In this document: one piece after another, positions 1 through 64,000 of the stretch | How the letters are laid out: each line of letters begins with the position of its first letter | Numbering within the stretch: the first letter of the stretch is position 1 | Source of the DNA: a bacterium | Lineage (GTDB): Bacteria; SZUA-182; DTGQ01; JBLIRR01 | Length of the DNA: 64,000 bases | NCBI GenBank assembly: GCA_049472395.1 | Contig: JBLIRR010000012.1 | Span: forward strand, 55,777 to 119,776 | Direction of reading: 5' to 3' | Notes under the pieces: generated by a model | The model's database searches: none | What the model was told of the DNA's origin: nothing | What the model saw: the letters and a program-made list of their open reading frames with translations, nothing else | Position numbers and translations under genes: made by a program

Positions 1-461
1 AAGATATTGAATCAGCTCCTCATTGGATAGAGACATGTATTGAGCGTAAGCTATTAAAAAGAATAAGCCCGAGTGAGACATATACATATATGGTAAACGC
101 CGCCCCTTGGCCTATTAAAGACAGGGATTCAATCGTACACAATATCATTGAACAAGATCCAAATTCAGGCGTTGTGAATATAAGGGCAACATCAGTTCCT
201 GACTTTATACCGGAAAAGTCCCATTTAATGAGAGTTAAGGATATAGAGGCTTATTGGAGGTTCACTCCTCTTGCTGATGGATATGTTGAGATAGTATATA
301 GGGTTTATAATAATCCAGGTGGATATCTGCCTTCCTGGTTGGTAAATATAGCGACAATTTCGTATCCTTATAAAAGCATGATTAATCTTAAGAAGGTTAT
401 TACACAACCTAAATATCAACAGGCACATTACGATTTCATTTCTCAGAAGCTTTCCGAATAA
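1..461 (+). CDS. START/SRPBCC lipid-binding domain protein, C-terminal part (5' end probably outside window)
   Basis: Reading frame is open from position 3 to the stop at 459-461 with no upstream stop; first in-window ATG at 90; C-terminal motif GYLPSWLVN matches the conserved START-domain strand. Confidence 0.5.
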   Translation, partial: DIESAPHWIETCIERKLLKRISPSETYTYMVNAAPWPIKDRDSIVHNIIEQDPNSGVVNIRATSVPDFIPEKSHLMRVKDIEAYWRFTPLADGYVEIVYRVYNNPGGYLPSWLVNIATISYPYKSMINLKKVITQPKYQQAHYDFISQKLSE

Positions 462-512
462 TAAAATATTTTTCTGTAGAGTAAGCACACTCTAAATTGT
501 TCATGAGATTCA

Positions 513-521
513 TGGTATAAT
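513..521 (+). promoter_or_regulatory. Extended -10 element TGGTATAAT upstream of secreted-protein gene
   Basis: TGnTATAAT match about 45 nt upstream of ATG 567; AAGGAGGAA ribosome-binding site at 555-563. Confidence 0.35.
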
Positions 522-566
522 AATAATAAGAGAATTAAATAGTGATACTTATAAAAGTAAGGAGGA

Positions 567-1226
567 ATGTGTATGTTTTATAAAAATTCTAAAAAATTAT
601 TTGTAATTATATTTTTTATCGTATGTGCTGTGAGCCTTTCCTTTGCAATTTCTGCTCATGCACAGAATAATTGGACGGCTATGCCTCCCTATAATACGCT
701 GTGGCCCCTATGGTCTCCGGCACTTTCCCCTTATGATGCTGTTACAGGGATACGCACACCAATAGTGACAAGTCTTGAAGCTACTGTTGAACTTCCTGTT
801 GAACCTGCCATAACCTGGGACCCGAGTCTCGCATATCCCTGGCTCTTATATAACACGCCAGTCGGCATGGCTTATTTTGATCCACTCTATGGAATAAATT
901 TTTGGCCTCCTGCATCTTTACTTGATGACGCGGGCCTTCCTCTTCCCCTTGTATTACCTGATTTGTATAGTGCTTTAGCGCCGACAGATACAACGTGGCT
1001 GCAACAGAATGTCCTTTTTGCAAACTCTTATTTTCTCCAGGTATATCCCTCTTTGCTTGCAACTGCAGACCCAGCTGCATTAATAGCCGCTGCAACAATT
1101 CCTCTTCCTCCGGCAATAGTTGCGGCTCTCAACCTTGGATTACCGGTTGTAGGATTAGGAACAACTATTTTCCCTCCTCCTGATATACTCGATTTTCTCA
1201 CTCCTGCTGCCCTGTTAGGATTGTAA
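567..1226 (+). CDS. Secreted Pro/Trp/Tyr-rich protein, paralog of 23289-23912
   Basis: N-terminal signal peptide ending AISAHA; shared motifs PPYNTLWPLWSPALSP and YLLYNTPxGMAYxDPLYGINxWPP; strong RBS. Confidence 0.8.
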   Translation: MCMFYKNSKKLFVIIFFIVCAVSLSFAISAHAQNNWTAMPPYNTLWPLWSPALSPYDAVTGIRTPIVTSLEATVELPVEPAITWDPSLAYPWLLYNTPVGMAYFDPLYGINFWPPASLLDDAGLPLPLVLPDLYSALAPTDTTWLQQNVLFANSYFLQVYPSLLATADPAALIAAATIPLPPAIVAALNLGLPVVGLGTTIFPPPDILDFLTPAALLGL

Positions 1227-1298
1227 TTTTTTATCCTCGTCACACCACCCTTTCTCTGTATGGGAAAGGGTGGGTACAATAAACTCAAGGAAACATTC

Positions 1299-2723
1299 TT
1301 AGTGATGTCCGATTAAACGTTTTAACCTTTTATTGAGAGCAGATTGCGTTATACCTAAAAGGGATGCTGCTATTGATTGATTGTTTTTTGCTCTCTTTAA
1401 AGCTTCTTTAATGGCCAATTCTGAAATCTGACGCAGGGTTGGGAATTTATCTTTAATAATAAAGATCGGTTCATTTATTTTTCTGGCAGTATAATGTCCT
1501 GAGAGGTGAGAATCATTTATATGGCCAAGTTTTTCTCTAAAGCAGTTTAATGAGAGCGTGCCTCTGATATGCCTGCTGACGGCTTCAAATACCATTGCCT
1601 TTAATTCACGTATATTTCCTGGAAAATGATATGTTTCAAGTAGTGTGTATAATTGAGGGGGAATATTAGTGACCTTCACCCCGATCTCTTGAGATGCTTG
1701 ATGAATAAAATGATGTATGAGCACTGGTAAATCCTCAAAGCGCTCCCTGAGGGGAGGAACTTTAATTTCATAAACCCGAAGGCGATAATAAAGATCACTG
1801 CGAAATTTTTTCTGAACAACCAAATCACTTAAATTTTTATTCGTCGCGGTAATAATACGTGCATTGGCCCGTTCGACGAAATCTGAGCCGAGAGGATAAT
1901 ATTCGTGTGTTTCAAGAAGACGCAACAGCTTTATTTGTGAGGAAGCACTGAGGTCTCCAATCTCATCAAGAAAAAGAGTGCCGAATGCTGCTTTTTTGAT
2001 GAGCCCCTCACGGACAGTATCTGCACTTGTAAATGCACCTTTTTTATGTCCAAAGAGGGTATCGGCAAATACACTATCATCTAAACCCGCTGCATTAACC
2101 ACGATATAGTTGCCTTTCCTTCCGCTCAAGGAGTGAATACATTGTGCAATAAGTTCTTTTCCCGTGCCTGATTCACCCGAAATTTGAATGGGAAGGTTTG
2201 TTTTTGATATGGACTCAACGTAGAGAAATAATTTTTTCATTGAATCACTTGTAGTAATGATATTGGAGAATATTTTAGGATGTTTAAGTATATGTGAAAA
2301 AAAGTATTGTTTTAAATTAAGGTTTTCTTCTCTCAATTCCCTGATCTTCAGCGCATTTGTTACTGCAGTGATAAGTTTTTGATTCTCAATTGATTTGACT
2401 AAATAATCAGATGCCCCCATCTTCATGCATCGTATGGCTGTTTCAACTTCATTAAGACCAGTTATAATAATAATTGAGGTATCTGGAAAATCCTCTTTTA
2501 TTATGGGAAGTAATTTCTCTCCTGAAATATACGGCATAGTTAAGTCAAGCAGGACTAAGCCAACCTTCTTCTCATTTATAATTTCAATTACCTGTGTGCT
2601 TTCATTGCAGCATAATATATTGTTCATTCCTGCTGCTTTGAGCACTCGGCTAAGGCTTACTAAAATCTGGGTTTCATCATCTACAATTAATATAGGATTT
2701 AAGGGATATAATGTGTCATTCAT
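1299..2723 (-). CDS. Sigma-54-dependent response regulator (NtrC family)
   Basis: N-terminal receiver domain (ILIVDDE...), AAA+ sigma-54 activator motifs GESGTGKE and GAFTSA, C-terminal HTH; 8-nt overlap with upstream kinase gene. Confidence 0.9.
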   Translation of the reverse strand: MNDTLYPLNPILIVDDETQILVSLSRVLKAAGMNNILCCNESTQVIEIINEKKVGLVLLDLTMPYISGEKLLPIIKEDFPDTSIIIITGLNEVETAIRCMKMGASDYLVKSIENQKLITAVTNALKIRELREENLNLKQYFFSHILKHPKIFSNIITTSDSMKKLFLYVESISKTNLPIQISGESGTGKELIAQCIHSLSGRKGNYIVVNAAGLDDSVFADTLFGHKKGAFTSADTVREGLIKKAAFGTLFLDEIGDLSASSQIKLLRLLETHEYYPLGSDFVERANARIITATNKNLSDLVVQKKFRSDLYYRLRVYEIKVPPLRERFEDLPVLIHHFIHQASQEIGVKVTNIPPQLYTLLETYHFPGNIRELKAMVFEAVSRHIRGTLSLNCFREKLGHINDSHLSGHYTARKINEPIFIIKDKFPTLRQISELAIKEALKRAKNNQSIAASLLGITQSALNKRLKRLIGHH

Positions 2724-5418
2724 AATATTCTTTCCTCGCTGATAAAATAATTTGAGCTGTTGTTCCCTGACCCTCTTGCGAACTCAGATTCAGGCGTCCA
2801 TTATGTTCATTAATAATAGTCTGAGATACTGAAAGTCCAAGACCTGTCCCGCCCTGTTCCCTTTTTGTGGTAAAGAAGGGATCCTTAATTTTCTTAAGAT
2901 TGCGGTGAGGAATACCCGTTCCTTCATCTTTTACTTCAATGGTGACAGTCCCTTTATCTTTCTGTTGATAGGTTAAAATAAAAATACCCTGTGTTCTATT
3001 TGTTAAGGCATGACAGGCATTTTGGATTAAATTTATGACTACCTGCTCCAAGCGCTGGCTATTTCCTTGAATCATGGGCAGATTTTCATCAAGAAGAAAG
3101 GTAAAATTCCTGGTTGATTTTTTAAGCATAGTTGATGTAAGAGAAATGGCAGATTGAACTATTTGATTAATATTTAATAGGGTAAACTGTCTATGAGGAT
3201 CTTTTCTGGCAAAATTTTTTAATTCTTTCACGATTCTGTCAATCCTTATAGCGCCATCAGCGATATCGTTTAAGCAATTGAGAATGTCATCCCGAATATG
3301 TGAGTAGTGGAGCCCTCCAATAATAAAATCACCATTCTCTCCATAATAATTATTGAGAATGGGGAGCGCCCCCTCAAGAATCCTTCTCAAAAATGGAGTG
3401 TTTGACATAATAAACTGATTTGGATTATTTATCTCATGGGCCACTCCTGTTACCAGTGTCCCCAATGAGGCAAGCTTATCAGCCTGGATAAGCTGTTCTT
3501 GTTTTTCACGTGCTTCTTTTTCCATCTTTTTACGTTCAGTTATGTCTTCGATCATTCCCATTAAATATTTTGGATTGCCCGATTGCTCTCGAACAAGGCT
3601 CACAGTGAGGTTTGCCCAAATTATAGAGCCATTTTTATGATAATACCGTTTTTCTATGGAATATGTTTTTAGAGTATCGTGAAGCAATTTTTCATGATGC
3701 TCCAGATCTATTGCCAAATCTTCAGGATGTGTAATCTGCTCAAAGGTTAATTCTAATAATTCATTCTGAGTATAGCCGACCATTGTGCAAAAACGCTGGT
3801 TGACTTTAAGAAAACGCCCATCAGGCCTCGCATATACCATACCAACGGCAGCCTGTTCAAATATCTTCCGGAATCGCTCTTCACTTTCTCTCAAGGCCTT
3901 CTCAGTCCGTTTACGCATCGTGATATCTTGCACTGTTCCATATAAGCGTCGTGGATTTTCCTCCTTATCTCTCTCTACTATTCCTTGAGAAAACAATATT
4001 CTTTCTTCCCCATGATTTGTGATAATTCGATACTCAATCTCGTAGGAATTACCATTTTTCAGTGTATCGTGGATAGCCATATTGAGATGAATAAAATCGT
4101 CAGGATACACCCTATCCCTATATATATCATAAGTAATATCAACTGCTTTTGGTTCGTAGCCGAATAATCTATATACTTCATCTGACCATGTTATTGTGCC
4201 CTCAGTTATGTCCCACTCCCAGTCGCCGATGTGGCCGATCTCTTGAGCCTTCGCTAATCTATCGCGATTTCCTTGCAGTTTCTTTTCAACCTCTTTACGT
4301 TCGGCGATTTCCTTTTTTAATTGCTCATTGCTCATTTTGAGCTCAACTGTGCGCTCGTTTACCATATGCTCAAGATGATCCCGGTGTTTTATAAGTTCTT
4401 CTTCCGCCTGTTTTCGTTCAATAATCTCACCTATTCGTTTTGCGATTATTTTAATGAGATCCTTATCTGAACCTCGATCTTTTTCACGATAACTTATTTC
4501 CAATGATCCTTTTACATTACCATGAACTTTAATAGGCTCTGAGTGCGTGCATTCGCTCTGTTGGGGACTGTGGGTAGTATATTCATAATCTTCAAAGATT
4601 ATTTTAGGGTTGGTCATGTTCGAATGTTTCAATGAAGAGGAAATAATCTTTACTGCTTCCTGAATTATTTTCTCTAAGCTCATATAGTGCTCATCAATTC
4701 TTGAAATCCCATAGAGACAGTTGAGTTCTTTCAGCCGCTTATTAAGAATGAGCATTAGCAATCTGTTTTCCTTCTCTACCTTTTTCCGCTTAGTAATATC
4801 CTTAATATCTTCAACAATCCCCACAAGCTCACCCGTGAGACTCTTGAAGGGCGTTGCTGTGACAATACAATGAATTTTGATCCCATTTTGCCCCTCTTTT
4901 TCAACATCGCATTCTATATACCTCTCGCCTCGTAGAATTTTATTTAATGGACAATCAAGGGTTTGACACAGCGAGCCATGAAATGTCTCAAAACACTTTT
5001 TCCCTATTGCATCCTCTCTATTTACACCTAACATCTTTGACAGAGTGTCATTAATTTTAAGCACAGTGAAATCTTTATTAATTAAGCGCATGCCATCGGC
5101 CGCTGTGTTAAATATCTGATCGAGCTCAATTTGAGCGAATTTGATAACATCTTTTTCCTGCTTTAGTCTGTTCATTATATATTGCGCGCTCGCTCCGAAT
5201 AGTATGATTAATACTATGATTATTACACGCATCCATATTTCATGGAGAGGAGGAGTCATTAGATGGTTGAGGAAATTATGTCCCGGAAATATATATGCAT
5301 GAATTTCGGATCCAAGTACCCAATAAAGTGCGCCTGTAACGATGCCGGCAAGAAGGAATGGCCCCCCTGCTTTATTCGCTACTTCTCTCATTCTTACTTT
5401 TCTTATATTGTGTATCAC
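2716..5418 (-). CDS. Membrane-anchored multi-PAS sensor histidine kinase
   Basis: N-terminal TM helices, several PAS-like segments, coiled-coil, HisKA H-box (GVAHEINNP) and HATPase_c G-boxes (GTGIPH, GGTGLGLS). Confidence 0.9.
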   Translation of the reverse strand: MIHNIRKVRMREVANKAGGPFLLAGIVTGALYWVLGSEIHAYIFPGHNFLNHLMTPPLHEIWMRVIIIVLIILFGASAQYIMNRLKQEKDVIKFAQIELDQIFNTAADGMRLINKDFTVLKINDTLSKMLGVNREDAIGKKCFETFHGSLCQTLDCPLNKILRGERYIECDVEKEGQNGIKIHCIVTATPFKSLTGELVGIVEDIKDITKRKKVEKENRLLMLILNKRLKELNCLYGISRIDEHYMSLEKIIQEAVKIISSSLKHSNMTNPKIIFEDYEYTTHSPQQSECTHSEPIKVHGNVKGSLEISYREKDRGSDKDLIKIIAKRIGEIIERKQAEEELIKHRDHLEHMVNERTVELKMSNEQLKKEIAERKEVEKKLQGNRDRLAKAQEIGHIGDWEWDITEGTITWSDEVYRLFGYEPKAVDITYDIYRDRVYPDDFIHLNMAIHDTLKNGNSYEIEYRIITNHGEERILFSQGIVERDKEENPRRLYGTVQDITMRKRTEKALRESEERFRKIFEQAAVGMVYARPDGRFLKVNQRFCTMVGYTQNELLELTFEQITHPEDLAIDLEHHEKLLHDTLKTYSIEKRYYHKNGSIIWANLTVSLVREQSGNPKYLMGMIEDITERKKMEKEAREKQEQLIQADKLASLGTLVTGVAHEINNPNQFIMSNTPFLRRILEGALPILNNYYGENGDFIIGGLHYSHIRDDILNCLNDIADGAIRIDRIVKELKNFARKDPHRQFTLLNINQIVQSAISLTSTMLKKSTRNFTFLLDENLPMIQGNSQRLEQVVINLIQNACHALTNRTQGIFILTYQQKDKGTVTIEVKDEGTGIPHRNLKKIKDPFFTTKREQGGTGLGLSVSQTIINEHNGRLNLSSQEGQGTTAQIILSARKEYYE

Positions 5419-5487
5419 TCGCGTACTCTAATAAAATAAATATAGTTATAATTCTTTTCGGAATATGAAAAATAATTCATTATTTAT

Positions 5488-5517
5488 AAAAAAAAGGGCG
5501 GTCTGTGAAGACCGCCC
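5488..5517 (-). terminator. Rho-independent terminator downstream of MCP gene
   Basis: GC-rich hairpin GGGCGGTC/GACCGCCC with 6-nt loop (5496-5517); on the minus strand it is followed by a run of 8 U (A-run 5488-5495). Confidence 0.7.
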
Positions 5518-5570
5518 TTTCTGCTGTGAGAAATCTCACCTAAGAAATCGATGTGCGATATCTCACGGTA

Positions 5571-7898
5571 TCAATATTTTCCGAATTCATTATCATCAAG
5601 AGCTATGATCTTTTTGGGATCAACCTTGACAACTCCTATATTATGCATATTCTCGCCACCTGTGCCATGGAGCTGGCCGGTGCTATGAGCAGGGAGAGAC
5701 CTGACTTTATCAGATGGCCTCCTCGTAGGTGCTTGAGCATACATTTGCCGCTGGTGTTGATAATTCTTCAGGGTAAAGTGCTGGAGCAATCCTTTTAATT
5801 GATTGGCCTGGCTTGATAATTCCTCAGCAGCAGATGCCCCCTCTTCAGCATTGGCAGTCGCCTGCTGAGTTACTTGGTCTATCTGACTAAGCCCCTGATT
5901 AACCTGTGCTATCCCCTGAGCCTGATCATTTGATGCTGCGGCAATTTCGGCGACAAGATCCGAGGCCTTTGTGACACCTGTTAAGATTTCATTCAGAGCA
6001 TCGGCAGTTTTATTCGCAATGTCTGTGCCATTTTCTGTTTTCTTTACAGAGCCTTCGATAAGCTCTGCGGTCTCTTTGGCTGCCTTGGCACTTCGTCCGG
6101 CCAAATTCCTGACTTCTTCCGCCACAACTGCAAAACCTTTTCCGTGTTTTCCTGCCCGTGCAGCTTCTACCGCTGCATTGAGAGCGAGTAGATTTGTCTG
6201 GAACGCTATCTCATCAATGACCTTGATGATTTTCGAGATATTCTTACCTGATTCATTTATTTCACCCATGGCACTCACCATATCCTGCATCTGTGAATTT
6301 CCTCTTTCTGCTGCTGCTCGTGCTTCATTGGCGAGCTGATTTGCCTGATTAGCATTTTCCGCGTTTTGTTTTGTTTGAGATCCCATCTCATTCATAGAGC
6401 TTGTGATCTGCTCAAGGGAGGATGCTTGCTCTGTAGCTCCTTGTGAAACCGACTGACTTGAGTCGGAAACCTGCTGTGAACCTGATGCGATTTGTTCCAC
6501 TGATAAGCTGATCTGTCCCATAATATTGTTAAGATCACTATTCATTTTTATTAAGGCTGTTCCTATAACGTCCTTCTCATCCTTTCGTTTGGCATCAAAG
6601 GATAAATCCCCTTCGGCAAGCTTTTGTAAAGACCCGACAAATTCATATTGAAGATAATCTGCAAAGTGATCCATGGCCATGGCCATTTGGCCTATTTCAT
6701 CCTTATCTTCTATATTGAGGCGCATATCAAGATGGCCAGTGCTCATCTCCTTAATCATGTCAACAGTTTTATTGAGCGGGTTTACAATGCTGCGGGTAAT
6801 AATTAAGGCAGCAAAGATCCCCGCAATGATGGCAAGAAGAGAGATAAGAGGCACCACCACTAAAGTCTTATCAATCTTTTGCCCCATCTGCGTTGTTGCA
6901 GAACTCGCCATTTCAGTGAGCCTGTCCCTGATCCTTCCCAGAACCGCAAGCGTCTCCTCAGCGGCAGTCTCTGTTTCTTCCTGCATAATATGCATCGCCT
7001 CTTCAATTGATGCTTCGGCCTCTTTTTGGGCAATCATTGACTTATGATACCTCTCCCCTGCTTCTTTAAATGAATTGAGGCTGTTTTGTATACTGCTTAG
7101 AGTAGGGTGAAGCCCTGATATTCCTTCGATAAGGCTTGCCCAGGAGGAAATCCCCTCTTCAACTGAGCGAAGCTGCTCTTTATACGTAGCCCATTGTTCA
7201 TTAGTCGGAGTAATAGCAAGCTCTGCTGCTTCCGAGCGCAGTATGAGAAATGGAGCAATAACGCCTTCATTCATCTCCATATCAATTTCTCCCCATTTCA
7301 CTATAGCCGCTATATTTCCTCCCTGTTCAGCCTTCTCTTTTGCAGGATCAATAACATTTTCCATTCCCCTGTCAAGTGTTTCAGTGAATTTTTGAGCTAT
7401 TCTATCCCATTCTTCCCGAACCTCCTCTTGAATTTCCTGGGCTCTCATATAGTCTTCCCACTTGTAAAGGTTTTTAATTTTTATAGCTGATGCATGCAGT
7501 CGGTGATGGGGCTCCTCAACCTCTCGGAGAAGGCGGGCTATTTCAGGATCTTCTGCGGCGATCTCCCGGGCATCCTCTCCATAGAGCCACTGGCCGAAGC
7601 CGCACTTACGGTCATCTGTTTCAACATCAAGGCTGGTGACCTTATCATCTGCAAACATATTATTGACTCTACCCATCCACCGGACATGATCTATGATTCT
7701 CTGAAGAATTTCCGCTTGCAGGTGATCATGTTCCACAACTTCATGAGCCAAATGGTCAACAGAGCGGAAGTTGACATAACACATACCCCCGATAAGGGTC
7801 AGAAGAACAAGTATCACCCCGAATCCACATCCAAGTTTTGCAGAAAGTCTCATATTTTTAAACATGGCTGTAAGCTCCTTTCTTTGTTGTGGTATCAA
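5571..7898 (-). CDS. Methyl-accepting chemotaxis protein with CZB-like motif in the N-terminal sensor region
   Basis: Two TM segments flanking a ~300-aa domain, HAMP, MCP signalling domain ([19 protein letters not shown]); HxxxW...CGFGQW...HHRLH spacing matches the chemoreceptor zinc-binding signature; true start may be the internal MFKNMRL. Confidence 0.9.
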
Positions 7899-8424
7899 TC
7901 ATTGTGTCACGGTCTTTCTCAATTTGCATAAGCTCTTCTTCAAAGAGTAGTTTATTAACGTCAAGGAGTATTTTAACCTCTTCCCCCACCTTGCCCATGC
8001 CTTTTATGTAACTGCTCTTCACCCCTTTTCCCGTCCTTGGGGGAGGTTCTATATGAGATTCCGGGATATCCATAACCTCGCTCACTGTATCAACCACTAA
8101 GCCTATGGCTATATCATTTATATTGACCACCATGATACATGTCCGATCATCATATTCTCGAGACTGAAGATTAAAGCGGGTGCGCACATCCATAACCGGG
8201 ATCACCTTTCCCCGTAAATTGATCACCCCCTTCATAAAATCAGGCATATCCGGTACCTCGGTAATCTTTTGAATACCGATGATTTCCGTGACATATCGTA
8301 TATCAATCCCATAATCTTCCTTTCCCACGCAAAAGGTGAGAAACTTATCTTTTTGAGCATCCTCATCCTCATCCTCATCATACATGTCCTCATCAAACAG
8401 CTTATTATTTTGATTATCAGTCAT
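7858..8424 (-). CDS. cheW: Chemotaxis coupling protein CheW
   Basis: CheW-like domain ([43 protein letters not shown]) preceded by an acidic N-terminal tail; overlaps the MCP gene start. Confidence 0.85.
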
Positions 8425-8699
8425 TATCCTCCTCCTTGTTAAATATGATGAACTTGTAGTTTATAAAGCATAGATAGTATACTATGCGATGGAGACTAAG
8501 CACATAGAATGCCACACAATGTAAAGAACCTATGTCATTGAAATGATGAAAGATAAGACGAGACCAGAAGGATCGAGAGGGGTATGAGATAGTACATCCT
8601 AATTCTGTGAAAAAAGGAATAAAAAGGCCTTTTTATTACACGCTATAGAGAGGCGCATCAAAAAAAAATGTGAGGCAAAATGTCATACCCCTTGCTGCC

Positions 8700-9683
8700 C
8701 TATTTTCGATATTCTTTTAGGAGCGATGTTTGTAAAAAATTAAAGATTTGGGGGAGGGTCATATATCCTTTGGCTTTTAATTTTTTTAAATCAATAATGC
8801 CGCCAGCCATGGATGCGTGGCCTCCATATTCCCCGAAATCTTCTATGATGCGCCCTAATATATCAACGGAGTTGTGCTTTGAATATTCACTTCTTACAGA
8901 AATATACAGAAATTTTTTATCATGGGTAACTGTTACCATAAAATCAATATCCTGAATTTGAAAAAAAAAATCGCTGATAATCCCAAGAAGTGACGAAGAG
9001 GCATGAGGCCCCACATAGGTAAATCCAAATCCTCCCTTTGTGAATAGATTTGATATTCCTCGTTTGACGAATTCAATGTCCTTAAGCTCGAGATTATTAA
9101 TTAACACATGATTGATAAAGTTTATATCTGCGCGAGAATAGAGATAAGAGAATGCATTAAGATCTGGTTTTCTGACACCCCGAAGCATTTTCATTGTGTC
9201 AGTACTTAGTCCTATAAAGAGGGCTCCTGCAACTGATGCTGGAATGGTGAGCTTTGCTTCAATCAAATATTCTGTAATGATAGTACTGCATGAGCCATAG
9301 GTGGGCCGTATATCACAGAATTCAATCCCCGGGATTTTTTGTGCTCCCTCATGATGATCTATGACAGCGACTATTTTTGATTGAAGTTTTGGTATATTTT
9401 GTTTATCCGGTCTCCCATCTACTATGATAGTGCCATCATTCTCGGATAGACCGACCATTTTAACATGAACTATATCGATCTTTAAAAGATGTATCATTTT
9501 TTTTGTTATTTTTCTTTGGATCGTACCGCTATAACAAAATAGAGAGTTTATATTATTCTTCTTAAACAAATAGGAAAGGCCAAATCCCGCACCTATCGAA
9601 TCCGGATCGGGGAACTTGTGAGGGACTATAATAATACGCTTATATCGTCTACAAATATCTAAAAGTCTTGCTGAATGATCCAT
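8700..9683 (-). CDS. DHH/DHHA1 phosphoesterase (NrnA-like oligoribonuclease / pAp phosphatase)
   Basis: DHH motifs (FPDPDSIGAG, VIDHHEG) and DHHA1 motif GGHASMAGG. Confidence 0.8.
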   Translation of the reverse strand: MDHSARLLDICRRYKRIIIVPHKFPDPDSIGAGFGLSYLFKKNNINSLFCYSGTIQRKITKKMIHLLKIDIVHVKMVGLSENDGTIIVDGRPDKQNIPKLQSKIVAVIDHHEGAQKIPGIEFCDIRPTYGSCSTIITEYLIEAKLTIPASVAGALFIGLSTDTMKMLRGVRKPDLNAFSYLYSRADINFINHVLINNLELKDIEFVKRGISNLFTKGGFGFTYVGPHASSSLLGIISDFFFQIQDIDFMVTVTHDKKFLYISVRSEYSKHNSVDILGRIIEDFGEYGGHASMAGGIIDLKKLKAKGYMTLPQIFNFLQTSLLKEYRK

Positions 9684-9951
9684 ATCGATTTTATCTCTTA
9701 TCCGATTGCCTATCGGAGTTATTTATAGCATACGCAACTCTATTTTACAACCTTAAGGAAATAATACGTATGTGGCAAAAATTGATGAAATATATAAATT
9801 CCAGAGATCATTTTGAAATTGGCCGATGACTATGCATATGGTAAAAAGTAGCGCATGCTTATAAGAGAGAGAATATTCTAAACAATCAAATAATTAAGAC
9901 AATATAAAAAAGAGCAATAGAGAAGAATGAAAGGTGACGAAGGAGATATTT

Positions 9952-10737
9952 ATGAAAAGATGCCCGGTATCCGACAAAAAATATGATCAGGATATATTTA
10001 ACAATCTCGATGAAGTTGATATAAAGCATTTTGAGAATCAAGTGGCGCAATTTATGCGGCAGAAGCTTGATCTTATTCTTATAAAAAGCCATCGAGATAA
10101 TCAGAACAGATTAGAATATCCTGAGCTCATGCGATTGTTTTATATCGAAGCATCGGAGAAACCACTCTATCAAAATTTAAACAGGGCAGATGACGTTGAT
10201 GATTTGATTGCTCATATAATTGACCTTTCTATGAAATTGGGAAGATCTATCGGTGAAATAGTGTATAAATATAAAGAGAAAGTGGATAGAGAGGTATATG
10301 AACATATCCAAATGCTCTCCTCAATAGTGAAAGAATTTATTCAGCAGATGAAGCAAAAAAAAGGCGTGTATAGGATTTCAGAAAAAAGTACCGTGAAGGA
10401 TATGCAATATCAATTTTACGGATTTCTTAAAAAGAATTTTGATATATATCTGCTGGATAAGATTATTCCTCCTATTTTAGACGGAATTGAAGCTGGGCAT
10501 AGCGATGTGTATGAACTCATTCTCAAGTCTGTCAATGAGTTTTTATCTCACATGGGGATAATTACCTTAGAGTTGAGGGAGGATCAAGAAATTGATTATG
10601 AACTATGGACACCACTTGAATCAGATGATCATGACACCGGAGAGTATACACCTCAAAACCGTATAAAGAAAATCATTCAGTTGCCCTATGTTTTTGATAG
10701 AAATCATATGGTAAAACAGGGGAAAATTATTAGCTAA
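9952..10737 (+). CDS. Hypothetical protein with divergent GrpE-like C-terminal region
   Basis: ORF in the track begins at GTG 9934; ATG 9952 has a GAAGGAGAT RBS; C-terminal segment (LESDDHDTGEY...QGKII) loosely resembles the GrpE beta-domain. Confidence 0.45.
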   Translation: MKRCPVSDKKYDQDIFNNLDEVDIKHFENQVAQFMRQKLDLILIKSHRDNQNRLEYPELMRLFYIEASEKPLYQNLNRADDVDDLIAHIIDLSMKLGRSIGEIVYKYKEKVDREVYEHIQMLSSIVKEFIQQMKQKKGVYRISEKSTVKDMQYQFYGFLKKNFDIYLLDKIIPPILDGIEAGHSDVYELILKSVNEFLSHMGIITLELREDQEIDYELWTPLESDDHDTGEYTPQNRIKKIIQLPYVFDRNHMVKQGKIIS

Positions 10738-10968
10738 GAGTGTTCTGAATGACAGAAAGCAGTGGGCAATAAATCCCTCCTTCACCGCAATTCTATTGAT
10801 AATTAATTCAAATAATGGCATTTTCTTTGCATAATTCTGTTTTATTATAGTAAAATAATTTTTTAATGTAATAAAAGTTTAAGGATTTTGGAGTGTGTGA
10901 TTCATCTAAAATCCGAACCATTACCCATTGAATAAAGCCAATCCAATGCAAAGAGGAGAGTAAATTAG

Positions 10969-11763
10969 GTGCATATGAGACGAATTATTGACAATTCTTT
11001 TAAAGCAATTTTTATAAAAGAAGAGGCACGAAGGGAACACTCAGTCGCACTTTCTATCATAATCCCGGTTCACGATGAGGCTGAGACTATCAAGGGATTG
11101 AGAGATGAGATTAATGATATCATGGAGGAACAGTCACTATCATGGGAATGTATTTGGGTGGATGATGGTTCGTCGGACCAGAGTTTATCAGTTATTCAAG
11201 AGCTGTGTGATGAAGATACTCACCATCGGTATCTTGCTTTTGAGCATAATGCGGGCTTGTCTGCTGCCCTTTGGGCGGGGTTTAGAGCGAGCATGGGCAC
11301 GCTGTTAGTGATATTCGACAGTGATTCTCAAAGTGATCCATCACACATCCTTCATGTGGTAAGAATTCTCAATGATCAGAGTGTTGATATGGTGAGCGGC
11401 TATTATTGCACACCGAAAGATACTATGGTAAAAAAATTAGCATCTAAAATCAGCCCTCAATTAAGCAATTGGATTGCAGGCAGAGCCATACGCGCTGGAG
11501 GATGTTCTATTCGCGTCTTTAAAAAAGAATGTATACGATCCCTCCCTTTATTCGCCGGTATGCATAAATTTTTATCATATTTGGTTGCAATGCAGGGGTA
11601 TCGTGTGATGGAAGTGCCGGTTGCGCATCGTATTTGTTCACAATGGAAGACAAAATTCAGATACAGAGCGAATAGGAGAGGATGGTTTGGCATCATTGAC
11701 GTATTGGGCATTTTTTGGCTTAAAAAACGATCTTTCCATTACAAAATCATCCGAAAGTCATAA
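10969..11763 (+). CDS. Family 2 glycosyltransferase (polyprenol-phosphate sugar transferase-like)
   Basis: GT2 signature (LSIIIPVHDEAETI, WVDDGSSDQS, DSD); GTG start at 10969, alternative ATG at 10975. Confidence 0.8.
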   Translation: MHMRRIIDNSFKAIFIKEEARREHSVALSIIIPVHDEAETIKGLRDEINDIMEEQSLSWECIWVDDGSSDQSLSVIQELCDEDTHHRYLAFEHNAGLSAALWAGFRASMGTLLVIFDSDSQSDPSHILHVVRILNDQSVDMVSGYYCTPKDTMVKKLASKISPQLSNWIAGRAIRAGGCSIRVFKKECIRSLPLFAGMHKFLSYLVAMQGYRVMEVPVAHRICSQWKTKFRYRANRRGWFGIIDVLGIFWLKKRSFHYKIIRKS

Positions 11764-11969
11764 TCTAGCAATTATTATGGCCAATTGCCTTGTTGGCAAG
11801 AGATACCTGCTGTTCGTTTCCCTAAACGCTCGGCTTTTTAAGAATTTTTATGCATGCTCCGCAAAAATTGCAAAACTCGCTTCGCTCAAACAATTGCAAT
11901 TTTTATCGCTCCGCCTCGCTAAGAAAAATTTGTAATATTAGTGAGCGCGTTATTCTATGTGATCCTTCT

Positions 11970-14054
11970 TTACCTTGTCCTTACTTTATATCCAACTTCG
12001 ATAATGCCACCAGCGCAGTCCCCTGGAATCTCAGCCTTGGAAAATCCTTTCTCCACTTCTTGAATATTTGCTTTACCGAGAAGATTACGTTCATCCTTAA
12101 AGATATTAAATTTCATGCCGGGGAAAATTCCTTTTTCCGTTCCCGTATCTGTATGGAACGTTTTTCCATTTTTTGCGATGATAGTCCCTGTACATAAAGG
12201 AAAAGAGTCCCGAAATTTCATTGAAAGACCGGAAATAATTAATGAAAGGTCATCGATGGTCTCAGAGGGGCTAAATACATCGTGATAGAGACGAATAAGA
12301 CCAGTATCAACTTCGATGAACCTTGCGAGTATCTCAATTCCATCCTCTCTTGTCGTGACGTATCCATATATTATTCCTTCTGCAGTTGTTATTTTGCCTA
12401 TCTGGTGCGCTTCAAGGCCCTGGATACTTTTCTCCATTATTATTTTGGGTAGTTTTTCCCGTTCGACCAAGGTAAAACGCCCCTGTTCTGAAAAAGATTC
12501 AATGGTCTTATTATAGATATAAGGAATAGTGGATTCATCATTCCTCATGCCATCACTCTCAAAAGGGAGTATAGCCAGTATCATCTTTTCTTCACTTTTA
12601 AAGATTTTTTCTCGCGGAACTTTCTGTATATAATGATGCGCTTCATCTTGATTTCCTAATCTATCTTCTACCAAAAGATTGAGCACTGTCATTTTTTCTT
12701 TAAGATGTATCATCTTATTAATATAATAAATATTATACCTTAACAAAATTGTGCGAACAAGTTCTATATATTTTTGAGGATTCTTGATTTCAGGAGTACG
12801 TGTTCGAAGTTTATCCATATTATTTTCCACAATCGTTTCTATTTCCGATATATGAAATAGTGTCCTATCATTGAGCTTTATCTGTTGTATTCCATTATTA
12901 GTCCGAATAATGCCCTCTAAAAAGATGTCGTGGTAATAGGTGGCAAAATCTTCTTTTGGTGGGTAGGTGATCTCAATGGAGATATCTCTTTTTGAGGGTA
13001 TCATCGCCAAAGTTGATGGCTCTCCATCATGAGAGGGCATATTCTGAGCAATTTTAACCCATTTTCCCGGTGGCGGCGTAAGAGGTATTTCCCCTTGAGT
13101 GATATTGCCGGCGTTATCTTTTGTCCAAAATGTAGCCGTCTTTAAGCCCTTAGTAAGAGGAATTGAGTGTTCAATAAGACACACCTGGTCAAGACCTATC
13201 GTGGGTACTTCTTTCTGATTCAGTGTAAAGGATTGAATACCGGACAGGTCATACACTATTGCGGTAAGAAGCACTTGATCTATTTTACCGCTTTTGTCAG
13301 GGTAGATTATATCTGCGATTACTATGGGTCCTTGTTGATCAAGGAAAATACGAATAGCCTTTTCTGCTTCTTTGCCGACTAGATCTTTGGTGGTGATGCT
13401 CACAGTATTCCAGCCCGCCTCAAGATCGACTGATACATGAAAGGGGAAGATAGGTTCGGCTAATTCAATAAACAGGGGATCGTGGTTTACTGAAACAGCA
13501 GCTATATAGTGATCATCATGTGCCATTCCGGTAACGCTGAAAGTAGTTTTATTCGTTCGGTATAGTTCTTTTTGCATTTCCAAATCGATCCCGGGAGGTT
13601 GTATATCCAATCCCGATGCAATGAGAGATGCCTTGCGAGTTTGATTAAGATAATATTTGGCCCTTGCCGAGCCACTGTGGCTCATAGATAATTCCAGTTC
13701 TTCTAATGCGTCCTCGATTAGTCCAAGATGGAAATAGCATATACCCAGTTCGCGATGAGGGAAATATCCTTCGCGGAAATGCATTCCATATGCCCTGGCA
13801 TATGGTTGATCTTGGTAACGAAGTTCAATAGCATCCTTGAATTCTGAAATCGCATATTCCCAACATCCTCCCCGCATACAGCTTATGCCCCGTCTATAGC
13901 ATGCATCCCAGGTTACCACATGAATCTTGTCTTGAGTAATACAATATTTCTTACCATCTTTGATACAGATTCTCGCCTTTTGCATAGAACATGCATAGAT
14001 AAGAATGATCATCCCTAGAAGCACAACATTTTTTATTTTGTCGTGTTTATACAT
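11970..14054 (-). CDS. TPR-containing lipoprotein with TolB-N-like and C-terminal beta module; partner of the cyclase-CHAT protein
   Basis: Lipobox-type signal peptide (IYACS); TPR-like helices near the N-terminus; LAILPFESDG segment and a C-terminal module resembling the C-terminus of the upstream gene product; 9-bp gap to the upstream gene. Confidence 0.7.
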   Translation of the reverse strand: MYKHDKIKNVVLLGMIILIYACSMQKARICIKDGKKYCITQDKIHVVTWDACYRRGISCMRGGCWEYAISEFKDAIELRYQDQPYARAYGMHFREGYFPHRELGICYFHLGLIEDALEELELSMSHSGSARAKYYLNQTRKASLIASGLDIQPPGIDLEMQKELYRTNKTTFSVTGMAHDDHYIAAVSVNHDPLFIELAEPIFPFHVSVDLEAGWNTVSITTKDLVGKEAEKAIRIFLDQQGPIVIADIIYPDKSGKIDQVLLTAIVYDLSGIQSFTLNQKEVPTIGLDQVCLIEHSIPLTKGLKTATFWTKDNAGNITQGEIPLTPPPGKWVKIAQNMPSHDGEPSTLAMIPSKRDISIEITYPPKEDFATYYHDIFLEGIIRTNNGIQQIKLNDRTLFHISEIETIVENNMDKLRTRTPEIKNPQKYIELVRTILLRYNIYYINKMIHLKEKMTVLNLLVEDRLGNQDEAHHYIQKVPREKIFKSEEKMILAILPFESDGMRNDESTIPYIYNKTIESFSEQGRFTLVEREKLPKIIMEKSIQGLEAHQIGKITTAEGIIYGYVTTREDGIEILARFIEVDTGLIRLYHDVFSPSETIDDLSLIISGLSMKFRDSFPLCTGTIIAKNGKTFHTDTGTEKGIFPGMKFNIFKDERNLLGKANIQEVEKGFSKAEIPGDCAGGIIEVGYKVRTR

Positions 14055-14063
14055 GAGGATTCC

Positions 14064-16877
14064 CTAGAGCTTTTTTTCAGTCCCTTTTATAGGATCTCCA
14101 GATTCAAATGGTACGTTTTGCTCAAGGATTTCTGCTACAGCCGTGCTTTCGTTTACCTTTTTTATGAGGATATACCCTTTTGTGGTTCTTTCTTCTGGTG
14201 TATCTAATTCCGGTGTATTTAAGACCGTGAAGACCTGATCCTGCCTCACTCCCATATTATGTCCAAGATTAATCTTGATCTCATCTCCTTCCAAAGACAT
14301 TATTCTACCTTTGAGAGGGTAATGGGTTGCGAGATTCTCGATGGTTTTACGGACCAATTCGGAGGCAATAGTTTCTAAGCTCTCTGTCTCAGGAAAGAAT
14401 GGTTGAGAGAATGCAGTGAGTATTTCAGTACTGTGTGTTTCTACAAGGCGAAGGCTTATTTCCGATTGTAATCCTTCACGTGTTTTATATGAGACGGGCT
14501 CAGGGAAAAGAATGATGCGGGCAGAGAGCAGTGTATAGGCATCCTGTAATGATTTTGATGAAAGTGTGGGAATCCCAATCTGAAGCTCCTGCAATATTCC
14601 TGCTATCCTTTTTCGCTCAAGTACGGACAAGCCAATTGAGGTGGTCTGAGTAAATACCTCAATCATCCTATTGAAAAGCTTTTCATAATGACCCTTCAAG
14701 GATACAACAGCAGGATCATCCAGTTCCTGCCAGTTCGGTGCAATGATACAAATGGAGATAGGCTGTGATGTCCATGTATCTGACTGGCTCTTGGTTGCGA
14801 AAAAACCTTTATTGTTAAATTGTTGGGTAAGCTGATCTTGATAGGAAGAAAGAATTTGAATAGTCTGTGTTATTTTTTGAAAATCAGGGTCTATTCCGGC
14901 TTCTTGAATGTAAGAGGGGAAAATGTTCGGAAGATTTCCATGAGGATCTTTATATGATTTTTTAAGACCCATATAGGCGTTTGTAATAAGAAGCATAATG
15001 ATAAGAGAGAGGCTTGCTCCCGTGAGCACTTGTTTCCATGACCAGGTTTTTTTATTGCTCTCTTTTATGTTTAAATCTCTATGAGCTGTCTCTGACCTCA
15101 CCATGCAATATTTTTTCTCATCCGGCTCTGGCTCCTTGATTTGTTCCATATAATTCGATGTGGGATCTCCGTACAGGACATAGCTTGCCCAGATAATCGC
15201 CTCTTCTTCATATTGATTAATTAATGAGAGCCTAGCTTTTCTTAAAGCTTCTCCTATGCTCATGCCAGAGAGAATGTTTTCATAGAATTCTAATGCAAAA
15301 TAACTTCCTTGGTTATCAGGAATTTCCCAGAATGTCCCAATGTAATGTTTTACTCCTGCTAAAAGAAACGCATTGGCCAATCCGAAGATTTCCTCCTGAA
15401 ATTGTTCTTTTAAGGTCCATTCATTAGTGCGTGCTGATTGACATGCATTCGAGAAAATAAGGGCGGGCATCTTTGAGGTGGCTATTGTGCTGATATCCCG
15501 TGCTGTGATGTTTTTACCTCCGGTTTTCCATCCACTCTCCTCGGGGCTTGTGTGATTAAACTCGGCATGACCTGCAAAATGGACAATATCAAATTGTTCA
15601 AATTTTTTTTTCAGATATTCACAGGTCAGGTTTTTTGAGCGTAAGGTAATATTTATGAAATTCTTTTCTCTCAGCATGAAGTCACGAATCCGAGAGCCTT
15701 CTGCATATGCATTCTTCAGATCCCCTTCCAGGTCTGCTATGATCAGCATATTTAATGGCTTTGACAATACCCGTGATTTACTTCCATTCACTGTCTGTTT
15801 GGTTTTTACTAATCTCCCCATATTGAAACGTTGACAAAGGAATTGATGGCCATCAAAAATAAGCTCCCAAGGGATCTGGACGAGTTGGTCATCGATATGT
15901 AAGGTTAAGTAATGCGCCCTTGTTTCGTCAAGCTTTTTCTTAAGGGAAGGGGAAAACAGTTTTTCATAAAAGGCCTGCCCAGTCTCTCTTAGTTTTAGGA
16001 GAAGCTCACGCTTGAAAATACCCAGGCGAAGCGCTTTATTAAAGGTATCGACCATCTCATTGCATTCTTTATTAATCCACTCCATGGAGATTGGGATCTG
16101 TTCATAATGACGAATAGTGCTTTCTTCTCCGGCCATGTGCTCATTAGAGCTAATTTTTAAATGATCCCTCTCACAAAGCACTTCGAGCCGAAAGACCATT
16201 ATGGATTTTTTCATTCTCTCTTCATCGGGTTCTTCACTAGCGCGCAGTTTCGGCTTTCCCCAGATGACCTGGAAAAGCTTTAAAGATTGAGCCCTACCTC
16301 TTGGAAGAGAGTATTTATCATACATACAGGTAATGTCCTCAGAGGATTTGACTTTTTCATAGACCTTCTTTGAGATAATTATCTGATAAGCCTTAGCGTG
16401 AGATTGGATACGTGATGCTTGACTTACCGCATTACCATAAATATCTGACTCCTTCATATAAACCTCATCCCAACTTATGCCGATCCTCACATGTATTTTA
16501 GAAATTTCTCCTATGATGGTGTTATAGGCATATAATCTTTTCTGAATTGCTATTGAGGCTTTTACTGCCGAGAGAGGATCTGGGAAATAGGCCATAAGCT
16601 CATCTCCCAGGGTTTTATATATCGTCCCCTTATTGCCTGCAATGATAGGCATGACGATCTGCCTGAGTTTTTGCACAAGACTTTTCCCGCACACATCACT
16701 GCGGGTATCAATAAAGTTTGGATAGTCATAAATGTTGGCAAAAAGAATAGCGAGTTTCTTCTTGTATTGTCCATTTAAAATTTCATCAATAAATTCTTTC
16801 CCCACTAATATTTCTTCAATCATGCCAGGGAATTTTCCAAAGAATACTTCATGATCTCTTGGCTTTAATTCCTCCAT
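14064..16877 (-). CDS. Membrane-anchored class III nucleotidyl cyclase domain / CHAT protease domain fusion protein
   Basis: N-terminal cyclase homology motifs (LAILFANIYD, YKTLGDELMAYF, RIGISWDEV, YGNAVSQASRIQS); CHAT motifs (QIPWELI, HFAGHA, FSNACQSA, AGVKHYIGTFWEIPD); one TM helix; ~300-aa C-terminal extracytoplasmic region. Confidence 0.8.
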   Translation of the reverse strand: MEELKPRDHEVFFGKFPGMIEEILVGKEFIDEILNGQYKKKLAILFANIYDYPNFIDTRSDVCGKSLVQKLRQIVMPIIAGNKGTIYKTLGDELMAYFPDPLSAVKASIAIQKRLYAYNTIIGEISKIHVRIGISWDEVYMKESDIYGNAVSQASRIQSHAKAYQIIISKKVYEKVKSSEDITCMYDKYSLPRGRAQSLKLFQVIWGKPKLRASEEPDEERMKKSIMVFRLEVLCERDHLKISSNEHMAGEESTIRHYEQIPISMEWINKECNEMVDTFNKALRLGIFKRELLLKLRETGQAFYEKLFSPSLKKKLDETRAHYLTLHIDDQLVQIPWELIFDGHQFLCQRFNMGRLVKTKQTVNGSKSRVLSKPLNMLIIADLEGDLKNAYAEGSRIRDFMLREKNFINITLRSKNLTCEYLKKKFEQFDIVHFAGHAEFNHTSPEESGWKTGGKNITARDISTIATSKMPALIFSNACQSARTNEWTLKEQFQEEIFGLANAFLLAGVKHYIGTFWEIPDNQGSYFALEFYENILSGMSIGEALRKARLSLINQYEEEAIIWASYVLYGDPTSNYMEQIKEPEPDEKKYCMVRSETAHRDLNIKESNKKTWSWKQVLTGASLSLIIMLLITNAYMGLKKSYKDPHGNLPNIFPSYIQEAGIDPDFQKITQTIQILSSYQDQLTQQFNNKGFFATKSQSDTWTSQPISICIIAPNWQELDDPAVVSLKGHYEKLFNRMIEVFTQTTSIGLSVLERKRIAGILQELQIGIPTLSSKSLQDAYTLLSARIILFPEPVSYKTREGLQSEISLRLVETHSTEILTAFSQPFFPETESLETIASELVRKTIENLATHYPLKGRIMSLEGDEIKINLGHNMGVRQDQVFTVLNTPELDTPEERTTKGYILIKKVNESTAVAEILEQNVPFESGDPIKGTEKKL

Positions 16878-16910
16878 TGTATGTCTCCTCGGTCTAACAT
16901 AAATAAAGCC

Positions 16911-17264
16911 TTAACACGTAAGATGAAGCGCGGCAACAGCCTTTTTGATTTTGTAAATAGTATTATAGTGTTCGACGGCGGCTGCTGTTTTAGCTATATA
17001 CACCCCGATTCCCTGGGCTTCAATTTCTCGCTGAACGTTAGGGGAAACTCTCATAAGTCCTGGTGTGCCTTTTCCAATAACCAAGATTTCCGGCTTATAC
17101 TCAATTATTTCTTGTATATCATCCATACAAAGATTGTGTCCTTCCTTGCGCCACCATGATGAATTAATCCTCTCCGGATAGATTATCACATCAGAGGTAT
17201 ACACCTTCCCGTTAATTTTTACGTGCCCAAAGCTATAAGAATCAATCATAAAGATATTACTCAC
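16911..17264 (-). CDS. Mth938-like domain protein
   Basis: Small protein with the Mth938-family pattern (HVKINGKVYTSDVIIYP...PEILVIGKGT...GIGVYIAKTAAAVEHYN). Confidence 0.65.
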   Translation of the reverse strand: MSNIFMIDSYSFGHVKINGKVYTSDVIIYPERINSSWWRKEGHNLCMDDIQEIIEYKPEILVIGKGTPGLMRVSPNVQREIEAQGIGVYIAKTAAAVEHYNTIYKIKKAVAALHLTC

Positions 17265-17551
17265 CCATTATAATATAGTATGACATTAAGAATACATTAT
17301 ATTATAAATATTGTCAATGATACTATATGCTTTTTCCATAAATTTTTATATCAATATCAACTTTTGCATTTATCTATAATCGAGATATTATGATGATATT
17401 ATTGAGCTTTGGTTTAAGCTCAAAACTAACAAGAAGTTAAAAATAAATTATATGTAAACATTGTAAATATGACTCTATAGATTTAGTATTTTCAAGTTGT
17501 TGTATAAAAAGTGCAGAAGTTGAGTAGCACTCTGAAAAACAGAATTACGAT

Positions 17552-17580
17552 TTGACAAAGAAAAGTTTTTCGTATACACT
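17552..17580 (+). promoter_or_regulatory. Candidate sigma-70 promoter for tRNA-Leu
   Basis: TTGACA (17552-17557), 17-nt spacer, TACACT (17575-17580), ending about 18 nt before the tRNA 5' end. Confidence 0.4.
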
Positions 17581-17597
17581 AATGTCCAATTTTGGTT

Positions 17598-17685
17598 GCC
17601 GGGGTGGCGGAACAGGCAGACGCAAGGGACTTAAAATCCCTCGGTATCTTATACCGTGGGGGTTCGATTCCCCCCTCCGGCACCA
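17598..17685 (+). tRNA. tRNA-Leu (anticodon UAA), CCA encoded
   Basis: Hand-folded cloverleaf: 7-bp acceptor stem with one G-U, anticodon loop CTTAAAA, long variable arm typical of Leu, T-loop TTCGATT, 3' ACCA; 88 nt. Confidence 0.85.
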
Positions 17686-17708
17686 TTAAATGCAATGATT
17701 TTTTTGGA

Positions 17709-17744
17709 GGATTGGTCTTAAGTGACCAATCCTTTTTTGTTTTC
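17709..17744 (+). terminator. Rho-independent terminator after tRNA-Leu
   Basis: Hairpin GGATTGGTC/GACCAATCC with 6-nt loop followed by TTTTTTGTTTT. Confidence 0.7.
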
Positions 17745-18007
17745 TGCAACTTATCTCTAAAAAAACCTCTTCTGTGATTATTTTCATCATCTAAAGAGAC
17801 AATCCATTTTTTTATTTAAATACGTGGTCTATTCCTACCAGATCGCCGAATAATAATAAAGAAGCTTTTTTTATATAAACGATTATTACTAATTAAAATA
17901 CTCCTTTATTGTAATATATTATTAAGAATGTTAAAATTGTAATAAAGACGCCTCATAATCATATTGATTCATAAGGTGTATTTAAGGTAAAAATAAAGGA
18001 GAGAATC

Positions 18008-18103
18008 ATGGCTGACGGAAAAAAACCCATAGACGGTATATGGGCATTAATCATATTCGGGTCTTTATTGGGAATGGTTTTTTTGCTGGGCTTTTTTGTG
18101 TAA
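18008..18103 (+). CDS. Small 31-aa single-TM peptide (not in the ORF track, below its length cutoff)
   Basis: ATG preceded by AAAGGAGAG at 7-nt spacing; translation MADGKKPIDGIWALIIFGSLLGMVFLLGFFV; sits between the tRNA-Leu terminator and the convergent U32 gene. Confidence 0.4.
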   Translation: MADGKKPIDGIWALIIFGSLLGMVFLLGFFV

Positions 18104-18113
18104 CCTAAGAATT

Positions 18114-20096
18114 TTATCGCAGTCCCACATCCCAATTCCATATACCAGGTCGATTTTTTAGTTTTACATTCGAGGGTATAGGTTCAACTAAATGTATAAA
18201 TAACCTATAGCCAGCCTTGAGCAACTCTTCTTCTTTCGATATAAGATCAAGCTTCCAGTTTGGAAAGATCCAATAATTCTGCCCATATCGGGATACCCAT
18301 GCTTTTTCAGCCTTTGGGCTCGTGAAAGGGTGATTTATTTTTATCTGGTGATTAAGGACACGAGAGATGCATAATGGCCAACTGCCAGAGAGGACAATTC
18401 CAAGGGGAAGAGGACTCTGCTTTGCTAAAAGAAGAAAATCTTTCTTTCCTGGTTCCGGGCTCACAATAATGCCTGTAAAACCCATTGATGCTGCAATCGA
18501 AATCGCCAGAGCATTTGCGATATTACAGAATGGGCCGGCCCAAAGTTCCATATTTTTGGATCTTGAAAAGTATGATAACTGCCAGGGATTATTGAGAATA
18601 AATTTTCGTGCGCCTTTGCTTCGCAATTTCTTTATCATGGATTTTATCGAGTCATTTTCGTCAGGCCATATCACGGGTGGAAGCCACCACCAGAGCAAGG
18701 GAGCACCCTTAAGATTAATTTTGTGTAACGATTCGGCTGACAGCCATAGGCCAGTCTCGTCATTCACTCTAGAGGCTGCAATAGTCCTGTATATTCTAAG
18801 AGTACGGGGTTTGATTTTATGAGGGAAGGGCCTTGGAAATGAAATTTTACATAAGGGAATGTTTTCACGCGGAAGAGCATTTGTTGTTATTCTCGCTTCT
18901 TCTCCTTTTATGAGAGTATCAAGCTCCTTTTCTCGTCGGTCCTTAAGGAACACGGGTACATTTCTCAGAGGGCCTCTATTGAGTGAAGGCTTAATGTAAA
19001 AAAACTTACCCCTTGGAACATAAATTTTTACCTGAATAATCTGGTGCCACTTGTCATCTTCATAGCCCACGCGCAATACATCGCCAGGGATAAGTTCTTC
19101 CCTGGTTACTATAAAGGGTTTCTGCCCTGATCCCTTAATTCTGCCGACAAGTAATCCTGAGCCGGTCTGATCTTCAGTATGAATAGGATTCTGAGGTCTG
19201 TGAGATAATAGATTATAATGAGTGTACACACGACCTAATGCATACGCAAGGAGCCTTAACGCTTCTTTTTTTGTCTGAGAATCCCTGCCTTTATCACGCA
19301 GCATTTTATATGCCCGCACGGTGTGATACACATAATGCGGTCCCTTTTTGCGCCCCTCGATCTTCCAGGCGCGCACTTGGGGGATTGAAAGGAGCACTTT
19401 CACAAGAATATCCATACTGAAATCACGGCAGGAAAAATACCGACGCGGACGATGATTTTGTATATAGCGTCTTCTGCATGGCTGTACACATTGGCCTCGA
19501 AGCCCACTCTTGCCGCCTAAATAGCTGCTCCAATAACACCTTCCGGAAATACCGTAACAAAGGGCACCATGGACGAAGACTTCAATATCCAATCCTGATG
19601 GACATGCCTGGGCACATGTTTTGATTTCGTCAATACTGAGTTCTCTGGGCATGATTATCCGGTCAATGGGGACCTTTTGTTTGATGAACCTTAATGCTTC
19701 GGGAAAACCCACATCAGAGAGGGTTGAAAGATGGATTTTCCCTTTAAAGCCTATTTGTTTAATAAGTTCGAAAAGCGCAAGATCCTGGATGATTAATCCA
19801 TCAGGTTTCACCTGATTTTTTAATTGAGTAAGGAGCATACCCGCATCGCCTACTTCGTCGGGCTTTAAGAGAGTATTAAGGGCAATATATACCTTGACCT
19901 TGTTTTCATGGGCAAGGGCAACCAATGGTATAAGCTGCTCTACTGTAAAGTTTTTCGCTTCCATCCTGGCAGAAAAAGATTTGAGCCCGCAGTAAATTGC
20001 ATCAGCTCCTGCGGCCAATGCAGCAAAGAATGAAGCCTTATTGCCGGCAGGTGCCATAATAGATGGCGGAGGTGTGCTTTCAGCTTTCTCTGTCAT
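18114..20096 (-). CDS. Peptidase U32 family protein (long form)
   Basis: U32 signature (AGADAIYCG, EVFVHGALCYGISGRCYWSSY, WKIEGRKKGP) plus a C-terminal extension. Confidence 0.8.
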   Translation of the reverse strand: MTEKAESTPPPSIMAPAGNKASFFAALAAGADAIYCGLKSFSARMEAKNFTVEQLIPLVALAHENKVKVYIALNTLLKPDEVGDAGMLLTQLKNQVKPDGLIIQDLALFELIKQIGFKGKIHLSTLSDVGFPEALRFIKQKVPIDRIIMPRELSIDEIKTCAQACPSGLDIEVFVHGALCYGISGRCYWSSYLGGKSGLRGQCVQPCRRRYIQNHRPRRYFSCRDFSMDILVKVLLSIPQVRAWKIEGRKKGPHYVYHTVRAYKMLRDKGRDSQTKKEALRLLAYALGRVYTHYNLLSHRPQNPIHTEDQTGSGLLVGRIKGSGQKPFIVTREELIPGDVLRVGYEDDKWHQIIQVKIYVPRGKFFYIKPSLNRGPLRNVPVFLKDRREKELDTLIKGEEARITTNALPRENIPLCKISFPRPFPHKIKPRTLRIYRTIAASRVNDETGLWLSAESLHKINLKGAPLLWWWLPPVIWPDENDSIKSMIKKLRSKGARKFILNNPWQLSYFSRSKNMELWAGPFCNIANALAISIAASMGFTGIIVSPEPGKKDFLLLAKQSPLPLGIVLSGSWPLCISRVLNHQIKINHPFTSPKAEKAWVSRYGQNYWIFPNWKLDLISKEEELLKAGYRLFIHLVEPIPSNVKLKNRPGIWNWDVGLR

Positions 20097-20334
20097 AAAA
20101 AGTGCCCTGATTCTTTAAGATTACGAAGAAAATAGTAAAATATCAACCATATAAGAGATGCCTGAACCGTTGATTATACTTATTTTAAAGATAGCATTTT
20201 ATTACGTGAATGTAAAATAGAGAGAGAAAGCTGAGGGATGATCGAATAGATTGACATAATGAGAATAAATATGGTAATGTACCATTATTTTGGGAAATTA
20301 TTTAATTCTGTCATGATATCTGCGGTTTACTATA

Positions 20335-21795
20335 ATGCATAAAAAGGCTGAAACTCTAATAGAATTTTTGCAGAACAATGGCGCCTCCTATGGTGATATT
20401 CGAATCCATCTTGATGATGAGACAGAGTCTTTTCAGACATTAAATGGGGTGATCCAGGAAACATCGAGAAGAGCGGCACAAGGTATCGGCATCCGGGTAC
20501 TTTATAATGGTGCATGGGGATTTGCCTCGACCGAGGATTTTACTCGGATGGAATTATGTGCGAGGACAGCCCTTAATAATGCACAAAGTGCCTCGGCTCT
20601 CATACGCTCACCTATTGAGTTAGCGCCAAAAATGATATATCAGGACAATTTCACCTCTCCCGTGGGCACTGATCCTTTCAGTATTACAACAAATGAGAAG
20701 ATAAAACTTCTTCTTGAACTTGACGGGAAAATAAAAGATCCGAGGCTTTCATATTGGACAGTGTTCGCGGTTTTTGATAAAAAGAAGATACTTTTTCTCG
20801 ATACCGAAGGTGCCCGGATCGAGAGAAACCTTCATGATATCGATGCGGGATTAATGGCCTTTACGAATGATCCGCAAGGCAGACAGCACAGGAGGAGTCA
20901 TAATCTTTTCCTAGATGCCGATGGGAAAATCGGCTGGGAGTCTCTTCTCAGCGCCCCTCACTTTCTTTCACATGCAACAAGGATAAAAAATGAGCTTTGT
21001 GAGGTAATTGAGGCGGAAAAGTGCCCGCACAGGGTATGTGATCTAATTCTTTTAAACGAAATGATGGCTCTCCAGGTTCATGAAACCATAGGGCATGCGC
21101 TTGAGCTTGATCGTATTCTTGGGTATGAATTAAGTTATGCGGGGGGAAGTCACATTGAGCTGAAGGATTTTGGCAGGCTCAAGTTTGGAAGTTCTAAACT
21201 CAATGTAAGGGCTGACGGGACGGTCAAGAATTCACCTGGCTCTGTCGGCTATGATGATGACGGGGTGAAGGCGAAAAATGTAGTGCTTATAGAAAATGGA
21301 ATATTAAAAAGCGCTCTTACCTCAAGACAGATGGTCAAAGAGGCAAATAAAAAAGCAGGAAAAATCATTTTTGAAAGCTCCGGAGGGGCGAACAGGGCCT
21401 CAGGTTATAACAGGTTGCCAATTGAAAGAATGAATAATATTAATGTTGATCCGGGTGATGATGGTGATATTAATCAAATAATCGCAAGCTGTGAAAGTGG
21501 TCTTATGGTCGAGTCTCCGGTTTCGTGGTCTATTGGATCAAATCGTGAGAATTTTCATTTTGCCACTGAAATTGGATGGGAGATTAAAGAGGGTTCGATA
21601 GCAAGAGTTGTAAAGAATCCATCCTATGGGGGCAGAACATTAGAGTTTTGGAACTCGCTCGCGAAGGTGGGCAATAGCACAACCTGGCGGCTGCAACAGG
21701 TCTTTAACTGCGGCAAGGGACAACCGAATCAAATCATGCGCCTTGGGCATGGTGTCCCTATTTGTTTATTTAAGAATGTGGAGGTCGGCAATTAG
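20335..21795 (+). CDS. tldD: TldD-family metallopeptidase
   Basis: TldD/PmbA fold motifs (GIGIRVLYNGAWGFAST, HETIGHALELD); immediately followed by a PmbA-like gene. Confidence 0.8.
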   Translation: MHKKAETLIEFLQNNGASYGDIRIHLDDETESFQTLNGVIQETSRRAAQGIGIRVLYNGAWGFASTEDFTRMELCARTALNNAQSASALIRSPIELAPKMIYQDNFTSPVGTDPFSITTNEKIKLLLELDGKIKDPRLSYWTVFAVFDKKKILFLDTEGARIERNLHDIDAGLMAFTNDPQGRQHRRSHNLFLDADGKIGWESLLSAPHFLSHATRIKNELCEVIEAEKCPHRVCDLILLNEMMALQVHETIGHALELDRILGYELSYAGGSHIELKDFGRLKFGSSKLNVRADGTVKNSPGSVGYDDDGVKAKNVVLIENGILKSALTSRQMVKEANKKAGKIIFESSGGANRASGYNRLPIERMNNINVDPGDDGDINQIIASCESGLMVESPVSWSIGSNRENFHFATEIGWEIKEGSIARVVKNPSYGGRTLEFWNSLAKVGNSTTWRLQQVFNCGKGQPNQIMRLGHGVPICLFKNVEVGN

Positions 21796-21797
21796 AT

Positions 21798-23165
21798 ATG
21801 GAGACGCTGCTGCATACTCTTCAAGTCATAAACAATTATATGAAGGAAAGGGATATCTGTGGTGAACTCTTATATCGAGGAGAGAAATCTCATTTATTGA
21901 GGGTAGCCAATGATCAGGTGTCTCTTAATGTCACAGAGGAAGGTGGAAAATTCTTTGTCACCTTACAAGATAATAAAAGGTTCGCAAGGGGAAGCATTGC
22001 GACCTCAGCTGAGAATATCACCCACATTAAGGGCTTGATTGATGATCTTCACGAATCAATCCGATTCTTCCCCGAGGTTCCTTTTTCCACTCCCATGAAG
22101 CCCATATGTCAGCACACGCCCTACACAGCTCACTGTGATCCTGAGATAGAAAACATGGAAAGCAGCATTATGCGCGGGCTCTATGAGAAGGCTATAGAGT
22201 ATTATGCCCCGCGAGGTCTAACAACATCAGGCTCTTTTTCTGCAGGAATGTATGAATATGCTCTCATTAATACCCTTGTGGAGATGCCCCTCTATTATAA
22301 AGGCACTGATTTTAATACTGAGGTAGTATTACAGTTGATGGAAGGGAAAAAAGAAGTACGGATCGATTCATGTGGTGCCAGATTATCTCAGAATGATCCG
22401 GATAGGCTCTTAAAGGACCTTGAGAGAAGTGTCCATTGTATGGTAAGCACAGAATGCACTGAAATTAAACCGGGTAAATATGATGTCATTTTTGGTATTA
22501 ATGCAATTGCCGAGCTTATTTCTTTTTTGAGTTGGCTCGGATTTGATGGGGAGACCTACGAGTATGAAATGGGAATGCTGCAAAAGAGCATCCATAAAAT
22601 GGGGGATAGGATTTTGGGTGAGAATTTTACCCTTATTGATGACCCTGAAGATCCTGATATATTATATGCCCATCCCTTTGGAATCAATGGAGTAGAGCGC
22701 AAAGGCATAAGGATTTTTGACAAGGGGAGAATATGCTATCTTTATTATTCTGATAAATTGAGTGCAGACAGATTTGGACATGCGGTAAATAACGATATTT
22801 CTACTGCAAACTTGAAATTATTGGGAGGAGAGGGCCCGGCAAGTTTTAATGAGATGGTCTCACATTGTGCTGCCCAGACAATATATATCCCCTATCTTCA
22901 TTATATGCATTCACCGAACAGAGCGGCGGGTGAGATTACCGCAACAACACGATTTGGCACATTTTTACTTGAGGATGGCAAGGTCAAGAAGCATTTTATT
23001 AATTTTCGCTTACATGACACATTATTTAACATCTTTAGTAACATTGAGTGGTTAAGCAGCACTCTGTCAGCAGTTAATCTTGCGGATACCTATGATCTGC
23101 GTTTTGCCAAAAGCCTCACCGCTCCTTTATATATGAGAGTAAAGGGAGTGTCACTTAGCAATTAA
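21798..23165 (+). CDS. pmbA: PmbA/TldE-family metallopeptidase
   Basis: TldD/PmbA family sequence pattern; 2-nt spacing after tldD suggests an operon. Confidence 0.7.
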   Translation: METLLHTLQVINNYMKERDICGELLYRGEKSHLLRVANDQVSLNVTEEGGKFFVTLQDNKRFARGSIATSAENITHIKGLIDDLHESIRFFPEVPFSTPMKPICQHTPYTAHCDPEIENMESSIMRGLYEKAIEYYAPRGLTTSGSFSAGMYEYALINTLVEMPLYYKGTDFNTEVVLQLMEGKKEVRIDSCGARLSQNDPDRLLKDLERSVHCMVSTECTEIKPGKYDVIFGINAIAELISFLSWLGFDGETYEYEMGMLQKSIHKMGDRILGENFTLIDDPEDPDILYAHPFGINGVERKGIRIFDKGRICYLYYSDKLSADRFGHAVNNDISTANLKLLGGEGPASFNEMVSHCAAQTIYIPYLHYMHSPNRAAGEITATTRFGTFLLEDGKVKKHFINFRLHDTLFNIFSNIEWLSSTLSAVNLADTYDLRFAKSLTAPLYMRVKGVSLSN

Positions 23166-23200
23166 ATTTCTTTCAGAAATTATTATTTCACTATAGAGAT

Positions 23201-23253
23201 CACAGAGATCACAGTAGTAGAGTGAAATCACCGTCTCCGCTGTGATCTCTGTG
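23201..23253. terminator. Long-loop hairpin between convergent genes (putative bidirectional terminator)
   Basis: Perfect 14-bp inverted repeat CACAGAGATCACAG / CTGTGATCTCTGTG with a 25-nt loop, followed by an AT-rich stretch. Confidence 0.4.
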
Positions 23254-23288
23254 GTTAATTTTAAAAAATCTTATTTCTCTTTTTCATT

Positions 23289-23912
23289 TCAATAGCCGAG
23301 AATAGCTGCCGGCGTCAATAGGGAGCTGAATGTAGGCGTAGGAGTAATCAGAGAGGCTAACCAGGGTGTCAAACCTGTTAAATTCGGTGGGAGCGCTATG
23401 GTGCTCGCCAGATTAGCATAATTTGGATATTCAGCAATATAGGCTAAGTTAGCAATCGGCACGACATCCTCAATCCACAGAGGATCTGTCGGAAGTAATA
23501 GTGAAAAACCAAGCGGCAGACCAACGGGTATGGGGAGACCGGTTACCGTATCTATCATATAATTTGGCGGCCAAAGATTTATGCCGTAGAGAGGATCGTA
23601 ATAGGCCATTCCAATAGGAGTATTATAGAGTAAATAGGGGTAGCTAAAACTAGGGTTCCACGTTAATCCCGGCTGTACTGGCAGGACAGTTGTAGGATAC
23701 AGGGAATCAACGATTGGAGTGGCTAGTCCTGTCACAGGATCTGGTGGTGAGAGAGCAGGGGACCATAAAGGCCACAAGGTATTATAAGGTGGTAACGGGG
23801 TCCATGTCTGGGCATTGAGGCATGGAGCACACACTAATAACGACAGGACAACAATACTAAAAAGGCATAGAGACATATTTCGTAATAATCTTCGTAGTTT
23901 TTTTGATAACAT
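23289..23912 (-). CDS. Secreted Pro/Trp/Tyr-rich protein, paralog of 567-1226
   Basis: Signal peptide ending CLNAQ; motifs PPYNTLWPLWSPALSP and YLLYNTPIGMAYYDPLYGINLWPP shared with the 567-1226 product; GGGAGG RBS; real start may be the internal MSLCLF. Confidence 0.8.
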   Translation of the reverse strand: MLSKKLRRLLRNMSLCLFSIVVLSLLVCAPCLNAQTWTPLPPYNTLWPLWSPALSPPDPVTGLATPIVDSLYPTTVLPVQPGLTWNPSFSYPYLLYNTPIGMAYYDPLYGINLWPPNYMIDTVTGLPIPVGLPLGFSLLLPTDPLWIEDVVPIANLAYIAEYPNYANLASTIALPPNLTGLTPWLASLITPTPTFSSLLTPAAILGY

Positions 23913-23980
23913 AAAATTTTTTACCTCCCTTAAGAATAATAGAATTTAAAAATTAGAAATCTAAAGAGTTATAAATTCTA

Positions 23981-23989
23981 ATTATACCA
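23981..23989 (-). promoter_or_regulatory. Extended -10 element TGGTATAAT upstream of paralog gene
   Basis: Reverse complement of ATTATACCA gives TGGTATAAT about 70 nt upstream of start 23912; identical element to the one before the 567 paralog. Confidence 0.3.
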
Positions 23990-24010
23990 CCTCCTTTAAA
24001 ACAGAAATTC

Positions 24011-24472
24011 TTATTGAAGATTTATCCAGGATAAGTAATAATCCACTAAGCCGAATGAATATGTAGGGTAATTAGGCGGACCATAGGGTTGAAAAGTACC
24101 CGGCAGAGCTTGATAAGGGAAAGGGATTGCTTCTATGTAACTTAAATAAGGGTACGTAGCACTATCAAAATAATTATAAAGATATACTGCATAAGGATCG
24201 AGAAAAGGATTGTAACTATAGGCCCCCAATAAATCATTACCAGCTATAGGTGGTTTATACCCATATCCAAGGTAGTAAAAAGGATCAGTGATCGAATTAA
24301 TGTATCCATAAGTTGTAAAATAAAGTGGATCAAGATAATAATAAGAAATAGGTAATTGCTGACAATATGTATTTATGGGGGTAATAATAAAATAGATCGA
24401 TAAAAAGATTAAAGCTATATATTTAAAAAATCTAAGACTATCCATAAAGCTCCTCCAATTTAAATTACCCAA
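24011..24472 (-). CDS. Secreted Tyr/Pro-rich low-complexity protein
   Basis: Hydrophobic N-terminal signal-like segment; mature part about 25% Tyr with repeated Y-x-Y, PY and DP motifs. Confidence 0.6.
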   Translation of the reverse strand: MGNLNWRSFMDSLRFFKYIALIFLSIYFIITPINTYCQQLPISYYYLDPLYFTTYGYINSITDPFYYLGYGYKPPIAGNDLLGAYSYNPFLDPYAVYLYNYFDSATYPYLSYIEAIPFPYQALPGTFQPYGPPNYPTYSFGLVDYYLSWINLQ

Positions 24473-24623
24473 CCGTTTATGTAGAATTTGAAATATATCT
24501 TGATTTTATCACCCCCTGTTTTCATTTCTTATGTAAAAATTATGATTATCCATCCGATCGAAAAGAAAAAATAAAATGAAAAAATGTTTAGATATATAGT
24601 GGTAATATTATAACCAAAAAACT

Positions 24624-24647
24624 AATAATTGTCAAGTGACAATTATT
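24624..24647. promoter_or_regulatory. Palindromic candidate operator
   Basis: AATAATTGTCA-AG-TGACAATTATT: 11-bp inverted repeat arms with a 2-bp spacer, in the intergenic region upstream of the 24011-24472 gene. Confidence 0.3.
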
Positions 24648-24753
24648 GATTACAGCAATTCTAATTTTGATTGTTAAATTCCTCGACCGCGGGGTCAGAT
24701 CTTGAAATATTGACAACGACTCGAAGGATAATCCTTTTTTAGAAATCTGTCTG

Positions 24754-25476
24754 TCAGGGAATAATTATTTGAGGGATTTCTCCAAGAAATTCTCCACTCT
24801 TTTTATTAAAAAATTGCGCGCTATAGGTGCCGGAGGGTAAATTTTCAATGAGTGTTGTGAGATCATAATTGCACACGCATCTGCACCCGCTGCCATCCAA
24901 TAGTTCTTCCTCATAAATGTTAATGGTATGATCAACTATTTCCATGCTTCTGGCTATCTCTATAATACAGCAATTAAAAAGTGCATCTTTATGATAGAGA
25001 TAGAGAATATCATGTTCATACAGGTAGCTGAATTGTGAATGCTTTTCTTCTCTTGTGGTGGGATTGCAGTCACTATTTGAGTACTCTTTAATTGCTGGTT
25101 CCAATGTTTCAGAACTTGTTGGTCCTAAGGGGAAAATCCAGGGGAAGTAGAGAGCAGGGGATGCCCACTGAAACTGATAATCAGGAATGGCCAACGGTGT
25201 ATTTACAAATGAAGGGAAAAAGTCTTGTCCCCATGAAGAGGAAGGAGACCATGGCGTAATGTAAATTGGTCTCTGGGAAAAGATTGAAGAATATGGCTCC
25301 CAGATTGACGATAACGATACCTGAGAAAAGAGTGGGGAAACTGTCCATCTATTATTCACAATAAATGGTGATGATGGATTTGTCGTGTATGAAGTGAATA
25401 ATTGTGCTTCTATATTAAAGGAAGACAATAAGAGGATAGAGATTAAAAGAATAATAATATAGCCCGCTTTTTTCAT
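24754..25476 (-). CDS. Secreted protein with Ser/Pro/Trp-rich N-terminal half and Cys-containing C-terminal domain
   Basis: Signal peptide (IILLISILLLSSFNIEA); the N-terminal half has low-complexity composition similar to the neighbouring secreted proteins. Confidence 0.65.
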   Translation of the reverse strand: MKKAGYIIILLISILLLSSFNIEAQLFTSYTTNPSSPFIVNNRWTVSPLFSQVSLSSIWEPYSSIFSQRPIYITPWSPSSSWGQDFFPSFVNTPLAIPDYQFQWASPALYFPWIFPLGPTSSETLEPAIKEYSNSDCNPTTREEKHSQFSYLYEHDILYLYHKDALFNCCIIEIARSMEIVDHTINIYEEELLDGSGCRCVCNYDLTTLIENLPSGTYSAQFFNKKSGEFLGEIPQIIIP

Positions 25477-25602
25477 TTTGCTAAGTATCCTTTTTTGTTA
25501 TGATGTTGCAATATCTTATGTATACTCAATATATACTTCCAAAAGCTTCTCTAAAAATGACACACTTTTTTGTATGATCTTACAATAAATGCAATAACTG
25601 CT

Positions 25603-25797
25603 CTATGGGCAGTTATCTTTCCTGGCACTACATTTTTTCTTAAAGGATTGGCACACAAATCCCGAGCTTTCACGAACCATGGCAGACGGGGTTTTTTTTG
25701 TTTTAAAGCCCATCGCTTTGCAGCCATAAGGAAAGTTTTTATCCCACGTGATATAAAAATAGTGACATTTATAACAATTAACGTCTCGCTCTGTCAT
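25603..25797 (-). CDS. Small Cys-rich protein, hypothetical
   Basis: 64-aa ORF with patterned Cys/aromatic residues (CYKCHYFYITWD...GCKAMGF...FVCQSF...C...C); overlaps an opposite-strand ORF of similar size. Confidence 0.35.
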   Translation of the reverse strand: MTERDVNCYKCHYFYITWDKNFPYGCKAMGFKTKKTPSAMVRESSGFVCQSFKKKCSARKDNCP

Positions 25798-25934
25798 TGA
25801 GAAGATTTCTCTACTATAGATCTTTAATCCCTGGCTCCTAAGCTCATCACCAATTATTTATTTTAGCATACTTCAAATATTAGTTCATTATACAACTTTG
25901 GGTATTTGTATAAAAGACTTGAGTATGCTACAGT

Positions 25935-26630
25935 ATGCTTATGGATGCGGGGAGAGGAATTCTTTATATTGTCGGAACACCTATTGGGAATCTAGAGGAT
26001 ATTACTTACCGGGCGATTGCCACATTACAACACGTCGATTGTATTGCCGCAGAAGATACCCGCCGTACAAGAAAATTGCTGACTCATTATTCCATTTCAA
26101 AACCGTGTATGAGTTATCATGATTTTAATAAGATGAAACAGGCTCCTCTCATTGTAAAACGAATTTTAGATGGTGAATCAATTGCACTGGTGACCGATGC
26201 GGGCACACCAGGGATATCTGATCCGGGATATCGTTTGATCACAATGGCTATTGAGAATGGAATATCGGTACTCCCGATTCCAGGGCCTTCCGCGCTTGTT
26301 TCCGCGTTATCCGTATCAGGGCTCCCCATTGACCGTTTTGTATTTGAGGGATATTTAGACGGGCGGTCTAAAAAGAGACAAAATCGGTTACTCCAATTGG
26401 TTGATGAAGTGAGAACCATTGTGATATTTGAGTCTCCCCACAGGATCAAGAAAACACTGGAAGACATAGCCACTATCTTAGGGGACCGTAAGATTTGCAT
26501 TGCCAGAGAATTAACCAAGCTTAATGAGGAGGTGATTCATGGTGAGGTCACCAGGATCATACAGCTACTCAGCGAAAGAGGGAAGATAAAAGGGGAGATT
26601 ACTATCGTCATTCATGGCAAGGACAAATAA
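25935..26630 (+). CDS. rsmI: 16S rRNA (cytidine1402-2'-O)-methyltransferase
   Basis: RsmI N-terminal signature ILYIVGTPIGNLEDITYRAI...AEDTRRTRKLL. Confidence 0.85.
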   Translation: MLMDAGRGILYIVGTPIGNLEDITYRAIATLQHVDCIAAEDTRRTRKLLTHYSISKPCMSYHDFNKMKQAPLIVKRILDGESIALVTDAGTPGISDPGYRLITMAIENGISVLPIPGPSALVSALSVSGLPIDRFVFEGYLDGRSKKRQNRLLQLVDEVRTIVIFESPHRIKKTLEDIATILGDRKICIARELTKLNEEVIHGEVTRIIQLLSERGKIKGEITIVIHGKDK

Positions 26631-26635
26631 CAGGG

Positions 26636-27589
26636 CTATGTGGGTAATGCGTGGGAGATTAAAGCCACTGCCCCGATTATCCCTGCATTGTCGCCAAGCT
26701 GTGCTCGCACAATCTGAGCTGATTTAACAGGAATATCAAAGGCCCGTTTACGGATCTCCTCCACCATTGAAGGGTAAAACATGTCCCATGAATGAGACAT
26801 GCCTCCGCCAATCACTATCATTTCGGGATTGAGGAGATTGATCAGAGTGGCAATTCCTATGCCAAGATATATGCCTATGTCATGCAATATCCGTCGGGAT
26901 AACGCATCGTTCTCTTTCGCAGCTTTATATATGATTTCTGCGGTTACCTCTTCTCCTTTCCCGCATATGTGTGAGAGTGTGCTCTTGTGCCCTTCATTGA
27001 GCAGCTCAAGAGTCCTTTTTACAAGTGCAGAGGCAGACGCATATGCCTCAAGACATCCCCTATTGCCGCAATTACATGTAATCCCATCATAGATAATAGT
27101 CATGTGGCCGACTTCTCCAGCCATTCCCATGCATCCGTGCCATATTTTCCCATCAAGAATAATCCCCCCTCCAACACCAGTCCCCAGCGTGAGACAAATG
27201 AGGCTGGATACGGTGCGGCCGGCTCCATACCATTTTTCTCCGTAAGCAATCGTGTTCGCGTCATTTTCAATATATACCGGAACCCTGAAATGTTCCTCTA
27301 TAATCTGTTTCAAAGGAACATCGTTCCACCCGGGCAGATTTGGTGATGTATGAATCACACCGCTTTTTATCTCTATAATACCCGGGCACCCTATTCCTAT
27401 ACCTAATAATGGTGATGGATTTTGTGATGCAATAAGCTCGTCAATACACGCTTTGAGATTATGAATAACATGTTCAACTCCCTGCTGTGCATGGGTTGGC
27501 TTAATAGCAGAGTGTGTGATATGCCCATCCATTGTAACCGCTCCCCCCCGAAGATTAGTCCCGCCTAAATCTATACCAATAAAATACAT
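26636..27589 (-). CDS. ROK family sugar kinase (glucokinase-like)
   Basis: ROK signature (FIGIDLGGTNLRG; Cys/His cluster GHMTIIYDGITCNCGNRGCLE). Confidence 0.85.
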   Translation of the reverse strand: MYFIGIDLGGTNLRGGAVTMDGHITHSAIKPTHAQQGVEHVIHNLKACIDELIASQNPSPLLGIGIGCPGIIEIKSGVIHTSPNLPGWNDVPLKQIIEEHFRVPVYIENDANTIAYGEKWYGAGRTVSSLICLTLGTGVGGGIILDGKIWHGCMGMAGEVGHMTIIYDGITCNCGNRGCLEAYASASALVKRTLELLNEGHKSTLSHICGKGEEVTAEIIYKAAKENDALSRRILHDIGIYLGIGIATLINLLNPEMIVIGGGMSHSWDMFYPSMVEEIRKRAFDIPVKSAQIVRAQLGDNAGIIGAVALISHALPT

Positions 27590-27592
27590 TTT

Positions 27593-28453
27593 TTACTCCT
27601 TAAGTGCATCCAGCGCAGTTTTGTACATTACTGCTTTTGGCGCCTTAGTTTTTGTCCATAGTGTGAATTGAAGGCATGCTTGGTTGATAAACATTGTTAA
27701 GCCGGGGACCACTGTGCATCCTTTTGTCTCCGCATCCATAATAAGTTTTGTCTTAAGCGGTGTGTATATTGTATCAAATACCACAAGGTCCTTATGGAGA
27801 AATTCAGCGGGCAGTGGTGTGTCCTCTCTATGGGGCCACATACCAACTGATGTGCATTGAATGAGAATGTCAGCCTGAGCGATTTCTCCTTGGAGGCTCT
27901 TTTGATCAAAAGAAGAAGTTGTAATGGGTGCCCTATTCAAGTTTTGTAAATCATTTTCTAATCTTTTGACCTTTTCGGGTGTTCTCCCCACAATTGCCAA
28001 GGAGTGTGGATTATGCACATGCAATAAATTGAATGCAATCCCACGGGCTACACCACCGGTGCCTACGATTACAATTTTTTTTTCGTTGATTTCGATCCCT
28101 GCTTCTTTCAAGGCTTCCATTGCCCCTGATCCATCAGTATTATACCCTTTTACTTTATCCTCTTCTTTGAGAACAGTATTAATAGAACCGATAAAGGAAG
28201 CTCCTCCCTCTATCCAGTCAAGATAAGGCATTATCTGTATTTTATGTGGAATAGTGATGCTGAGTCCCTTGAGCTGCTCGAGGGCTCGAAAACCATTCAT
28301 TGCATGTTTCAGGTTTTCATCAATCACCCGAAAGGCACAATAGATATAATCAATTCCGCATTCACGAAAGGCCGCATTATGAATAAGAGGGGATAAGGAA
28401 TGCTCTACAGGATTGCCAATAATTGCACACACCTTTGTGGATGGAGTAATCAT
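27593..28453 (-). CDS. aroE: Shikimate dehydrogenase
   Basis: AroE motifs (AIIGNPVEHSLSPLIHNAAF, GLSITIPHK, VGTGGVARG); start placed at internal Met (28451-28453) to avoid overlap with mpl; the track ORF runs to 28525. Confidence 0.8.
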   Translation of the reverse strand: MITPSTKVCAIIGNPVEHSLSPLIHNAAFRECGIDYIYCAFRVIDENLKHAMNGFRALEQLKGLSITIPHKIQIMPYLDWIEGGASFIGSINTVLKEEDKVKGYNTDGSGAMEALKEAGIEINEKKIVIVGTGGVARGIAFNLLHVHNPHSLAIVGRTPEKVKRLENDLQNLNRAPITTSSFDQKSLQGEIAQADILIQCTSVGMWPHREDTPLPAEFLHKDLVVFDTIYTPLKTKLIMDAETKGCTVVPGLTMFINQACLQFTLWTKTKAPKAVMYKTALDALKE

Positions 28454-28460
28454 TATAGTG

Positions 28461-29879
28461 TTAGTTCCTTTTTGTGTGCGTGCTGTGTGCCAAAGCAAGC
28501 GGTAATTTTTTATATATATTGTCAAATCCCCCTGGAGACATAATCACTACCACATCGTCTTTTCTAAGGTTTTGCGCACAATAATCGACAATGGCATTCA
28601 CCTCCTTAATATAGAGGGCATCCTGTCCGTTTTTATTTATCTCTCTGGCTAATTGTTCCGGGGATAATCTCATTGAGGGTTCTATCATATCTTCTTGATA
28701 TACGCCGGCAATAATAATTTTGTCGGCATGCGTAAATGCGCTCCTGTATTCTTCTTGAAAGACATTTCTTTTACTGGTCGCTGTACGGGGTTCGAATAAT
28801 GCCCACAATCTTCTGTCCTTATATCGTGCTTTTAATCCTGCGAGCGTCTCCCTCACAGAAGTGGGATGATGAGCAAAATCGTCTATCAATGTAATACCGT
28901 TTATTTCAGTAAATACTTCCTGCCGTCTTTTTACGCCCCGAAAGCTCAGTATACTCTGAGCAATAATCTCCGGATGGACACCTATGATAAATGCCCCAAC
29001 AAATGCGCACAGGGCATTGACCATGTTATAGGTCCCTATAAGTTTTGATCGGACAAGCACAGGTTCCGGGAGGTGGTCGGGGCTTATAATTTTACATGAG
29101 GAAGAGTGACTCTCTATGTGCACTTCATCCAGCTTCCATGTTGACTCATGATGAAATCCGCATGTATGAACCGTGCATTGAGCTTCTCTGCATAATTCTC
29201 TGACATGAGCATTGTCAATACAGGCTATCAGGTGTCCATCGGGCGGGATGAGAGCAATAAATTTTCTAAATGCCTGTTTAATTTCATCGATACTGTGGTA
29301 GATATCAGCATGGTCAAATTCAATATTGGTCAGAATAGCGAGTTTGGGTTTATAATGCAAGAATTTTGGATTTTTATCAAAGAAGGCAGTATCATATTCA
29401 TCCCCCTCAATAATAAAATGTTTCTTTTTTCCTATTTTATAATTGCGTGAGAAATTAACCGGTATGCCCCCAATAAGGAAACCAGGTTCATAGCCTGAAG
29501 ATTCTAAAATCCAACTGAGCAATGAAGAGGTTGTCGTTTTTCCATGGGTGCCTGATACCACTACGGGATACTTATCATGTAAAAAGAATTTAGCCAAGGC
29601 TGCGGGGAATGAACAGTAAGGCAGGCCTCTCTCTAACATAGCCTTGACTTCAGGATTGTTTTTTGAAACTGCATTGCCGACAATAATGAGGTCAGGGGGA
29701 GGATCAAGGTTTGCAGGCGCAAATTCGTGGATAAGCTTAATGCCTAAATTTTCAATGATCGTGCTCATGGGAGGATAGGCATTGTGGTCTGAGCCTGTAA
29801 CGGTAAATCCGGCCTCTTTCAGCATGCCTGCAAGGGATGCCATACCAGTGCCACAAATTGCAATAATATGAATATGCAT
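28461..29879 (-). CDS. mpl: UDP-N-acetylmuramate:L-alanyl-gamma-D-glutamyl-meso-diaminopimelate ligase
   Basis: Mur ligase N-terminus (HIHIIAICGTGMASLAGML...GSDHNAYPPMST) and P-loop GTHGKTTTSSL; length fits Mpl better than MurC. Confidence 0.8.
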   Translation of the reverse strand: MHIHIIAICGTGMASLAGMLKEAGFTVTGSDHNAYPPMSTIIENLGIKLIHEFAPANLDPPPDLIIVGNAVSKNNPEVKAMLERGLPYCSFPAALAKFFLHDKYPVVVSGTHGKTTTSSLLSWILESSGYEPGFLIGGIPVNFSRNYKIGKKKHFIIEGDEYDTAFFDKNPKFLHYKPKLAILTNIEFDHADIYHSIDEIKQAFRKFIALIPPDGHLIACIDNAHVRELCREAQCTVHTCGFHHESTWKLDEVHIESHSSSCKIISPDHLPEPVLVRSKLIGTYNMVNALCAFVGAFIIGVHPEIIAQSILSFRGVKRRQEVFTEINGITLIDDFAHHPTSVRETLAGLKARYKDRRLWALFEPRTATSKRNVFQEEYRSAFTHADKIIIAGVYQEDMIEPSMRLSPEQLAREINKNGQDALYIKEVNAIVDYCAQNLRKDDVVVIMSPGGFDNIYKKLPLALAHSTHTKRN

Positions 29880-29883
29880 TATC

Positions 29884-31044
29884 TTACAACCTCATTATCT
29901 CTATGGCCCATCGAAGTATTGCATCATGCAGCTCCGGGCGCAGACTATTAAATTTAAAATTTTGACGTGAAGGATGAATGCGATTAGAGAGAAGAATGAC
30001 CCATAAATTTCGCTTAAGATCTATCCATATGGATGTACCAGTAAAGCCAGTATGTCCTATGGAATCTTTTGAAAAGAGGTGTCCGGAGCTTGAGCCCTTT
30101 GGGGATGGTGTATCCCATCCCAGGCACCATGTAGATCCGGGAATATCCTGCCGAGCAAAGAATTTCTTTATTACGTGAGTTGGCAAAAAATTATGTGGTT
30201 GATCGAGCGAATAGGGCATGCAAAGAGCTCTTAATAATTTATGGATATCAGAGGCAGTGGAGAATAATCCCGCATGACCTGCAACACCACCCATTGCATA
30301 TGCATTATCATCATGGACCTGTCCGCATAAGACCTTCTTGCGCCAGGGGCAGTTTTCAGTTGGGGCGAATGTATGATGATTCTTCCGAAGGATCGAGATA
30401 GATTGTTCCCCCTGTGATAAATCGTTAAAAAATGTTTTTTTTAACCCAAGCGGCGTGAATATAAATTTGTCACAAAACTCATCGAGTTCCATAGAAGAGA
30501 TCTTTTCTATTATAAAGCCGACCAGCATAAATCCTAAATCACTGTATATTGATTTGCTTCCAGGCTCATACTCCAGTTTTTCATTACATAAAAAATCATA
30601 ATAATACCTTTTGGCCTCATGGTGTCCGATGAGTGGTTTACCTTCTTTTTGTTCAATATCTAATAGAGAGGTATAATATGGCTTATACGATACAAAACCG
30701 GCTGAATTGCTCAAAAGGTGCGAAATAGTTATATGTCTTTTTTCCGCATCTCTTATTTCCGTAAGATATTTTGATACTCTATCACTGAGATTAATCATCC
30801 CTTTATCGTATAATATCATAATAGCGGTAGTGGTAGCGAGCTGTTTCGTAAGAGAAGCCAGATCATACACAGTCTCTATGGTCGCCTTTTCCTGATGAGA
30901 GCTGTCTAAATATCCGAAGGCTTGATGATACACAACCTCAAAGTTAAGAGAGATTAACACAACCATCCCAGGGCAGTAAGTATTATTTATCGCATTGTGT
31001 ATTTTCTTTTCAATTATGCTCAGATCCATTACCGGGTCTTTCAA
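29884..31044 (-). CDS. Beta-lactamase-family serine hydrolase
   Basis: SxxK motif (SLTK), YSD and HTG motifs; lies between mpl and ldcA. Confidence 0.75.
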   Translation of the reverse strand: MKDPVMDLSIIEKKIHNAINNTYCPGMVVLISLNFEVVYHQAFGYLDSSHQEKATIETVYDLASLTKQLATTTAIMILYDKGMINLSDRVSKYLTEIRDAEKRHITISHLLSNSAGFVSYKPYYTSLLDIEQKEGKPLIGHHEAKRYYYDFLCNEKLEYEPGSKSIYSDLGFMLVGFIIEKISSMELDEFCDKFIFTPLGLKKTFFNDLSQGEQSISILRKNHHTFAPTENCPWRKKVLCGQVHDDNAYAMGGVAGHAGLFSTASDIHKLLRALCMPYSLDQPHNFLPTHVIKKFFARQDIPGSTWCLGWDTPSPKGSSSGHLFSKDSIGHTGFTGTSIWIDLKRNLWVILLSNRIHPSRQNFKFNSLRPELHDAILRWAIEIMRL

Positions 31045-31967
31045 CCTACTGTTGCTGTTTCATCAAAAATTAGGCGGCATTTATCAGTATCGAGGGTAAC
31101 CTCAATGCCTAAAGGTATAGTAAGGTTTTCTAAGGCATGGCCAAAGGGGAGACCTATGCAAATAGGAATATTCTGCCGATCAAAAACCTCATTGATGAGA
31201 TCCCTTAATTTTTTTTCATTATCACTTCTTCCCTGCGTGGAAGTGAGTATATCTCCAAATACTACGCCATTTATTTTTTCAAGCTTGCCGGCTGCTTTGA
31301 GATGATACAACATTCTGTCGATACGGTATGGTGCTTCCTTTCGATCCTCTATTAAGAGTATTTTATTATCCGTATCGATCTCATAATGAGTGCCCAAGCT
31401 ATGAATCAAAAGCGTGAGGCATCCTCCGATGAGCACTCCTTTCCCCCTGCCTTCTCTGACAATCTTATTCTTACTAAAGGGAATGGGGGGGAGGGGAGAG
31501 TCTTTGGTTAACGCGTGTAATAAGCAATGTTCGGATAATGCTCTGATATAAGCTAATTGGTCAGTTGCGACCATTGGTCCATGAAAGGAAACCATAGAGC
31601 ATGTTTTGTGAATAAAAAGATGCAACACAGTAATATCACTAAAACCAATAAAGATTTTTGGATTTTTTTTTATACTGTCGGCTTTCAGTAAAGGTATTAA
31701 CCTGGCAGACCCATAGCCGCCACGAGCACAAAAGATAGCGTGTACATCCTTGTCACAAAACATCGTATTAATCTCATCCGCTCTTCTTTTGTCGGTTCCT
31801 GCCAGATAGCCCTTCTTGGCAAAAATAGTATCCAGAAATTTGATTTTAAAACCATATTCATTGAGCCGCTTAGTTCCAAGAATAAACTTCTCCTTATCAA
31901 AAGGCCCGGCAGGGGCCACGATACCTATAGTATCTCCACGTTTTATTATTCTTGGTTTATGAATCAT
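31041..31967 (-). CDS. ldcA: LD-carboxypeptidase (muramoyltetrapeptide carboxypeptidase, peptidase S66)
   Basis: S66 pattern GDTIGIVAPAG...GTDKRRADEIN...FCARGGYGS; 4-nt overlap with the upstream gene. Confidence 0.85.
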   Translation of the reverse strand: MIHKPRIIKRGDTIGIVAPAGPFDKEKFILGTKRLNEYGFKIKFLDTIFAKKGYLAGTDKRRADEINTMFCDKDVHAIFCARGGYGSARLIPLLKADSIKKNPKIFIGFSDITVLHLFIHKTCSMVSFHGPMVATDQLAYIRALSEHCLLHALTKDSPLPPIPFSKNKIVREGRGKGVLIGGCLTLLIHSLGTHYEIDTDNKILLIEDRKEAPYRIDRMLYHLKAAGKLEKINGVVFGDILTSTQGRSDNEKKLRDLINEVFDRQNIPICIGLPFGHALENLTIPLGIEVTLDTDKCRLIFDETATVG

Positions 31968-32788
31968 GGCTTAATCATTGGCATGAGTTTAGTTTTTAGT
32001 AATTCAAAGGCATCTTTTGGTGTGTTGGCAAAATTGAATAAATTAAGGTCAGAGGGGCTTATGGTCCCCCATTTTACCATAGCATTAAAATTGAGCACTT
32101 CATTCCAATAGTCTGAACCATATATCAAAATAGGAACTCTTTTAGATATTTTTTTTGTTTGCATCAATGTAAGTACTTCCACAAGTTCATCAATTGTTCC
32201 AAATCCTCCAGGGAATACAATAAGAGCTTTGGCAAGATTCATAAACCAAAATTTACGCATAAAAAAATAATGGAATTCAAAGGATAATTGATCGGAGATG
32301 TAAGGGTTCGGTTTTTGTTCATGAGGCAGGCTAATATTTAATCCGATAGATTCTCCCCCTGCTTTTGCCGCACCTCGATTTGCCGCCTCCATTATCCCTG
32401 GTCCGCCCCCAGAGCAAACAACAAAACGATGCCCGTCCCTGCAATGCCGTGCCCAGTCAGTCAAAAGGCGTGAGAGCTCTACGGCATCTTCATAGTATTT
32501 TGACATCAATAATTTTGTCTGCGCAATTTTTTCCTTTCGAATTAAATCATTATCTGGAGTAACACTTTGCGTGATCTGACGTTGTAATGCTTTCAGCTCC
32601 CTTTGTACCGTTCTTTTCGATTGAATTCTCGATGATCCGAAAAAAACAACAGTATCTTCTATCCCATATGTTTTGAAGCGGGATAATGGCTCAAGACATT
32701 CGCACATTATTCTTGCAATTCGAGCATCCGGGCTAGTAAGAAATTCAATGTTCTTATAGGCTTTCACAGGACGTTTCTTTGTAGTCAT
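31964..32788 (-). CDS. LOG family nucleotide 5'-monophosphate nucleosidase-like protein
   Basis: LOG/TIGR00730 motifs (VVCSGGGPGIMEAANRGA, PGGFGTIDEL). Confidence 0.8.
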   Translation of the reverse strand: MTTKKRPVKAYKNIEFLTSPDARIARIMCECLEPLSRFKTYGIEDTVVFFGSSRIQSKRTVQRELKALQRQITQSVTPDNDLIRKEKIAQTKLLMSKYYEDAVELSRLLTDWARHCRDGHRFVVCSGGGPGIMEAANRGAAKAGGESIGLNISLPHEQKPNPYISDQLSFEFHYFFMRKFWFMNLAKALIVFPGGFGTIDELVEVLTLMQTKKISKRVPILIYGSDYWNEVLNFNAMVKWGTISPSDLNLFNFANTPKDAFELLKTKLMPMIKP

Positions 32789-32982
32789 ATTATCTCCTTT
32801 TTTACAGTAGGATAATAATATCTTTAAAGCGAGCTTTTTTCAAGCGAGAAATTGCAGCAATTCAATTTTTGAGCAGATGGGGGACATCACATTCAAGGAA
32901 TAATATTTCCAAAGTGAGCATTAGTGAAGAAATTTAAGAATACGCTGCGAGATAAAAAAGATAAGCTTATAAAATAAAGAGT

Positions 32983-33171
32983 TTAGCTTCGCCGCACGGC
33001 TGCTTGCATTAATTTTAGATAGCGCTGGGAGATCTGTTCCCTTTTAAGAGTAACGTAAACAATATTTTCTGAATTTGAGGTGGGAAAATAACGATTAAGT
33101 TCCCTTATCATTCGAGCACGTAAACGATATATAGTTTCATTTGCCATTGCAACAATCCCTCTTCTTGACAT
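32983..33171 (-). CDS. Hypothetical small basic protein
   Basis: 62-aa ORF upstream of the LOG gene; no recognisable domain. Confidence 0.25.
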   Translation of the reverse strand: MSRRGIVAMANETIYRLRARMIRELNRYFPTSNSENIVYVTLKREQISQRYLKLMQAAVRRS

Positions 33172-33405
33172 CTAATCCCTGGTTAAAATTATTGTTTATC
33201 TTACCACTAAAAAGGAAAAATACTTTTTAGTTGAGTTACTCTTAATTAGACGAGAGTATCTTTTATGCCTTACACTTTTTTTAAAGAAAGATTTACTTTT
33301 ATCGAAAAAAGTATCTCCCTATGGTATCATATGTGCGGCGGAGCTTCGCGATACTGGTTACCTGATATTCGAAGCTGGATAATAAATAAAAGAATGGTAT
33401 TTTAG

Positions 33406-34044
33406 ATGAGCATTGACATCGAATGGTTCAATAGAAAATTGAATGACAATTTGCCTCTCATTTTAGCATCTGCTTCACCTCGGAGAAGAGAGCTTCTTGA
33501 ACAATTAAACTTAAAATTTCAGATTATTCCAAGCAATATTAAAGAGCATGATATGACAGGCCCTCCTGAAAAGAAAGCTCGAACATGGGCATTTCTCAAA
33601 GCGGACGCCATAGCAAAAAAATTTTGCGGCGTTATACTCGGGGCGGATACGATTGTTGTGCTCGGGAAAAATATTTTAGGCAAACCTCGTGATGCAGAAG
33701 AAGCCCGCCAGATGCTTCGTCAATTAAGCGGAAATACCCATTCCGTCATTACGGGACTGGCTTTGATCAATACCCAGACCGGGTGTCATATTTTAGAATC
33801 GGTTGAAACAAGGGTGACCTTTCGGATATTGGAGGAGGGAGAAATAGATGACTATGTAGCAAGCAGGGAACCTATGGATAAAGCCGGGGCTTATGGTATT
33901 CAGGCTCAAGGCGCTTATTTTGTCAAGCATCTTCAGGGATGCTATACGAATGTTGTTGGCCTTCCCGTCTCTACTTTCCTTAAATTCCTTCGAGAAATCT
34001 TAATCAGGAAAAAGAGCAATTTATTTTCGGATAAATGCCGATAA
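33406..34044 (+). CDS. maf: Maf-family nucleoside triphosphate pyrophosphatase
   Basis: Maf signature LILASASPRRRELLEQL...GADTIVV. Confidence 0.85.
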   Translation: MSIDIEWFNRKLNDNLPLILASASPRRRELLEQLNLKFQIIPSNIKEHDMTGPPEKKARTWAFLKADAIAKKFCGVILGADTIVVLGKNILGKPRDAEEARQMLRQLSGNTHSVITGLALINTQTGCHILESVETRVTFRILEEGEIDDYVASREPMDKAGAYGIQAQGAYFVKHLQGCYTNVVGLPVSTFLKFLREILIRKKSNLFSDKCR

Positions 34045-34071
34045 GATAATAAAAAAAGAAGGAAATAAGCC

Positions 34072-34383
34072 ATGTTAGAGCAACTAAAGTTTATTTTTCA
34101 AATTCTTCCCTTTGCTTTTATACAGGAAAATGTTTTTTTGATTCCTGTGTGGCAAATGATAATTTTTGTATTTATCATTACGTTTTGTATATTCTTTAGA
34201 AAGTATCAATTGGGATTATTGATCTCATTTGTATTTAGCTTTTATTGGGGTTTGATCGTGAATCGTGATGTGTTTATAGGAAACGTGCACAGTGAATATG
34301 CCGTTTCGTGGGTATTTATTTTATATATCGTTGGAGGAGCTATTCTTGTTATCGTACCCTTGGTTTCATTCTTCAAATCGTGA
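34072..34383 (+). CDS. Small integral membrane protein, hypothetical
   Basis: Three hydrophobic helices; AGAAGGAAA RBS; 27 nt downstream of maf. Confidence 0.5.
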   Translation: MLEQLKFIFQILPFAFIQENVFLIPVWQMIIFVFIITFCIFFRKYQLGLLISFVFSFYWGLIVNRDVFIGNVHSEYAVSWVFILYIVGGAILVIVPLVSFFKS

Positions 34384-34582
34384 TATACTCATAACCTTGA
34401 TCCCAATATAGGACAATTTTTATCTTTACGCATGCATGATACTTGTCTTAAGGGTGAGACTGTTCAAGGGGCAATAGTACTTTCTCCCAAGGGGAAATGC
34501 TATTTGGATGTAACAGCAAATGGTAAGAGTCGACACTTCTCATGTGGTGAATATAATATGTCCCCATGATGAAGTTGGCTTT

Positions 34583-35230
34583 TTATAAATTGCAGCATTC
34601 ACCTTCATTCTCTTGAAAGAAGTCAGCTACATGAATATCAAAGGAAGTTGAAAAATCAGCCCGCTTTCCCGTCATTATTTCGACCGCATTAAATGTAAGT
34701 TGTGCATGATATTTATAGCTGTCATAAGTAACGCAGAGTGGACATCCCGGAGAACATAAGAGGTCATTGAGGGGTGAATTCTTTTTCTGGCTTACGCTCA
34801 TAACGTTGAGTGTAATCTCTATATTTGACCCGGCTTCGACGACCTGCCCAAGCGCAAGTGATCGTGAGTCTAAAGTAGAAGGAGTATAGCTATCAGCTGG
34901 TGTATAGTCTATGCGGACATTCTCGATAGATACAGAGGATGAGGAGAGCTTATCCGATATATTGGGCAATAATTCGGAGCTTATCGTAACAGTCAATGAA
35001 TCAGGTAATATCTTATAACCGTCGCACGTATTATCCCCATCATTACTATCCATCCATAGAGCAACGTCCGAATCGATATGTGTGGTAGCGCAATTGGCTG
35101 TAATGGCAACCGTATTAAAAAGAGCAGCGCCTGGACTTGTCGCCGATCCGCAACCACCTATTAAAAGAGCACAACAACACAATAGATGCACAAGAAAAAT
35201 ATTTTTTCGCATCTCTTTACTCCTCCTCAT
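34583..35230 (-). CDS. Lipoprotein, hypothetical
   Basis: Signal peptide with lipobox (LIGGCGSA); no recognisable domain. Confidence 0.6.
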   Translation of the reverse strand: MRRSKEMRKNIFLVHLLCCCALLIGGCGSATSPGAALFNTVAITANCATTHIDSDVALWMDSNDGDNTCDGYKILPDSLTVTISSELLPNISDKLSSSSVSIENVRIDYTPADSYTPSTLDSRSLALGQVVEAGSNIEITLNVMSVSQKKNSPLNDLLCSPGCPLCVTYDSYKYHAQLTFNAVEIMTGKRADFSTSFDIHVADFFQENEGECCNL

Positions 35231-35354
35231 GCTAATCCTAAATATAAAGCATACATCAATATATACTATACATCACATTTTTATTTGTCAGAAAATTGTT
35301 TCAATGGTACCATAAAATATATAGTATAGCAATAGAGGCGCGGCAATTCTAATT

Positions 35355-35834
35355 TTAGACAAATAACCTGTATAAATAGAAAATCATTACTCCCTTCCCC
35401 CCTTCTTGACGGGAACCGGGTCTGTAAAATTCCACGAGATGTCGGCCTTGGTCGGAATTGAGCCAGTGAATAACGTATTCTTTAAGAAGGGATTTTCCAT
35501 GAGGAGAATGAATTCCTTTTCCCGTGATGATCATGACAGTTCGGGTATTCTGGTGTGCGCACTGTTCACAAAATGCCTCAAGACGAACGATGGATTCATC
35601 GTGCACTAATCCATGTAAATCTAACGTAGCTTCTATCTTTTCACCACTCTCTCTGTAAGTTGCTTTTCTTTTGCGTATACAAAAAGATTTCTCTTCTATA
35701 AAATCAAATTTTTTTTCATTTATAGGAGCCCGGTTGCTCCCGAGAGCTTCTATAGCTTTAAGAAAAGCCCTTTTTTCCTCATTGGATAGAGTCCACGTCT
35801 CATTCCTCTTTTTTTTCTTAGATTTTTTTAACAT
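35355..35834 (-). CDS. Smr domain protein
   Basis: C-terminal Smr motif LDLHGL...IITGKGIHS...LKEYVIHWL. Confidence 0.75.
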   Translation of the reverse strand: MLKKSKKKKRNETWTLSNEEKRAFLKAIEALGSNRAPINEKKFDFIEEKSFCIRKRKATYRESGEKIEATLDLHGLVHDESIVRLEAFCEQCAHQNTRTVMIITGKGIHSPHGKSLLKEYVIHWLNSDQGRHLVEFYRPGSRQEGGKGVMIFYLYRLFV

Positions 35835-35894
35835 TGAGTTTCAAAATAAAATTTTATCTGCTATACTATCTCCTGAAGATAAGTATATAATTGT

Positions 35895-35971
35895 GGTGGA
35901 TGTAGCTCAGTGGCTAGAGTCCTGGATTGTGGCTCCAGTTGTCGCGGGTTCAAATCCCGCCATCCACCCCA
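35895..35971 (+). tRNA. tRNA-His (anticodon GUG) with encoded G-1 and CCA
   Basis: Hand-folded cloverleaf: extra 5' G opposite discriminator C73, acceptor GTGGATG/CATCCAC, anticodon loop TTGTGGC, T-loop TTCAAAT. Confidence 0.85.
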
Positions 35972-36141
35972 TCCTCTTCATTGCCCATGCCCCAAAAACT
36001 CATATTGTTTTATGTGTGTAACAGGCGTATAAGCACGTGTTGTCTTAAAACTCGAGAACTTCCGCCTCCCACCGAGAAGGTTAAATTTTTAGTGTATTAA
36101 GAACGAAACTAAAAATACATGTGTGATTCAGGGACTTTGAG

Positions 36142-36324
36142 CTAAGAATCGCAGCCGTTCAGTTTGATTGCTTCATCAATAAGCATAATAGGAATTTCAT
36201 CCTTGATGGGATAGAGCAGTTTACATGCGTGACAGATAAAACCAGATTCATCCTGTTTTAATTCAAGGTCTCCCTTACATTTTGGGCATGCTAAAATATC
36301 AATTAATTCTTTATCAATAGCCAT
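36142..36324 (-). CDS. Trm112-like protein (UPF0434 family)
   Basis: Zinc-ribbon-like pattern [11 protein letters not shown]...[20 protein letters not shown]. Confidence 0.75.
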
Positions 36325-36430
36325 ATAATTCCCTCGTTAATTTTTTTATTTCTTAACGCTAAATATTATAAAGGAGCTGTTACATAAATTCAATAGATAA
36401 ATAGCTCGCAGTCAAGATAAGAGGAGGCTC

Positions 36431-36466
36431 ATAAAAAAAAATTGGGCTGTACTAAAAGTACAGCCC
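36431..36466 (-). terminator. Rho-independent terminator (bidirectional in form) downstream of the response regulator gene
   Basis: Hairpin GGGCTGTAC/GTACAGCCC with 5-nt loop, flanked by an A-run (36433-36441) on one side and TTTT on the other. Confidence 0.6.
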
Positions 36467-36693
36467 TTTTCAAAATCAAGAGCAGTTGGGGGGGGAGAAC
36501 CACTCCTGATTTTGGTTGCTTATTTTTTACTGCAATTACTTTAATTTTTGAAGCAACTTTTATGCCAATAATCGAGTCCCATTTTAATTATGACTGCGGC
36601 TCTATTTGGGGATTTTAGCCGGGTGGCTTTTGGTTGGGGCCTCGATTATTTATGATATGGAGAAAGAATTATGACAGGGGCCATTATGAAAGA

Positions 36694-37296
36694 TTATTCA
36701 ATTTCATGTGAAAATTTATGTGAAAAGAATGAGGTAAGTTTTTCTTTAATGGCATTAATCTGTATGGCAGTATCCATATTGTCTTGACTTACAATTTCTT
36801 TTATTGAATTAACTAATATAGAGTATGAATTTATCATGGTCTCAAGTCTCACAATAGTTTTACGCGCATCTTCCTCTATGAATATTTTTGCTTGGTAAAG
36901 GTCCTCCACAGAATTATTGAGGCCTTTTATTTCATAAAGGGTTTCCAATTTTGACAGTATAATATTTTGCGAAATAGGTTTTTGAAGATAGTCTCTGGCT
37001 CCCAAAGACATGGCGGCTACCGCATTTTCAATAGAACCAACTCCCGTTAACACAATAACTTCAATTCGCGGTTTGTGTTGTTTCACATATTTTACAACCT
37101 CAAGTCCATTCACAAAAGGCATTTGCATATCAGTAATAATAAGATCAAAATTTTTTTCATTAATCATATGAAGAGCGTTCTTACCATTATCAGAGGTAAA
37201 GACATTATCACCATGATCTTTAAGTATATTACAAATAAGAAGTCTTTCTACGGCATTATCCTCAACAACTAAAATATCAAGCGATTTATCCACCAT
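36694..37296 (-). CDS. Response regulator, receiver domain with short C-terminal extension
   Basis: REC domain (ILVVEDN...DLIITDMQMP...K at the expected position); no recognisable output domain. Confidence 0.8.
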   Translation of the reverse strand: MVDKSLDILVVEDNAVERLLICNILKDHGDNVFTSDNGKNALHMINEKNFDLIITDMQMPFVNGLEVVKYVKQHKPRIEVIVLTGVGSIENAVAAMSLGARDYLQKPISQNIILSKLETLYEIKGLNNSVEDLYQAKIFIEEDARKTIVRLETMINSYSILVNSIKEIVSQDNMDTAIQINAIKEKLTSFFSHKFSHEIE

Positions 37297-37432
37297 TTCC
37301 TAGCCCTCCTCTTTTTATCCCTATCGGTAAATTTAATATTTTTGATTTATTTGCGGTGATTCGCTCTAATTCGTTATAATAAAAATAAGGACTTAGCCTC
37401 GCGAGAGAGTATAATCAAACAGAGGGTAAAAC

Positions 37433-40400
37433 GTGTTGCGCAATAATGAATATAGGGGAAAGATCAAATATCCTGCGAATTTGCCGATTGTTCATAAGAA
37501 GGATGAGATAATAAAGGCAATAAGGCGTCATCGGGTCGTAGTAATAAGTGGGGAGACCGGCTCAGGCAAAACAACTCAGATTCCAAAATTTTGTCTTGAG
37601 GCGGGCTTTGGCCGTAAAGGCATCATCGGGTGTACGCAGCCCCGGCGTATTGCCGCTTCATCTGTTGCACAGCGGGTAACAAGTGAATTAGATAGTTTGG
37701 GAAATGGACTTGTCGGTTACAAGATTCGTTTTAGGGATACGACACACTCTTCTACTGTTATCAAGTTTATGACAGATGGTATTCTTCTTGCCGAGACACA
37801 GTCAGATCCGATGCTACGGTCTTATGATATTATAATAATCGATGAGGCCCATGAAAGAAGCCTTAATATTGATTTCTTGCTTGGCATATTGCGGAATTTA
37901 ATTTGCCAAAGACAGCATCTTAAACTGATTGTTACCTCTGCAACCATTGATACTGAAAAATTTTCTCACTACTTTGATGATGCACCCATTGTTGAGATTT
38001 CAGGTAAGCTCTACCCTGTAGAGATCAGAAACAAACCACTGGATCATGCGCTGGAAGAGTCAGGGGAGATAACTTATATTGATCAGGCTGCAGCGGCAGT
38101 AGATGAATTAAGGGAGGAAGACTGCGAAGGGAATATGCTCATCTTTATGCCAAGTGAACGGGATATATGGGAAACAGTTCAGAAACTAAGGGGCAGAAAT
38201 TATCACCATACGATTATTCTTCCCCTTTTTGGAAGGCTTTCATCCGCAGATCAACAGAGGATATTTGCATCGACAAAAGAACAAAAGATTATAGTTTCTA
38301 CTAATATTGCTGAGACCTCTATTACAATCCCCGGAATTAAATACGTCATCGACACAGGATTAGCAAGAATTTCCCACTACAATCCGCGCCTTCGGATACA
38401 GACGCTTCCCATAAAAAACATATCCAAAAGCAGTGCAGATCAACGCAGGGGCAGATGCGGAAGGGTAAAGGCTGGTGTGTGTATTCGATTGTATAGTCAG
38501 GATGAATATGAGAGTTGGCCGCTTTTTACGCCACCAGAGATAATCAGGTCTAATCTTGCTGAAGTTATTTTGCGTATGCGGTATCTTAAAATAGAAGATA
38601 TCACACACTTCCCCTTTATTGATTCGCCAGCTCAAAAAGCAATAAAAGATGGGTTTGGAATTTTGCGAGAGCTTGGTGCTATTGATTCTTCAGACACATT
38701 GACGGATACTGGTATTCTTATGGCAAGACTGCCCCTTGATCCCAGAATTTCACGAATGATTATTGAGGCAAAAAAAGAAAATGCACTGCGTGAAATAATC
38801 ATTATTGCCTCTGCTTTGAGTATTCAAGATCCCAGGGAAAGGCCGGCAGAAAAACAGGGTCTTGCAGATGAAATGCATAGCCGTTTCATTGTCCCTCAAT
38901 CTGATTTCCTTACCCTTTTAAAGATATGGGATACCTATCATGATACCTTAGAGCGATTGAAAACGCAGAATCAAATGCGAAAGTTTTGCACTACTCATTT
39001 TCTTTCCTACAAACGAATGAGTGAGTGGCGGGATATTCATGAACATATCTATAGGATTCTCAAAGAAGAAGGCGGATATTCAATGAATAAAACCCCTGCT
39101 CATTATGATCAGATACATCGAGCCATATTAAGCGGACTTTTAAGTAATATAGGCCAGCGAAATATGAAAAAGGCAAAAGAGAAGAATGCCTATAATGCCA
39201 CTAAAGGCAAAGAGGTGATGATTTTTCCTGGTTCAGGCCAATTCGGAAAAGCAGGTGAGTGGATTGTGTCTGCCCAGATGGTGCAGACTTCACGACTTTT
39301 TGCTCGCACTATTGCCACGATTAATTCAGAATGGATCGAGGCTTTAGCCGATGGGCTCTGCAAGGTAACGTATTATGATCCTCATTGGGAAAAGGAGCGG
39401 GGGGAGGTTGTTGCATATCAGCAAAAATCTTTATATGGGCTCATTATCGTCCCAAAACGCAAAGTGAGTTATGGCGGAATTAATCCTGAAGAATCACAGA
39501 AAATTTTTATCAGAGCAGCCTTAATCGAAGGGCACATCAAGGAGTATTTTGTATTTTTTGACCATAATAACTCTATTATTACCTGCATAAAGAAAATGGA
39601 AGGCAAAATACGGCGCCGGGACCTTCTTGTGGATAATGACACCATGTATAATTTATATGCGCAGCGGCTTAAGGGCATATGTACTATCAATGGATTAAAA
39701 AAACTAATTAGAGAGAGAGGAGGGGATTCCTTTCTGAAAATGCATATGAATGATTTTCTCTCGACAATACCGGATGCCCAGGAGCTGGCTCAATACCCCG
39801 ATACATTGGAAGTGGGTGATCTGCTCCTTCCTCTTACTTACAGATTTAGCCCGGGTGATGAGGATGATGGGATAACAGTGACAATTCCCCTCTCTCAAAT
39901 GAATCACCTCCGGCCTGAGGTATTTGATTTCCTCGTGCCAGGCTTGTTATATGAAAAGATTATTTTTTTATTAAAAGGACTCCCCAAATTATATAGAAAA
40001 CAACTCATCCCTCTTCAAGATTCGGCAAAAATAATTGTTGATCTCATATCAGCCAAAAAGTCTCAGGGATCATTATATGCAATCCTGACTGCTATTATTT
40101 ATGATCAATACAGGGTAAAGATCCCTTTTGATGCGTGGCCGCGCACTACTCTTTTACCGCATCTTAATATAAGATATAAGGTAATAGACTTAGAAGGCAA
40201 GGTTATAGGGCAGGGCAGGGATTTTTACGCACTCTCGAAGATAAAGATTAAAGATGACGAGCAATGGGTGGGGGCATGTAAGAGGTGGAACCGCCCAGGT
40301 ATTGTAACCTGGGATTTTGATAATATAGAGGAGAAAATAGCTATTGGCCATGACAAGAACGGAATCTGTCATTATGCCTATCCCGGGCTCTATGCTCACA

Positions 40401-41215
40401 AAGAGTATAATGAAAAGGGTGCATCCGTGGAACTTCGATTATATAGATCCTCTGAAGAAGCGTACACAGCAACACAGAAAGGTTTAAAGACCCTTTATAT
40501 GATTCAATTTGCCATCCAGTTGAAAAGCTTTAAAAAAGACTGGGAATTCCCTGATAGCTGGAGAGAGCATTGTCGATCATTCGGGGATATACAAAAATTT
40601 AATGAAATGCTCTTTCATTTTATAGTGGATGAGATATTTCGAATAGATAATCCGAAAATACCAAGTAAAGAGGAATTTGAGGAAACAATTGAACATATAC
40701 GCAGTATATTTATCTCTAAGGCAAGGGAAATTATCAACCTTATACAAACTTTGTTAAAACAGCATCGCAGTACCCTTTATACGATAAAACATTTTGCCAC
40801 CCTGGCCTCGGCAAACCACGTTTTGGATCATCTGTTTACACAACTCACCAGTGATGTGAAGCAGCTTGCGCCCAGCCATTTTCTTACCCTCTATAATTTT
40901 GATCGTATGAAAGAGATTCCTCGATATTTAAAAGCTATCGAGGTCAGGGCCCAGCGCGCTTACGTATCCTTCCAAAAAGATAGTAAGAAAGCGCGCAGTT
41001 ATGCTGTTCACCAGAATAATCTTACGGCTGTCACGCAAGAATTGAAGCAGTCTAAGGTCTCATCGCCTCAGCGTATAAAACTCATTAATGAATACCGCTG
41101 GATGATAGAAGAATATAAGGTCTCACTGTTTGCCCCGGAGCTTAAGACTCCTTTTTCGATCTCGGATAAACGTCTTATGCAAAAATGGCAACAAATCCAG
41201 CACTGCTTCCCCTAG
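37433..41215 (+). CDS. hrpA: ATP-dependent RNA helicase HrpA (DEAH-box)
   Basis: Walker A GETGSGKTTQ, DEAH motif (IIIDEAHERS), helicase C and HrpA C-terminal region; about 1260 aa; GTG start. Confidence 0.9.
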   Translation: MLRNNEYRGKIKYPANLPIVHKKDEIIKAIRRHRVVVISGETGSGKTTQIPKFCLEAGFGRKGIIGCTQPRRIAASSVAQRVTSELDSLGNGLVGYKIRFRDTTHSSTVIKFMTDGILLAETQSDPMLRSYDIIIIDEAHERSLNIDFLLGILRNLICQRQHLKLIVTSATIDTEKFSHYFDDAPIVEISGKLYPVEIRNKPLDHALEESGEITYIDQAAAAVDELREEDCEGNMLIFMPSERDIWETVQKLRGRNYHHTIILPLFGRLSSADQQRIFASTKEQKIIVSTNIAETSITIPGIKYVIDTGLARISHYNPRLRIQTLPIKNISKSSADQRRGRCGRVKAGVCIRLYSQDEYESWPLFTPPEIIRSNLAEVILRMRYLKIEDITHFPFIDSPAQKAIKDGFGILRELGAIDSSDTLTDTGILMARLPLDPRISRMIIEAKKENALREIIIIASALSIQDPRERPAEKQGLADEMHSRFIVPQSDFLTLLKIWDTYHDTLERLKTQNQMRKFCTTHFLSYKRMSEWRDIHEHIYRILKEEGGYSMNKTPAHYDQIHRAILSGLLSNIGQRNMKKAKEKNAYNATKGKEVMIFPGSGQFGKAGEWIVSAQMVQTSRLFARTIATINSEWIEALADGLCKVTYYDPHWEKERGEVVAYQQKSLYGLIIVPKRKVSYGGINPEESQKIFIRAALIEGHIKEYFVFFDHNNSIITCIKKMEGKIRRRDLLVDNDTMYNLYAQRLKGICTINGLKKLIRERGGDSFLKMHMNDFLSTIPDAQELAQYPDTLEVGDLLLPLTYRFSPGDEDDGITVTIPLSQMNHLRPEVFDFLVPGLLYEKIIFLLKGLPKLYRKQLIPLQDSAKIIVDLISAKKSQGSLYAILTAIIYDQYRVKIPFDAWPRTTLLPHLNIRYKVIDLEGKVIGQGRDFYALSKIKIKDDEQWVGACKRWNRPGIVTWDFDNIEEKIAIGHDKNGICHYAYPGLYAHKEYNEKGASVELRLYRSSEEAYTATQKGLKTLYMIQFAIQLKSFKKDWEFPDSWREHCRSFGDIQKFNEMLFHFIVDEIFRIDNPKIPSKEEFEETIEHIRSIFISKAREIINLIQTLLKQHRSTLYTIKHFATLASANHVLDHLFTQLTSDVKQLAPSHFLTLYNFDRMKEIPRYLKAIEVRAQRAYVSFQKDSKKARSYAVHQNNLTAVTQELKQSKVSSPQRIKLINEYRWMIEEYKVSLFAPELKTPFSISDKRLMQKWQQIQHCFP

Positions 41216-41288
41216 CCCTTCATTTTTGGCATACCAAAATTAGAATTGATGTAATAATTGTTTTTAATAAGAAAATGTAGAAAAAATA

Positions 41289-41317
41289 TTGACAAAACAT
41301 TAATTTTTTGTTATAAT
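41289..41317 (+). promoter_or_regulatory. Perfect consensus sigma-70 promoter
   Basis: TTGACA (41289-41294), 17-nt spacer, TATAAT (41312-41317); about 180 nt upstream of the large gene at 41501. Confidence 0.6.
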
Positions 41318-41500
41318 AGAAAGCCTTTTCTATTAGTATGTCGTAGAAATACTCAAAGGGAGGGGGTGTAAATGTAAGATTTAAAAGAAAGATAAAGACT
41401 CACTATACTCTATGCGTGCATTAATCCTTATTTTCTACTAGTCTTTATCTTTGAATTCTATTATAAGGTATATTTTTAAATTATTCAAGGGGGGGAGAAA

Positions 41501-44500
41501 ATGAAAAAGTTTAAAAGAGCATATTTTACAAGTTTTATAATTATCTCTTTATTATTGTGTGGATTAATATCCCGTGTAAATAATGTCCGAGCTGACGATA
41601 ATGTGTTTAATTATGATATTGGGGATTATCAGTGGGCACCCGGCTTCGGGTGGGGTGGATGGTCCACACGGGGGAGTTCTCCCAATGATGCGTGGGGCTC
41701 TTCAACGTTCTCTTCTTTTGATTTTTCACCAGGAAATAAGTTCGGGGGCTTTTTTACTAATATCTTAAGTGAACTTGTCTGTCCTTATGTGCCGGGTGTA
41801 ACGCTCGGCCCTTGGGTTACTTGCCCTCCGACTCCATCTCCCCCTCCTTGGCCCTCACCCGGCGAAGAGAATGAGGTATTTAGCAAAGAATATGAAATAT
41901 CGAAAGGTAAATATGGATACGGATGGGACTATTGTTGGGGTGGAAATTGTGGCACAACAGTTGATTCTTCAATGAGTGCAACAGATACTTTTTCTGTTCC
42001 CGAAAAAGGTATTTATTATGTAAGGATTTACAATGGCGGAGAAGCAAGTTATAAAGGTGACCGTGTATCCTCCGGTGAGATAAAAATCAATAATAAGAAG
42101 GTAATAAAAAGTAATGATTTTAACAAGAACGAGACATTCATTGAAGTTCAATTAGAGTTAAAAAAGGGGATAAATACGCTCTATGTAAAGATAAATGGAG
42201 CCCCGGGTGCTTTTATAGTGGTGAAGATAGTCAAGATAGTGGAACCTGTGCCTCCCCCTGTCATTGAATTCGAGGACGCAAAACTTGAGGCTGCGGTTCG
42301 CGCTGCTCTTGGAATTGGAAAGAATGAGCCTCTCACAGAGGACCTTCTTCTTGGTCTCACTGATTTATATGTGGATTCACTGGGTATTAAAAAACTTGGA
42401 GGGATAGAGTATTGCACAAATCTTGAATTTCTTAGCGCCTCGGATAATAAAATAAGTGACGTGGGTCCTCTCGCATTCCTTCATAATCTCATATGGCTCC
42501 ATCTTGCGCGAAACAATATCTCCAATGTAAGCGCATTGGAATATCTTACTGAGCTTGAGTGGCTCAATGTATCCAATAATACAATAACCAGCTTATTTCC
42601 CCTTATAGATTGTGATAATCTAGAGTGGCTCAATCTTTCCAATAATCCTATCAATCCTTATGATTTAAGTGATTTATCTCATATAGATCATTTATATTTT
42701 ACTAATGATCCGGCTGTCTATGATAGAACCACAGGAATGATGGCGACTGATTCGCGTGATGATAATTTTACGTTTACCTTTGAAGATCTCCTTGCGCATC
42801 CGGCAGATAGCGCTACCTTGACGCTCACTATCGAAGGAGATGTCGATGAATCGCGAGAGTATTTGAGTGTGTATTCGGGAAATCGCGATTTGGGTGATAT
42901 TTTTAAGAGCGGAAATCTAAAAGAATGTGATGGATTTAATGAGGCACAGATAGAAATTACTCCAGATGATCTGGAGTCCTTAATGCATAAGGGGAAAATT
43001 ACCTTTACTTTAATACCATCGAATTATGTTGATTTCAGTGAGTGTCATCTAAGAGCTTATCTGCGATTGGAATATGAAAGACAAGCGGTTGTTAAGCAGT
43101 ATGTTTTTGGTGATGAAACCGGAACCGCAACCTCCGATGGTGATCCTCTATCCTTTACCTATAAAGATATTCCTTTAGATCCACTCCATAATGTCAATTT
43201 AATTGTCAATGTCAATGGCGATGTGGGAAATCCCAGTGAGTATATTACGGTTAAGGCAGGCACTACGAAACTCGGAGATGTATATAAAACTGGGGGTCTT
43301 TTAGACTGCAGTGGATTTTATGAAGAAGTCATTCAAATAACCAAGGAACAGGTACAATCATTAACCACCGATGGAAAGATTACCTTTACCCTCGTGCCAT
43401 CGAGCGCTGTCGGGTATAGTGCGTGCAATCTGAGCGCTTATCTGAAACTTGAGTATGTATCGTATGTTTTTGGCCAGGAAACTGATACTATACTATCGGA
43501 CGGAGGACTATCCTTTACGTATAGAGATATTCCGGAAGACCCGGTTCGTGGCTGTATTTTAGAATTGAATGTTGAGGGTGATTTGGATAGTAGCAATGAA
43601 TATATCACTGTGAAAGCAGGAAGTACAATAATCGGACAGGTATATAAAGACGGAGATCCTAAGGAATGTAATGGTTTTAATGAAGAGCAGCTTGAAATAA
43701 GCGCAAGTAAGTTACAATCATTAACCAGTGGCGGAGAGATTACCTTTACATTAGTGCCATCGAGCGCTGTCGGATTTGGCACCTGTGATCTAAGTGTATA
43801 TGCAAGATTGGCATATGAAAGTGAGCCGCCCGTTACTCCCTTTCTGTTTGGTAAGCAAACTCCTACGGTAAATTCTGATGAGGGAGGAGTGTCCTTTACC
43901 TATAGTGGAATTCCTGTAGATCCTCTTCATGCGGTGAATCTTATTGTCAAAGCAAAGGGAGATTTGGGAGGTACCAATGAATATATTACTGTGAAAGCAG
44001 GCACGATCGTGCTTGGGAATTTATATAATACTCAAGGCCAGACAGACTGCGGTGAGCTCAAAGAAGAACAGATAACCATAAGCAAGGATGAATTGAAGTC
44101 CCTCACCACTTATGGTAAGATTACTTTTACATTGGTTCCCTCCAGTGCGGTGAGCTATGGTTCATGTGATCTGAGTGTAAATGTTAAGCTTGACTATGTA
44201 TCCTATGCTTTTGGGGAAGCAAGTGCTACGGTGTCATCTGATGGTGCATTATTTTTTACATTCAGAGAAATTCCGGCCAATCCTCAGCATCCTGTCAAAG
44301 TGGTTGTCAAAGCAAAGGGGGATTTGGGTGCCACGAATGAATACCTCACGATAAAAGCGGGTAGTACTGAACTTGGAAATTTATATACAACCTCCGACCA
44401 GACAGACTGTGGTGATTTTAAAGAAGTATCCATAACCTTGAGTAAGGATAAGGTGAAGTCCCTTGCGATTGATAATAAGATAACTTTTACATTGGTTCCA

Positions 44501-46432
44501 TCGAGCGCTGTCGGTTATGGTTCTTGTGATTTAAGTGCCAATTTAACACTCGTATATGAAAGTGAGCCACCCGTTCCTACCTATATTATTGGCGAAACAA
44601 CAGCGACAGTAAATTCCGATGGTGATGTAATATCTTTTACTTACGAGGAAATTCCTTCAAATCCGCTCCGTAATCTTACTATCATTGTCAAAGCAAAGGG
44701 GGATTTGGGCGACACGAATGAGTATATCACCTTAAAAGCAGGCGCCACTATACTTGCGGATTTGTATAGAGCACCTGATCTAGTAGATTGTGGCGAATTT
44801 GAAGAAGAGAAGATAATCATAAGTAAGAGTATGGTGCAATCCTTAACAGTGAATGGGCAGATTACCTTTTCATTAGTGCCATCTGGTGCGGTGAGTTATG
44901 GCACATGTGATCTAAGTGCGAATCTCACACTGGTATATGTAGGTGAACCCTCTATAGTGCCCGGTGTGTTTGGCAAGAAAACAGCCACGGCGACATCCGA
45001 CCAAGAACTCTCCTTTGCCTATAATGATGTTCCTGCGAATCCGCTTGAGAATTGTATCTTATCTGTTTTTTTCAAAGGGGATGTAGATCATTCCAGTGAA
45101 TTTATCACTGTCAAAGCGGGAAGTACTGTGCTCGGGTATTTATATAAAACAGGGAACCCAACGAGCTGTGATGTGTTTAATGAGGGGCAAATATTCATAA
45201 GTAAAAGTGCATTAAAGAACATGACAACCAACGGGGAAATAACCTTTACCTTAATCCCCTCTGCAGAGGTTAATATTTGCGATTCAAGCGCCTATATAAA
45301 ACTTGCATATGAAAGCCAACCCCCCGATACTACCTCTGTGTTTGGCAAGAAGACAGCAACGGTGACATCCGATGGTGTAATATCTTTTACCTATAGAGAG
45401 GTTCCTGCCCATCCACTCGATAATTGTATTTTATCCGTTTATTTCAAAGGGGATATAGATCAACCCAGTGAATATATCACTGTCACAGCAGGGGGGACTG
45501 AGCTTGAGGATTTGTATGCAACGGGAAATCCAACGAGTTGTGATGTGTTTAATGAAGGGCAAATATTCATAAGCAAAAGTGCATTAAAGAACATGACAAC
45601 CGACGGGGAAATAACCTTTACCTTAATTCCCTCTGAAGAAGTTAATTATTGTGATTCAAGCGCCTATATAAAACTTACATATGAAAATTACCTTCCTCCT
45701 GATTCATGTGTATTTGGACAAAAAACCCCCATCATGATCTTTGAGAATGAACTCTCCTTTATTTATAAGGGAATTCCTTCATCCCCGCATGATGACGTTA
45801 TCTTAATTCTTAATGCAGATGGGGATTTAGGCAGTACCAATGAGTTTATTACCGTGAAAGCAGGTGATACCGTGCTTGGCGATATATATAGAACCGCAGG
45901 TCTGACAGATTGCAGTGGACTCAAAGAGGATATTATAACAATTGGGAAGGATGAACTGGCTTCGCTCACAACAAATGGTGAAATAACATTTACATTAATT
46001 CCTTCCGGCGCGGTGAGTTATGTCTCGTGTGATCTGAGGATTTCTGCAGAACTCACATATGTATCCTATATATTTGGTGAGCAGACACCGACGGAGACCT
46101 CGGAGGGTTCAATATCTTTTAACTACAGAGGGATTCCTTCAGATTTGCTTGATGATGTCATTTTAATTGTCAACGCAGATGGAGATTTGGGTAAAAGCTA
46201 TGAGTTTATTACCGTGAAAGTAGGGAGTATAGAGCTTGGAGATTTATATAATACGGAGACTCTCACAGACTGCAGTGGATTTCATGAAGGATTTATAAAT
46301 ATTACCAAGGATGAATTGAAATCTTTAGCCACCGAAGATGGGAAGATTACATTTACATTAGTCCCATCGATTGCTGTTGATTTCAGTTCTTGTCCCCTAA
46401 GGGCCAATGTAATCCTCGACTATCAATCATAG
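41501..46432 (+). CDS. Giant secreted repeat protein: signal peptide, LRR region, about ten tandem ~120-aa Cys-containing repeats
   Basis: Signal peptide; Gly/Trp-rich N-terminal region; leucine-rich repeats (LxxLxLxxNxIS pattern); tandem units each with ITFTLVPS, EYITVKAG and two conserved Cys; GGGGGGAG RBS. Confidence 0.85.
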   Translation: MKKFKRAYFTSFIIISLLLCGLISRVNNVRADDNVFNYDIGDYQWAPGFGWGGWSTRGSSPNDAWGSSTFSSFDFSPGNKFGGFFTNILSELVCPYVPGVTLGPWVTCPPTPSPPPWPSPGEENEVFSKEYEISKGKYGYGWDYCWGGNCGTTVDSSMSATDTFSVPEKGIYYVRIYNGGEASYKGDRVSSGEIKINNKKVIKSNDFNKNETFIEVQLELKKGINTLYVKINGAPGAFIVVKIVKIVEPVPPPVIEFEDAKLEAAVRAALGIGKNEPLTEDLLLGLTDLYVDSLGIKKLGGIEYCTNLEFLSASDNKISDVGPLAFLHNLIWLHLARNNISNVSALEYLTELEWLNVSNNTITSLFPLIDCDNLEWLNLSNNPINPYDLSDLSHIDHLYFTNDPAVYDRTTGMMATDSRDDNFTFTFEDLLAHPADSATLTLTIEGDVDESREYLSVYSGNRDLGDIFKSGNLKECDGFNEAQIEITPDDLESLMHKGKITFTLIPSNYVDFSECHLRAYLRLEYERQAVVKQYVFGDETGTATSDGDPLSFTYKDIPLDPLHNVNLIVNVNGDVGNPSEYITVKAGTTKLGDVYKTGGLLDCSGFYEEVIQITKEQVQSLTTDGKITFTLVPSSAVGYSACNLSAYLKLEYVSYVFGQETDTILSDGGLSFTYRDIPEDPVRGCILELNVEGDLDSSNEYITVKAGSTIIGQVYKDGDPKECNGFNEEQLEISASKLQSLTSGGEITFTLVPSSAVGFGTCDLSVYARLAYESEPPVTPFLFGKQTPTVNSDEGGVSFTYSGIPVDPLHAVNLIVKAKGDLGGTNEYITVKAGTIVLGNLYNTQGQTDCGELKEEQITISKDELKSLTTYGKITFTLVPSSAVSYGSCDLSVNVKLDYVSYAFGEASATVSSDGALFFTFREIPANPQHPVKVVVKAKGDLGATNEYLTIKAGSTELGNLYTTSDQTDCGDFKEVSITLSKDKVKSLAIDNKITFTLVPSSAVGYGSCDLSANLTLVYESEPPVPTYIIGETTATVNSDGDVISFTYEEIPSNPLRNLTIIVKAKGDLGDTNEYITLKAGATILADLYRAPDLVDCGEFEEEKIIISKSMVQSLTVNGQITFSLVPSGAVSYGTCDLSANLTLVYVGEPSIVPGVFGKKTATATSDQELSFAYNDVPANPLENCILSVFFKGDVDHSSEFITVKAGSTVLGYLYKTGNPTSCDVFNEGQIFISKSALKNMTTNGEITFTLIPSAEVNICDSSAYIKLAYESQPPDTTSVFGKKTATVTSDGVISFTYREVPAHPLDNCILSVYFKGDIDQPSEYITVTAGGTELEDLYATGNPTSCDVFNEGQIFISKSALKNMTTDGEITFTLIPSEEVNYCDSSAYIKLTYENYLPPDSCVFGQKTPIMIFENELSFIYKGIPSSPHDDVILILNADGDLGSTNEFITVKAGDTVLGDIYRTAGLTDCSGLKEDIITIGKDELASLTTNGEITFTLIPSGAVSYVSCDLRISAELTYVSYIFGEQTPTETSEGSISFNYRGIPSDLLDDVILIVNADGDLGKSYEFITVKVGSIELGDLYNTETLTDCSGFHEGFINITKDELKSLATEDGKITFTLVPSIAVDFSSCPLRANVILDYQS
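42760..46432 (+). repeat. Tandem array of about ten diverged ~360-bp coding repeats
   Basis: Recurring protein motifs imply a ~360-bp DNA period; two adjacent units are ~95% identical over ~120 nt (near 45150 and 45510). Confidence 0.75.
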
Positions 46433-46562
46433 GGAATGTAGAATTGTTTTTTATTTTGCCTTTGTAAAGTTCATTTCAATATATTATAATACACACTTAA
46501 TTATATGGTATGTGAAAAATGGGATAATTTTTTAACAGAGTGGCAGAATTATACAAACAATA

Positions 46563-47594
46563 GTGAAAAAAAATAGCTTGCTCGCGTGGAAAAACTTACT
46601 CGCCTTTGCGATCAGTTGTGTGTGCCTCTTTTTTTTTCTAAGAAATATAGTCTTTATAGAGGTATACTATGCGCTCAAACAGGTTGATTACCGATGGTTG
46701 CCTTTGATTGTTCTTGCTATTTGGTTGTCTATTGTGTTTCGAGCCTTTCGTTGGCAAATTTTACTCCAGAAGATCAAAAACATCTCCGTAATCAGGTTAT
46801 ATCATATGTGGGCGATAGGACTCATGATAAACTGTATCCTGCCTGCCAGGATTGGGGATGTTATTAAAGCATGGGTATTGAGCCAAAAAGAACAGATATC
46901 CGTTTCTGCCCCTTTAGCAACAGTGGTTGTTGAACGTCTCTATGATTTATGCACGGTTATTCTGATTCTCTCTGTGGTATTAACAACCTATACATTTCCA
47001 GCAGATCAGACGTATAACTGGAAAGGCATAGAGTATCCTATAGGCACCTTATTCAGAAAGATCGGAATAAGCTTCTTCCTGGTGGCTTTGGCTGCTACTG
47101 TAGTATTGGGAATATTAGCATATTTCCCAGTTAAACAAAGAACAAAAGTATTAGATATTTTCCCCGTCATGATTAGAGAGCGCCTTGAGCATTTACTTTC
47201 TTCGTTTATATGTGGGCTTGATATTTTTAAAAGACCACTATCCGCGCTCTTAGCTGGTGCATGGAGTCTCGCTGTGTGGTATGTGATTATGTTGTGCATA
47301 TACTTTCTTTTTAGAGGTTTTTCTTTGAACGTAGGCATTCTTGGATCATTTTTGCTCATGTCTGCTTTGGGATTATGTGTTGCTTTGCCACAAGCACCGG
47401 GATTTATAGGTGTTTTTCATTTAGCAACAGAAATTGTATTAGTAAAATGTTTTGGCATAGACAGGGCGAGTGCACAGGCATTTGCCATTGTTTTATGGGT
47501 TACACAAATAACTCCTCAAATAGCTGCTGGTTTTATTAGCTTGGGTATTGAAGGGGTGAGTTTCAAGAAAATTAGAGAAAGATCAGCCGTATGA
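46563..47594 (+). CDS. UPF0104-family integral membrane protein (lysylphosphatidylglycerol synthase TM-region-like)
   Basis: Multiple TM helices with the family motif FRAFRWQILL; GTG start; 4-nt overlap with the downstream gene. Confidence 0.65.
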   Translation: MKKNSLLAWKNLLAFAISCVCLFFFLRNIVFIEVYYALKQVDYRWLPLIVLAIWLSIVFRAFRWQILLQKIKNISVIRLYHMWAIGLMINCILPARIGDVIKAWVLSQKEQISVSAPLATVVVERLYDLCTVILILSVVLTTYTFPADQTYNWKGIEYPIGTLFRKIGISFFLVALAATVVLGILAYFPVKQRTKVLDIFPVMIRERLEHLLSSFICGLDIFKRPLSALLAGAWSLAVWYVIMLCIYFLFRGFSLNVGILGSFLLMSALGLCVALPQAPGFIGVFHLATEIVLVKCFGIDRASAQAFAIVLWVTQITPQIAAGFISLGIEGVSFKKIRERSAV

Positions 47595-48400
47595 AATTCA
47601 GGCCTTGTATTGATTTACATAATGGTAAGGTAAAACAGATTATCGGCAGTACACTTGGTGCTGATAGTGAGAAATTGGTCGTTAATTATGAGTCACCCAA
47701 ACCTCCCTCCTATTTTGCCAATCTTTATAAACAAGATAAATTAACAGGCGGTCATGTGATAATGCTTGGAAGTGGCAATGAAAAAGCAGCACAGGAGGCC
47801 TTACACGCCTACCATGGTTATTTGCAAATAGGGGGAGGGATAAATTCTGACAATGCATTATATTGGTTGAAACAGGGAGCATGCGCTGTCATTATAACGT
47901 CATATGTCTTTAAAGGGGGGAGGATTAATAGGGAAAATTTACATAAAATAGTAAATATAACCGGCAGAGAACATCTTGTACTTGATCTAAGCTGCAGGCG
48001 AGTGAATGAAAAATATTTTGTGGCAACCGATAAATGGCAAAATATTTCACATGAAGAGATATCCTCGGCTTTACTTGATTATCTCGCTGAATCTTGTGCT
48101 GAGTTTTTGATACATGCAGCTGACAGAGAAGGAAAATGTGAGGGGGTTGAAATTCCTCTTATAGAAAAGTTAGGAAAGTGGGCGCCTATTCCTGTCACAT
48201 ATGCAGGGGGGGTGCGCTCACTAGAGGACCTTGATACCATATACCAAAAAGGCGGGGGAAGGCTTGATGTGACAGTGGGCAGTGCTCTTGATATCTTTGG
48301 CGGCAATGTACCCTACAAAGAGGTGGTAGAATGGCATAAAAAGCACAGTGCAATCGGCGTTGGGGGGGAGGATATGTATGAAAAAAATTTGGGAGATTAA
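47591..48400 (+). CDS. HisA/His6-family TIM-barrel isomerase-like protein
   Basis: N-terminal CIDLHNGKVKQIIG, IGGGINSD, LIHAADREG and VTYAGG motifs typical of ProFAR isomerases, especially the His6 type. Confidence 0.65.
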   Translation: MKFRPCIDLHNGKVKQIIGSTLGADSEKLVVNYESPKPPSYFANLYKQDKLTGGHVIMLGSGNEKAAQEALHAYHGYLQIGGGINSDNALYWLKQGACAVIITSYVFKGGRINRENLHKIVNITGREHLVLDLSCRRVNEKYFVATDKWQNISHEEISSALLDYLAESCAEFLIHAADREGKCEGVEIPLIEKLGKWAPIPVTYAGGVRSLEDLDTIYQKGGGRLDVTVGSALDIFGGNVPYKEVVEWHKKHSAIGVGGEDMYEKNLGD

Positions 48401-50054
48401 GGGAAAATATTCAAAAAACTCGTCAGTGTTCAATGAATTATTAAAGATTCGAGGATTTGATTCAGATGAAAAAATAGACAGATTTTTACATAGTTCTGCA
48501 GGCCATTTGTATTCTCCCTTTTTGTTGAAAGATATTTCGAAAGCTATCGACAGATTATTTTTTGCCCAAAAGAACAATGAATTAGTGATGCTTTATGGCG
48601 ATTATGATGTTGATGGAGTTACCTCTATAGTGCTTTTGGCAAAGCTGCTTCGCTATTTGGAAATCCCCTTTTTTTATTTTCATCCCGATAGATTAACGGA
48701 TGGTTATGGATTTCATAGTCGGGGTGTGAGTATTGCACTATCTCGCGGAGCCAAACTTATTATTACGGCAGATTGTGGTATTTCCGATCATAAAACAGTA
48801 GACTATGCTCAAAGGGTTGGTATTGATGTTATTATTACCGATCATCACTGTCCTGGGGATTCAATTCCTGATGCTTTCGCGGTTATAAATCCGCAAAGGC
48901 GAGATTGTTCATACCCAAACAAGGATCTTGCAGGCGTCGGAGTGGTGTTGAAATTTGTTCAGGGTGTCTTTGAGAAGATGCTGATAGCTCCTTCTCTGGA
49001 GGAATATTTTGAAATAGCCGCTATTGGGACGGTGGCTGATGTTGTCCCCATCATTAATGAGAATAGAACCATCACCAAATTAGGATTGGAAATAATTGGA
49101 TCGCAGCCTATTAATCCAGGCATTAATGCCTTAATAGAAATCGCCGGAATAAAGTCACGAAAGATTAATTGCGGCCATGTAGGATTTCAGATAGGTCCTC
49201 GCTTAAACGCAGCCGGCAGGATTTCCCGGGCAGAACTTGCAACTGAATGTCTCCTTGCTCAAAAGAAAGAGCGGGTCCAGGAACTGGCTTATTATTTGAA
49301 CACAGAGAATATGAAGCGTAAAAAAATTTGTGAGGAAGTGCTGCAGCAAGCACTGGAAAAAATTGAGAGGGATCCACATCTAAGAGAGGGCAAGATTATT
49401 GTATTGTCGGGAGAAGGATGGCATCGGGGAGTTATCGGGATTGTGGCCTCCAAGATCCAATCTATTTATTATAAGCCAATTGTTATAATATCCATTGAAA
49501 AAAATGTAGGACATGGTTCTGCCAGAAGTATCCCTGCTTTTAATATTTTTAATGCACTCCAGAATTTAGATTCGTGGCTCCTGAATTTTGGGGGGCACAG
49601 CCAGGCAGCAGGCATAACAATTGAGACCGATAATATTGAACAATTCAGAGAGAGCATTAACACACTCGCGAATACATCCCTGAGTGAAGATGATATGAAA
49701 GAAAGAGTGGTTGTGGATATGGAAATCGATTGTGGTGCATTTACAGTGGGTACTATTAAGCAGATTGAGCTTATGCAGCCCCATTCAATCGGTAATCCGG
49801 CACCTGTGTTTGCTTCCTTTGGGTGCAAATTGAAATCTTCCCCGCGACGTATAGGGCAACAGGGGGATCATCTGAAATTTCAGGTTTCACACCACGGAAA
49901 GAGCTTTGAATGTGTTTATTGGCAGGCAGGGAATAATCATATAGAAACAAATAAAGGGTACCTCGATATTGCATACACCCCATCTCTCAATGAATGGAAG
50001 GGATACCAAAAGATTCAGTTTGAAATTAAAGATTGCCGGCTATCTAAAAGCTAG
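48378..50054 (+). CDS. recJ: Single-stranded-DNA-specific exonuclease RecJ
   Basis: DHH motifs (LYGDYDVDGVTS, IITDHH) and DHHA1 (GGHSQAAG); start at ATG 48378 with GGGGGAGGA RBS, overlapping the upstream gene's 3' end. Confidence 0.85.
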   Translation: MKKIWEIKGKYSKNSSVFNELLKIRGFDSDEKIDRFLHSSAGHLYSPFLLKDISKAIDRLFFAQKNNELVMLYGDYDVDGVTSIVLLAKLLRYLEIPFFYFHPDRLTDGYGFHSRGVSIALSRGAKLIITADCGISDHKTVDYAQRVGIDVIITDHHCPGDSIPDAFAVINPQRRDCSYPNKDLAGVGVVLKFVQGVFEKMLIAPSLEEYFEIAAIGTVADVVPIINENRTITKLGLEIIGSQPINPGINALIEIAGIKSRKINCGHVGFQIGPRLNAAGRISRAELATECLLAQKKERVQELAYYLNTENMKRKKICEEVLQQALEKIERDPHLREGKIIVLSGEGWHRGVIGIVASKIQSIYYKPIVIISIEKNVGHGSARSIPAFNIFNALQNLDSWLLNFGGHSQAAGITIETDNIEQFRESINTLANTSLSEDDMKERVVVDMEIDCGAFTVGTIKQIELMQPHSIGNPAPVFASFGCKLKSSPRRIGQQGDHLKFQVSHHGKSFECVYWQAGNNHIETNKGYLDIAYTPSLNEWKGYQKIQFEIKDCRLSKS

Positions 50055-50135
50055 GATTGAGGAGCCAGGATTGAAGAGCCAGAATTGAAAGCGAACCAGG
50101 GTTGAGCCTAAACCACTGTGAGCTCAACCCTGGTT
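50053..50135. terminator. Direct repeats plus 14-bp perfect hairpin between convergent genes
   Basis: Three ~14-bp direct repeats (AGGATTGAGGAGCC, AGGATTGAAGAGCC, AGAATTGAAAGC) then inverted repeat AACCAGGGTTGAGC / GCTCAACCCTGGTT with 14-nt loop (50094-50135); weak T-tract. Confidence 0.4.
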
Positions 50136-50142
50136 TCTGAGA

Positions 50143-50577
50143 TCAATAGTAAAGGCCGTAAAGTCCGCCGTAGAGTCCGCCATAATATCCGCCATAGAGT
50201 CCGCCGTAATAACCGCCATAGCCGCCGTAGAGTCCGCCGTAATAACCGCCATAGCCGCCGTAGAGTCCGCCATAATAACCGCCATAACCGCCATAGAGTC
50301 CGCCGTAATAACCGCCATATCCGCCATAACCGCCATAGAGTCCGCCGTAATAACCGCCATAGAGTCCACCGCCGTAAAGTCCATAAAGTCCACTATAGCT
50401 AGAGTAACCCGCGGTTCCATAATAGGGATACCCAAATATGCCTGAATTAGAATAATAGGGGCTTAAATATCCACCATAGCCACCATAGTAGGCATGTGCA
50501 GATTGGATAGTAAAACTCAAAGCCACGATAAATATTAAGAATGATAAAATAATAAGTTTATGAGTCGTTATTTTCAT
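50143..50577 (-). CDS. Secreted Gly-Tyr-rich tandem-repeat protein
   Basis: Start at internal Met with AGAGGA RBS (track ORF runs to 50634); signal peptide ending SAHA; mature part almost entirely YGG / LYGG / YYGG repeats. Confidence 0.7.
   Translation of the reverse strand: MKITTHKLIILSFLIFIVALSFTIQSAHAYYGGYGGYLSPYYSNSGIFGYPYYGTAGYSSYSGLYGLYGGGLYGGYYGGLYGGYGGYGGYYGGLYGGYGGYYGGLYGGYGGYYGGLYGGYGGYYGGLYGGYYGGLYGGLYGLYY
50160..50395. repeat. Short tandem DNA repeats (about 15-30 bp units) encoding the GY repeats
   Basis: Recurring units such as GCCGTAGAGTCCGCCGTAATAACCGCCATA visible directly in the sequence. Confidence 0.8.
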
Positions 50578-50957
50578 TTTTATTTCCTCTCTTATTACTT
50601 TCACAAAATTCTTTAATCTTTTTTTAATCTCCAAAGAATGCTTTGAATTTTATGATTTTAATCCTTCTCCCTCACCTCCTCTTTTTATGATTTTTCTTTT
50701 TCATATATATGCTCTTCTCGCCTTGACATTGGAGCATTTACAAAAAGAGATATCATTGGTTTATGAAAAAGCTATATTTACTCATTATATATTTACTCAT
50801 TATATATTCTATTAAAATATATCCTAAAAGCCTATTTTCTGCAATATATTCTTACAAAATTTTCACTTACGAATGTATCCGGAAAATTGATTTATCTCAG
50901 AGCAATAATAATATAATTATGCAAAATGTATACCAAAAAATGGAGCAGGTGAGAAAT

Positions 50958-52991
50958 TTATTCTTTATTTACAAATTGTAGAATTTTTTCTTTAAGTATT
51001 TTTGCATCAACAGGTTTGGTTATATAATCGACCATACCAAGGGCTATGGCATTTTCTTGATCTTCTTTCATTGCAGCTGCGCTCAGGCCGATAATAGGAA
51101 TATTTTTATTTATTTTTTTATGTATTATTTCAGTTGATTTAAGACCTCCCATCACCGGCATTTGTATGTCCATCAGGATAATATCATAGCGATGTGATTG
51201 AACCTTTTGTATTGCCTCCTTTCCATTCCATACCGCATCAACGCAGCACCCATATTTTTCAAGAAGCATTTTTATAAGGCTTTGGTTCGTTGCATTATCT
51301 TCTGCAATAAGGACTCTTATTCCCTTTAATGCTATCTCTTTAGAGAGATGCCGTGTAATGATTTGTCCGCTCTTGCGTTTATCCCCCAATGTGGTTTGAA
51401 AAATGGCTGCGAGTTCTTGCCTTGTTATTGGCTTGGGAAGAAATGCATCGAACCCAGATCTCCTCATTATTCGTGTGCTCCCGATCTTTGCATATAAACT
51501 TATGGCAATAAGTTTTGTTTTTTTATATTTCTCTTCTCTTTTAATTCTCTTTGCGAGTTTATAACCGTCTATTTTTGGCATTTTCAAATCACAGAGGATT
51601 ATATCAGGAATTGTGGAGTGATTATACATCCATTTGAGGAACTCACTTGGAGACGTAGTGCTGTAAAGAATTGTCAGTCCTAAGTTATGGCAATTTGACT
51701 CTAAGATACGGAGTGAATTTTCATTATCATCTATGATGACGACCTTTTTGCCTTTCAGCTTTTTTAATTGAAGAGGGGTTATTTGACTGTCGGCAATAGG
51801 ATCGCTTTCTTTAAGTTTCAAAGTGAAAATGAATTCACTTCCTTTTCCTTCCTCGGATTTAAGCCAAATTTCTCCTCCCATCATTTCAACAAGACGTTTG
51901 GAAATAGCCAGACCAAGACCTGTACCCCCATATTTTCTTGTAGTAGACATATCCGCCTGTGAGAAAACTTCGAATATGGTGCGTCGAACATTTTCCTTGA
52001 CCCCGATTCCCGTGTCTTTTACTGATATTCGTATAGTCTTTATTGTATGGGGCGCAGTCACGTTGGTATCATCTGTCGATTTATCAAGACTCACATGTAA
52101 AGCTATTTCGCCTTCATTTGTAAACTTTATAGCATTACTTAACAGATTGAGTAATATTTGTCTGATTCTTGTAGGATCACCATTGAAGCTTGTTGGCATT
52201 CCATCCTCAAAATTATAATAAAGCTCGATCTTTTTTTCCCTAATTTTGGCGCTCAGTATCTTAAGCACGCTTTCGATCAAGTACTGAAGGTCAAAATTTA
52301 TTTCTTCAAGCTCTACCTGGTCTGCTTCAATCTTAGAAAGATCAAGGATATCATTAATAAGGTCCATAAGTGAATTGCATGTATTGTAAATTATATCGAG
52401 ATAATTCTTTTGACTTGCATCTAAATGAGTATCATGCAAAAGTTCTGCAAATCCTATTAACGCATTCATGGGGGTTCTAATTTCATGTGACATATTAGCG
52501 AGAAATTGGCTTTTTGTCACACTCGCGGATTCCGCCGCTTCTTTGGCTTTAATTAATTTAAGTTGCGTGTGCCTTCGATCGGAAATATCGCGAAAAACCA
52601 CGACAGCACCGAAGATGTGTCCTTTATCATCCCTGATGGGGGACCCATTGGCCCGTATATGAATTCTTTTTCCTTCCTTATTCTCAAGAAGAATCGTATC
52701 TTCAAGCTCGAGTATTTGGCCGGATTTTATTATCAATGAAAAGGGGTTGCGGATTCTTTTGCCCGTTTCTTCATCAATAATAATGAAAATATCACTTAAG
52801 GATTTATTTAGGGCCTCATTCTCCTTATAACCTGTTAATTGGCAGGCCATATAATTTATGAATTCTACCCTGCTATTGATGTCTGTGGCAATTACTCCAT
52901 CTCCAATACTCTTTAGTATTGCTGCAAATTTTTGCTGAGCTTTTATTAATCTATGTTCATCTTCAACTATTACAATCCGTTTCTTTGCCAT
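50958..52991 (-). CDS. Hybrid sensor histidine kinase (PAS, HisKA, HATPase, two receiver domains)
   Basis: PAS region, H-box MSHEIRTPMNAL, HATPase G-boxes (GTGLGLAIS), two C-terminal REC domains. Confidence 0.9.
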   Translation of the reverse strand: MAKKRIVIVEDEHRLIKAQQKFAAILKSIGDGVIATDINSRVEFINYMACQLTGYKENEALNKSLSDIFIIIDEETGKRIRNPFSLIIKSGQILELEDTILLENKEGKRIHIRANGSPIRDDKGHIFGAVVVFRDISDRRHTQLKLIKAKEAAESASVTKSQFLANMSHEIRTPMNALIGFAELLHDTHLDASQKNYLDIIYNTCNSLMDLINDILDLSKIEADQVELEEINFDLQYLIESVLKILSAKIREKKIELYYNFEDGMPTSFNGDPTRIRQILLNLLSNAIKFTNEGEIALHVSLDKSTDDTNVTAPHTIKTIRISVKDTGIGVKENVRRTIFEVFSQADMSTTRKYGGTGLGLAISKRLVEMMGGEIWLKSEEGKGSEFIFTLKLKESDPIADSQITPLQLKKLKGKKVVIIDDNENSLRILESNCHNLGLTILYSTTSPSEFLKWMYNHSTIPDIILCDLKMPKIDGYKLAKRIKREEKYKKTKLIAISLYAKIGSTRIMRRSGFDAFLPKPITRQELAAIFQTTLGDKRKSGQIITRHLSKEIALKGIRVLIAEDNATNQSLIKMLLEKYGCCVDAVWNGKEAIQKVQSHRYDIILMDIQMPVMGGLKSTEIIHKKINKNIPIIGLSAAAMKEDQENAIALGMVDYITKPVDAKILKEKILQFVNKE

Positions 52992-53027
52992 TATTTTGTT
53001 CTATTTCCTCATTACACAAAGCTTTTC

Positions 53028-55592
53028 TCAATGCTTATTCATTTTTTCACGCGGGAAGGTAATCTTGAATTCCGTCCCTTTGTGACAGCTCAGTTCGATC
53101 TTTCCATTAAGTTGATGGGTCAAGCACTGCACTAACACCAGACCCAGTGAATCAGGGTGGTTCAGGTCTATCTCGCCTGAGAACCCTGTTCCATTGTCCC
53201 TGACAATTAAAATTAAGTTGTTATCCCTTCCGTGATAGAGAGTAAGGTATATTTCTCCCTTATTGCGATTGGGAAAGGCATGCTTAAGGCTATTTGATAC
53301 AAGCTCATTTATTATTATCCCGCATGGAATGGCTGAGTTGATGTCAAGGAATATGTTCTTCATATCTATTGTCAATTGAATGGATGTGGATCTTTCCTTG
53401 TATGTTTGAAAAAGATAGGAGAGCAGATCCCGGCTATAGTGAGAAAAGTTGATCTTGTCTAAATTCTCTGATTCATAGAGTTTTTCGTGTACCAAAGCCA
53501 TAGACCTTACCCGGCTTTGACTGTCCTTAAATAGCTCCTCTACCTCTTTGTTCTGGATATATTGACTATGAAGGTTAAGCATACTGGAGATAACTTGCAT
53601 ATTATTTTTGACCCTATGATGGATTTCTTTAAGCAGTACTTCCTTTTCCTTCAGGGATTGTTTAATTTGATTTTCAGTGTGCTTGCGAAAAGTGATATCT
53701 ATATTGGTACATACGATGCGCAATGGCGCCCCGTTTTTATTTCTTTCAATCACTTTCCCCCGTGAGAGGACCCATATCCACTGCTTGTGGATGGTTTTGA
53801 GCCTATATTCAACCTCGAAATAAGGGGTATCCCCCTTTCGTATTGAGTTGAATAAATCTTCTACCCTTTGCCTGTCCTCCGGATGTATTCGTTTTACCCA
53901 TAATGCATAATCTCCATGTATTTCATGAGGCTTAGAAAAACCGAGCATTCTCTGCCAGCTTGGATCAAAGTAAAGCTCATCAGTGGCCACGTTATAATCC
54001 CATAGCCCCTGATTTGTTCCTTCAATTGCTAATTGCACGCGCTCCTGGCTTATTCGTAAATTCTCTTCTATCTGTTTGCGCCTCGTGACATCATCATACA
54101 CTGCCACGACCTCCCCTGAGGGTAATTTGTATACGTAATTTTCACGCCAGCCTGCAATACGATCATCTTTATAGAGGGATATCGGATGATTTTCCGAATT
54201 CCCCGTACGCCATACCCTCTGAAATACCTTAAAAAGACCGAAATCTTTTACTCCGGGAAACACGTCGACAACACTTTTGCCGAGAAGGTCGCTTTTATTG
54301 ATTTTATCAATATGCTCTGAAGCTCGGTTTAAATCTTTGAAAATAAAATCATCTCCATCATTCACAGCTTCATACACAGCCACTCCGCTGCTCATATTAT
54401 TAAACAATTCTCTGTACCTCTCCTCACTTATTCTTATTTTCTCTTCGGCTTTTTTTCGGGCAGTAATATCGGTAAAACTCTCAATAATTCCTATAATTTC
54501 TCCATCCGGCCCCAGGTAGGGAACTGCAGTGACGATACATGATATTTTTTCTCCATTAGGCAGTTCCTTATCGACCTCATAATCATAGCGTTTTTGTCCC
54601 TCCAATATTATTCTCATCGGGCATTGGGAAGTATTGCATAGGGGTCCTTGCCAGATAGCTGAACATACGCTACCGATTGTCGTGTCTTTTTCCATCTGGA
54701 AATAAGCGGCAAATGTGTCGTTTATCTGCAGCATTGTATATTCTTTACTAATAACACACATGGGAACAGAGGTATTGAATATCTGACGAAAATCTGAAAG
54801 GGCCCGTTGGAGTCTATCTCTCATTTTTCTTTGTTCCGTCACATCATGGAATATAAGCACAGCACCCCTAATAAGCCCCTTCTCATCTTTAATTGGAGAA
54901 CCGCTGTCAGTAATGGGGATTTTGTTGCCCTCTTTCGTTATCAGGACGGTATGGTTATCCATTCCACTGACAACTCCTTTCGTAAGAGCCTGTGTGACCG
55001 GATCATCAGCAGGTTCTCCCGTATATTCATTAATAATTTTAAAGATATCCCACAAATGCTTATGATGAGCTTTACTGCTTCCCCAACCGGTTAATGCTTC
55101 TGCCACAGGATTCATAAATTTTATTCTGCCCCTCTCATCAGTAACTATGACTCCATCACCAATACTTCGCAATGTTGTTGAGAGCCATTGCTCATTATTT
55201 TTAAGTTTCATTTCTATATCATATCTGTAAAGCGCCATATCGATCACAGTGCGCAACTCTCTATCCTCAAAGGGCTTGAGAAGATGGCCATAAGGTTCTG
55301 TTGCTTTTATTCTATCAAGAGTTAATTTTTCTTGATAGGCAGTTAAATAGATAATAGGGATATTGAATTGCTCCCGAATCCTGCAGGCAGCCTCAATCCC
55401 ATCCATCTTACCCTTTAATCGAATATCCATGAGGATAAGCTCAGGTCTGATATCTGCAGCTTTTATAATCGCGTCTTCTCCTGTATCAACTATTGCCGGC
55501 ACACTATATCCCAAATTTTCCAATTTATTTTTTACGTCAAGGGCAATAATAGTTTCATCTTCAACTATAATTATTTTGATAGGCTTTTCCAT
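53028..55592 (-). CDS. Receiver / multi-PAS / HisKA_2-type histidine kinase
   Basis: N-terminal REC (IIVEDETI...LILMDIRL), three or more PAS-like segments, HisKA_2 H-box (HHRVKNNMQVISSMLNL), HATPase. Confidence 0.85.
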   Translation of the reverse strand: MEKPIKIIIVEDETIIALDVKNKLENLGYSVPAIVDTGEDAIIKAADIRPELILMDIRLKGKMDGIEAACRIREQFNIPIIYLTAYQEKLTLDRIKATEPYGHLLKPFEDRELRTVIDMALYRYDIEMKLKNNEQWLSTTLRSIGDGVIVTDERGRIKFMNPVAEALTGWGSSKAHHKHLWDIFKIINEYTGEPADDPVTQALTKGVVSGMDNHTVLITKEGNKIPITDSGSPIKDEKGLIRGAVLIFHDVTEQRKMRDRLQRALSDFRQIFNTSVPMCVISKEYTMLQINDTFAAYFQMEKDTTIGSVCSAIWQGPLCNTSQCPMRIILEGQKRYDYEVDKELPNGEKISCIVTAVPYLGPDGEIIGIIESFTDITARKKAEEKIRISEERYRELFNNMSSGVAVYEAVNDGDDFIFKDLNRASEHIDKINKSDLLGKSVVDVFPGVKDFGLFKVFQRVWRTGNSENHPISLYKDDRIAGWRENYVYKLPSGEVVAVYDDVTRRKQIEENLRISQERVQLAIEGTNQGLWDYNVATDELYFDPSWQRMLGFSKPHEIHGDYALWVKRIHPEDRQRVEDLFNSIRKGDTPYFEVEYRLKTIHKQWIWVLSRGKVIERNKNGAPLRIVCTNIDITFRKHTENQIKQSLKEKEVLLKEIHHRVKNNMQVISSMLNLHSQYIQNKEVEELFKDSQSRVRSMALVHEKLYESENLDKINFSHYSRDLLSYLFQTYKERSTSIQLTIDMKNIFLDINSAIPCGIIINELVSNSLKHAFPNRNKGEIYLTLYHGRDNNLILIVRDNGTGFSGEIDLNHPDSLGLVLVQCLTHQLNGKIELSCHKGTEFKITFPREKMNKH

Positions 55593-55812
55593 TATCCCGG
55601 CTCCTCTTTTCTCATAATTTTTTTATTGTGAGGACGTATTATTGACGTTCTCTCACTATCATAAAAATTATCCAATTATGTCATAATATATTTATTTATT
55701 ATTAATGTCAAAAATATCGCCTTATTGCTGAGGCAAAGGGATTGTTTTACAAAAATGATTTTGATATATGTATATTATAAAACCATATGATTTGCGAAGG
55801 AGGATACGTAGT

Positions 55813-56316
55813 ATGGATACAATAACAGCTATTAAGACAAGACGAAGTATAAGGAGATATGTCTCTAAGAAAATTGACGAGGCACTCATAAAAGAGATAG
55901 TGGAAGCGGGCAGTCTCGCCCCTTCAGGACTTAATAACCAACCCTGGAGATTTATCGTTGTTGAAGACAAGGATATGATAGATCGAGTCTCAAGGAACAC
56001 GAAATATTCACATGTGATTAAAAACGCCTCTGTTATTATTTGTGTCTATCTGGATAAAGCTGAAAGTTATAACTATATTAAGGATGTTCAGGCAATTGGC
56101 GCATGTATTCAGAATATGCTCCTTTTCAGCCATGCACATGGCCTTGGCTCCTGCTGGATGGGAGAGATATTAAATAAAGCGGAACAGGTCAACACATTAA
56201 TGAAGGTTCCCACAGAATTTGAGCTTATGGCTGTTATTACTCTCGGCTATCCGGCCGAGTCAGGGCAATCAGAGAGAAAGAAGATAGATGATTTAGTATA
56301 TGGGTGGTTAAAATAA
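55813..56316 (+). CDS. Nitroreductase family protein
   Basis: Motifs RRSIRRY, APSGLNNQPWRF; start at ATG 55813 with GAAGGAGGA RBS (track ORF begins at 55768). Confidence 0.85.
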   Translation: MDTITAIKTRRSIRRYVSKKIDEALIKEIVEAGSLAPSGLNNQPWRFIVVEDKDMIDRVSRNTKYSHVIKNASVIICVYLDKAESYNYIKDVQAIGACIQNMLLFSHAHGLGSCWMGEILNKAEQVNTLMKVPTEFELMAVITLGYPAESGQSERKKIDDLVYGWLK

Positions 56317-56474
56317 GGGTAATAAGAATATCCAGGCTTATCCGTAAGAAAGGAAATGATATGCCGATATAAAAAATATGCACCAGTGTCTCATACACTT
56401 AGTATGAGGGAAGTGCTGTGGAGATTGAGCAGCACCGGATCACAATAAGTCATAGAGCAGGGTAAAGAAGACAG

Positions 56475-57320
56475 ATGCCCGTTAGTAAGACATATCATAT
56501 ACATACACTTGATCATTTCATATTATATGGGATTGCGTGCGGTATACTATGGTGGATGATTGAAGTCTTCATCAACGTATCTATTTTGCATAATGGCACT
56601 TTTATTGAACAATTATTTTATCCGAGCTTTCATAATCTCTGGATTCGATTCTCTGTCGCCTGTTTATCAATTTCGTTTGGAATCTATGTTCATCTTAGTC
56701 TCACCAAAAGGAATGAAATGGAAGAGAAACTTTACAGGGCTGAAAAAGAGGTGGATAAGAGAGTTCGGGAACGCACTGAGGAGTTGATATTCGTGAATAA
56801 ATCTCTTCAGCAAGAAATTAATAGACAAAAACACCACATTACTATTGAGAGTGCACAGAATAAACAGGGTATAGGCGTGCTTGAAGAGAGCGAAAGCCAA
56901 TCAAAAAGAGTGTTAGATTCCTTACCTTTTGGAGTTGTTCTTATTGACAGAGAGACACATCTCATTGTCTATGTTAATCCCGCGAGCATAAAAATTATTA
57001 GTACTGACAGAAAAAAAATAATTGGCTCTCTATGCTATAAACACATTTGTCCGAGAGAGGAAGCGCAGTGTCCTATTACAGATCTTGGAGAGAGCATAGA
57101 GAGTTCGGAATGTTTCCTTCAAAAGGCCAATGGGGAAAGAGTCGCCATTTTAAAGACAGTCCTTCCCATTAGGTTGAATAATCATGATTATCTTCTTGAA
57201 AGCTTTTTAGATATTACGGAAAGTATGCAGACAAAAACCACACCAGATTCTGTCAAAAGTGGTGTAGCAGAAATAAACTGGGAAGAATTGGAAATCTTGG
57301 ATACACTCCCTGTTTCTTAA
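56475..57320 (+). CDS. Membrane-anchored PAS-domain protein with no output domain
   Basis: Two N-terminal TM helices, coiled-coil, single PAS-like domain; no kinase or other effector domain. Confidence 0.7.
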   Translation: MPVSKTYHIHTLDHFILYGIACGILWWMIEVFINVSILHNGTFIEQLFYPSFHNLWIRFSVACLSISFGIYVHLSLTKRNEMEEKLYRAEKEVDKRVRERTEELIFVNKSLQQEINRQKHHITIESAQNKQGIGVLEESESQSKRVLDSLPFGVVLIDRETHLIVYVNPASIKIISTDRKKIIGSLCYKHICPREEAQCPITDLGESIESSECFLQKANGERVAILKTVLPIRLNNHDYLLESFLDITESMQTKTTPDSVKSGVAEINWEELEILDTLPVS

Positions 57321-57500
57321 TAGTATGGTTTGGTACGTATAGTATGGTTTCATACTCCCCCCCAAAAAAATTAGTTATAATATTTATCTTGGAAAGATAA
57401 TGAAAAATTCTGTTTTTTATTATATACTAGAATAGAACATTGAGTTGGGATGTAAGCTTACATTATTATTAAATCAGGTGAAAGGGGAGAGCGAAGTGCT

Positions 57501-58451
57501 ATGTCTTATAAAGATAATGAAATGGAATTGTTAAATATCGTGAATAATAATGAGAGTTATTTTTCTTCGGAAGAACCTGTTGAAGTGTCGGAAGAACCTA
57601 TTGAAGATCCGAAAGCTTCTGAGACTAATAATGAGATTAAGATTTATTTGCGTGAAATAGCAAAAGTACCGCTTCTGTCAAGAAAAGAAGAGAAGGAATA
57701 TGCTTTAAGGATTGCCCAGGGTGATACGTATGCGAAATCTGAAATGACGAAGGCAAATTTACGCCTTGTGGTGAATATTGCAAAAAAATACATTAACTGT
57801 GGCCTTCCTTTTTTGGATTTGATACAGGAGGGGAATCTCGGATTAATGAAAGCTGTTGAAAAATTTGATGTGAAGCGTAAATGTAAATTTAGTACCTATG
57901 CAATATGGTGGATTAGGCAAGGAATTACCCGTGCAATAGCTGAAAAGTCACAAACTATAAGGGTCCCGGTGCACACAATGGATGCGGTTAAATCATTGCT
58001 TAAACATACTCAAAAATTTCTGCAAAATAATCACAGAGAGCCTGATAATAAAGAATTAGCAAAATCCATGAAAATATCAATAGAGAAAGTAGAAGAGTTA
58101 AAAAATATTATTAAGAGTCCTATTTCTATTGAAGAACCCATTAATGAATTAGGTAATTATAATATTGTTGATTATATAGAAGATAAACAGTATGTTTCAG
58201 CGTTGGACAGGTTAATTAATGATAATTTAAGTGAGCAGATTCGAAAGGTATTACATACCTTACCAGAAAGAGAAAGAAATGTAATTAAACTGCGATTTGG
58301 CATAGGAGTGCCCACCACAAAGACATTAAATGAGGTTGGGGATCAGTTTCATTTATCACGGGAAAGGGTCAGGCAGCTTCAACAACGAGCCCTTGCCCGG
58401 CTTAAGGAACCTGAACGTTTAAAACCATTGTATGATTTCTTTGGAAATTGA
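57501..58451 (+). CDS. RNA polymerase sigma factor, sigma-70 family (group 1/2-like, RpoS-sized)
   Basis: Region 2 ([11 protein letters not shown]...[26 protein letters not shown]), region 3 (IRVPVHTMD), region 4 HTH; AAAGGGGAGAG RBS. Confidence 0.85.
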
Positions 58452-58486
58452 GAGGGTATATTTCTCTGTGTGGGTGAGGAATCTCA

Positions 58487-58993
58487 TTAGGAATCTAATA
58501 ATGATTCTAAGTATGGCTCGATTGCCCGACATGTATGACAAATAATATTTCCATTTTTATCAATGAGGGTTTTGGATGGTACGCCTTGGACCCCATACGT
58601 GCTGGCCACCTTTGCATATTTATCCAACAGAATTGTATAAGGAATGTTATGTTGAGCTGCAAATGACGATACTTTTTTTTCGCTTTCCTGGATATCGATA
58701 TTAATAATTTCAAATCCCTTTTCTTTATATTTTGAATAGAGATCTCTTAAATAGGGAATTTCCGACACACAGTATCGGCACCATGTTGTGGTAAAAACTA
58801 AAAGCACGACCTTTCCCTTAAAATCACTAAGCTGTATCTTGTTTCCCTTTAAATCATCGAGCATAAATCCTGGTGCGCCGACTTCAATATCTTGACCCCT
58901 CCCTGATTTTTTTCCTGTGGGTGAAAAATCTTCAGATGAGGAACATCCCATCAGATTAATAATAAGAAAAAAACAAATTAATAACTTATACAT
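58487..58993 (-). CDS. TlpA-like thiol-disulfide oxidoreductase lipoprotein
   Basis: Lipobox (LMGCSS); thioredoxin-fold CxxC motif WCRYC. Confidence 0.8.
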   Translation of the reverse strand: MYKLLICFFLIINLMGCSSSEDFSPTGKKSGRGQDIEVGAPGFMLDDLKGNKIQLSDFKGKVVLLVFTTTWCRYCVSEIPYLRDLYSKYKEKGFEIINIDIQESEKKVSSFAAQHNIPYTILLDKYAKVASTYGVQGVPSKTLIDKNGNIICHTCRAIEPYLESLLDS

Positions 58994-59162
58994 GCGCTCA
59001 CTCCATACTCAGAACTCCTCATTGTAAAGCTCCCTAAAAATGATAATTATATTACACTATATCGGCAAAGAAGTCAATTATCACTCGGCAATTCACATTA
59101 TTGATTTTTTTTTGATATACTATCACTATAAAATAGTATACATAACCGAGAGAGGAACATAA

Positions 59163-60692
59163 ATGCCAAAAAAAGAATCCAAGATGTTGGTGCCCTATCA
59201 TCCAACTATAGAACAGCTGAGGCCTTTAGTCTTAGGGAAAAAGCTCAACATAGACAGATCAATAATAGACAATCTGGATACGAATATAATAATACTTGAT
59301 AAAAATATGAATATCACGCTCATGAATCGTGCTGCTGAAAAAACATTAGGTGTCCTTTTCTCAGAGTTAAAAGGGAAAAGCTTTCTCTCCTTGAAATCAC
59401 ACTCAATGAAAAATGAGCTGAGCATAGACCTTAATGAAGTGATTAAAAATCAGAAGACTGTGAATAAGCGTGAGATTCGCTATTTATCCCCGGATAATAC
59501 TGCCCATTTTATTGATTTTAATTATATGCCAATAATCAATGATGATGGTGAGGTTGAGGGGATACTTTCATTTGGGAAGGATGTGACAGAGGCAGTTAAT
59601 CAAGAAATTATTCAACAGGAGACAAATAATAAACTCAAGGAACTGCTCAAGCAACTGTCTAAAAAGGATAAGCAGATAAAAACATTACAAAATCAATTAC
59701 GGGATAGATATAAATTTCATAATCTGATTGGAAAGAATTATCTGATGCAGAATATTTTTGATTTAATAGAAAAGATAGCCCCCACCGACTCAACCGTTCT
59801 TATTACAGGGGAAACAGGCGTGGGCAAAGAATTAGTCGCCAAGGCAATTCATTACAATAGTCTTCGCAGAGATTACCCGCTTGTGAGTATCAATTGTGCG
59901 AGCCTTGTTGAAACTTTGTTGGAAAGCGAGCTTTTTGGTCATGTGAAAGGCTCCTTTACCGGGGCTATCAGGGATAAAAAGGGAAAGTTTGAGATTGCTG
60001 ATAAAGGTACTATATTCTTGGATGAGATTGGTGAAATTTCTTTTTCAACACAGGCGAAATTATTACGGGTCATTCAGGAAAAAGAAATTGAACGAATAGG
60101 TGATGAAAGAAAAATCAAGGTCGATATTCGAATCATTGCTGCCACTAACCAGGACCTTCTTGAAATGATTAAAAAAGGGAAGTTTCGCAAGGACCTCTTT
60201 TACAGATTAAATGTAATAAGCATCAAAATACCGCCTTTAAGGGATAGAATTGATGATATCCCTCTTTTGACTAAACATTTTATCACTCTCTTCAATAAAC
60301 GATATAATCAGAATATCAGAGAGATATCCCCGTTAGTGCAGAAAAAGCTCCTGAATTATTCCTGGCCGGGCAATGTGAGGGAATTGGAGGCAGTGTTGGA
60401 AAAAGCGATAATTTTAAGTTCATCCGATGTCATAAAAGAAGTTGACATTACCCCTGCCGATCATCCCGCTTCCCTCTATCTGTTGCCTCAGAATAAAGAA
60501 TCAGAGGAAGCGCTTACGTCTTATGATGAGGTGAAGGAACGAATAGATGAATTTGAAAAAAATTATTTCCTCACTGTATTTAAAAAATGTAAGGGAAGAA
60601 TAAACGATATCTCTGAGTTGACAGGATTAAACCGACGCACAATCTTAAATAAAGTGAAGAAATTCAATATTAATAAGAACGATTTTAAATAA
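59163..60692 (+). CDS. Sigma-54-dependent transcriptional activator with N-terminal PAS domain
   Basis: PAS region, AAA+ motifs GETGVGKE, GAFTGA, FRKDLFYRLNV, C-terminal HTH; GAGAGGAAC RBS. Confidence 0.9.
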   Translation: MPKKESKMLVPYHPTIEQLRPLVLGKKLNIDRSIIDNLDTNIIILDKNMNITLMNRAAEKTLGVLFSELKGKSFLSLKSHSMKNELSIDLNEVIKNQKTVNKREIRYLSPDNTAHFIDFNYMPIINDDGEVEGILSFGKDVTEAVNQEIIQQETNNKLKELLKQLSKKDKQIKTLQNQLRDRYKFHNLIGKNYLMQNIFDLIEKIAPTDSTVLITGETGVGKELVAKAIHYNSLRRDYPLVSINCASLVETLLESELFGHVKGSFTGAIRDKKGKFEIADKGTIFLDEIGEISFSTQAKLLRVIQEKEIERIGDERKIKVDIRIIAATNQDLLEMIKKGKFRKDLFYRLNVISIKIPPLRDRIDDIPLLTKHFITLFNKRYNQNIREISPLVQKKLLNYSWPGNVRELEAVLEKAIILSSSDVIKEVDITPADHPASLYLLPQNKESEEALTSYDEVKERIDEFEKNYFLTVFKKCKGRINDISELTGLNRRTILNKVKKFNINKNDFK

Positions 60693-60810
60693 GACAGCAA
60701 TCCCTTGTATTTCTAAGAGTGCACTATAATAAATTGAAAAAAATTACATTTCATGCTATAAAACTGACAATAGTATATTGATATTGAATTTAATAAAGGA
60801 GAAATACACT

Positions 60811-61695
60811 ATGAATCAAGTAAAAACAGCTTTTTTTATGACGGTGCTCACAATCTTGTTGGTCCTTGTTGGAAGTGCATTAGGAGGCAGAAACGGTGCA
60901 ATTTTTGCCTTCATATTTGCCCTGGTTATGAATTTTGGGTCTTATTGGTTCAGCGATAAGATTGTATTATCCATGTACCGAGCACAAGAAGTAAGCTATG
61001 AGGAGGCCCCCGAATTATTTACCATAGTCGAAAGACTTGCTCATAGAGGTCATCTGCCAATGCCCAAAGTATATATTATTCCACAGGAATCACCAAATGC
61101 CTTTGCCACGGGAAGAAGCCCCGCACATGCAGCCGTGGCAGCGACACGGGGGATTTTAAATATTTTGTCCGAGCAAGAACTTGAAGCGGTTTTAGGGCAT
61201 GAACTTACACATGTGAAGAATAGAGATACCTTAATAAGCACTATAGCTGCGACCATAGCCGGGGCCATAACCATGCTCGCCACTATGGCCAAGTGGGGTT
61301 TAATGTTTGGAGGACTCTCAGGACGCCGAAGAGATGACAATGGTGCACTTGGCTTAATAGGCATTTTGATTGTTTCGATCCTCGCACCTTTCGCTGCGCT
61401 TCTTGTGCAGATGGCCATTTCACGCTCAAGGGAATATATGGCGGATAAAGGCGGTGCTGAATTATCGAATCATCCGTTGGCCCTTGCCTCTGCGCTGGAA
61501 AAGCTGCAAGCCTATTCGCGAAGAATGCCTATGCAGAGCACGAATCATGCTACCGCTCATTTGTTCATAGTTAATCCATTTAAAAGTGATTTTATAGGTA
61601 ATTTATTCAGTACCCATCCATCGACTGAAAAGCGCGTAGCAAAACTGCATGAATATGCCGAACAGCTTGAGGAGCCACACAACCTTTTCCTATAA
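60811..61695 (+). CDS. htpX: Zinc metalloprotease HtpX (M48 family)
   Basis: TM helices and HELTH zinc-binding motif; start at ATG 60811 with AAAGGAGAA RBS (track ORF begins at 60778). Confidence 0.85.
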   Translation: MNQVKTAFFMTVLTILLVLVGSALGGRNGAIFAFIFALVMNFGSYWFSDKIVLSMYRAQEVSYEEAPELFTIVERLAHRGHLPMPKVYIIPQESPNAFATGRSPAHAAVAATRGILNILSEQELEAVLGHELTHVKNRDTLISTIAATIAGAITMLATMAKWGLMFGGLSGRRRDDNGALGLIGILIVSILAPFAALLVQMAISRSREYMADKGGAELSNHPLALASALEKLQAYSRRMPMQSTNHATAHLFIVNPFKSDFIGNLFSTHPSTEKRVAKLHEYAEQLEEPHNLFL

Positions 61696-61705
61696 ATTTG
61701 TATAA

Positions 61706-62470
61706 CTATTGTGCAGATAAAATGCCCAGCATCTGGGCGTGTATGTGGCCGTTACTCGCTACTATCTCCTGTGCATATATGCTAAAACTACCGGCGGTAT
61801 AGGATGATAACATGCCGCCGGCTTCCGTGACTATCAGGGAGCCGGCGGCCATGTCCCAAGGATGAAGTGTTGATTCCCAGAATCCATCAAATCTGCCCGC
61901 AGCTACATAACAAAGATTGAGGGCTGCGGAACCATCTCGGCGGATTCCCTGGGCCTTAAATAAAAATTTTTTAAAATGGTTCAAGTTTTGATGCGACTTT
62001 TTCTCAATATCATAAGGAAATCCTGTCACGAGCAGACTTTTGTCCAATTCAGAAATGGGTGAGACATGAATCGGATTGCCATTGAGTGTGGCCCCTTTCC
62101 CTCGCTCTCCGGAGAATAATTCATCACGCATCGGGTCATAGACTATGCCGTGAATTATTTCTTCATCCTTCTCCAAGGCAATCGACGTACAAAAACAGGG
62201 ATATCCATGTGCATAATTCGTCGTGCCATCTAAAGGATCAATAATCCATTTATAATGAGAAGAATAGGGACGAGGGGGGCTTTCTTCAGCGAGAACGCCA
62301 TGATCAGGAAATTTACTGCGGATGCGCTCGATAATTATTTTTTCACATAACCTATCAATATCTGTCACAAGGTCTATTTTGCCCTTATAATAAATATTCT
62401 TTTTTTTGGTTAAATACTCTCTTTGTATCTTCCCTGCTTCCTTGGCAGCATCAATCGCAATATCAATCAT
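61706..62470 (-). CDS. Inositol monophosphatase family protein (SuhB-like)
   Basis: IMPase motif WIIDPLDGTTNYAHG; 8-nt overlap with the upstream gene. Confidence 0.85.
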   Translation of the reverse strand: MIDIAIDAAKEAGKIQREYLTKKKNIYYKGKIDLVTDIDRLCEKIIIERIRSKFPDHGVLAEESPPRPYSSHYKWIIDPLDGTTNYAHGYPCFCTSIALEKDEEIIHGIVYDPMRDELFSGERGKGATLNGNPIHVSPISELDKSLLVTGFPYDIEKKSHQNLNHFKKFLFKAQGIRRDGSAALNLCYVAAGRFDGFWESTLHPWDMAAGSLIVTEAGGMLSSYTAGSFSIYAQEIVASNGHIHAQMLGILSAQ

Positions 62471-63932
62471 TTACTCTTGCTGCGCACCTTTTGTGAGAAA
62501 TATGTTCAAGAATTGGCCGAAGCCCGGTTCGATCGATTTCATTACGAAGCCATTCAGGGTCCCAACGCCATAGCAAGATTTCTTGCAGCGCCCGAAGTGT
62601 AGCCATTCGTGGTGTATCTTCAAGAAATGCAATTTCTCCAAGAACATCGCCGACATTCAGTATCCCGATAGTCTGGCCATCCTTGATAACCTCAACCTCT
62701 CCTGTAATAATCAGTCCAACCCAACGATCAGTATTCCCCATTTGAATAATAATATCACCTGGTTTGTAGCGAACGGGTGTGCCATTTTGTATCCACAAGT
62801 GCTTTTCTTTATCAGGAATTCCTGAAAAGACCTGAGATTGTTCAAATGCCTGGCCAGTGAGTATAAAAGCCCTGAAACGTTCTTGAAAATCATCATGCAT
62901 CACAGAATAAAACTGTTCAAAGGTGATTGATCCAACTATTGCCGATTTAGTAATCAAAACATCAGCCACACGAGGTCTGTCATCTAAAAAGGCAATCTCT
63001 CCGATTCCTGTATCGCCGTGTAAAGTAGCGGAATGGATAACATTCCCCGAAGGAGTTCTCCCCAGAACATTGGCTTCTCCTGAAGAAAGCCAATAGAAAG
63101 TGCGATCACGTTCACCATATCGCGTTAAAAAAGTTCCTGCTTGGGCCATACTCCATTGCCAGGGCAATTGAGCAAGCTCGGGTAATAATTGAAATAGAGG
63201 AACGTTTTTATTAAATCCATCTTTTTCATAATCAGAAAGTATCATAGGCTGTAATTGGTTTCGGCCTCGTAATAAAAATGCAGCCTGACACAAGTCGATT
63301 GTGTGCAAAATGACGCCAAAAGCAAAGCATACGCTCGCAATTGATATAATAGTCTTGAGGATTAATCCTCCGGGAGTTATAGGGATATTGATGAGTTTAG
63401 GCAAAGACAGAAATGTCAGCACAACAACATTGATCCATATAATCAGGGAAAAAGCAGCCCAGGCCATCGATGCTTCTGTGTCAGTCTCAATTGTCTGGCC
63501 TGCAGGCAGAAAACGGCTCGTTATTGCCCATCTGAGATGTTCCGGGAGGTCCTCAACGCGGAGAATTTTTTCCATTAAACGCGTTCCAGGGCCGGGTCGC
63601 AGTGGGAAGAGTGCGACAACTGTATAAATCCAGAACCCAATGGCAAAGCCCGACAATAGGATAGGATCAATCGGTTTCCATGCCAGACATGCAAAGCCCC
63701 AGATAAGAGGGAGAATAAGACTGAAGAATGCAGCTATCGAAGGAATGCCAAGACGCCAGACTACCGGTTCCACAACGATGCCAAATCCCCCGAATCCGAC
63801 AATATATTTCTTGCCCTGGCAGTAATGCAAGACAACACTTGCTTGCCAAAGAACCGAGAGGAGATACCCTAAAACGGATCCCCGCAATATTCGTTCACAC
63901 TCAAACAACGTGTCGATGCGTGCCAATGGCAA
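62463..63932 (-). CDS. Integral membrane protein with two C-terminal cyclic-nucleotide-binding domains
   Basis: About six N-terminal TM helices; two CNB-type motifs GEIAFLDDRPRVADV and GEIAFLEDTPRMATLRA; start near the window edge, true start uncertain. Confidence 0.75.
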   Translation of the reverse strand: MPLARIDTLFECERILRGSVLGYLLSVLWQASVVLHYCQGKKYIVGFGGFGIVVEPVVWRLGIPSIAAFFSLILPLIWGFACLAWKPIDPILLSGFAIGFWIYTVVALFPLRPGPGTRLMEKILRVEDLPEHLRWAITSRFLPAGQTIETDTEASMAWAAFSLIIWINVVVLTFLSLPKLINIPITPGGLILKTIISIASVCFAFGVILHTIDLCQAAFLLRGRNQLQPMILSDYEKDGFNKNVPLFQLLPELAQLPWQWSMAQAGTFLTRYGERDRTFYWLSSGEANVLGRTPSGNVIHSATLHGDTGIGEIAFLDDRPRVADVLITKSAIVGSITFEQFYSVMHDDFQERFRAFILTGQAFEQSQVFSGIPDKEKHLWIQNGTPVRYKPGDIIIQMGNTDRWVGLIITGEVEVIKDGQTIGILNVGDVLGEIAFLEDTPRMATLRALQEILLWRWDPEWLRNEIDRTGLRPILEHISHKRCAARVND

Positions 63933-64000
63933 ACGGGTTATAAGGTTATAATTTATTCCGAGACCTAGTAATGCACCAATAAAGCTTATGATTAATATAA

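Follow-up and report, generated by a model that had tools for sequence, protein, structure and literature searches.

The window, the whole 64-kb stretch of DNA that was analysed (64,000 nucleotides), carries two related genes lying 22 kb apart on opposite strands, an arrangement that an earlier note on this DNA had described and that was recovered here (Table 1). Their products are kin, as that note had also claimed: BLASTP aligns them with 102 identities in 220 positions (46%) at an E-value of 3e-55, and identity reaches 72% across an 82-residue core. The long motif that they had been said to share is a 16-mer, PPYNTLWPLWSPALSP, identical in both paralogs and with no further copy in the six-frame translation of the window; a second motif reads PWLLYNTPVGMAYFDPLYGINFWPP in paralog 1 and PYLLYNTPIGMAYYDPLYGINLWPP in paralog 2, and the near-identical block common to the two is P[WY]LLYNTP.GMAY.DPLYGIN.WPP. 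The hydrophobic C-termini, likewise called similar, are LTPAALLGL in paralog 1 and LTPAAILGY in paralog 2, with the consensus LTPAA[LI]LG[LY]. The start of paralog 1 has to be moved: the mechanical open reading frame (567..1226, plus strand, 219 aa) begins at 567, where the note had placed the gene, but ATG 573 is the likelier start, since the AAGGAGG ribosome-binding site is separated by 7 nt from 573 and by only 1 nt from 567, and the product deposited at NCBI has 217 residues.

A codon comparison of the core shows 59 of 81 residues to be identical while only 20 of the 81 codons are. Synonymous sites are saturated (pS 0.82) and nonsynonymous divergence is low in the core (pN 0.19, rising to 0.46 outside it), from which it follows that the duplication is old and the protein under purifying selection; the two window genes are ancient paralogs kept by such selection. 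The same comparison rules out recent duplication or gene conversion as the source of the similarity (pS 0.82), and the contrast between pS and pN in the core excludes spurious open reading frames.

Table 1. Coordinates of the two paralogs, their flanking signals and the adjacent secreted-protein gene, numbered from the first nucleotide of the window
Feature	Position	Strand	Remarks
Extended -10 element TGGTATAAT, paralog 1	513..521	+	46-52 nt upstream of start; 52 nt to ATG 573
Ribosome-binding site AAGGAGG, paralog 1	559..565	+	7-nt spacer to ATG 573
Paralog 1 coding sequence	573..1226	+	217 aa; NCBI MGA1868842.1, ACMUJM_09875
Predicted signal peptide, paralog 1	573..662	+	Residues 1-30, ...SAHA↓QNNW
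Conserved Trp/Pro-rich domain, paralog 1	663..1052	+	Precursor residues 31-160; most conserved core 31-112
Variable hydrophobic Pro/Ala-rich segment, paralog 1	1053..1187	+	Residues 161-205
Conserved C-terminal tail, paralog 1	1188..1223	+	...DFLTPAALLGL; family motif LLTPxAxLG[LWY]
Hairpin, perfect 10-bp stem (CCACCCTTTC / GAAAGGGTGG)	1245..1273	.	Separates paralog 1 from the convergent sigma-54 regulator gene
Long hairpin, 14-bp perfect arms (CACAGAGATCACAG / CTGTGATCTCTGTG)	23201..23253	-	Downstream of paralog 2
Paralog 2 coding sequence	23289..23912	-	207 aa; NCBI MGA1868856.1, ACMUJM_09950
Predicted signal peptide, paralog 2	23811-23912	-	Residues 1-34, ...CLNA↓QTW
Ribosome-binding site GGGAGG, paralog 2	23924..23929	-	Upstream of ATG 23912
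Extended -10 element TGGTATAAT, paralog 2	23981..23989	-	69 nt upstream of ATG 23912
ACMUJM_09955, small secreted Tyr/Pro/Phe-rich protein	24011..24445	-	144 aa; directly upstream of paralog 2
Promoter of ACMUJM_09955, perfect sigma-70 consensus TTGACA-17-TATAAT	24635..24607	-	

Expression signals of the two paralogs

The element TGGTATAAT, reported earlier to precede both genes, occurs exactly twice in the window, once before each of them. Its count alone is not significant (1.14 copies expected, and 31 of 100 shuffles reach two), so it is the placement of the element rather than its number that is telling. Neither copy is accompanied by a usable -35 hexamer. As a signature of the family the extended -10 element was rejected, TGnTAnAAT standing upstream of 3 of 91 family genes versus 9 of 371 background genes; a third paralog from the same organism has cATTATAAT, a -10 hexamer without the TG.

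The leaders of both paralogs are unstructured and contain a strong Shine-Dalgarno sequence. The hairpin at 1245-1273 has a folding energy of -23.7 kcal/mol (z -4.1, with 0 of 200 shuffles as stable) and that at 23253-23201 one of -32.3 kcal/mol (z -5.5), and both are terminator-like, without a U-tract. With its extended -10 element, strong ribosome-binding site and 3' hairpin, each paralog looks from its DNA like a stand-alone, monocistronic unit, and the family genes are probably highly expressed.

Anatomy and composition of the protein

Alignments of the family were built with 31, 108 and 109 members. They agree with the earlier description of the proteins as secreted, with a K/R-containing n-region, a hydrophobic h-region and an A-x-A↓Q cleavage site, and AlphaFold2 (AF2) sets the leader apart as a detached helix. 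The leaders, about 31 residues long, are variable in sequence and contain on average 3.2 K/R, a hydrophobic stretch and the consensus A-x-A↓Q-N-W; the n-region, the h-region and the small residues at -3 and -1 that mark export by Sec and cleavage by signal peptidase I can all be seen in the family alignment.

The conserved domain that follows the leader is defined by the invariant elements PPYNTLWPLW, PWLLYN.P.G, DP..G..WP and W142, and the full set of invariant or near-invariant positions comprises W34, PPYNTLWPLW(S)P.LSP, P63, L74, TW82.P, PWLLYN.P.G, DP, G107, WP112 and W142. Segment 161-205 is identical between the paralogs at 9 of 45 positions and has low occupancy in the family alignment; throughout the family this part is gap-rich, uncharged and made up of Pro, Ala, Thr and Val. 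The tail beyond it is conserved as (S)LLTP.A.LG[LWY] and is sometimes extended by 3-6 further hydrophobic residues.

The richness in Pro, Trp and Tyr that had been remarked on in the two genes extends to the family, whose mature members (n=168) contain 17.0% P, 4.5% W and 5.6% Y together with 15.8% L and 9.1% T. The same 168 proteins have 0.58% K, 0.63% R, 0.22% H, 0.17% C and 0.77% E, with a median of one basic residue per mature protein. Mature paralog 1 (187 aa) has no Lys, a single Arg and a GRAVY of +0.54; mature paralog 2 (173 aa) lacks K, R, H and C altogether and has a GRAVY of +0.36, and neither mature protein contains Cys. A Sec substrate that matches membrane proteins in hydrophobicity yet lacks both a transmembrane segment and basic residues would be expected to settle on a membrane or a hydrophobic surface, or else to self-associate.

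Predicted structure

AF2 models computed with the family alignments have a mean pLDDT of 92.3 for either paralog (pTM 0.82 for paralog 1 and 0.81 for paralog 2) and present the secondary-structure elements in identical order, with six short strands (3-6 residues) and five helices in both. The strands of paralog 1 are placed at residues 34-37, 42-45, 79-82, 90-95, 98-103 and 107-110, accompanied by a long helix (140-163) and several short ones, and its conserved domain, comprising the six strands and the long helix, is modelled at pLDDT 90-97. Residues 6-29 form the detached helix, pLDDT drops below 50 at 28-30, and the mature N-terminus is modelled as a β-hairpin. The C-terminal tail is placed confidently (pLDDT 93-96 in paralog 1 and 95-97 in paralog 2), suggesting that it probably belongs to the folded unit, while the variable segment of paralog 2 is less confident (63-72). 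What the models predict with high confidence is thus a compact α+β domain and not low-complexity matrix material. A β-barrel, for which the earlier note had proposed a check, is not what they show: the six short strands and the helices form no barrel.

Foldseek returned no structural relative in the PDB (best E 2.3, TM ≤0.15) and a profile search of PDB sequences gave no match, so that the predicted fold is unrecognisable against solved structures, a statement that holds for the PDB only.

Family membership and distribution

The family had not been recognised from the letters, and it proved to have no sequence match in Pfam, NCBIfam, PHROGs, PADLOC or the PDB. Comparison with the curated databases (Pfam-A 2025, NCBIfam 20.0, PHROGs v4 and PADLOC 2.0) yielded chance matches only, with E ≥0.02 and confined to the signal peptide, and none of the 109 aligned members, when scanned against Pfam, matched a family at E ≤0.01.

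The homology search that the earlier note had called for places the relatives exclusively in metagenome-assembled genomes (MAGs) of one lineage from sediments and springs. A search of 5.8 billion sequences found 423 relatives, all from MAGs and every named one a 'hypothetical protein'; among 1.84 billion 50%-identity representatives, searched exhaustively with an HMM, there were 103 clusters only, and a scan of one genome per GTDB species gave 95 matches in about 13 MAGs. Copy numbers are high, with at least 24, 14, 13, 11 and 10 family genes in five genomes, and the MAG from which the window derives accounts for at least eight paralogs among the best 120 of the 423 matches. The habitats are mangrove, mudflat, cold-seep and spring sediments, and the member-bearing MAGs include the MF1, MG1 and MG2 bins, CSMAG_150 and CSMAG_2299 (cold seeps), Zod_Metabat.896 (Zodletone spring), HOT.CON.50 and MAG299. 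The MF1, MG1 and MG2 bins come from Futian mangrove and mudflat sediment (PMC13280167), and Zod_Metabat.896 is assigned to a novel class of the phylum SZUA-182 (supplement of PMC9040765). The family appears to be confined to one uncultured lineage, probably the candidate phylum SZUA-182, and the genome of the window may be placed there indirectly, through the lineage-specific genes that it shares. For RecJ encoded in the window, relatives above 50% identity come from MAGs only, while its matches at or below 45% scatter across phyla, a pattern that fits a deep, poorly sampled lineage. The literature passages on SZUA-182 that we consulted concern taxonomy and sulfur metabolism, and none of those passages deals with surface proteins. 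Judged by its sequences, the family is undescribed, unannotated, extremely narrow in distribution and unusual in composition.

Fusions and genomic neighbours

About 10% of the family clusters are long proteins, and in nearly all of these the domain comes directly after the signal peptide. It is followed by a right-handed β-helix, PKD and Chlamydia-PMP repeats in P0135 (Beta_helix+PKD+Chlam_PMP), by FG-GAP and BACON in P0166, and by LVIVD repeats in P0143; in P0088, P0095, P0123 and P0132 it precedes long uncharged Pro/Thr/Val stalks, at the end of which the hydrophobic tail is kept. Two proteins from other metagenomes depart from the usual architecture: in P0142 (509 aa) the PPYN motif is duplicated in tandem close to the N-terminus, and in P0140 (1,353 aa) the domain is not N-terminal but lies at residues 1035-1179. 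To recur as a conserved terminal module on stand-alone and on diverse surface proteins is typical of envelope-anchoring or assembly modules such as SLH and WxL. That the domain heads diverse adhesin-like proteins thus points to an anchoring or assembly module.

No conserved operon accompanies the family. When the open reading frames of 81 loci were clustered all-against-all, only PAS histidine kinases recurred (21 loci); these were set aside as background, at least three being present in the 64-kb window and the genomes being apparently kinase-rich. Neither a conserved neighbourhood nor a secretion, sortase or assembly gene points to a pathway, and the sigma-54 regulator and kinase beside paralog 1 are not syntenic at other family loci. 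A TldD/PmbA metallopeptidase pair (20335-23165, plus strand) converges on paralog 2; this arrangement is not kept at other family loci and the pair is probably unrelated.

What does recur beside family genes, on the same strand, are small genes for secreted Pro/Tyr/Phe-rich proteins, 9 of 14 such open reading frames at the sampled loci lying within 700 nt, and at three loci (L042, L035 and L062) family genes alternate in tandem with small Pro/aromatic-rich secreted genes. Paralog 2 has such a neighbour in ACMUJM_09955, with 25 Tyr in the 116 residues of its mature part and 13 homologues only, all in the uncultured lineage of the family. The third secreted protein of this minus-strand cluster (24754-25476; 240 aa, signal peptide ...NIEA↓QLF) combines a Pro/Ser/Trp/Phe-rich N-terminal half with a Cys-containing domain in its C-terminal half; it has no family match and a single 45%-identical relative, at locus L029. 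The A-x-A↓Q cleavage context recurs in the family, in its Pro/aromatic-rich neighbours and in the 24754 gene (the window and loci L001-L079), so that many mature proteins would begin with Gln, possibly as pyroglutamate.

Elsewhere in the window a secreted Gly/Tyr-rich repeat protein is encoded at 50143-50578 (minus strand; signal peptide MKITTHKLIILSFLIFIVALSFTIQSAHA↓YYGGYGGY...). Its approximately 110 residues of (GGYGGYYGGLY)n contain no basic residues and resemble Tyr-cross-linkable structural proteins; the gene contains a 33/66-nt tandem repeat (array at about 50155-50371) and is followed by a strong hairpin at about 50095-50135.

Other genes of the window

An unusual signalling-protease fusion of 937 residues (14064-16877, minus strand) joins adenylate/guanylate cyclase and CHAT (caspase-like) protease domains and adjoins a gene for a 694-aa TPR protein (11970-14054, minus strand). 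A 1,643-aa protein (41501-46432, plus strand) has leucine-rich repeats near residue 300 as its sole Pfam matches, the remainder being unannotated. Signalling genes are dense (1299-5418, 5571-7898 and 50958-55592 on the minus strand; 56475-57320 and 59163-60692 on the plus strand) and include several PAS histidine and hybrid kinases, two sigma-54 activators and a CZB/HAMP chemoreceptor, suggesting a complex lifestyle of the organism. An operon-like run at 26636-32788 (minus strand) encodes a ROK kinase, shikimate dehydrogenase, an Mpl-like Mur ligase, a beta-lactamase-family protein, an LD-carboxypeptidase and a LOG/SLOG protein. Its gene content resembles that of a peptidoglycan-recycling cluster, from which an envelope containing murein can be deduced.

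Comparison with known protein classes

Several classes of exported protein were tried and rejected. Bacterial lipoproteins are excluded by the lack of a conserved Cys at the cleavage region (lipobox [LVI][ASTVI][GAS]C), Cys averaging 0.17% of mature residues; outer-membrane β-barrels, with eight or more transmembrane strands, by the strand and helix content of both AF2 models; and proteins with a PEP-CTERM/exosortase tag by C-termini that extend at most about 10 residues past the TPA motif and have neither K nor R there. Hydrophobins and chaplins do not fit either, the mature paralogs having 0 Cys against an eight-Cys pattern and matching neither PF03777 nor any other Pfam family. In type IV pilins the class III cleavage site is G↓F/M-x-x-x-E, versus A-x-A↓Q-N-W here, where the mature N-terminus is moreover a β-hairpin in the models. 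The variable parts of polymorphic toxins have no counterpart, those of the family being uncharged and Pro-rich or adhesin-type, and the recurrent neighbours are secreted and not cytoplasmic immunity genes. As to a β-signal, many members end in W, Y or F, and many others in L, I, P or T or with short extensions.

Likenesses of architecture can nevertheless be drawn. Mycobacterial PE/PPE proteins share with the family a short, motif-named conserved N-terminal domain (about 110-180 residues) followed by a highly variable C-terminal part of anything between a few dozen residues and very long repeats, massive expansion in one lineage and association, presumed for the family, with the cell surface; there is, however, no sequence or fold relationship, and PE/PPE proteins are helical and leave the cell by type VII secretion, without a Sec signal peptide, whereas the family has a predicted cleavable Sec signal peptide and an α+β domain. 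SLH (PF00395) and WxL (PF13731) resemble it in being conserved aromatic-rich terminal modules on many otherwise unrelated secreted proteins, before adhesin or enzyme modules, and the WxL-like tripeptides WPL and WLL happen to occur in the family; in contrast to SLH and WxL, 0 of 109 members have a Pfam match, the fold is unrecognisable and most members are small stand-alone proteins. Chaplins, rodlins, fungal hydrophobins and BslA are likewise small, secreted, multi-paralog, strongly hydrophobic and poor in charges, and by analogy a surface-coating role might be expected to be shared with them, but the family shows no homology to chaplins, hydrophobins or BslA, contains neither Cys (0) nor a chaplin domain, and exceeds them in size (about 170-190 residues), with a Pro content of 17%. 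PEP-CTERM substrates also occur as many paralogs per sediment-bacterial genome, with a Sec signal peptide and a short C-terminal Pro-containing tripeptide motif plus hydrophobic residues, yet the family lacks the transmembrane helix and the Arg/Lys cluster that define the tag. By analogy, PE/PPE would be the closest architectural and SLH/WxL the closest functional counterpart, and the family belongs to neither.

Discussion

The explanation we favour, to which we give about an even chance of being right, is that these genes represent an undescribed family of Sec-exported envelope or surface proteins built on a new Trp/Pro-rich α+β anchoring or assembly module. Signal peptidase I would cut the precursor after A-x-A and leave an N-terminal Gln, which may cyclise to pyroglutamate, giving a mature protein of about 19-20 kDa. 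Its first ~130 residues would form the compact α+β domain, with six short strands packed on the long helix and held by the invariant Trp, Pro, Tyr and Asn residues; after the variable hydrophobic Pro-rich segment the conserved tail LLTPxAxLG[LWY] would pack back onto this domain. The conserved domain would serve as a common envelope-targeting or assembly module and the part downstream of it as the displayed, variable portion, which comprises about 40 residues in the window genes, long Pro/Thr/Val stalks in other members and, at the upper end, over 1,000 residues of β-helix, PKD, FG-GAP and LVIVD adhesin-type modules. The stand-alone forms, nearly uncharged and with the hydrophobicity of membrane proteins, would occur in abundance and build up a hydrophobic coat or matrix at the surface, shared with the neighbouring Tyr/Pro-rich and Gly/Tyr-rich secreted proteins. 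Localisation at the cell surface and a role in anchoring or assembly are what we infer for the family, the role from the position of the domain in the ~10% of clusters that are fusions and from composition. The structural or matrix protein that the earlier note had read from composition may or may not be what the family is: hydrophobicity, the paucity of basic residues, the expression signals, the many paralogs and the linked aromatic-rich secreted proteins speak for it, whereas the compact AF2 fold and the position of the domain at the head of adhesin-like proteins qualify it, a confidently folded compact domain, as modelled, being unlike classic low-complexity matrix proteins.

The six invariant Trp and the invariant Tyr and Asn within about 110 residues could have another purpose, because aromatic platforms are typical of sugar-binding sites. 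The domain might bind peptidoglycan, a secondary cell-wall polymer or an exopolysaccharide non-covalently, in the manner of SLH, WxL or carbohydrate-binding modules (CBM), and the stand-alone paralogs would then be lectin-like decorators of the wall or exopolysaccharide and not a self-assembling coat. This reading, which overlaps the favoured explanation and is one specific version of it, also accords with the N-terminal position of the domain on adhesin-like multidomain proteins; we consider it unlikely, however, as neither sequence nor fold resembles the CBM, SLH, WxL or LysM families, the many invariant Pro, Trp and Leu residues may merely build the core, and a near-total absence of polar and charged residues would be unusual for lectins. 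Alternatively, the stand-alone proteins might polymerise at hydrophobic-hydrophilic interfaces like hydrophobins or chaplins, possibly by swapping the C-terminal tail into the domain of the next subunit, and produce a hydrophobic cell surface or sheath, which could, for instance, help cells in sediments to attach to sulfur, hydrocarbons or mineral surfaces. A GRAVY of +0.36 to +0.54 without a transmembrane segment, the virtual absence of K, R, H and C, the 10-24 paralogs per genome (lower bounds), the co-located Tyr/Pro-rich and Gly/Tyr-rich secreted proteins and the anoxic sediment and seep habitats are all in keeping with such a coat, as is the conserved hydrophobic tail, which AF2 places confidently and which a strict pattern (matching 33 of 96 family members) found on 0 of 1,785 non-family open reading frames. 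Homology to hydrophobins (no Cys), chaplins, BslA, curli or Fap is nevertheless lacking, the monomer is predicted to be closed and compact, and the fusions suggest a cargo-carrying module, not a pure coat subunit, which leaves this possibility doubtful.

In a further reading, the proteins would bind a hydrophobic ligand or client in the periplasm or at the outer membrane, as chaperones or lipid carriers do; this would be compatible with the weak structural resemblance to two-layer α+β sandwiches (LptE, SecB and T3SS chaperones), and we regard it as very improbable. The hydrophobic or aromatic C-terminus also invites comparison with PEP-CTERM/exosortase-type sorting substrates and with outer-membrane β-barrels recognised by BAM, in that TPAALLG[LWY] is superficially like the start of a PEP-CTERM or VPLPA-CTERM tag and W, Y, F or L is the last residue of many members. 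This reading is largely refuted and has hardly any probability left: no more than about 10 residues follow the TPA motif, with neither a transmembrane helix nor a basic cluster, AF2 gives six short strands and helices and not a barrel, and the putative tag is found on none of the 1,785 non-family open reading frames, by a strict pattern that is weak, catching 33 of 96 family members.

More speculative, and in our view improbable, is a reading in which the Trp/Pro-rich module of about 130 residues, a new fold, would polymerise by donating its conserved C-terminal tail to the next subunit and form a lysine-free, protease-resistant, hydrophobic protein coat or sheath specific to the candidate phylum SZUA-182, together with the co-encoded Tyr/Pro- and Gly/Tyr-rich proteins, that tethers large adhesins. 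If true, such a tail-donating polymeric coat would add a new type to the known surface layers of bacteria.

Among the candidate phylum SZUA-182 and its relatives, one member reaches about 1,300x coverage in a cold-seep assembly. Should this be merely another lineage-restricted family without an assigned function, its value would be modest. As a possible new fold it is a target for structural genomics, and its domain can serve as a lineage-specific marker. Its copy number, composition, expression signals and lack of a fold relative in the PDB make the family a good candidate for the main surface building block or anchor of its lineage, and surface properties govern attachment, aggregation and interactions with phages and predators in sediments.

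Follow-up and report, generated by a model that had tools for sequence, protein, structure and literature searches.

Can a chemoreceptor zinc-binding (CZB) domain serve as the sensor of a transmembrane receptor from outside the cytoplasm? To our knowledge, every CZB domain that has been characterised is cytoplasmic, and the question is raised here by a chemoreceptor (MCP) gene in the window, by which we mean the whole 64-kb stretch of DNA analysed. A first-pass annotation had noted a CZB-like signature in this MCP, between the predicted membrane spans TM1 and TM2, and had suggested that it could sense zinc or oxidants.

The receptor and its membrane topology

The MCP gene occupies positions 5571..7865 on the minus strand, stop codon included, and encodes a protein of 764 aa, as judged from the open reading frame and its Pfam domains. 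The enclosing ORF runs over 5571..7898 (minus strand), and the likely start is the ATG at 7865, which has an AAGGAG 9 nt upstream and with which the starts of the homologues align. Immediately upstream lies cheW (7858..8424, minus strand; PF01584 CheW, E 2.5e-41). Over 8 nt (7858-7865; ATGTTTAA), the end of cheW, with its stop codon at 7858-7860, overlaps the beginning of mcp, whose ATG is at 7863-7865. This stop/start overlap, together with the AAGGAG 9 nt before the ATG, suggests that the two genes are translationally coupled.

The domains of the receptor, all encoded on the minus strand, follow one another in the order TM1 (aa ~11-33; 7767..7835), an all-helical extracytoplasmic sensor region (aa 34-334; 6864..7766), TM2 (aa ~335-358; 6792..6863), HAMP (aa 356-406; 6648..6800; PF00672, E 8e-13) and the MCP signalling domain (best Pfam stretch aa 510-666; 5868..6338; PF00015, E 4.7e-53). 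The Tar/Tsr-type four-helix-bundle sensor family, 4HB_MCP_1, reached 17.2 bits against a gathering score of 27 in the Pfam scan, and this sub-threshold match is limited to aa 4-62, mostly TM1. A scan of the MCP against NCBIfam returned generic MCP matches only, all of them sub-threshold. We considered a lipoprotein signal at the LGC of aa 11-13 and rejected it by eye: the residues that precede the Cys do not look like a lipobox, and the Cys stands before the hydrophobic core. At the other end, the protein finishes with ...DDNEFGKY (5574-5591, minus strand) and homologues finish with EDFRDF, KDFTEF, DEFEDF, FKDF or DFEDY; in sequence, these C-termini resemble the aromatic pentapeptide that tethers CheR/CheB in some chemoreceptors.

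The topology was derived from a simple hydropathy scan combined with charge bias, domain order and a structural model. The scan (Kyte-Doolittle, 19-residue windows above 1.6) identified two hydrophobic segments, aa ~11-33 and ~335-358, and these flank the CZB motif, which puts it between TM1 and TM2 as originally proposed. The N-terminal ten residues carry a net charge of +3, the 15 residues past TM1 one of -3, and the sensor region (aa 34-334) one of -26. Pfam puts the start of HAMP where TM2 ends, and the MCP signalling domain after it. In an AlphaFold model that included the membrane spans (model 2), TM1 continues without a break into the first CZB helix (aa 7-72), and a second unbroken helix (aa 250-376) comprises the last helix of the sensor, TM2 and the first helix of HAMP. 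Taken together, the two hydrophobic segments, the charge bias, the HAMP and signalling domains after TM2 and the helix continuity predicted by model 2 place aa 34-334 outside the cytoplasm, so that the topology check named in the annotation does not refute its reading. We use "extracytoplasmic" as a safer term than "periplasmic", since the host is not necessarily a diderm.

The CZB domain and its place among known CZBs

The signature spans aa 60-124 (regular-expression match, 7494..7688, minus strand) and reads H60-V-R-W63, 24 residues, C88-G-F-G-Q-W93, 26 residues, H120-H-R-L-H124. The order of the elements, both spacings and the CGFGQW and HHRLH elements had been described correctly, but the opening element is H-x2-W, not H-x3-W as stated, and the range first given, 7500-7760, covers most of the motif but clips the H124 codon (7494-7496). 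The original CZB paper (Draper et al. 2011) reportedly defined the motif as Hxx[WFYL]x21-28Cx[LFMVI]Gx[WFLVI]x18-27HxxxH. PMC8262984 agrees with this definition. Across all six reading frames of the window, the regular expression matched only once, and one of 200,000 shuffles of the MCP protein matched it. The Pfam CZB profile (PF13682), which had been named as a check, matched almost over its full length (profile positions 1-63 of 64; envelope aa 60-130; 7476..7688, minus strand), with a score of 54.2 bits (gathering score 29.4) and an E of 1.8e-14.

The conservation of the motif was examined in two alignments, one of the query with 6-7 homologues (A1) and one of 24 sequences of the closer subfamily (A2). 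H60, W63, C88, G91, W93, H120 and H124 are invariant in A1, and each is present in 21 to 24 of the 24 A2 sequences. The predicted zinc ligands, all encoded on the minus strand, are H60 on the TM1-continuous helix (7686..7688; 21/24 in A2), C88 of CGFGQW, which would also be the redox-active thiolate (7602..7604; 22/24), and, as third and fourth ligands, the two outer histidines of H120-H-R-L-H124 (7494..7508; H120 in 24/24 and H124 in 22/24). By direct count, the sensor region (aa 34-334) has no Cys other than C88, which therefore lacks a partner there for an intramolecular disulfide. In the model, the region folds as a four-helix bundle like that of the CZB of DgcZ (PDB 3T9O). Judged by homology, ligand conservation and predicted fold, the MCP carries a genuine CZB domain.

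A His/Glu-rich stretch (aa 36-48; window ~7722-7760, minus strand) follows directly after TM1 on the same helix as H60 and is shared with the closest relatives, P0011 and P0017. From its composition, it could be an extra metal-binding site.

How unusual is this arrangement? Perkins et al. (2021, mBio; PMC8262984) surveyed 10,140 CZB sequences and describe 384 putative periplasmic CZBs (~3.9%) in the N-terminal regions of membrane-bound chemoreceptors. Calling an N-terminal extracytoplasmic CZB atypical was therefore right in that this is a minority arrangement, but the arrangement had already been documented. The same paper states that position 2 of the Cys motif in the periplasmic subgroup is poorly conserved or Ala, not Arg. 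The query resembles this subgroup in both respects, having its CZB N-terminal, between the membrane spans of an MCP and on the extracytoplasmic side, and Gly at position 2 (CGFGQW). Among 300 motif instances in the relatives described below, position 2 is A in 122 and G in 110 (together 232), and R in 8. The query differs from the subgroup, which is documented by a sequence census alone, by the addition of a conserved distal module of ~160 aa; the passages of PMC8262984 that were searched mention neither such a module nor tandem CZB arrays.

The characterised CZBs differ from it as well. In DgcZ, TlpD and McpA, the 3His/1Cys site binds one Zn2+, and when the Cys is oxidised or zinc is lost, the bundle changes its conformation and the output is switched (PMC6715182, PMC12422006, PMC8262984). 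In Helicobacter pylori TlpD and Salmonella McpA, as in the query, the CZB controls a chemoreceptor signalling domain, and there the Cys-Zn site senses oxidants or redox state (PMC6715182, PMC12422006; the latter summarises the link between redox and Zn2+ for McpA). Unlike the query, however, TlpD and McpA are soluble receptors with a C-terminal, cytoplasmic CZB, whereas that of the query is N-terminal, outside the membrane and connected to TM2 and HAMP. Escherichia coli DgcZ (YdeH) is a cytoplasmic protein with an N-terminal CZB joined to a GGDEF cyclase; its CZB (3T9O) shares only 15% identity with the query sensor in a structural alignment, and it was not retrieved by PDB sequence and profile searches with the sensor as query.

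Relatives, tandem units and the distal module

We searched 1.84 billion cluster representatives exhaustively with HMMER, using aa 1-360 of the MCP as query, and obtained 1815 relatives at E<=1e-3, of which 1115 reached E<=1e-10 and 207 reached E<=1e-30. When the best 157 of these 1815 were inspected, 127 had at least two membrane spans with one or more CZB motifs between the first two. These 127 proteins carry one CZB motif (27 proteins), two (80), three (19) or five (one). Ten relatives were checked by Pfam, and all ten were MCPs. A histidine kinase or GGDEF output had been considered for the relatives without a match to the MCP regular expression; it was discarded, since all ten tested turned out to be MCPs.

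Most of the relatives examined have two or three tandem CZB units between TM1 and TM2 (P0002, P0013 and P0020 are examples), and P0014 has five. The repeat period is ~92 aa, and in nine of the ten relatives checked Pfam finds 2, 3 or 5 CZB stretches.

The relatives that could be named come from MAGs of Deltaproteobacteria, Desulfobulbaceae and Desulfamplus. We found no record of the exact MCP protein, and a scan of a genome collection yielded only distant relatives, the sole N-terminal match being that of L004, a Desulfamplus sp. MAG (37% identity over aa 4-377). In L004, this sensor relative lies at 4989-6182 in an ORF of 397 aa, too short for an MCP signalling domain; the receptor may have been truncated or frameshifted, or the sensor may work with some other partner. 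Our literature search returned no experiment on an extracytoplasmic CZB, metal-binding and response data included, and no description of tandem extracytoplasmic CZB arrays or of a CZB within a sensor resembling the helical bimodular (HBM) domains. The receptor is thus another member of a rare architecture, catalogued by sequence census and uncharacterised, and its novelty is limited. What our analysis adds is the probable bimodular, HBM-like organisation of the sensor, with a distal module that is conserved but unannotated, and the extent of the family, tandem-CZB members included.

The CZB makes up only the first third of the sensor region. It is followed by a conserved helical module (aa ~136-295; 6981..7460, minus strand), delimited by conservation and by the helices of the model (H101-147, H150-183, H187-210 and the N-terminal half of H215-299), for which the Pfam and NCBIfam scans returned no covering family. 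Its signature is ME.vIDPAK..A......KW.EIDM.MNE...PFL ... W242, and E169, D173, P174, K176, A179, W191, D195, N199, E200 and W242 are each present in at least 21 of the 24 A2 sequences. The module occurs in 26 of the best 157 of the 1815 relatives, each time directly after a CZB, in a set biased by the CZB-containing query; a word-indexed search with a profile of the module alone (A3) returned a single 144-aa fragment. In single-module relatives such as P0003, the CZB passes straight into the TM2-leading helix, aligned to aa ~257-334 of the query, and for this reason aa ~136-295 can be regarded as an insertion in the query. In a few relatives the CZB adjacent to the module has no ligands, as in the second unit of P0140, which suggests that the CZB scaffold can persist without zinc.

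The helices of the modelled sensor are 36, 17, 27+47, 34, 24 and 85 residues long, and these lengths fit two long helices that run through two stacked bundles, with two short helices for each bundle. Since the first helix is an extension of TM1 and the last runs on into TM2, the CZB bundle would be membrane-proximal and the distal module membrane-distal, with the zinc site near their junction. Among known structures, the modelled fold is closest overall to McpS-LBD (PDB 2YFA) and to the sensor domain of TorS (3I9W, 3O1H). These HBM domains share no sequence similarity with the query (7-12% identity), and Pfam HBM gave no match to it at E<=1. Compared with the HBM of McpS, the helix order of the query appears to be circularly permuted, in that the short pair of the proximal module stands at the beginning of the order and not at its end, to judge from helix lengths and connectivity in the model. 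A further difference from the HBM domains is that in the query one module is predicted to be a metal site.

Signalling, alternative readings and gene context

We consider it probable, though well short of assured, that the protein is a transmembrane chemoreceptor with a two-module helical extracytoplasmic sensor, whose membrane-proximal CZB bundle acts as a zinc-occupancy or Cys-thiolate switch through TM2 and HAMP. Within this scheme, we infer that zinc is bound, what the stimulus is, in which direction the response goes and which of the modules lies nearest the membrane. H60, C88, H120 and H124 would hold one Zn2+ some 30-40 Å above the membrane, by helix-length arithmetic, and would thereby link three helices: the one that extends from TM1 (through H60), the short CGFGQW helix (through C88, at its start) and the third (through H120 and H124). 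The input could be zinc gained or lost as the availability of external Zn2+ shifts, oxidation of the C88 thiolate, much as the Cys-Zn redox switch works in TlpD and DgcZ with their cytoplasmic CZBs, or a redox potential that acts by way of zinc speciation. Direct sensing of Zn2+ seems unlikely unless the affinity has been retuned in this location, because cytoplasmic CZBs bind zinc with sub-femtomolar affinity, according to PMC8262984. A change in zinc occupancy or the oxidation of C88 would repack the CZB bundle, and the signal would then be passed along the long final helix, of which TM2 is a continuation, to HAMP and from there to the signalling domain, which would control CheA through CheW. 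Such a switch acting through TM2 would be analogous to ligand-induced signalling in four-helix-bundle receptors, while the distal module might tune the response or supply a second input. By analogy with the characterised CZBs, that of the query would sense zinc or oxidants.

A bolder version of this scheme assigns a signal to each module. The sensor would then represent an undescribed class of bimodular extracytoplasmic ligand-binding domain (LBD), in which the CZB zinc/redox site forms the proximal bundle of a circularly permuted HBM-like fold and the distal bundle binds a second signal through E169, D173, K176, W191, D195, N199, E200 and W242. We put this forward tentatively, as a possibility that is on balance doubtful.

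The same conserved residues lend themselves to a reading in which zinc is only structural, the CZB being a rigid scaffold like the membrane-proximal module of HBM domains, and a small molecule or ion binds as chemoeffector to the distal patch E169, D173, K176, W191, D195, N199, E200 and W242. The strong conservation of a distal module that belongs to no known family speaks for it, as do the nearness of the fold to McpS-LBD and TorS, whose corresponding modules bind ligands or partner proteins, and the relatives that keep the distal module beside a CZB unit devoid of ligands. However, 131 of the best 157 of the 1815 relatives have CZB units alone between TM1 and TM2, with no distal module, and because of this the CZB by itself must suffice as sensor in most of them; the strong conservation of the zinc ligands likewise argues against a purely structural role. 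We regard this reading as rather unlikely. Less plausible still is that the receptor directly senses other thiophilic metals (Cd, Cu, Ni or Co) or sulfide, and so serves metal or sulfide taxis of a host in an anoxic habitat. The extracytoplasmic placement would expose the 3His/1Cys site to the environment, the extra His/Glu-rich stretch (aa 36-48) lies on the same helix, and the deltaproteobacterial, Desulfobulbaceae and Desulfamplus origin of the named relatives is compatible with this idea. Yet all characterised CZBs bind zinc, as PMC8262984 states, and we judge the proposal improbable.

Could the motif be a chance match, or the domain be cytoplasmic through a misjudged topology, given that the spans came from a simple hydropathy scan? 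The Pfam match (E 1.8e-14), the single hit in 200,000 shuffles and the conservation of the ligands argue against chance. As for the topology, the HAMP and MCP signalling domains directly after TM2 must be cytoplasmic, and the order TM1-CZB-TM2 recurs in 127 of the best 157 of the 1815 relatives. Both versions are extremely improbable and in effect already refuted, and the zinc or thiolate switch acting through TM2 and HAMP is the reading that we retain.

The gene neighbourhood offers no clue to the function. Directly downstream of the MCP gene, after a gap of 153 nt, overlapping genes encode a 900-aa multi-PAS histidine kinase and a sigma-54-dependent response regulator (1299-5418, minus strand). 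We saw no zinc or oxidative-stress genes in the window, nor around the relatives P0005 and P0010, whose neighbourhoods are not conserved; this counts against the zinc or thiolate switch. The rest of the window is rich in signalling genes, among them PAS kinases (50958-55592), a sigma-54 activator (59163-60692) and a cNMP-binding protein (62463-63932). A 937-aa protein (14064-16877, minus strand) combines an adenylate/guanylate cyclase domain (aa 38-184) with a CHAT protease domain (aa 298-571), an unusual signalling/protease fusion, and the adjacent gene (11970-14054) encodes a TPR protein. The only Pfam matches of a 1643-aa ORF (41501-46432, plus strand) are leucine-rich repeats near aa 306-362. 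The GC content of the window is ~39-40%, and the best matches of its RecJ (48348-50054, plus strand) are at 77% (an unclassified MAG), 64% and 53%, with Clostridia, Omnitrophica and Acidobacteria at ~40-45%. By sequence, the window seems to come from a poorly sampled lineage.

The finding is in essence the correct annotation of a rare but documented architecture. Outside the membrane, a Cys-Zn site would meet the environment directly, without the zinc buffer of the cytoplasm, which would be a different sensing regime, and an extracytoplasmic CZB could thus report the availability of external zinc or the presence of oxidants. Residues 36-334 of the MCP make a defined and well-modelled construct on which such sensing can be tested. 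The distal module is an unannotated domain that may perhaps deserve a family definition of its own, and the family comprises at least 127 cluster representatives with CZB motifs between membrane spans, many of them in tandem. If the bimodular, two-signal reading were true, a single receptor would integrate the metal or redox state with a chemical cue, and the relatives would extend the principle by stacking two to five extracytoplasmic CZB units.

Follow-up and report, generated by a model that had tools for sequence, protein, structure and literature searches.

A cyclase-CHAT membrane protein and an adjacent lipoprotein with related C-terminal modules: a candidate trans-envelope signalling pair

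A 64-kb stretch of bacterial DNA (the window, meaning the whole stretch that was analysed) encodes a cyclase-CHAT protein, here called A, directly followed by a TPR lipoprotein, here called B. The original prediction held that the two proteins end in a shared periplasmic module. The question that this locus raises is whether A and B belong together as partners across the cell envelope and, if they do, what the protease of A might act upon. We addressed this question by comparing the two modules, by surveying the gene neighbourhoods of relatives, and by weighing the other explanations that such a gene pair allows.

Organisation of the gene pair

The lipoprotein gene had been placed 9 bp past the cyclase-CHAT gene on the same strand, and both the coordinates and the junction confirmed this arrangement. 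The features of the pair and of the region upstream of it are as follows.

14064..16877, minus strand: gene A, a 937-aa single-pass membrane protein with cyclase-homology domain, CHAT protease, TM helix and predicted periplasmic module
16326..16766, minus strand: class III cyclase-homology domain of A (residues 38-184; Pfam Guanylate_cyc)
15165..15986, minus strand: CHAT caspase-like protease domain of A (residues 298-571)
14961..15029, minus strand: TM helix of A (about residues 617-639)
14067..14768, minus strand: predicted periplasmic module of A (residues 704-937)
14055..14063, minus strand: A-B junction, 9 nt intergenic, with both genes in the same reading frame
11970..14054, minus strand: gene B, an ORF for a 694-aa lipoprotein (AF2 pLDDT 84)
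13989..14054, minus strand: signal peptide and lipobox of B (IYAC, Cys22, Ser at +2)
13614..13910, minus strand: TPR-like helical domain of B (residues 49-147)
12621..13592, minus strand: three beta-sandwich (Ig-like) domains of B, from AF2 secondary structure
11973..12590, minus strand: predicted periplasmic module of B (residues 489-694), homologous to that of A
16911..17264, minus strand: DUF498/Mth938-like ORF that ends 33 nt before A (Pfam DUF498, E=3e-25)
17289..17317, minus strand: promoter-like site TTGACA-17-TATTCT upstream of the DUF498 ORF, from a consensus scan only
17598-17682, plus strand: tRNA gene with its terminator, inside the ORF-free gap upstream of the pair

The junction reads TAG-GGAATCCTC-ATG, with a weak Shine-Dalgarno element (GGGA) before B that overlaps the stop codon of A, and a sequence scan found no terminator-like sites between the two genes. 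The DUF498 ORF is possibly co-transcribed with A, and the promoter-like site at 17289..17317 is a candidate start of a DUF498-A-B transcript, the scan having returned no more promoter-like sites than the shuffled expectation. DUF498 was absent upstream of A in four relatives (L001, L003, L010 and L011), and no conserved gene was found upstream of A in the window's clade. That the ORF-free gap of 850 bp at 17265-18113 encodes an sRNA was considered and ruled out, as this gap contains the tRNA gene and its terminator. B was 100% identical to the NCBI MAG protein P0121, and the closest homologue of A in the homology search shared 51% identity with it.

The CHAT domain of A scored 132.1 bits against PF12770 (cut-off 24; Pfam E=3.6e-38), and its dyad is intact, His437 (in HFAGH) and Cys479 (in SNACQS) both being conserved in 81/81 aligned sequences. 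We found a single TM-like segment in A, with a Kyte-Doolittle 19-residue maximum of 1.79 at residue 617, which has equivalents in the relatives P0001, P0005 and P0012; neither an N-terminal signal peptide nor a Pfam match to TPR was found in A. As the CHAT domain lies N-terminal to this sole TM helix, alongside a cyclase of the ATP-dependent type, it is expected to be cytoplasmic, and the predicted topology of A thus has cyclase and CHAT domains in the cytoplasm and the C-terminal module in the periplasm.

The cyclase domain also passed its Pfam threshold (PF00211, 38.4 bits, cut-off 21.9; 76-81 bits in relatives) and retains Asp92 and Arg156, but it lacks the full catalytic set of class III nucleotidyl cyclases. 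The first metal-binding Asp is replaced by Asn48 and the transition-state Asn by Ser152, in columns that are D and N, respectively, in 79/81 relatives, suggesting that the cyclase of the window copy is probably catalytically dead; that it is retained as a dimerising or regulatory scaffold is guesswork on our part.

These residues bear on whether the pair is an anti-phage or conflict system, in which the cyclase would produce a nucleotide signal, as in Pycsar or CBASS, with the CHAT protease as effector, killing or arresting the infected cell. Type III CRISPR and CBASS-linked systems do employ CHAT proteases, and A matched two PADLOC models (PycC cyclase, 1.6e-6; BovA, 1e-6). However, both matches are weak and confined to single domains, B and the neighbouring genes had none, and no significant full-length match to a known defence system in PADLOC was obtained. 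The cyclase lacks catalytic residues in the window copy and is missing altogether from many partners of B-like proteins; the genes surrounding the pair in the window have housekeeping or signalling functions and form no defence island, and the element that is conserved is the predicted periplasmic one, which fits envelope sensing. We therefore regard a defence role as very improbable.

B has a hydrophobic N-terminus, and its sequence MYKHDKIKNVVLLGMIILIYAC includes the lipobox IYAC, with lipidation predicted at Cys22; most full-length members of the B family have an equivalent Cys or lipobox-like motif. Within the TPR-like domain the motif YFPHRELG (residues 97-104) is invariant across the family. 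The three Ig-like domains comprise residues 155-238, 244-324 and 358-478, the last of which contains a helical insert, and their matches to Glucodextran_B and Big_13 were sub-threshold in B and above threshold in relatives.

It had been suggested that the TPR region of B might serve as a scaffold for the CHAT protease, and this suggestion was not borne out, because the membrane separates the exported TPR of B from the cytoplasmic CHAT domain of A. In relatives in which TPR is fused to the partner, it likewise lies C-terminal to the TM helix, on the opposite side of the membrane from CHAT. A thus differs from separase, Csx29 and DdvA, in which TPR and CHAT are fused and occupy one compartment (PMC11506125, PMC10028731).

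Homology and fold of the C-terminal modules

The C-terminal 200 or so amino acids of A and B had been described as alike, and the resemblance proved weak by BLASTP but clear in profile comparison and in the agreement of AF2 models. A734-917 and B513-676 aligned by BLASTP with 21% identity over 187 aa, the alignment ending on the motifs STAVAEI and GFSKAEI; at E=0.092, BLASTP between the two full-length proteins falls short of significance by itself. The case for homology rests on profile comparison and its controls. Smith-Waterman alignment of the two C-termini was significant (z=5.5, with 0/1000 shuffles reaching the score), as was hhalign comparison of the C-terminal profiles of the A clade and the B family (99.2%, E=1.7e-19, 178 columns), in which reversed and column-permuted controls gave E=0.57 and E=0.64. 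Transitive BLAST links between the two families reached E-values down to 4e-9 and 2e-9. AF2 models (pLDDT 82 for A) have their secondary-structure elements in identical order, and DSSP states agreed for 83% of aligned residues, compared with 32% in circular-shift controls. The segments ICIIAP of A and LAILPF of B fall outside the hhalign alignment, yet they form the equivalent first beta-strand in both models. Judged by profiles and models together, the C-termini of A and B are homologous modules, predicted to be periplasmic.

Both modules consist of an alpha/beta domain of the CsgG/TolB-N/LpoB-like type (about 707-852 in A) and a six-stranded beta-barrel (about 856-932 in A), which is what had been called a Gly-rich beta-like segment. 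The alpha/beta domain is compact in the AF2 models, and this half of the module is structurally similar to the CsgG/TolB-N/LpoB-like periplasmic fold. The sole PDB match that covered both subdomains was FlgT, a Vibrio flagellar H-ring protein (PDB 3w1e, 8z5n), and the module has the FlgT arrangement of middle domain plus FlgT_C barrel; this similarity stays below Pfam thresholds (FlgT_C in A, 15 bits against a cut-off of 27). The N-terminal domain of FlgT and its flagellar context are both absent from the A-B pair, where the FlgT-like module is a C-terminal appendage on signalling proteins and on a TPR/Ig-like lipoprotein. The remaining structural match lists were dominated by CsgG, PelC, TraT, LptE, LpoB and TolB-N, which are ring-forming or partner-binding periplasmic lipoproteins. 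Relative to the CsgG/HfaB, LpoB and TolB-N families (PF03783, PF13036), the module lacks the CsgG hairpin and has an extra beta-barrel, and the contexts typical of CsgG/HfaB and LpoB (curli, PBP) were not found around the pair.

This fold raises the possibility that the pair serves a structural or secretory purpose, with a CsgG/PelC/FlgT-like ring beneath the outer membrane that exports or anchors a polymer or giant surface protein, and with CHAT processing the cargo or a regulator. The best structural matches do include FlgT in the LPHT ring, the CsgG nonamer, the PelC dodecamer and the TraT decamer, some relatives are annotated as 'CsgG/HfaB family', giant secreted proteins and FadL-like channels neighbour the pair in relatives, and a GT2 glycosyltransferase gene adjoins B in the window. 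However, a segment of roughly 23 residues that forms the membrane hairpin of CsgG (4uv2) is opposite a gap in the profile alignment with the module, which rules out a CsgG-type channel, and both modules score below the PF03783 cut-off of 20.8 bits (12.5 for A and 20.6 for B), a cut-off that the relatives P0012 (26.5 bits) and P0138 (35.8 bits) do pass. No curli, Pel or flagellar genes were found near the pair, and the partner proteins carry kinase or cyclase signalling domains, often with sigma and anti-sigma genes embedded in the locus. On this evidence we consider an export or anchoring ring to be an unlikely explanation.

Recurrence and co-divergence of the pair

If A and B are partners, their genes should be found together in other genomes, and they were. 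In loci retrieved with B, a neighbouring gene ended in the same module in 60/64 informative cases (39 directly upstream of the B gene, 17 downstream and 4 nearby), and all six loci retrieved with A contained a B-like gene (6/6), so the predicted co-occurrence held in both directions; in 4 loci with good flanks no partner was detected next to the B-like gene. The family was found on 279 stretches of DNA from a set of 185,579 species-representative genomes, hosted mostly by MAGs of Desulfobacterota or Nitrospirota, or of unassigned phylum.

The N-terminal parts of the partner proteins vary while the module is constant. Partners carried cyclase plus CHAT, CHAT without the cyclase domain, cyclase plus TPR (L066, L084), Pkinase plus TM plus TPR (L079) or Peptidase_C14 (L037). 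On domain architectures, an exhaustive representative search together with a Pfam census was more informative than the module-profile homology search, which returned mostly short C-terminal fragments on small contigs.

We also asked whether the two module lineages follow one another. Distances among A modules and among B modules were strongly correlated (Mantel r=0.898, permutation maximum 0.24), and nearest neighbours were concordant in 34/55 pairs (permutation mean 1.07). A single genome can hold several A-B pairs that are mutually distant, again with concordant trees. The module lineages thus appear to co-diverge, as cognate partners would, a pattern that linkage alone can also give; adjacency together with co-divergence would likewise be expected from shared inheritance of an operon. 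Cognate A and B modules were hardly more alike than non-cognate ones (22.4% versus 21.3% identity, with 16% for the window pair in the joint alignment), and on this basis we rejected the idea that the module was recently duplicated or spread by gene conversion.

These counts weigh most heavily on the simplest alternative, that two unrelated proteins share, by chance, a periplasmic domain that is very common and that their adjacency is meaningless. The module family is indeed large (the exhaustive representative search gave 18,736 cluster representatives at E<=1e-3), and BLASTP between A and B is not significant alone. However, A and B are the only two ORFs in the 64-kb window that carry the module, and the pairing recurs at the frequencies given above in many phyla and with concordant module trees. 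As the synteny counts already contradict it, we find a coincidental resemblance scarcely credible.

A different alternative accepts that A and B are co-expressed and functionally linked but has their modules bind separately to a third component that they have in common. Peptidoglycan, a protein of the outer membrane and a large secreted repeat protein are examples, and binding of this kind would bring both A and B to one envelope site. The fold binds unrelated partners elsewhere, as in LpoB-PBP1B and TolB-N-TolA, so by analogy the modules could bind a third component, for example peptidoglycan. However, this alone would leave unexplained why a lipoprotein with the module is paired with partners across all of the cytoplasmic domains, and why orthogonal pairs with concordant trees coexist, and no conserved third component was found in the window's clade. 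We judge it to be fairly unlikely, and less remote than the export ring discussed above.

The explanation that we prefer as a whole is that A and B are cognate partners in a signalling unit of two proteins spanning the cell envelope, and we consider this moderately probable. Physical association of A with B is plausible, and the conserved gene pair suggests a trans-envelope signalling cassette that is apparently undescribed and that often lies beside sigma and anti-sigma genes.

A possible route from the envelope to a sigma factor

The neighbourhoods of relatives point to a possible output for this proposed unit. An ORF for a zf-HC2 anti-sigma factor abuts the CHAT gene in 26/42 CHAT loci with enough flanking sequence, usually together with an ECF sigma gene, and Sigma70_r2/r4 and zf-HC2 domains were confirmed in the sigma and anti-sigma ORFs of relatives. 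TM-like segments were found in 0/34 of the anti-sigma ORFs, indicating that these proteins are soluble. CHAT proteins that act in the regulation of ECF sigma factors have precedents (PMC10028731, PMC11506125). No sigma/anti-sigma pair was present in the 64-kb window when ORFs of 120 aa or more were considered, nor were such genes found near the pair in its closest relatives (L001-L010).

We propose that the modules of A and B bind each other in the periplasm as hetero-oligomers, and that the TPR and Ig-like domains of B may sense a cue from the envelope or from outside the cell. B would thereby determine which conformation or oligomeric state A adopts and, in this way, control the cytoplasmic protease. 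In most CHAT-type relatives, gene order suggests that the protease probably acts on the soluble zf-HC2 anti-sigma factor whose gene lies immediately upstream, and cleavage of this factor would free the ECF sigma factor, following the logic of Csx29, Csx30 and CASP-sigma. As the window's clade has no adjacent sigma or anti-sigma gene, the anti-sigma substrate cannot be extended to the window copy.

A more specific form of this proposal is that the paired FlgT-like modules build a dedicated hetero-oligomeric bridge or ring that joins a lipoprotein sensor to an inner-membrane protease, in a widespread and uncharacterised class in which anti-sigma cleavage releases the ECF sigma factor and sigma-less variants use another target. 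We put this forward tentatively, as a possibility whose details, taken all together, are more apt to fail than to hold. If it is true, anti-sigma cleavage by a membrane-anchored cytoplasmic CHAT protease would join regulated intramembrane proteolysis and partner switching as a third route, and sigma-less variants such as that of the window would turn the protease on another target, possibly in growth arrest or cell fate decisions. The sigma-linked relatives supply a concrete and testable protease substrate and signalling path. Confirmation would reveal a new path from extracytoplasmic cues to ECF sigma factors and a natural case in which two proteins recognise each other as cognates by homologous modules, and it would offer a tractable system in which to study the activation of a caspase-like protease across a membrane; the window copy, with its probably dead cyclase and no sigma pair, would then illustrate rewiring of the cassette.

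Exported lipoproteins modulate inner-membrane proteins by periplasmic contact in RcsF-IgaA, NlpE-CpxA and LpoB-PBP1B, which share the working logic that we propose for A and B but have unrelated domains; we know of none among these that has a homologous module on both partners or a CHAT output. To our knowledge, bacterial CHAT and caspase-like proteases are abundant, and their triggers and substrates are mostly unknown beyond CRISPR-linked craspases, DdvA and HetF.

Two characterised systems come closest to what we propose for the relatives of A. In Craspase, a type III-E CRISPR system, the TPR-CHAT protease Csx29 acts with Csx30 and CASP-sigma, and the sigma factor is relieved once its inhibitor is cleaved (PMC10028731). 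Relatives of A similarly have a cytoplasmic CHAT domain beside an ECF-type sigma factor and a soluble inhibitor, encoded directly upstream, and the window locus differs from Craspase in having no sigma or anti-sigma genes. Unlike A, Csx29 is activated by RNA-bound Cas7-11 and has a fused TPR (PMC10028731), whereas A has no CRISPR context and no fused cytoplasmic TPR, is membrane-anchored, bears a predicted periplasmic module, and has a lipoprotein partner. In the DdvA-DdvS system of Myxococcus xanthus, DdvA is an anti-sigma factor with a periplasmic TPR-CHAT part and forms dimers (PMC11506125). It resembles A in being single-pass and in joining a CHAT domain and ECF sigma control to sensing on the envelope side. 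Its topology is inverted relative to that of A, with CHAT and TPR in the periplasm and the anti-sigma domain fused on the cytoplasmic side, whereas in A the CHAT domain is predicted to be cytoplasmic, the anti-sigma factor, where present, is separate and soluble, and the part facing the periplasm is the FlgT-like module.

A C-terminal module common to A and B

Gene A (cyclase-homology domain, CHAT domain, TM helix and periplasmic module) and gene B (a lipoprotein with TPR-like and Ig-like domains and a periplasmic module) lie head-to-tail on the minus strand, as close together as had been claimed from the sequence. Their junction, TAG-GGAATCCTC-ATG, measures nine nucleotides with the reading frame shared; a weak GGGA Shine-Dalgarno sequence overlaps the stop codon of A, and no terminator-like hairpin was found between the two genes.

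Features of the A/B gene pair (domain limits of B from its AlphaFold2 model)
14064-16877, minus strand: gene A, ORF of 937 aa
16326-16766, minus strand: class III cyclase-homology domain of A (residues 38-184; 38 bits)
A residues 298-571, minus strand: CHAT domain (132 bits)
11970-14054, minus strand: gene B, ORF of 694 aa
13743-13766, minus strand: YFPHRELG motif of B (residues 97-104), in the TPR-like domain
B residues 49-147: TPR-like helices
B residues 155-238, 244-324 and 358-478: three beta-sandwich domains, the last with a helical insert
B residues 331-354: disordered linker
B residues ~489-693: module

Pairwise similarity on its own was insufficient to establish a shared module: BLASTP aligned A734-917 collinearly with B513-676, ending at the AEI motifs, at 21% identity (E=0.092), and in a Smith-Waterman shuffle test of the two C-termini (z=5.5) the score was reached by 0 of 1000 shuffles. 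Among the collected homologues, the C-terminus of A matched B-family members with E down to 4e-9, and that of B matched A-family members with E down to 2e-9. Profile alignment was strong, as hhalign of A-clade against B-family C-termini gave 99.2% probability and E=1.7e-19 over 178 columns, versus E=0.57 and E=0.64 when the B profile was reversed or column-permuted. The AlphaFold2 models (A residues 691-937, pLDDT 82; full-length B, pLDDT 84) have the element order beta-alpha-beta-alpha-alpha-beta-beta-beta-alpha, then six strands, in common, and their DSSP states agreed at 148 of 178 aligned positions (83%; circular shifts, mean 32%, maximum 51%). The resemblance noted in the original prediction was thereby confirmed as a real shared module, which occurs in no other ORF of the 64-kb window.

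The isolated C-termini of A and B gave weak CsgG matches at equivalent positions, and the A tail also a weak FlgT_C match; relatives passed the gathering scores of CsgG and LpoB. Profile searches of PDB sequences returned CsgG at E=0.004 and, for the module tail, KOW/uL24-like barrels and FlgT at E=0.05-0.4. Structural matches to the module were TolB (score 10.3), HpaA (9.5), CsgG (9.5), PelC (8.5), TraT (8.2), LptE (8.1) and LpoB (7.6), while full-length B matched CT253 (13.0), FlgT (12.6, 178 residues), CsgG (12.3), TolB (12.2), PelC (11.7) and LpoB (10.9), as well as TPR proteins that aligned with its N-terminus. By these CsgG/TolB/FlgT-type matches, the module consists of an alpha/beta domain of the TolB-N/CsgG/LpoB kind followed by a six-stranded barrel, in the arrangement of the middle and C-terminal domains of FlgT. 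A ring-type structural or secretion apparatus is a rival reading of the A-B pair to the signalling role set out below. A CsgG channel was rejected as an identity for the module, which has no counterpart of the CsgG membrane-hairpin segment.

The module family is large: a cut-off of E<=1e-3 admits 18,736 cluster representatives, and one of E<=1e-30 still admits 316. Among the best 150 representatives, proteins of ~140 to 1,200 aa, the module is C-terminal in nearly every case, and a census of 65 long module proteins counted CsgG in 53, TPR in ~49, CHAT in 33, FlgT_C in 12, cyclase in 11 and AhpC/TSA in 10.

Pairing and co-divergence across genomes

In the closest relatives of A, the genes for P0005 and P0006 are each followed by a B homologue (P0128 and a 952-aa protein, respectively). 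The B alignment, run against 185,579 species-representative genomes, yielded 279 stretches, for whose retrieval the specificity of the YFPHRELG motif sufficed; 80 loci were fetched, and their stop-to-stop ORFs were annotated with HMMs for cyclase, CHAT, B core and module.

Module-bearing partner genes beside B-family genes
Directly upstream, same strand: 39 of 80 loci
Downstream: 17 of 80 loci
Nearby: 4 of 80 loci
Contig too short for a partner call: 16 of 80 loci
No partner despite at least 3 kb on each side: 4 of 80 loci

Since these loci came through B, four CHAT proteins encoded on long contigs were taken as starting points for a reverse check, and a B-like lipoprotein lay in the same cluster for 4/4 (6/6 with the P0005 and P0006 loci). 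The expected co-occurrence of the two genes was thus borne out from both sides, and the synteny counts contradict the view that a module shared by adjacent A and B is coincidence. Partners were of the types cyclase+CHAT+module and CHAT+module, and further of the types cyclase+TPR+module (L066, L084), Ser/Thr kinase+TM+TPR+module (L079) and caspase (Peptidase_C14)+module (L037). As the N-terminal domains vary, the module is the constant element of the partner proteins. In the L037 partner (8993-10705) a signal peptide precedes the caspase domain, which would therefore be periplasmic, a topology unlike that of the CHAT proteins.

Distances among partner modules and among lipoprotein modules were closely correlated over 55 complete pairs (Mantel r=0.898; permutation mean 0.001, maximum 0.24), and the nearest neighbour agreed in 34/55 (permutation mean 1.07, maximum 5). 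Several MAGs carry two or three pairs, mutually 24-33% identical, each of which groups with orthologues elsewhere. Partner-to-lipoprotein identity was about the same for cognate (22.4%) and non-cognate (21.3%) combinations, and identity within the lineages was higher (33% and 37%), which makes the two modules old paralogous lineages that have been inherited together; recent copying of the module between A and B was rejected on the same equality. Such co-divergence is as expected of specific cognate partners, and linkage alone could also yield the pattern. Modules that each bind a common third component, and not each other, offer a rival account. With strong comparative support, an association between A and B themselves is a reasonable reading.

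Topology, conserved sites and the copy in the window

A contains one hydrophobic segment (~residues 617-639) and no signal peptide was found in it, so its N-terminal 615 residues should be cytoplasmic and its last ~300 periplasmic. B begins with a signal peptide (residues 1-21) and lipobox IYAC (Cys22), and has a TPR_2 match at residues 50-79 and sub-threshold Ig-like (164-239) and CsgG (521-569) matches. A lipobox-type Cys is present in most full-length members of the B family, whose few exceptions include plain signal peptides; among the lipobox-positive members none had Asp at +2. The suggestion that the TPR of B scaffolds CHAT fails because the TPR is periplasmic while the CHAT domain is cytoplasmic. 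YFPHRELG has the highest conservation in the B family (Y97, F98, R101, E102 and G104 invariant in 51 sequences) and could be where a ligand or partner binds; the invariant sandwich-domain residues D224, D269, D313 and N317 may bind metal.

As the best-supported reading, we consider it rather probable that A and B are cognate partners. The TPR and Ig-like domains of B would serve for sensing, the FlgT-like modules would contact each other on the periplasmic side, and this contact would control the CHAT protease that A has in the cytoplasm.

The CHAT dyad of A (His437/Cys479) is intact. In its cyclase domain, Asn48 replaces the first metal-binding Asp, Ser152 replaces the transition-state Asn and the preceding GD is now GN; both canonical residues are kept in 79/81 relatives. 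Loss of a metal-binding Asp in a homodimeric class III cyclase abolishes catalysis, which makes this domain a probable pseudo-cyclase retained for dimerisation or regulation. The exact A protein was not among the matches from a 5.8-billion-protein search (best match, 51% identity), and B is 100% identical to an NCBI MAG protein (locus tag ACMUJM_09915, on a 152,807-bp contig); the A ORF is intact in the window, and its annotation in the source record may differ or mark it as a pseudogene.

A DUF498 ORF, with a promoter-like site just upstream, stops 33 nt ahead of A. The 850-bp ORF-free gap between it and a peptidase U32 gene is accounted for by a tRNA gene and a strong terminator-like hairpin. 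A shorter B paralogue (B core plus module, ~540-550 aa where complete) follows B in six loci of the window's clade (L001 15039-16664, L003 14575-16239, L006 3883-5097, L007 6440-7765, L010 13031-14713 and L013 3470-5242); it is absent in the window, where an opposite-strand GT2 glycosyltransferase gene follows B instead. An anti-phage system is a weak alternative to the cognate-partner reading: PADLOC matches were partial and domain-level only, and the surrounding genes are housekeeping and signalling genes.

Other features of the window
8700-9683, minus strand: DHH/DHHA1 phosphoesterase, 327 aa, NrnA-like by eye, just past the GT2 gene
9934-10737, plus strand: 267-aa protein without Pfam or PADLOC match, just past the GT2 gene
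17598-17682, plus strand: tRNA gene, 85 nt (Rfam, 54.9 bits)
17706-17735, plus strand: terminator-like hairpin after this tRNA gene, 12-bp stem
35896-35968, plus strand: second tRNA
37433-41215: HrpA-like helicase (DUF3418), adjoining the next ORF
41501-46432, plus strand: 1643-aa ORF, short leucine-rich-repeat match (residues 306-362), no other Pfam match

A link of the phosphoesterase or the 267-aa protein to cyclase-family nucleotide signalling is conceivable.

Sigma factor cassettes in relatives

About 100 of 120 listed A relatives have ~1050 aa and the layout cyclase-CHAT-TM-TPR-module, so the periplasmic TPR and module combination is common and lies there in a single chain; in the window's clade, TPR is on the lipoprotein only. 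Most CHAT-type relatives (L016 1405-3013, L050 2501-3898, L086 5188-7014 and ~30 further loci) have, just upstream of the CHAT gene, genes for an ECF-type sigma factor (Sigma70_r2/r4) and a zf-HC2 anti-sigma factor, in the order sigma, anti-sigma, CHAT, B or B, sigma, anti-sigma, cyclase-CHAT. Where the upstream sequence reaches 1.6 kb or more, the anti-sigma ORF abuts the CHAT partner in 26/42. No TM-like segment was found in 34 anti-sigma ORFs (0/34; maximum hydropathy 1.48 vs 1.79 and 1.71 for the A and B segments), which are thus soluble, so that in such cassettes it would be the CHAT protein that spans the membrane. We infer that the anti-sigma factor would be the CHAT protease substrate in these relatives. 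This logic matches that of Csx29-Csx30-CASP-sigma, in which an ECF-like sigma factor has a soluble inhibitor that is cut by a CHAT protease (PMC10028731). In contrast, DdvA is a periplasmic TPR-CHAT fused to an anti-sigma factor (PMC11506125), whereas the anti-sigma factor of the relatives is a separate soluble ORF. Sigma/anti-sigma genes of this kind were found neither in the 64-kb window nor in the closest loci (L001-L010), and no conserved upstream gene was found in the window's clade.

Full-text literature searches, covering few subscription journals, found no work uniting CHAT with CsgG, TPR and caspase or with adenylate cyclase, TPR and lipoprotein, and found CHAT-ECF sigma links for DdvA and the craspase system only; CHAT is not mentioned in the ECF reclassification paper. 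All of the domains are already known, as is the general logic of lipoprotein-assisted envelope sensing and protease-controlled anti-sigma factors, and the family as a whole is of more interest than the sigma-less, probably cyclase-dead copy in the window.

No comparable giant repeat protein or channel gene adjoins the cassette in the window. In several relatives, giant secreted repeat proteins (1055 to >2296 aa; LVIVD, NHL, NosD/BNR, CHB_HEX_C/Fn3_assoc/Dockerin) come after it (L001 16703-18916, L003 16419-19297, L086 10353-17153, L087 10266-13871 and L088 10419-13586), and L086 and L087 also have FadL/Toluene_X-like channels; these proteins and channels could be regulon members or ligands.

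Follow-up and report, generated by a model that had tools for sequence, protein, structure and literature searches.

Three consecutive genes for putative secreted proteins

Three consecutive genes, here called A, B and C, lie on the minus strand of the window, the whole stretch of 64,000 nucleotides of DNA that was analysed. Their limits are exactly those given by an earlier sequence-only reading of the window, all three are annotated by PGAP and each is preceded by a ribosome-binding site; the genes are real. The features are:

23289-23912, minus strand: gene A, 207 residues (PGAP ACMUJM_09950), with a predicted signal peptide (residues 1-34) and a mature part of 173 residues
24011-24445, minus strand: gene B, 144 residues (PGAP ACMUJM_09955), with a predicted signal peptide (residues 1-28)
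24754-25476, minus strand: gene C, 240 residues (PGAP ACMUJM_09960)
25405-25476, minus strand: predicted signal peptide of C, residues 1-24
25102-25404, minus strand: orphan segment of C, aromatic/Ser/Pro-rich and charge-poor, about residues 25-125
24757-25101, minus strand: C-terminal module of C, containing cysteines, about residues 126-240

The open reading frame that contains gene B spans 24011-24472 in the open-reading-frame list, and the most likely start is the ATG at 24445, which lies behind a GGAGGA ribosome-binding site.

The N-terminus of each protein has a basic n-region followed by a hydrophobic core, a small-residue cleavage site and then glutamine. Sequence features place cleavage between ...CLNA and QTW in A, ...NTYC and QQL in B, and ...NIEA and QLF in C. 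Conservation within the A family and among the B proteins begins exactly at the predicted cleavage point (A34 and W37 in A, Q29 in B). Hence, all three appear to be exported proteins with Sec-type signal peptides, as had been proposed. Type IV pilins and pseudopilins begin with a short, basic leader peptide that is cleaved at a Gly-Phe prepilin site, and carry an N-methylation motif; this class was rejected because the signal peptides are of the classical kind, with an Ala-X-Ala-type site before the Gln, and Pfam and NCBIfam gave no N_methyl match. Exosortase and sortase substrates end in a motif, a transmembrane helix and a basic tail, in that order. PEP-CTERM proteins and other such substrates were also rejected: the NCBIfam scan was negative and A ends in ...SLLTPAAILGY with no basic tail. 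No dedicated secretion or assembly machinery was seen around any of 83 loci, which leaves crossing of an outer membrane without an explanation.

Composition of the proteins

Protein A is 15.5% proline, 18.8% leucine and 6.3% tyrosine, and its mature part is 17.9% proline and contains no lysine, arginine, histidine or cysteine. The 116-residue mature part of B has 25 tyrosines, a single lysine and no arginine, histidine or cysteine. The description of B as one-quarter tyrosine was right in kind and slightly too high in amount, the fraction being 19.4% over the full length and about 22% in the mature part. Protein C is serine-rich (12.9%) with a cysteine-bearing C-terminal domain, as had been read from its sequence, all six cysteines lying within the C-terminal half.

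The four least charged of the 46 proteins of the window are A, B, a paralog of A and a Gly-Tyr protein (both described below), with 6.3-8.6% charged residues versus a window median of 26.6%. Mature A-family proteins in general average 0.6% K, 0.4% R, 0.1% H, 0.8% E, 17.6% P, 16.4% L and 4.6% W, against a background of 5.8% K and 5.1% R. Entropy over 30 residues was 1.74 bits for the Gly-Tyr protein and 3.28-3.40 bits for A, B and the N-terminal half of C (window median 3.61). The label low-complexity thus suits the Gly-Tyr protein; A, B and the N-terminal half of C are biased in composition and non-repetitive. Protein A in particular was misjudged as low-complexity material, as its family is strongly conserved and its fold is predicted with confidence.

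A large family in one uncultured lineage

The A family comprises at least 524 proteins. Among 185,579 species genomes it was found in 11 only, all of them uncultured MAGs, one of which is classified as candidate phylum SZUA-182, and by this distribution the family appears confined to one uncultured lineage, SZUA-182 and its relatives. We defined members by a signal peptide, the signature W-x-x-L-P-P-Y-N-x-L-W-P-L-W-S-P (alignment A1), the other 25 invariant columns of A1 and a length of about 175-300 residues. The signature is carried by A and by a second gene of the window, and both belong to the family by this definition. The paralog, which had been noted from the sequence, is therefore real, and it has two regulatory neighbours:

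573-1226 (start 567 or 573), plus strand: second A-family gene, 49% identical to A
1299-2723: NtrC-type sigma-54 activator, convergent with and adjoining the A paralog
2716-5418: PAS histidine kinase near the A paralog

The invariant positions of A are W, P, Y, N, L, G and D, and no conserved catalytic-type residue is present. Comparison with the closest relative gave dN/dS values of 0.08 for A and 0.11 for B; both genes are under purifying selection. Scans of A, B and C with Pfam (at E <= 1), NCBIfam, PHROGs and PADLOC gave no matches, searches of PDB sequences with alignment profiles of A, B and the C domain were likewise negative, the A family as a whole matched nothing in Pfam, NCBIfam or PDB, and tblastn of a plasmid collection with A found nothing.

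In the fetched loci, there are 2-21 copies of A per genome, with tandem arrays of up to nine genes. The arrays consist solely of A genes, and most A genes have no low-complexity partner gene. Paralogs fall into one-per-genome orthogroups at >=70% identity, indicating that they are retained rather than churning; the family is large and anciently duplicated. Paralogs elsewhere adjoin further charge-free Pro-rich secreted proteins, as well as beta-propeller, FG-GAP, subtilase and cytochrome-c7-like proteins in which low-complexity segments of aromatic or Gly-Tyr type occur. Some paralogs also have two-component systems and sigma-54 activators as neighbours, an arrangement equally compatible with regulated, condition-specific proteins and with constitutive structural ones. 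One A orthogroup has a conserved candidate sigma-54-type promoter. General sigma-54 control of the family was rejected, the promoter motif being unenriched (5/110 versus 22/615).

The conserved unit is the B-A pair

Both A and B are kept in related genomes, a point on which the sequence-only reading had staked its proposal. We found 15 homologs of B, at 45-76% identity, which have 30 invariant columns in common, and in every case an A ortholog follows B directly. The order B then A recurs at 8 further loci, which come from at least 7 genomes. Gene C is missing from all eight, and it also lacks the leader element described below; the grouping of the three genes as one cluster did not hold, and the conserved unit is a two-gene B-A module that is probably highly expressed.

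A word-index search with C matched only C itself. Exhaustive HMMER gave 606 matches, essentially all to residues ~102-240 (three extend to ~70-75), and neither search found homologs of the N-terminal half. The matched module often occurs as 2-6 tandem copies inside larger secreted proteins, and its invariant positions are C17, C49, E69, C80, C82 and G96 in alignment A3. No Pfam or PDB sequence match was found for C. T9SS sorting domains are of the Por_Secre_tail type and occur only at the extreme C-terminus; this assignment was rejected for the module, which has no Pfam or NCBIfam match and also occurs internally in 2-6 tandem copies. C is an orphan N-terminal segment joined to a widespread cysteine-bearing module. 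The fold of the module may be a beta-sandwich held together by disulfides.

Expression signals and the Gly-Tyr gene

The expression-related features are:

24607-24635, minus strand: sigma-70 consensus promoter, TTGACA-17-TATAAT, 12 of 12 positions matched
24509-24516, minus strand: GGGGGTGA, an SD-like element of the B leader, some 65 nt ahead of the B start codon
23987-23996, minus strand: element AAGGAGGTGG in the spacer between B and A, some 80 nt ahead of the A start codon
23201-23253: hairpin in the gap that separates A from the convergent pmbA-like gene; its stem is perfect over 14 bp
50143-50577, minus strand: Gly-Tyr protein gene, 144 residues, ATG at 50577
50672-50679: GGAGGTGA in the Gly-Tyr gene leader, about 100 nt upstream of its ATG

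The sigma-70 promoter lies after the C stop codon, ~160 nt ahead of the start codon of B. In relatives the promoter is a conserved TTGCAA-16-TATAAT with a TG-extended -10, located ~290 nt upstream of B. The hairpin beyond A (z = -5.05; an equally good fold arose in 0 of 200 shuffles) is probably a bidirectional terminator. A terminator was sought between C and B and no significant hairpin was found there (z = -0.89).

The element GGGGGTGA is distinct from the GGAGGA ribosome-binding site of B. The spacer element AAGGAGGTGG, a type with two matches in the window versus 0.28 expected by chance, overlaps the extended -10-like sequence TGGTATAAT, and the A-gene leader element is also present in locus L007. 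Overall, the SD-like leader element precedes 40/100 A-family genes versus 27/590 (14-fold enriched, p = 3e-20). This upstream anti-SD-complementary element is common to the A, B and Gly-Tyr genes and is absent from C. The mature Gly-Tyr protein consists of G/Y/L repeats with zero charged residues, and a homolog of it lies near an A gene in another genome (locus L072). The leader element gives some independent support to the proposed link between the cluster and the Gly-Tyr protein.

Predicted structures

The AlphaFold model of A was confident (pLDDT 89), with six short strands and three C-terminal helices. Protein A is thus predicted to be a compact domain, rich in beta structure in its N-terminal part and with hydrophobic helices towards the C-terminus. 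The model may in part be an artefact, given that the signal peptide was packed as a confident helix. Comparison with PDB chains gave no structural match and hence no solved analogue. The proline content and the predicted globular fold argue against an amyloid-type fibre. OmpX/OmpW-class proteins are antiparallel beta-barrels with a C-terminal aromatic beta-signal. An outer-membrane barrel of this size class was rejected, as the model of A contains no barrel and there was no Pfam match; the terminal tyrosine of A is its sole resemblance to a beta-signal. The model of B (pLDDT 43) showed no confident fold.

Proposed function and alternatives

Composition, expression signals and the behaviour of the gene family lead us to infer that A and B act outside the cell, assemble into a structure and have a structural role. 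B and A would be exported via Sec, and removal of the signal peptides would leave almost uncharged mature proteins with N-terminal glutamine. They would serve as non-enzymatic units of a surface structure made of hydrophobic protein, such as a coat, a sheath or a matrix, in which B would be the tyrosine-rich partner of A, conserved in sequence and without a confident fold alone. The partners with which A-type subunits assemble may vary, each being small and aromatic or proline-rich: B at this locus, further charge-free families next to further paralogs, and also the Gly-Tyr protein. C is an independent and poorly conserved neighbour, in which a charge-poor aromatic/Ser/Pro-rich segment of the same kind is joined to a module capable of forming disulfides; C could dock into such a layer, but it stands outside the conserved unit. 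The extracellular structural set that had been envisaged is partly supported. Tyrosine cross-linking, a sheath and adhesion, suggested at the same time, found no support, and no cross-linking enzyme was found. The view that A and B are abundant and non-enzymatic and serve to build a hydrophobic surface layer or matrix is tentative, and we give it somewhat less than an even chance. The wider proposal is that A, B and the Gly-Tyr protein, together with the further charge-free families, make up an undescribed envelope layer, an essentially uncharged aromatic/proline-rich coat specific to SZUA-182 and its relatives and marked by an analogue-less fold and the SD-like leader; it is rather doubtful.

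Alternatively, the A family could be non-polymeric envelope proteins, periplasmic or associated with the outer membrane, that bind or carry hydrophobic, aromatic or glycan ligands, the paralogs being specialised by ligand or condition. The compact predicted fold, which is neither repeat nor fibre, would suit such a role, as would the dominance of invariant W, Y and N, which resembles many carbohydrate- or lipid-binding surfaces, the retention of orthogroups at conserved positions, and the sensor kinases and sigma-54 activators next to some paralogs that have a conserved sigma-54-type promoter. However, A resembles no known binding fold, near-total absence of charge would be odd for soluble periplasmic binding proteins, and nine-gene near-equal arrays with charge-free low-complexity partners suit building blocks better; we consider ligand binding unlikely. 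If instead A were an escort or chaperone for an adjoining aggregation-prone low-complexity protein, the partners would be the actual functional material. This would account for the repeated pairing of a folded A with differing unstructured charge-free partners and for the lack of a predicted fold in B, but the A-only arrays and the many partnerless A genes speak against it, a chaperone as charge-free as its client would be unexpected and A and B bear equally strong expression signals. Such a role is improbable.

Equally improbable, in our estimate, are secreted effectors acting between cells (adhesins, antagonists or signals) whose repertoire is switched by two-component systems. Numerous paralogs, tandem arrays and adjacent histidine kinase-sigma-54 activator pairs at several loci are what this would predict, but the paralogs are old and conserved (the low dN/dS and the orthogroups given above) rather than fast-evolving, no immunity, transporter or toxin domains occur nearby, and neither the plasmid collection nor the phage protein families gave a match. 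There may also be no functional set at all, adjacency and the likeness to the Gly-Tyr protein reflecting a compositional habit of secreted proteins across the lineage, in which many unrelated secreted proteins indeed have aromatic, Gly- or Pro-rich segments. The unconserved position of C and its lack of the leader element fit this view, whereas the retained B-A order and the specificity of the leader element for the A, B and Gly-Tyr genes do not, and we regard it as quite unlikely.

Were the structural reading of A and B true, the lineage would be clad in a protein material unlike any described surface layer, nearly charge-free and built from 10-20 retained paralogs of an analogue-less fold plus Tyr-, Gly- and Pro-rich partners. 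This would inform the cell biology of an uncultured phylum and provide a new class of hydrophobic, protease-poor protein materials. All known occurrences of the lineage are in sulfidic springs, cold seeps and mangrove or mudflat sediments. Even without a function, the A family, which has no Pfam model, is a well-defined new domain family and a lineage marker, the C-terminal module of C with its 606 representatives is a second undescribed domain and the common SD-like leader element is a testable post-transcriptional signal.

Comparison with known systems

The chaplins of Streptomyces (ChpA-H) and BslA are small Sec-secreted hydrophobic coat proteins with many paralogs and no enzymatic residues, and are thought to give a surface water-repellent layer. 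A is like them in being small and hydrophobic with a Sec-type signal, many paralogs and no enzymatic residues. Unlike them it is three times larger and 18% proline, has no similarity to them in sequence or predicted fold, is predicted to be globular rather than amyloid-forming, lacks a sortase or cell-wall anchor and occurs in a different, uncultured lineage. The hallmarks of chaplins, hydrophobins and BslA are a chaplin domain, an eight-Cys pattern and an Ig-type fold with a hydrophobic cap, respectively; all three were rejected, there being no Pfam or NCBIfam match, no Cys in mature A or B and no PDB structural match.

Envelope materials dominated by Gly and Tyr, or by Tyr, include SgpA-C, the sulfur globule proteins of purple sulfur bacteria, and the Tyr-rich proteins of spore coats. 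The Gly-Tyr protein, dominated by these residues, and the Tyr-rich B, both with a predicted signal peptide, are likened to them by composition only; the composition of the former fits sulfur globule proteins. A sulfur globule protein would be expected in an organism that deposits sulfur globules, with Sox, sqr or fcc plus Dsr. The gene table of JAFGSM, the one relative whose annotation is published, lists sat, asrAB and hdr genes and no Sox, sqr or fcc (PMC9040765 Table S2). This table from a relative lends no support to a sulfur-globule envelope role for the Gly-Tyr protein, A and B, and the idea was dropped.

The leader element of the A, B and Gly-Tyr genes is like the STAB-SD of Bacillus thuringiensis cry3A (Agaisse and Lereclus 1996, pmid 8736542, as cited in PMC7509114), which stabilises the mRNAs of abundant proteins in Bacillus. 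Unlike STAB-SD, the element is known here from sequence alone, comes from an unrelated and probably Gram-negative host and in the window overlaps a possible extended -10 promoter; it could be something other than an mRNA stabiliser.

The curli subunits CsgA and CsgB were rejected as models for the proteins themselves, since A, B and C have no Curlin_rpt match (Pfam, E <= 1). Unlike curli, no csgEFG-like export genes were seen nearby and A is predicted to be a folded domain rather than a repeat beta-solenoid. The likeness is one of arrangement: B-A, like csgBA, is a two-gene operon for two small exported proteins, and in csgBA the minor partner is encoded first and the major subunit second.

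Genes for probably exported proteins

The sequence-only reading placed three consecutive same-strand genes here, and their minus-strand ORFs match the reported limits exactly and are all annotated in the source MAG. A paralog of A lies elsewhere in the window.

23289-23912 (-): gene A, 207-aa ORF, annotated as ACMUJM_09950 in the source MAG
24011-24472 (-): ORF of gene B, annotated as ACMUJM_09955 in the source MAG
24754-25476 (-): gene C, 240-aa ORF, annotated as ACMUJM_09960 in the source MAG
24754-25101 (-): C-terminal module of C, ~115 aa
573-1226: second A paralog, 49% identical to A

The most likely start codon of B is the ATG at 24445, which has a GGAGGA ribosome-binding site in front of it and gives a protein of 144 aa. 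In all three, the N-terminus runs from a basic stretch through a hydrophobic core to a small-residue cleavage site, and the next residue is Gln. The conserved part starts right at the cleavage site (A34 and W37 in family A, the homologs of A; Q29 in family B). Together these features are good sequence-level evidence that the proteins are exported via Sec with cleavage of the signal peptide. The Gln directly after the predicted cleavage site is found in A, B, C and many relatives and is invariant in family B (alignments A1 and A2 of families A and B), which makes an N-terminal pyroglutamate on the mature proteins plausible. This Gln recalls the Q-rule of Bacteroidota secreted proteins.

A, B, the second A paralog and the Gly-Tyr protein (encoded at 50143-50577, minus strand) are the four lowest-charge members among the 46 window proteins of at least 100 aa, with 6.3-8.6% charged residues versus a median of 26.6%. 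Lys, Arg, His and Cys are all absent from mature A, and the six Cys of C lie in its C-terminal half. The compositions first proposed hold broadly, except that B is 19% Tyr (~22% when mature) rather than 25%. The term low-complexity is apt only in part: it fits the truly repetitive Gly-Tyr protein (30-residue entropy 1.74 bits), but A, B and the N-terminal half of C come far closer to the window median (3.28-3.40 bits; median 3.61). A is instead a conserved domain predicted to be folded (AlphaFold2, 54-sequence alignment; pLDDT 89.4, pTM 0.79). Its N-terminal two-thirds contain six short strands, and helices span residues 144-173, 176-189 and 201-205. The signal peptide, too, is modeled confidently as helical, and hence the packing of the model is to be read with caution. 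The predicted fold is without a solved analogue.

The B-A pair and gene C

Conservation in related genomes was confirmed for A and B. Compared with ENA contig L007, the closest relative, A is 79% identical with a dN/dS of 0.08, and B is 76% identical with a dN/dS of 0.11. B has 15 relatives (45-76% identity, 30 invariant columns) and lies immediately upstream of an A ortholog on contigs L007, L009, L011, L013, L014, L015 and L016 and on one JGI contig; L072 has the same B-then-A arrangement but is a weaker case. C is present in none of these loci, and essentially all its homologs match only its C-terminal part. Hence, the conserved unit is B-A with C as an unrelated neighbor, and the proposed three-gene cluster gives way to a pair and a bystander.

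A word-index search with C matched only C itself, whereas exhaustive HMMER searching gave 606 representatives, essentially all covering only residues ~102-240 (three extend back to ~70-75). Cys is invariant at four positions of the module (pattern 'C...NCC...CxC'), for which we found no Pfam model and no PDB sequence match or solved structure. Many such modules are repeated in tandem, 2-6 times, within larger secreted proteins, in which the co-occurring domains vary (META, BsuPI, cohesin/dockerin). To us the module looks like a domain family of its own that is so far undescribed. A few members gave sub-threshold matches to beta-sandwich families, and our guess is a disulfide-stabilized sandwich. 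The N-terminal segment of C is aromatic/Ser/Pro-rich and charge-poor, of a kind also seen in A and B. Just upstream of C is a 64-aa Cys-rich ORF (MTERDVNCYKCHYFYITWDKNFPYGCKAMGFK...; 25603-25797, minus strand) with no family match, the 3' end of which is overlapped by a terminator-like hairpin (25593-25617).

Family A

At E <= 0.001 the databases contain 524 relatives of A, all of them unnamed and lacking any Pfam domain. One genome from each of 185,579 species was scanned with a pattern, which gave 106 A-encoding loci; the best 80 of these came from only 11 MAGs. MAGs JBLIRM-JBLIRT are from Futian mangrove and mudflat sediments (PMC13280167), and the others derive from cold seeps, Zodletone spring and two further sources. 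For Zod_Metabat.896 (JAFGSM), from Zodletone, the authors give GTDB phylum SZUA-182 (PMC9040765, Tables S1/S2). Mature proteins across the family contain 0.6% K, 0.4% R, 0.1% H and 0.8% E together with 17.6% P, 16.4% L and 4.6% W. In the 54-sequence alignment 25 columns are invariant; nearly all are occupied by W, P, Y, N, L or G, and they include the signature W-x-x-LPPYN-x-LWPLWSP. A is a genuine, so far undescribed lineage-specific family of striking composition that sits in a conserved two-gene module, and its function can only be inferred.

Genomes carry 2-21 A copies, some of them in same-strand arrays with four, five or nine members, counts that are lower bounds because only fetched loci were counted; the window genome has at least 10 copies, from locus tags plus the second window copy.

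L074 3971-11068: nine-gene same-strand A array
L085 3799-6995: five-gene same-strand A array
L082 3988-6588: four-gene same-strand A array
L022 2561-4420, L023 4549-7238, L029 4985-5533, L043 5476-5961: Pro-rich, low-acid small secreted genes beside A
L001 6927-11370, L004 2810-4678, L079 9681-12089, L028 6569-8152: beta-propeller or cytochrome-c7-like genes with low-complexity segments
L026 5581, L034 5504, L037 5450, L068 5658: A genes with divergent dCache kinase/activator

Next to the L082 and L085 arrays are genes for FG-GAP proteins and for NamZ, an exo-beta-N-acetylmuramidase. A paralogs also have as neighbors two more families of small secreted proteins (150-222 aa, 0-1% acidic, 13-17% Pro) with Leu-rich C-termini (...SLLSSLLL, ...TLLSFLLL). 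Other neighbors encode LVIVD and PQQ beta-propellers, one FG-GAP protein, one subtilase and a cytochrome-c7-like protein. In the large secreted propellers and the cytochrome-c7-like protein, extended low-complexity segments of aromatic, Gly-Tyr or Pro type directly follow the signal peptide or sit at the C-terminus, which hints at a habit of the whole lineage or at an anchoring device.

Two-component systems lie near A genes in about one-quarter of loci. At four orthologous loci an A paralog is divergent from genes for a dCache histidine kinase and an NtrC-type sigma-54 activator, and a conserved sigma-54-type TGGCAY-N5-ATGCT motif lies 350-550 nt upstream of A; across the whole family, sigma-54 motifs are not enriched. 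The second window paralog abuts an NtrC-type activator (1299-2723) and a PAS kinase (2716-5418). Elsewhere the window encodes a 937-aa protein with adenylate/guanylate cyclase and CHAT (caspase-like) domains (14064-16877, minus strand), downstream of it a 694-aa TPR protein (11970-14054, minus strand), and a 1643-aa protein with leucine-rich repeats as its sole recognizable domains (41501-46432, plus strand).

Expression signals

24635-24607 (-): perfect promoter TTGACA-17-TATAAT, between C and B
23201-23253: 14-bp hairpin 3' of A (z = -5.05)
23987-23996 (-): SD-like leader element of A
24509-24516 (-): SD-like leader element of B
50672-50679: SD-like leader element of the Gly-Tyr gene, GGAGGTGA, ~100 nt before the ATG at 50577

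The C-B interval has no significant hairpin. Relatives have a conserved TTGCAA-16-TATAAT promoter with a TG-extended -10 farther upstream of B. The SD-like leader element, an anti-SD-complementary sequence separate from the genes' own ribosome-binding sites, precedes 40 of 100 A-family genes versus 27 of 590 others (odds ratio 13.9, p = 3e-20; loci L004-L085). Among those 27 are six B genes, the window Gly-Tyr gene and several more genes for secreted low-complexity proteins; C lacks the element. It resembles, in resemblance only, STAB-SD, described as a stabilizer of cry3A mRNA (Agaisse and Lereclus 1996, as cited in PMC7509114).

Possible roles of the B-A pair

The 54-sequence A alignment conserves no His, Cys, Ser, Lys, Arg or Glu, which argues against an enzyme. 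In the best-supported, still tentative reading, the products of B-A would be exported in abundance and act, without enzymatic activity, as building blocks of a hydrophobic protein structure at the surface or outside the cell. Folded subunits would come from the A family, with assorted charge-free low-complexity proteins as their partners. The extracellular structural set of the sequence-only reading agrees with this in direction, although its Tyr cross-linking found no support. No secretion or assembly machinery was recognized around A genes in any locus.

That the A family are ligand-binding envelope proteins seems to us unlikely. Somewhat more doubtful is that A, B, C and the Gly-Tyr protein form no functional set: C does stand apart, but the SD-like leader element is the one independent line tying A, B and the Gly-Tyr gene together. 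B gave no confident model (pLDDT 43, 16 sequences) and may be disordered alone or fold only within a complex; an escort role of A for a low-complexity partner is nevertheless improbable. We give equally little credence to the A family as interaction effectors, multicopy though it is. At >=70% identity many A groups have exactly one member per genome and within-genome paralogs are ~55% identical, and hence the expansion is old and retained rather than a fast-evolving repertoire.

Analogies among known systems

For the Gly-Tyr protein, a likeness to sulfur-globule proteins gained no support from the gene table published for a relative. The nearest analogies, as likenesses rather than relatives, are the chaplins or BslA, the csgBA operon and Gly/Tyr-rich envelope proteins, and none of their defining features that could be tested here was found.
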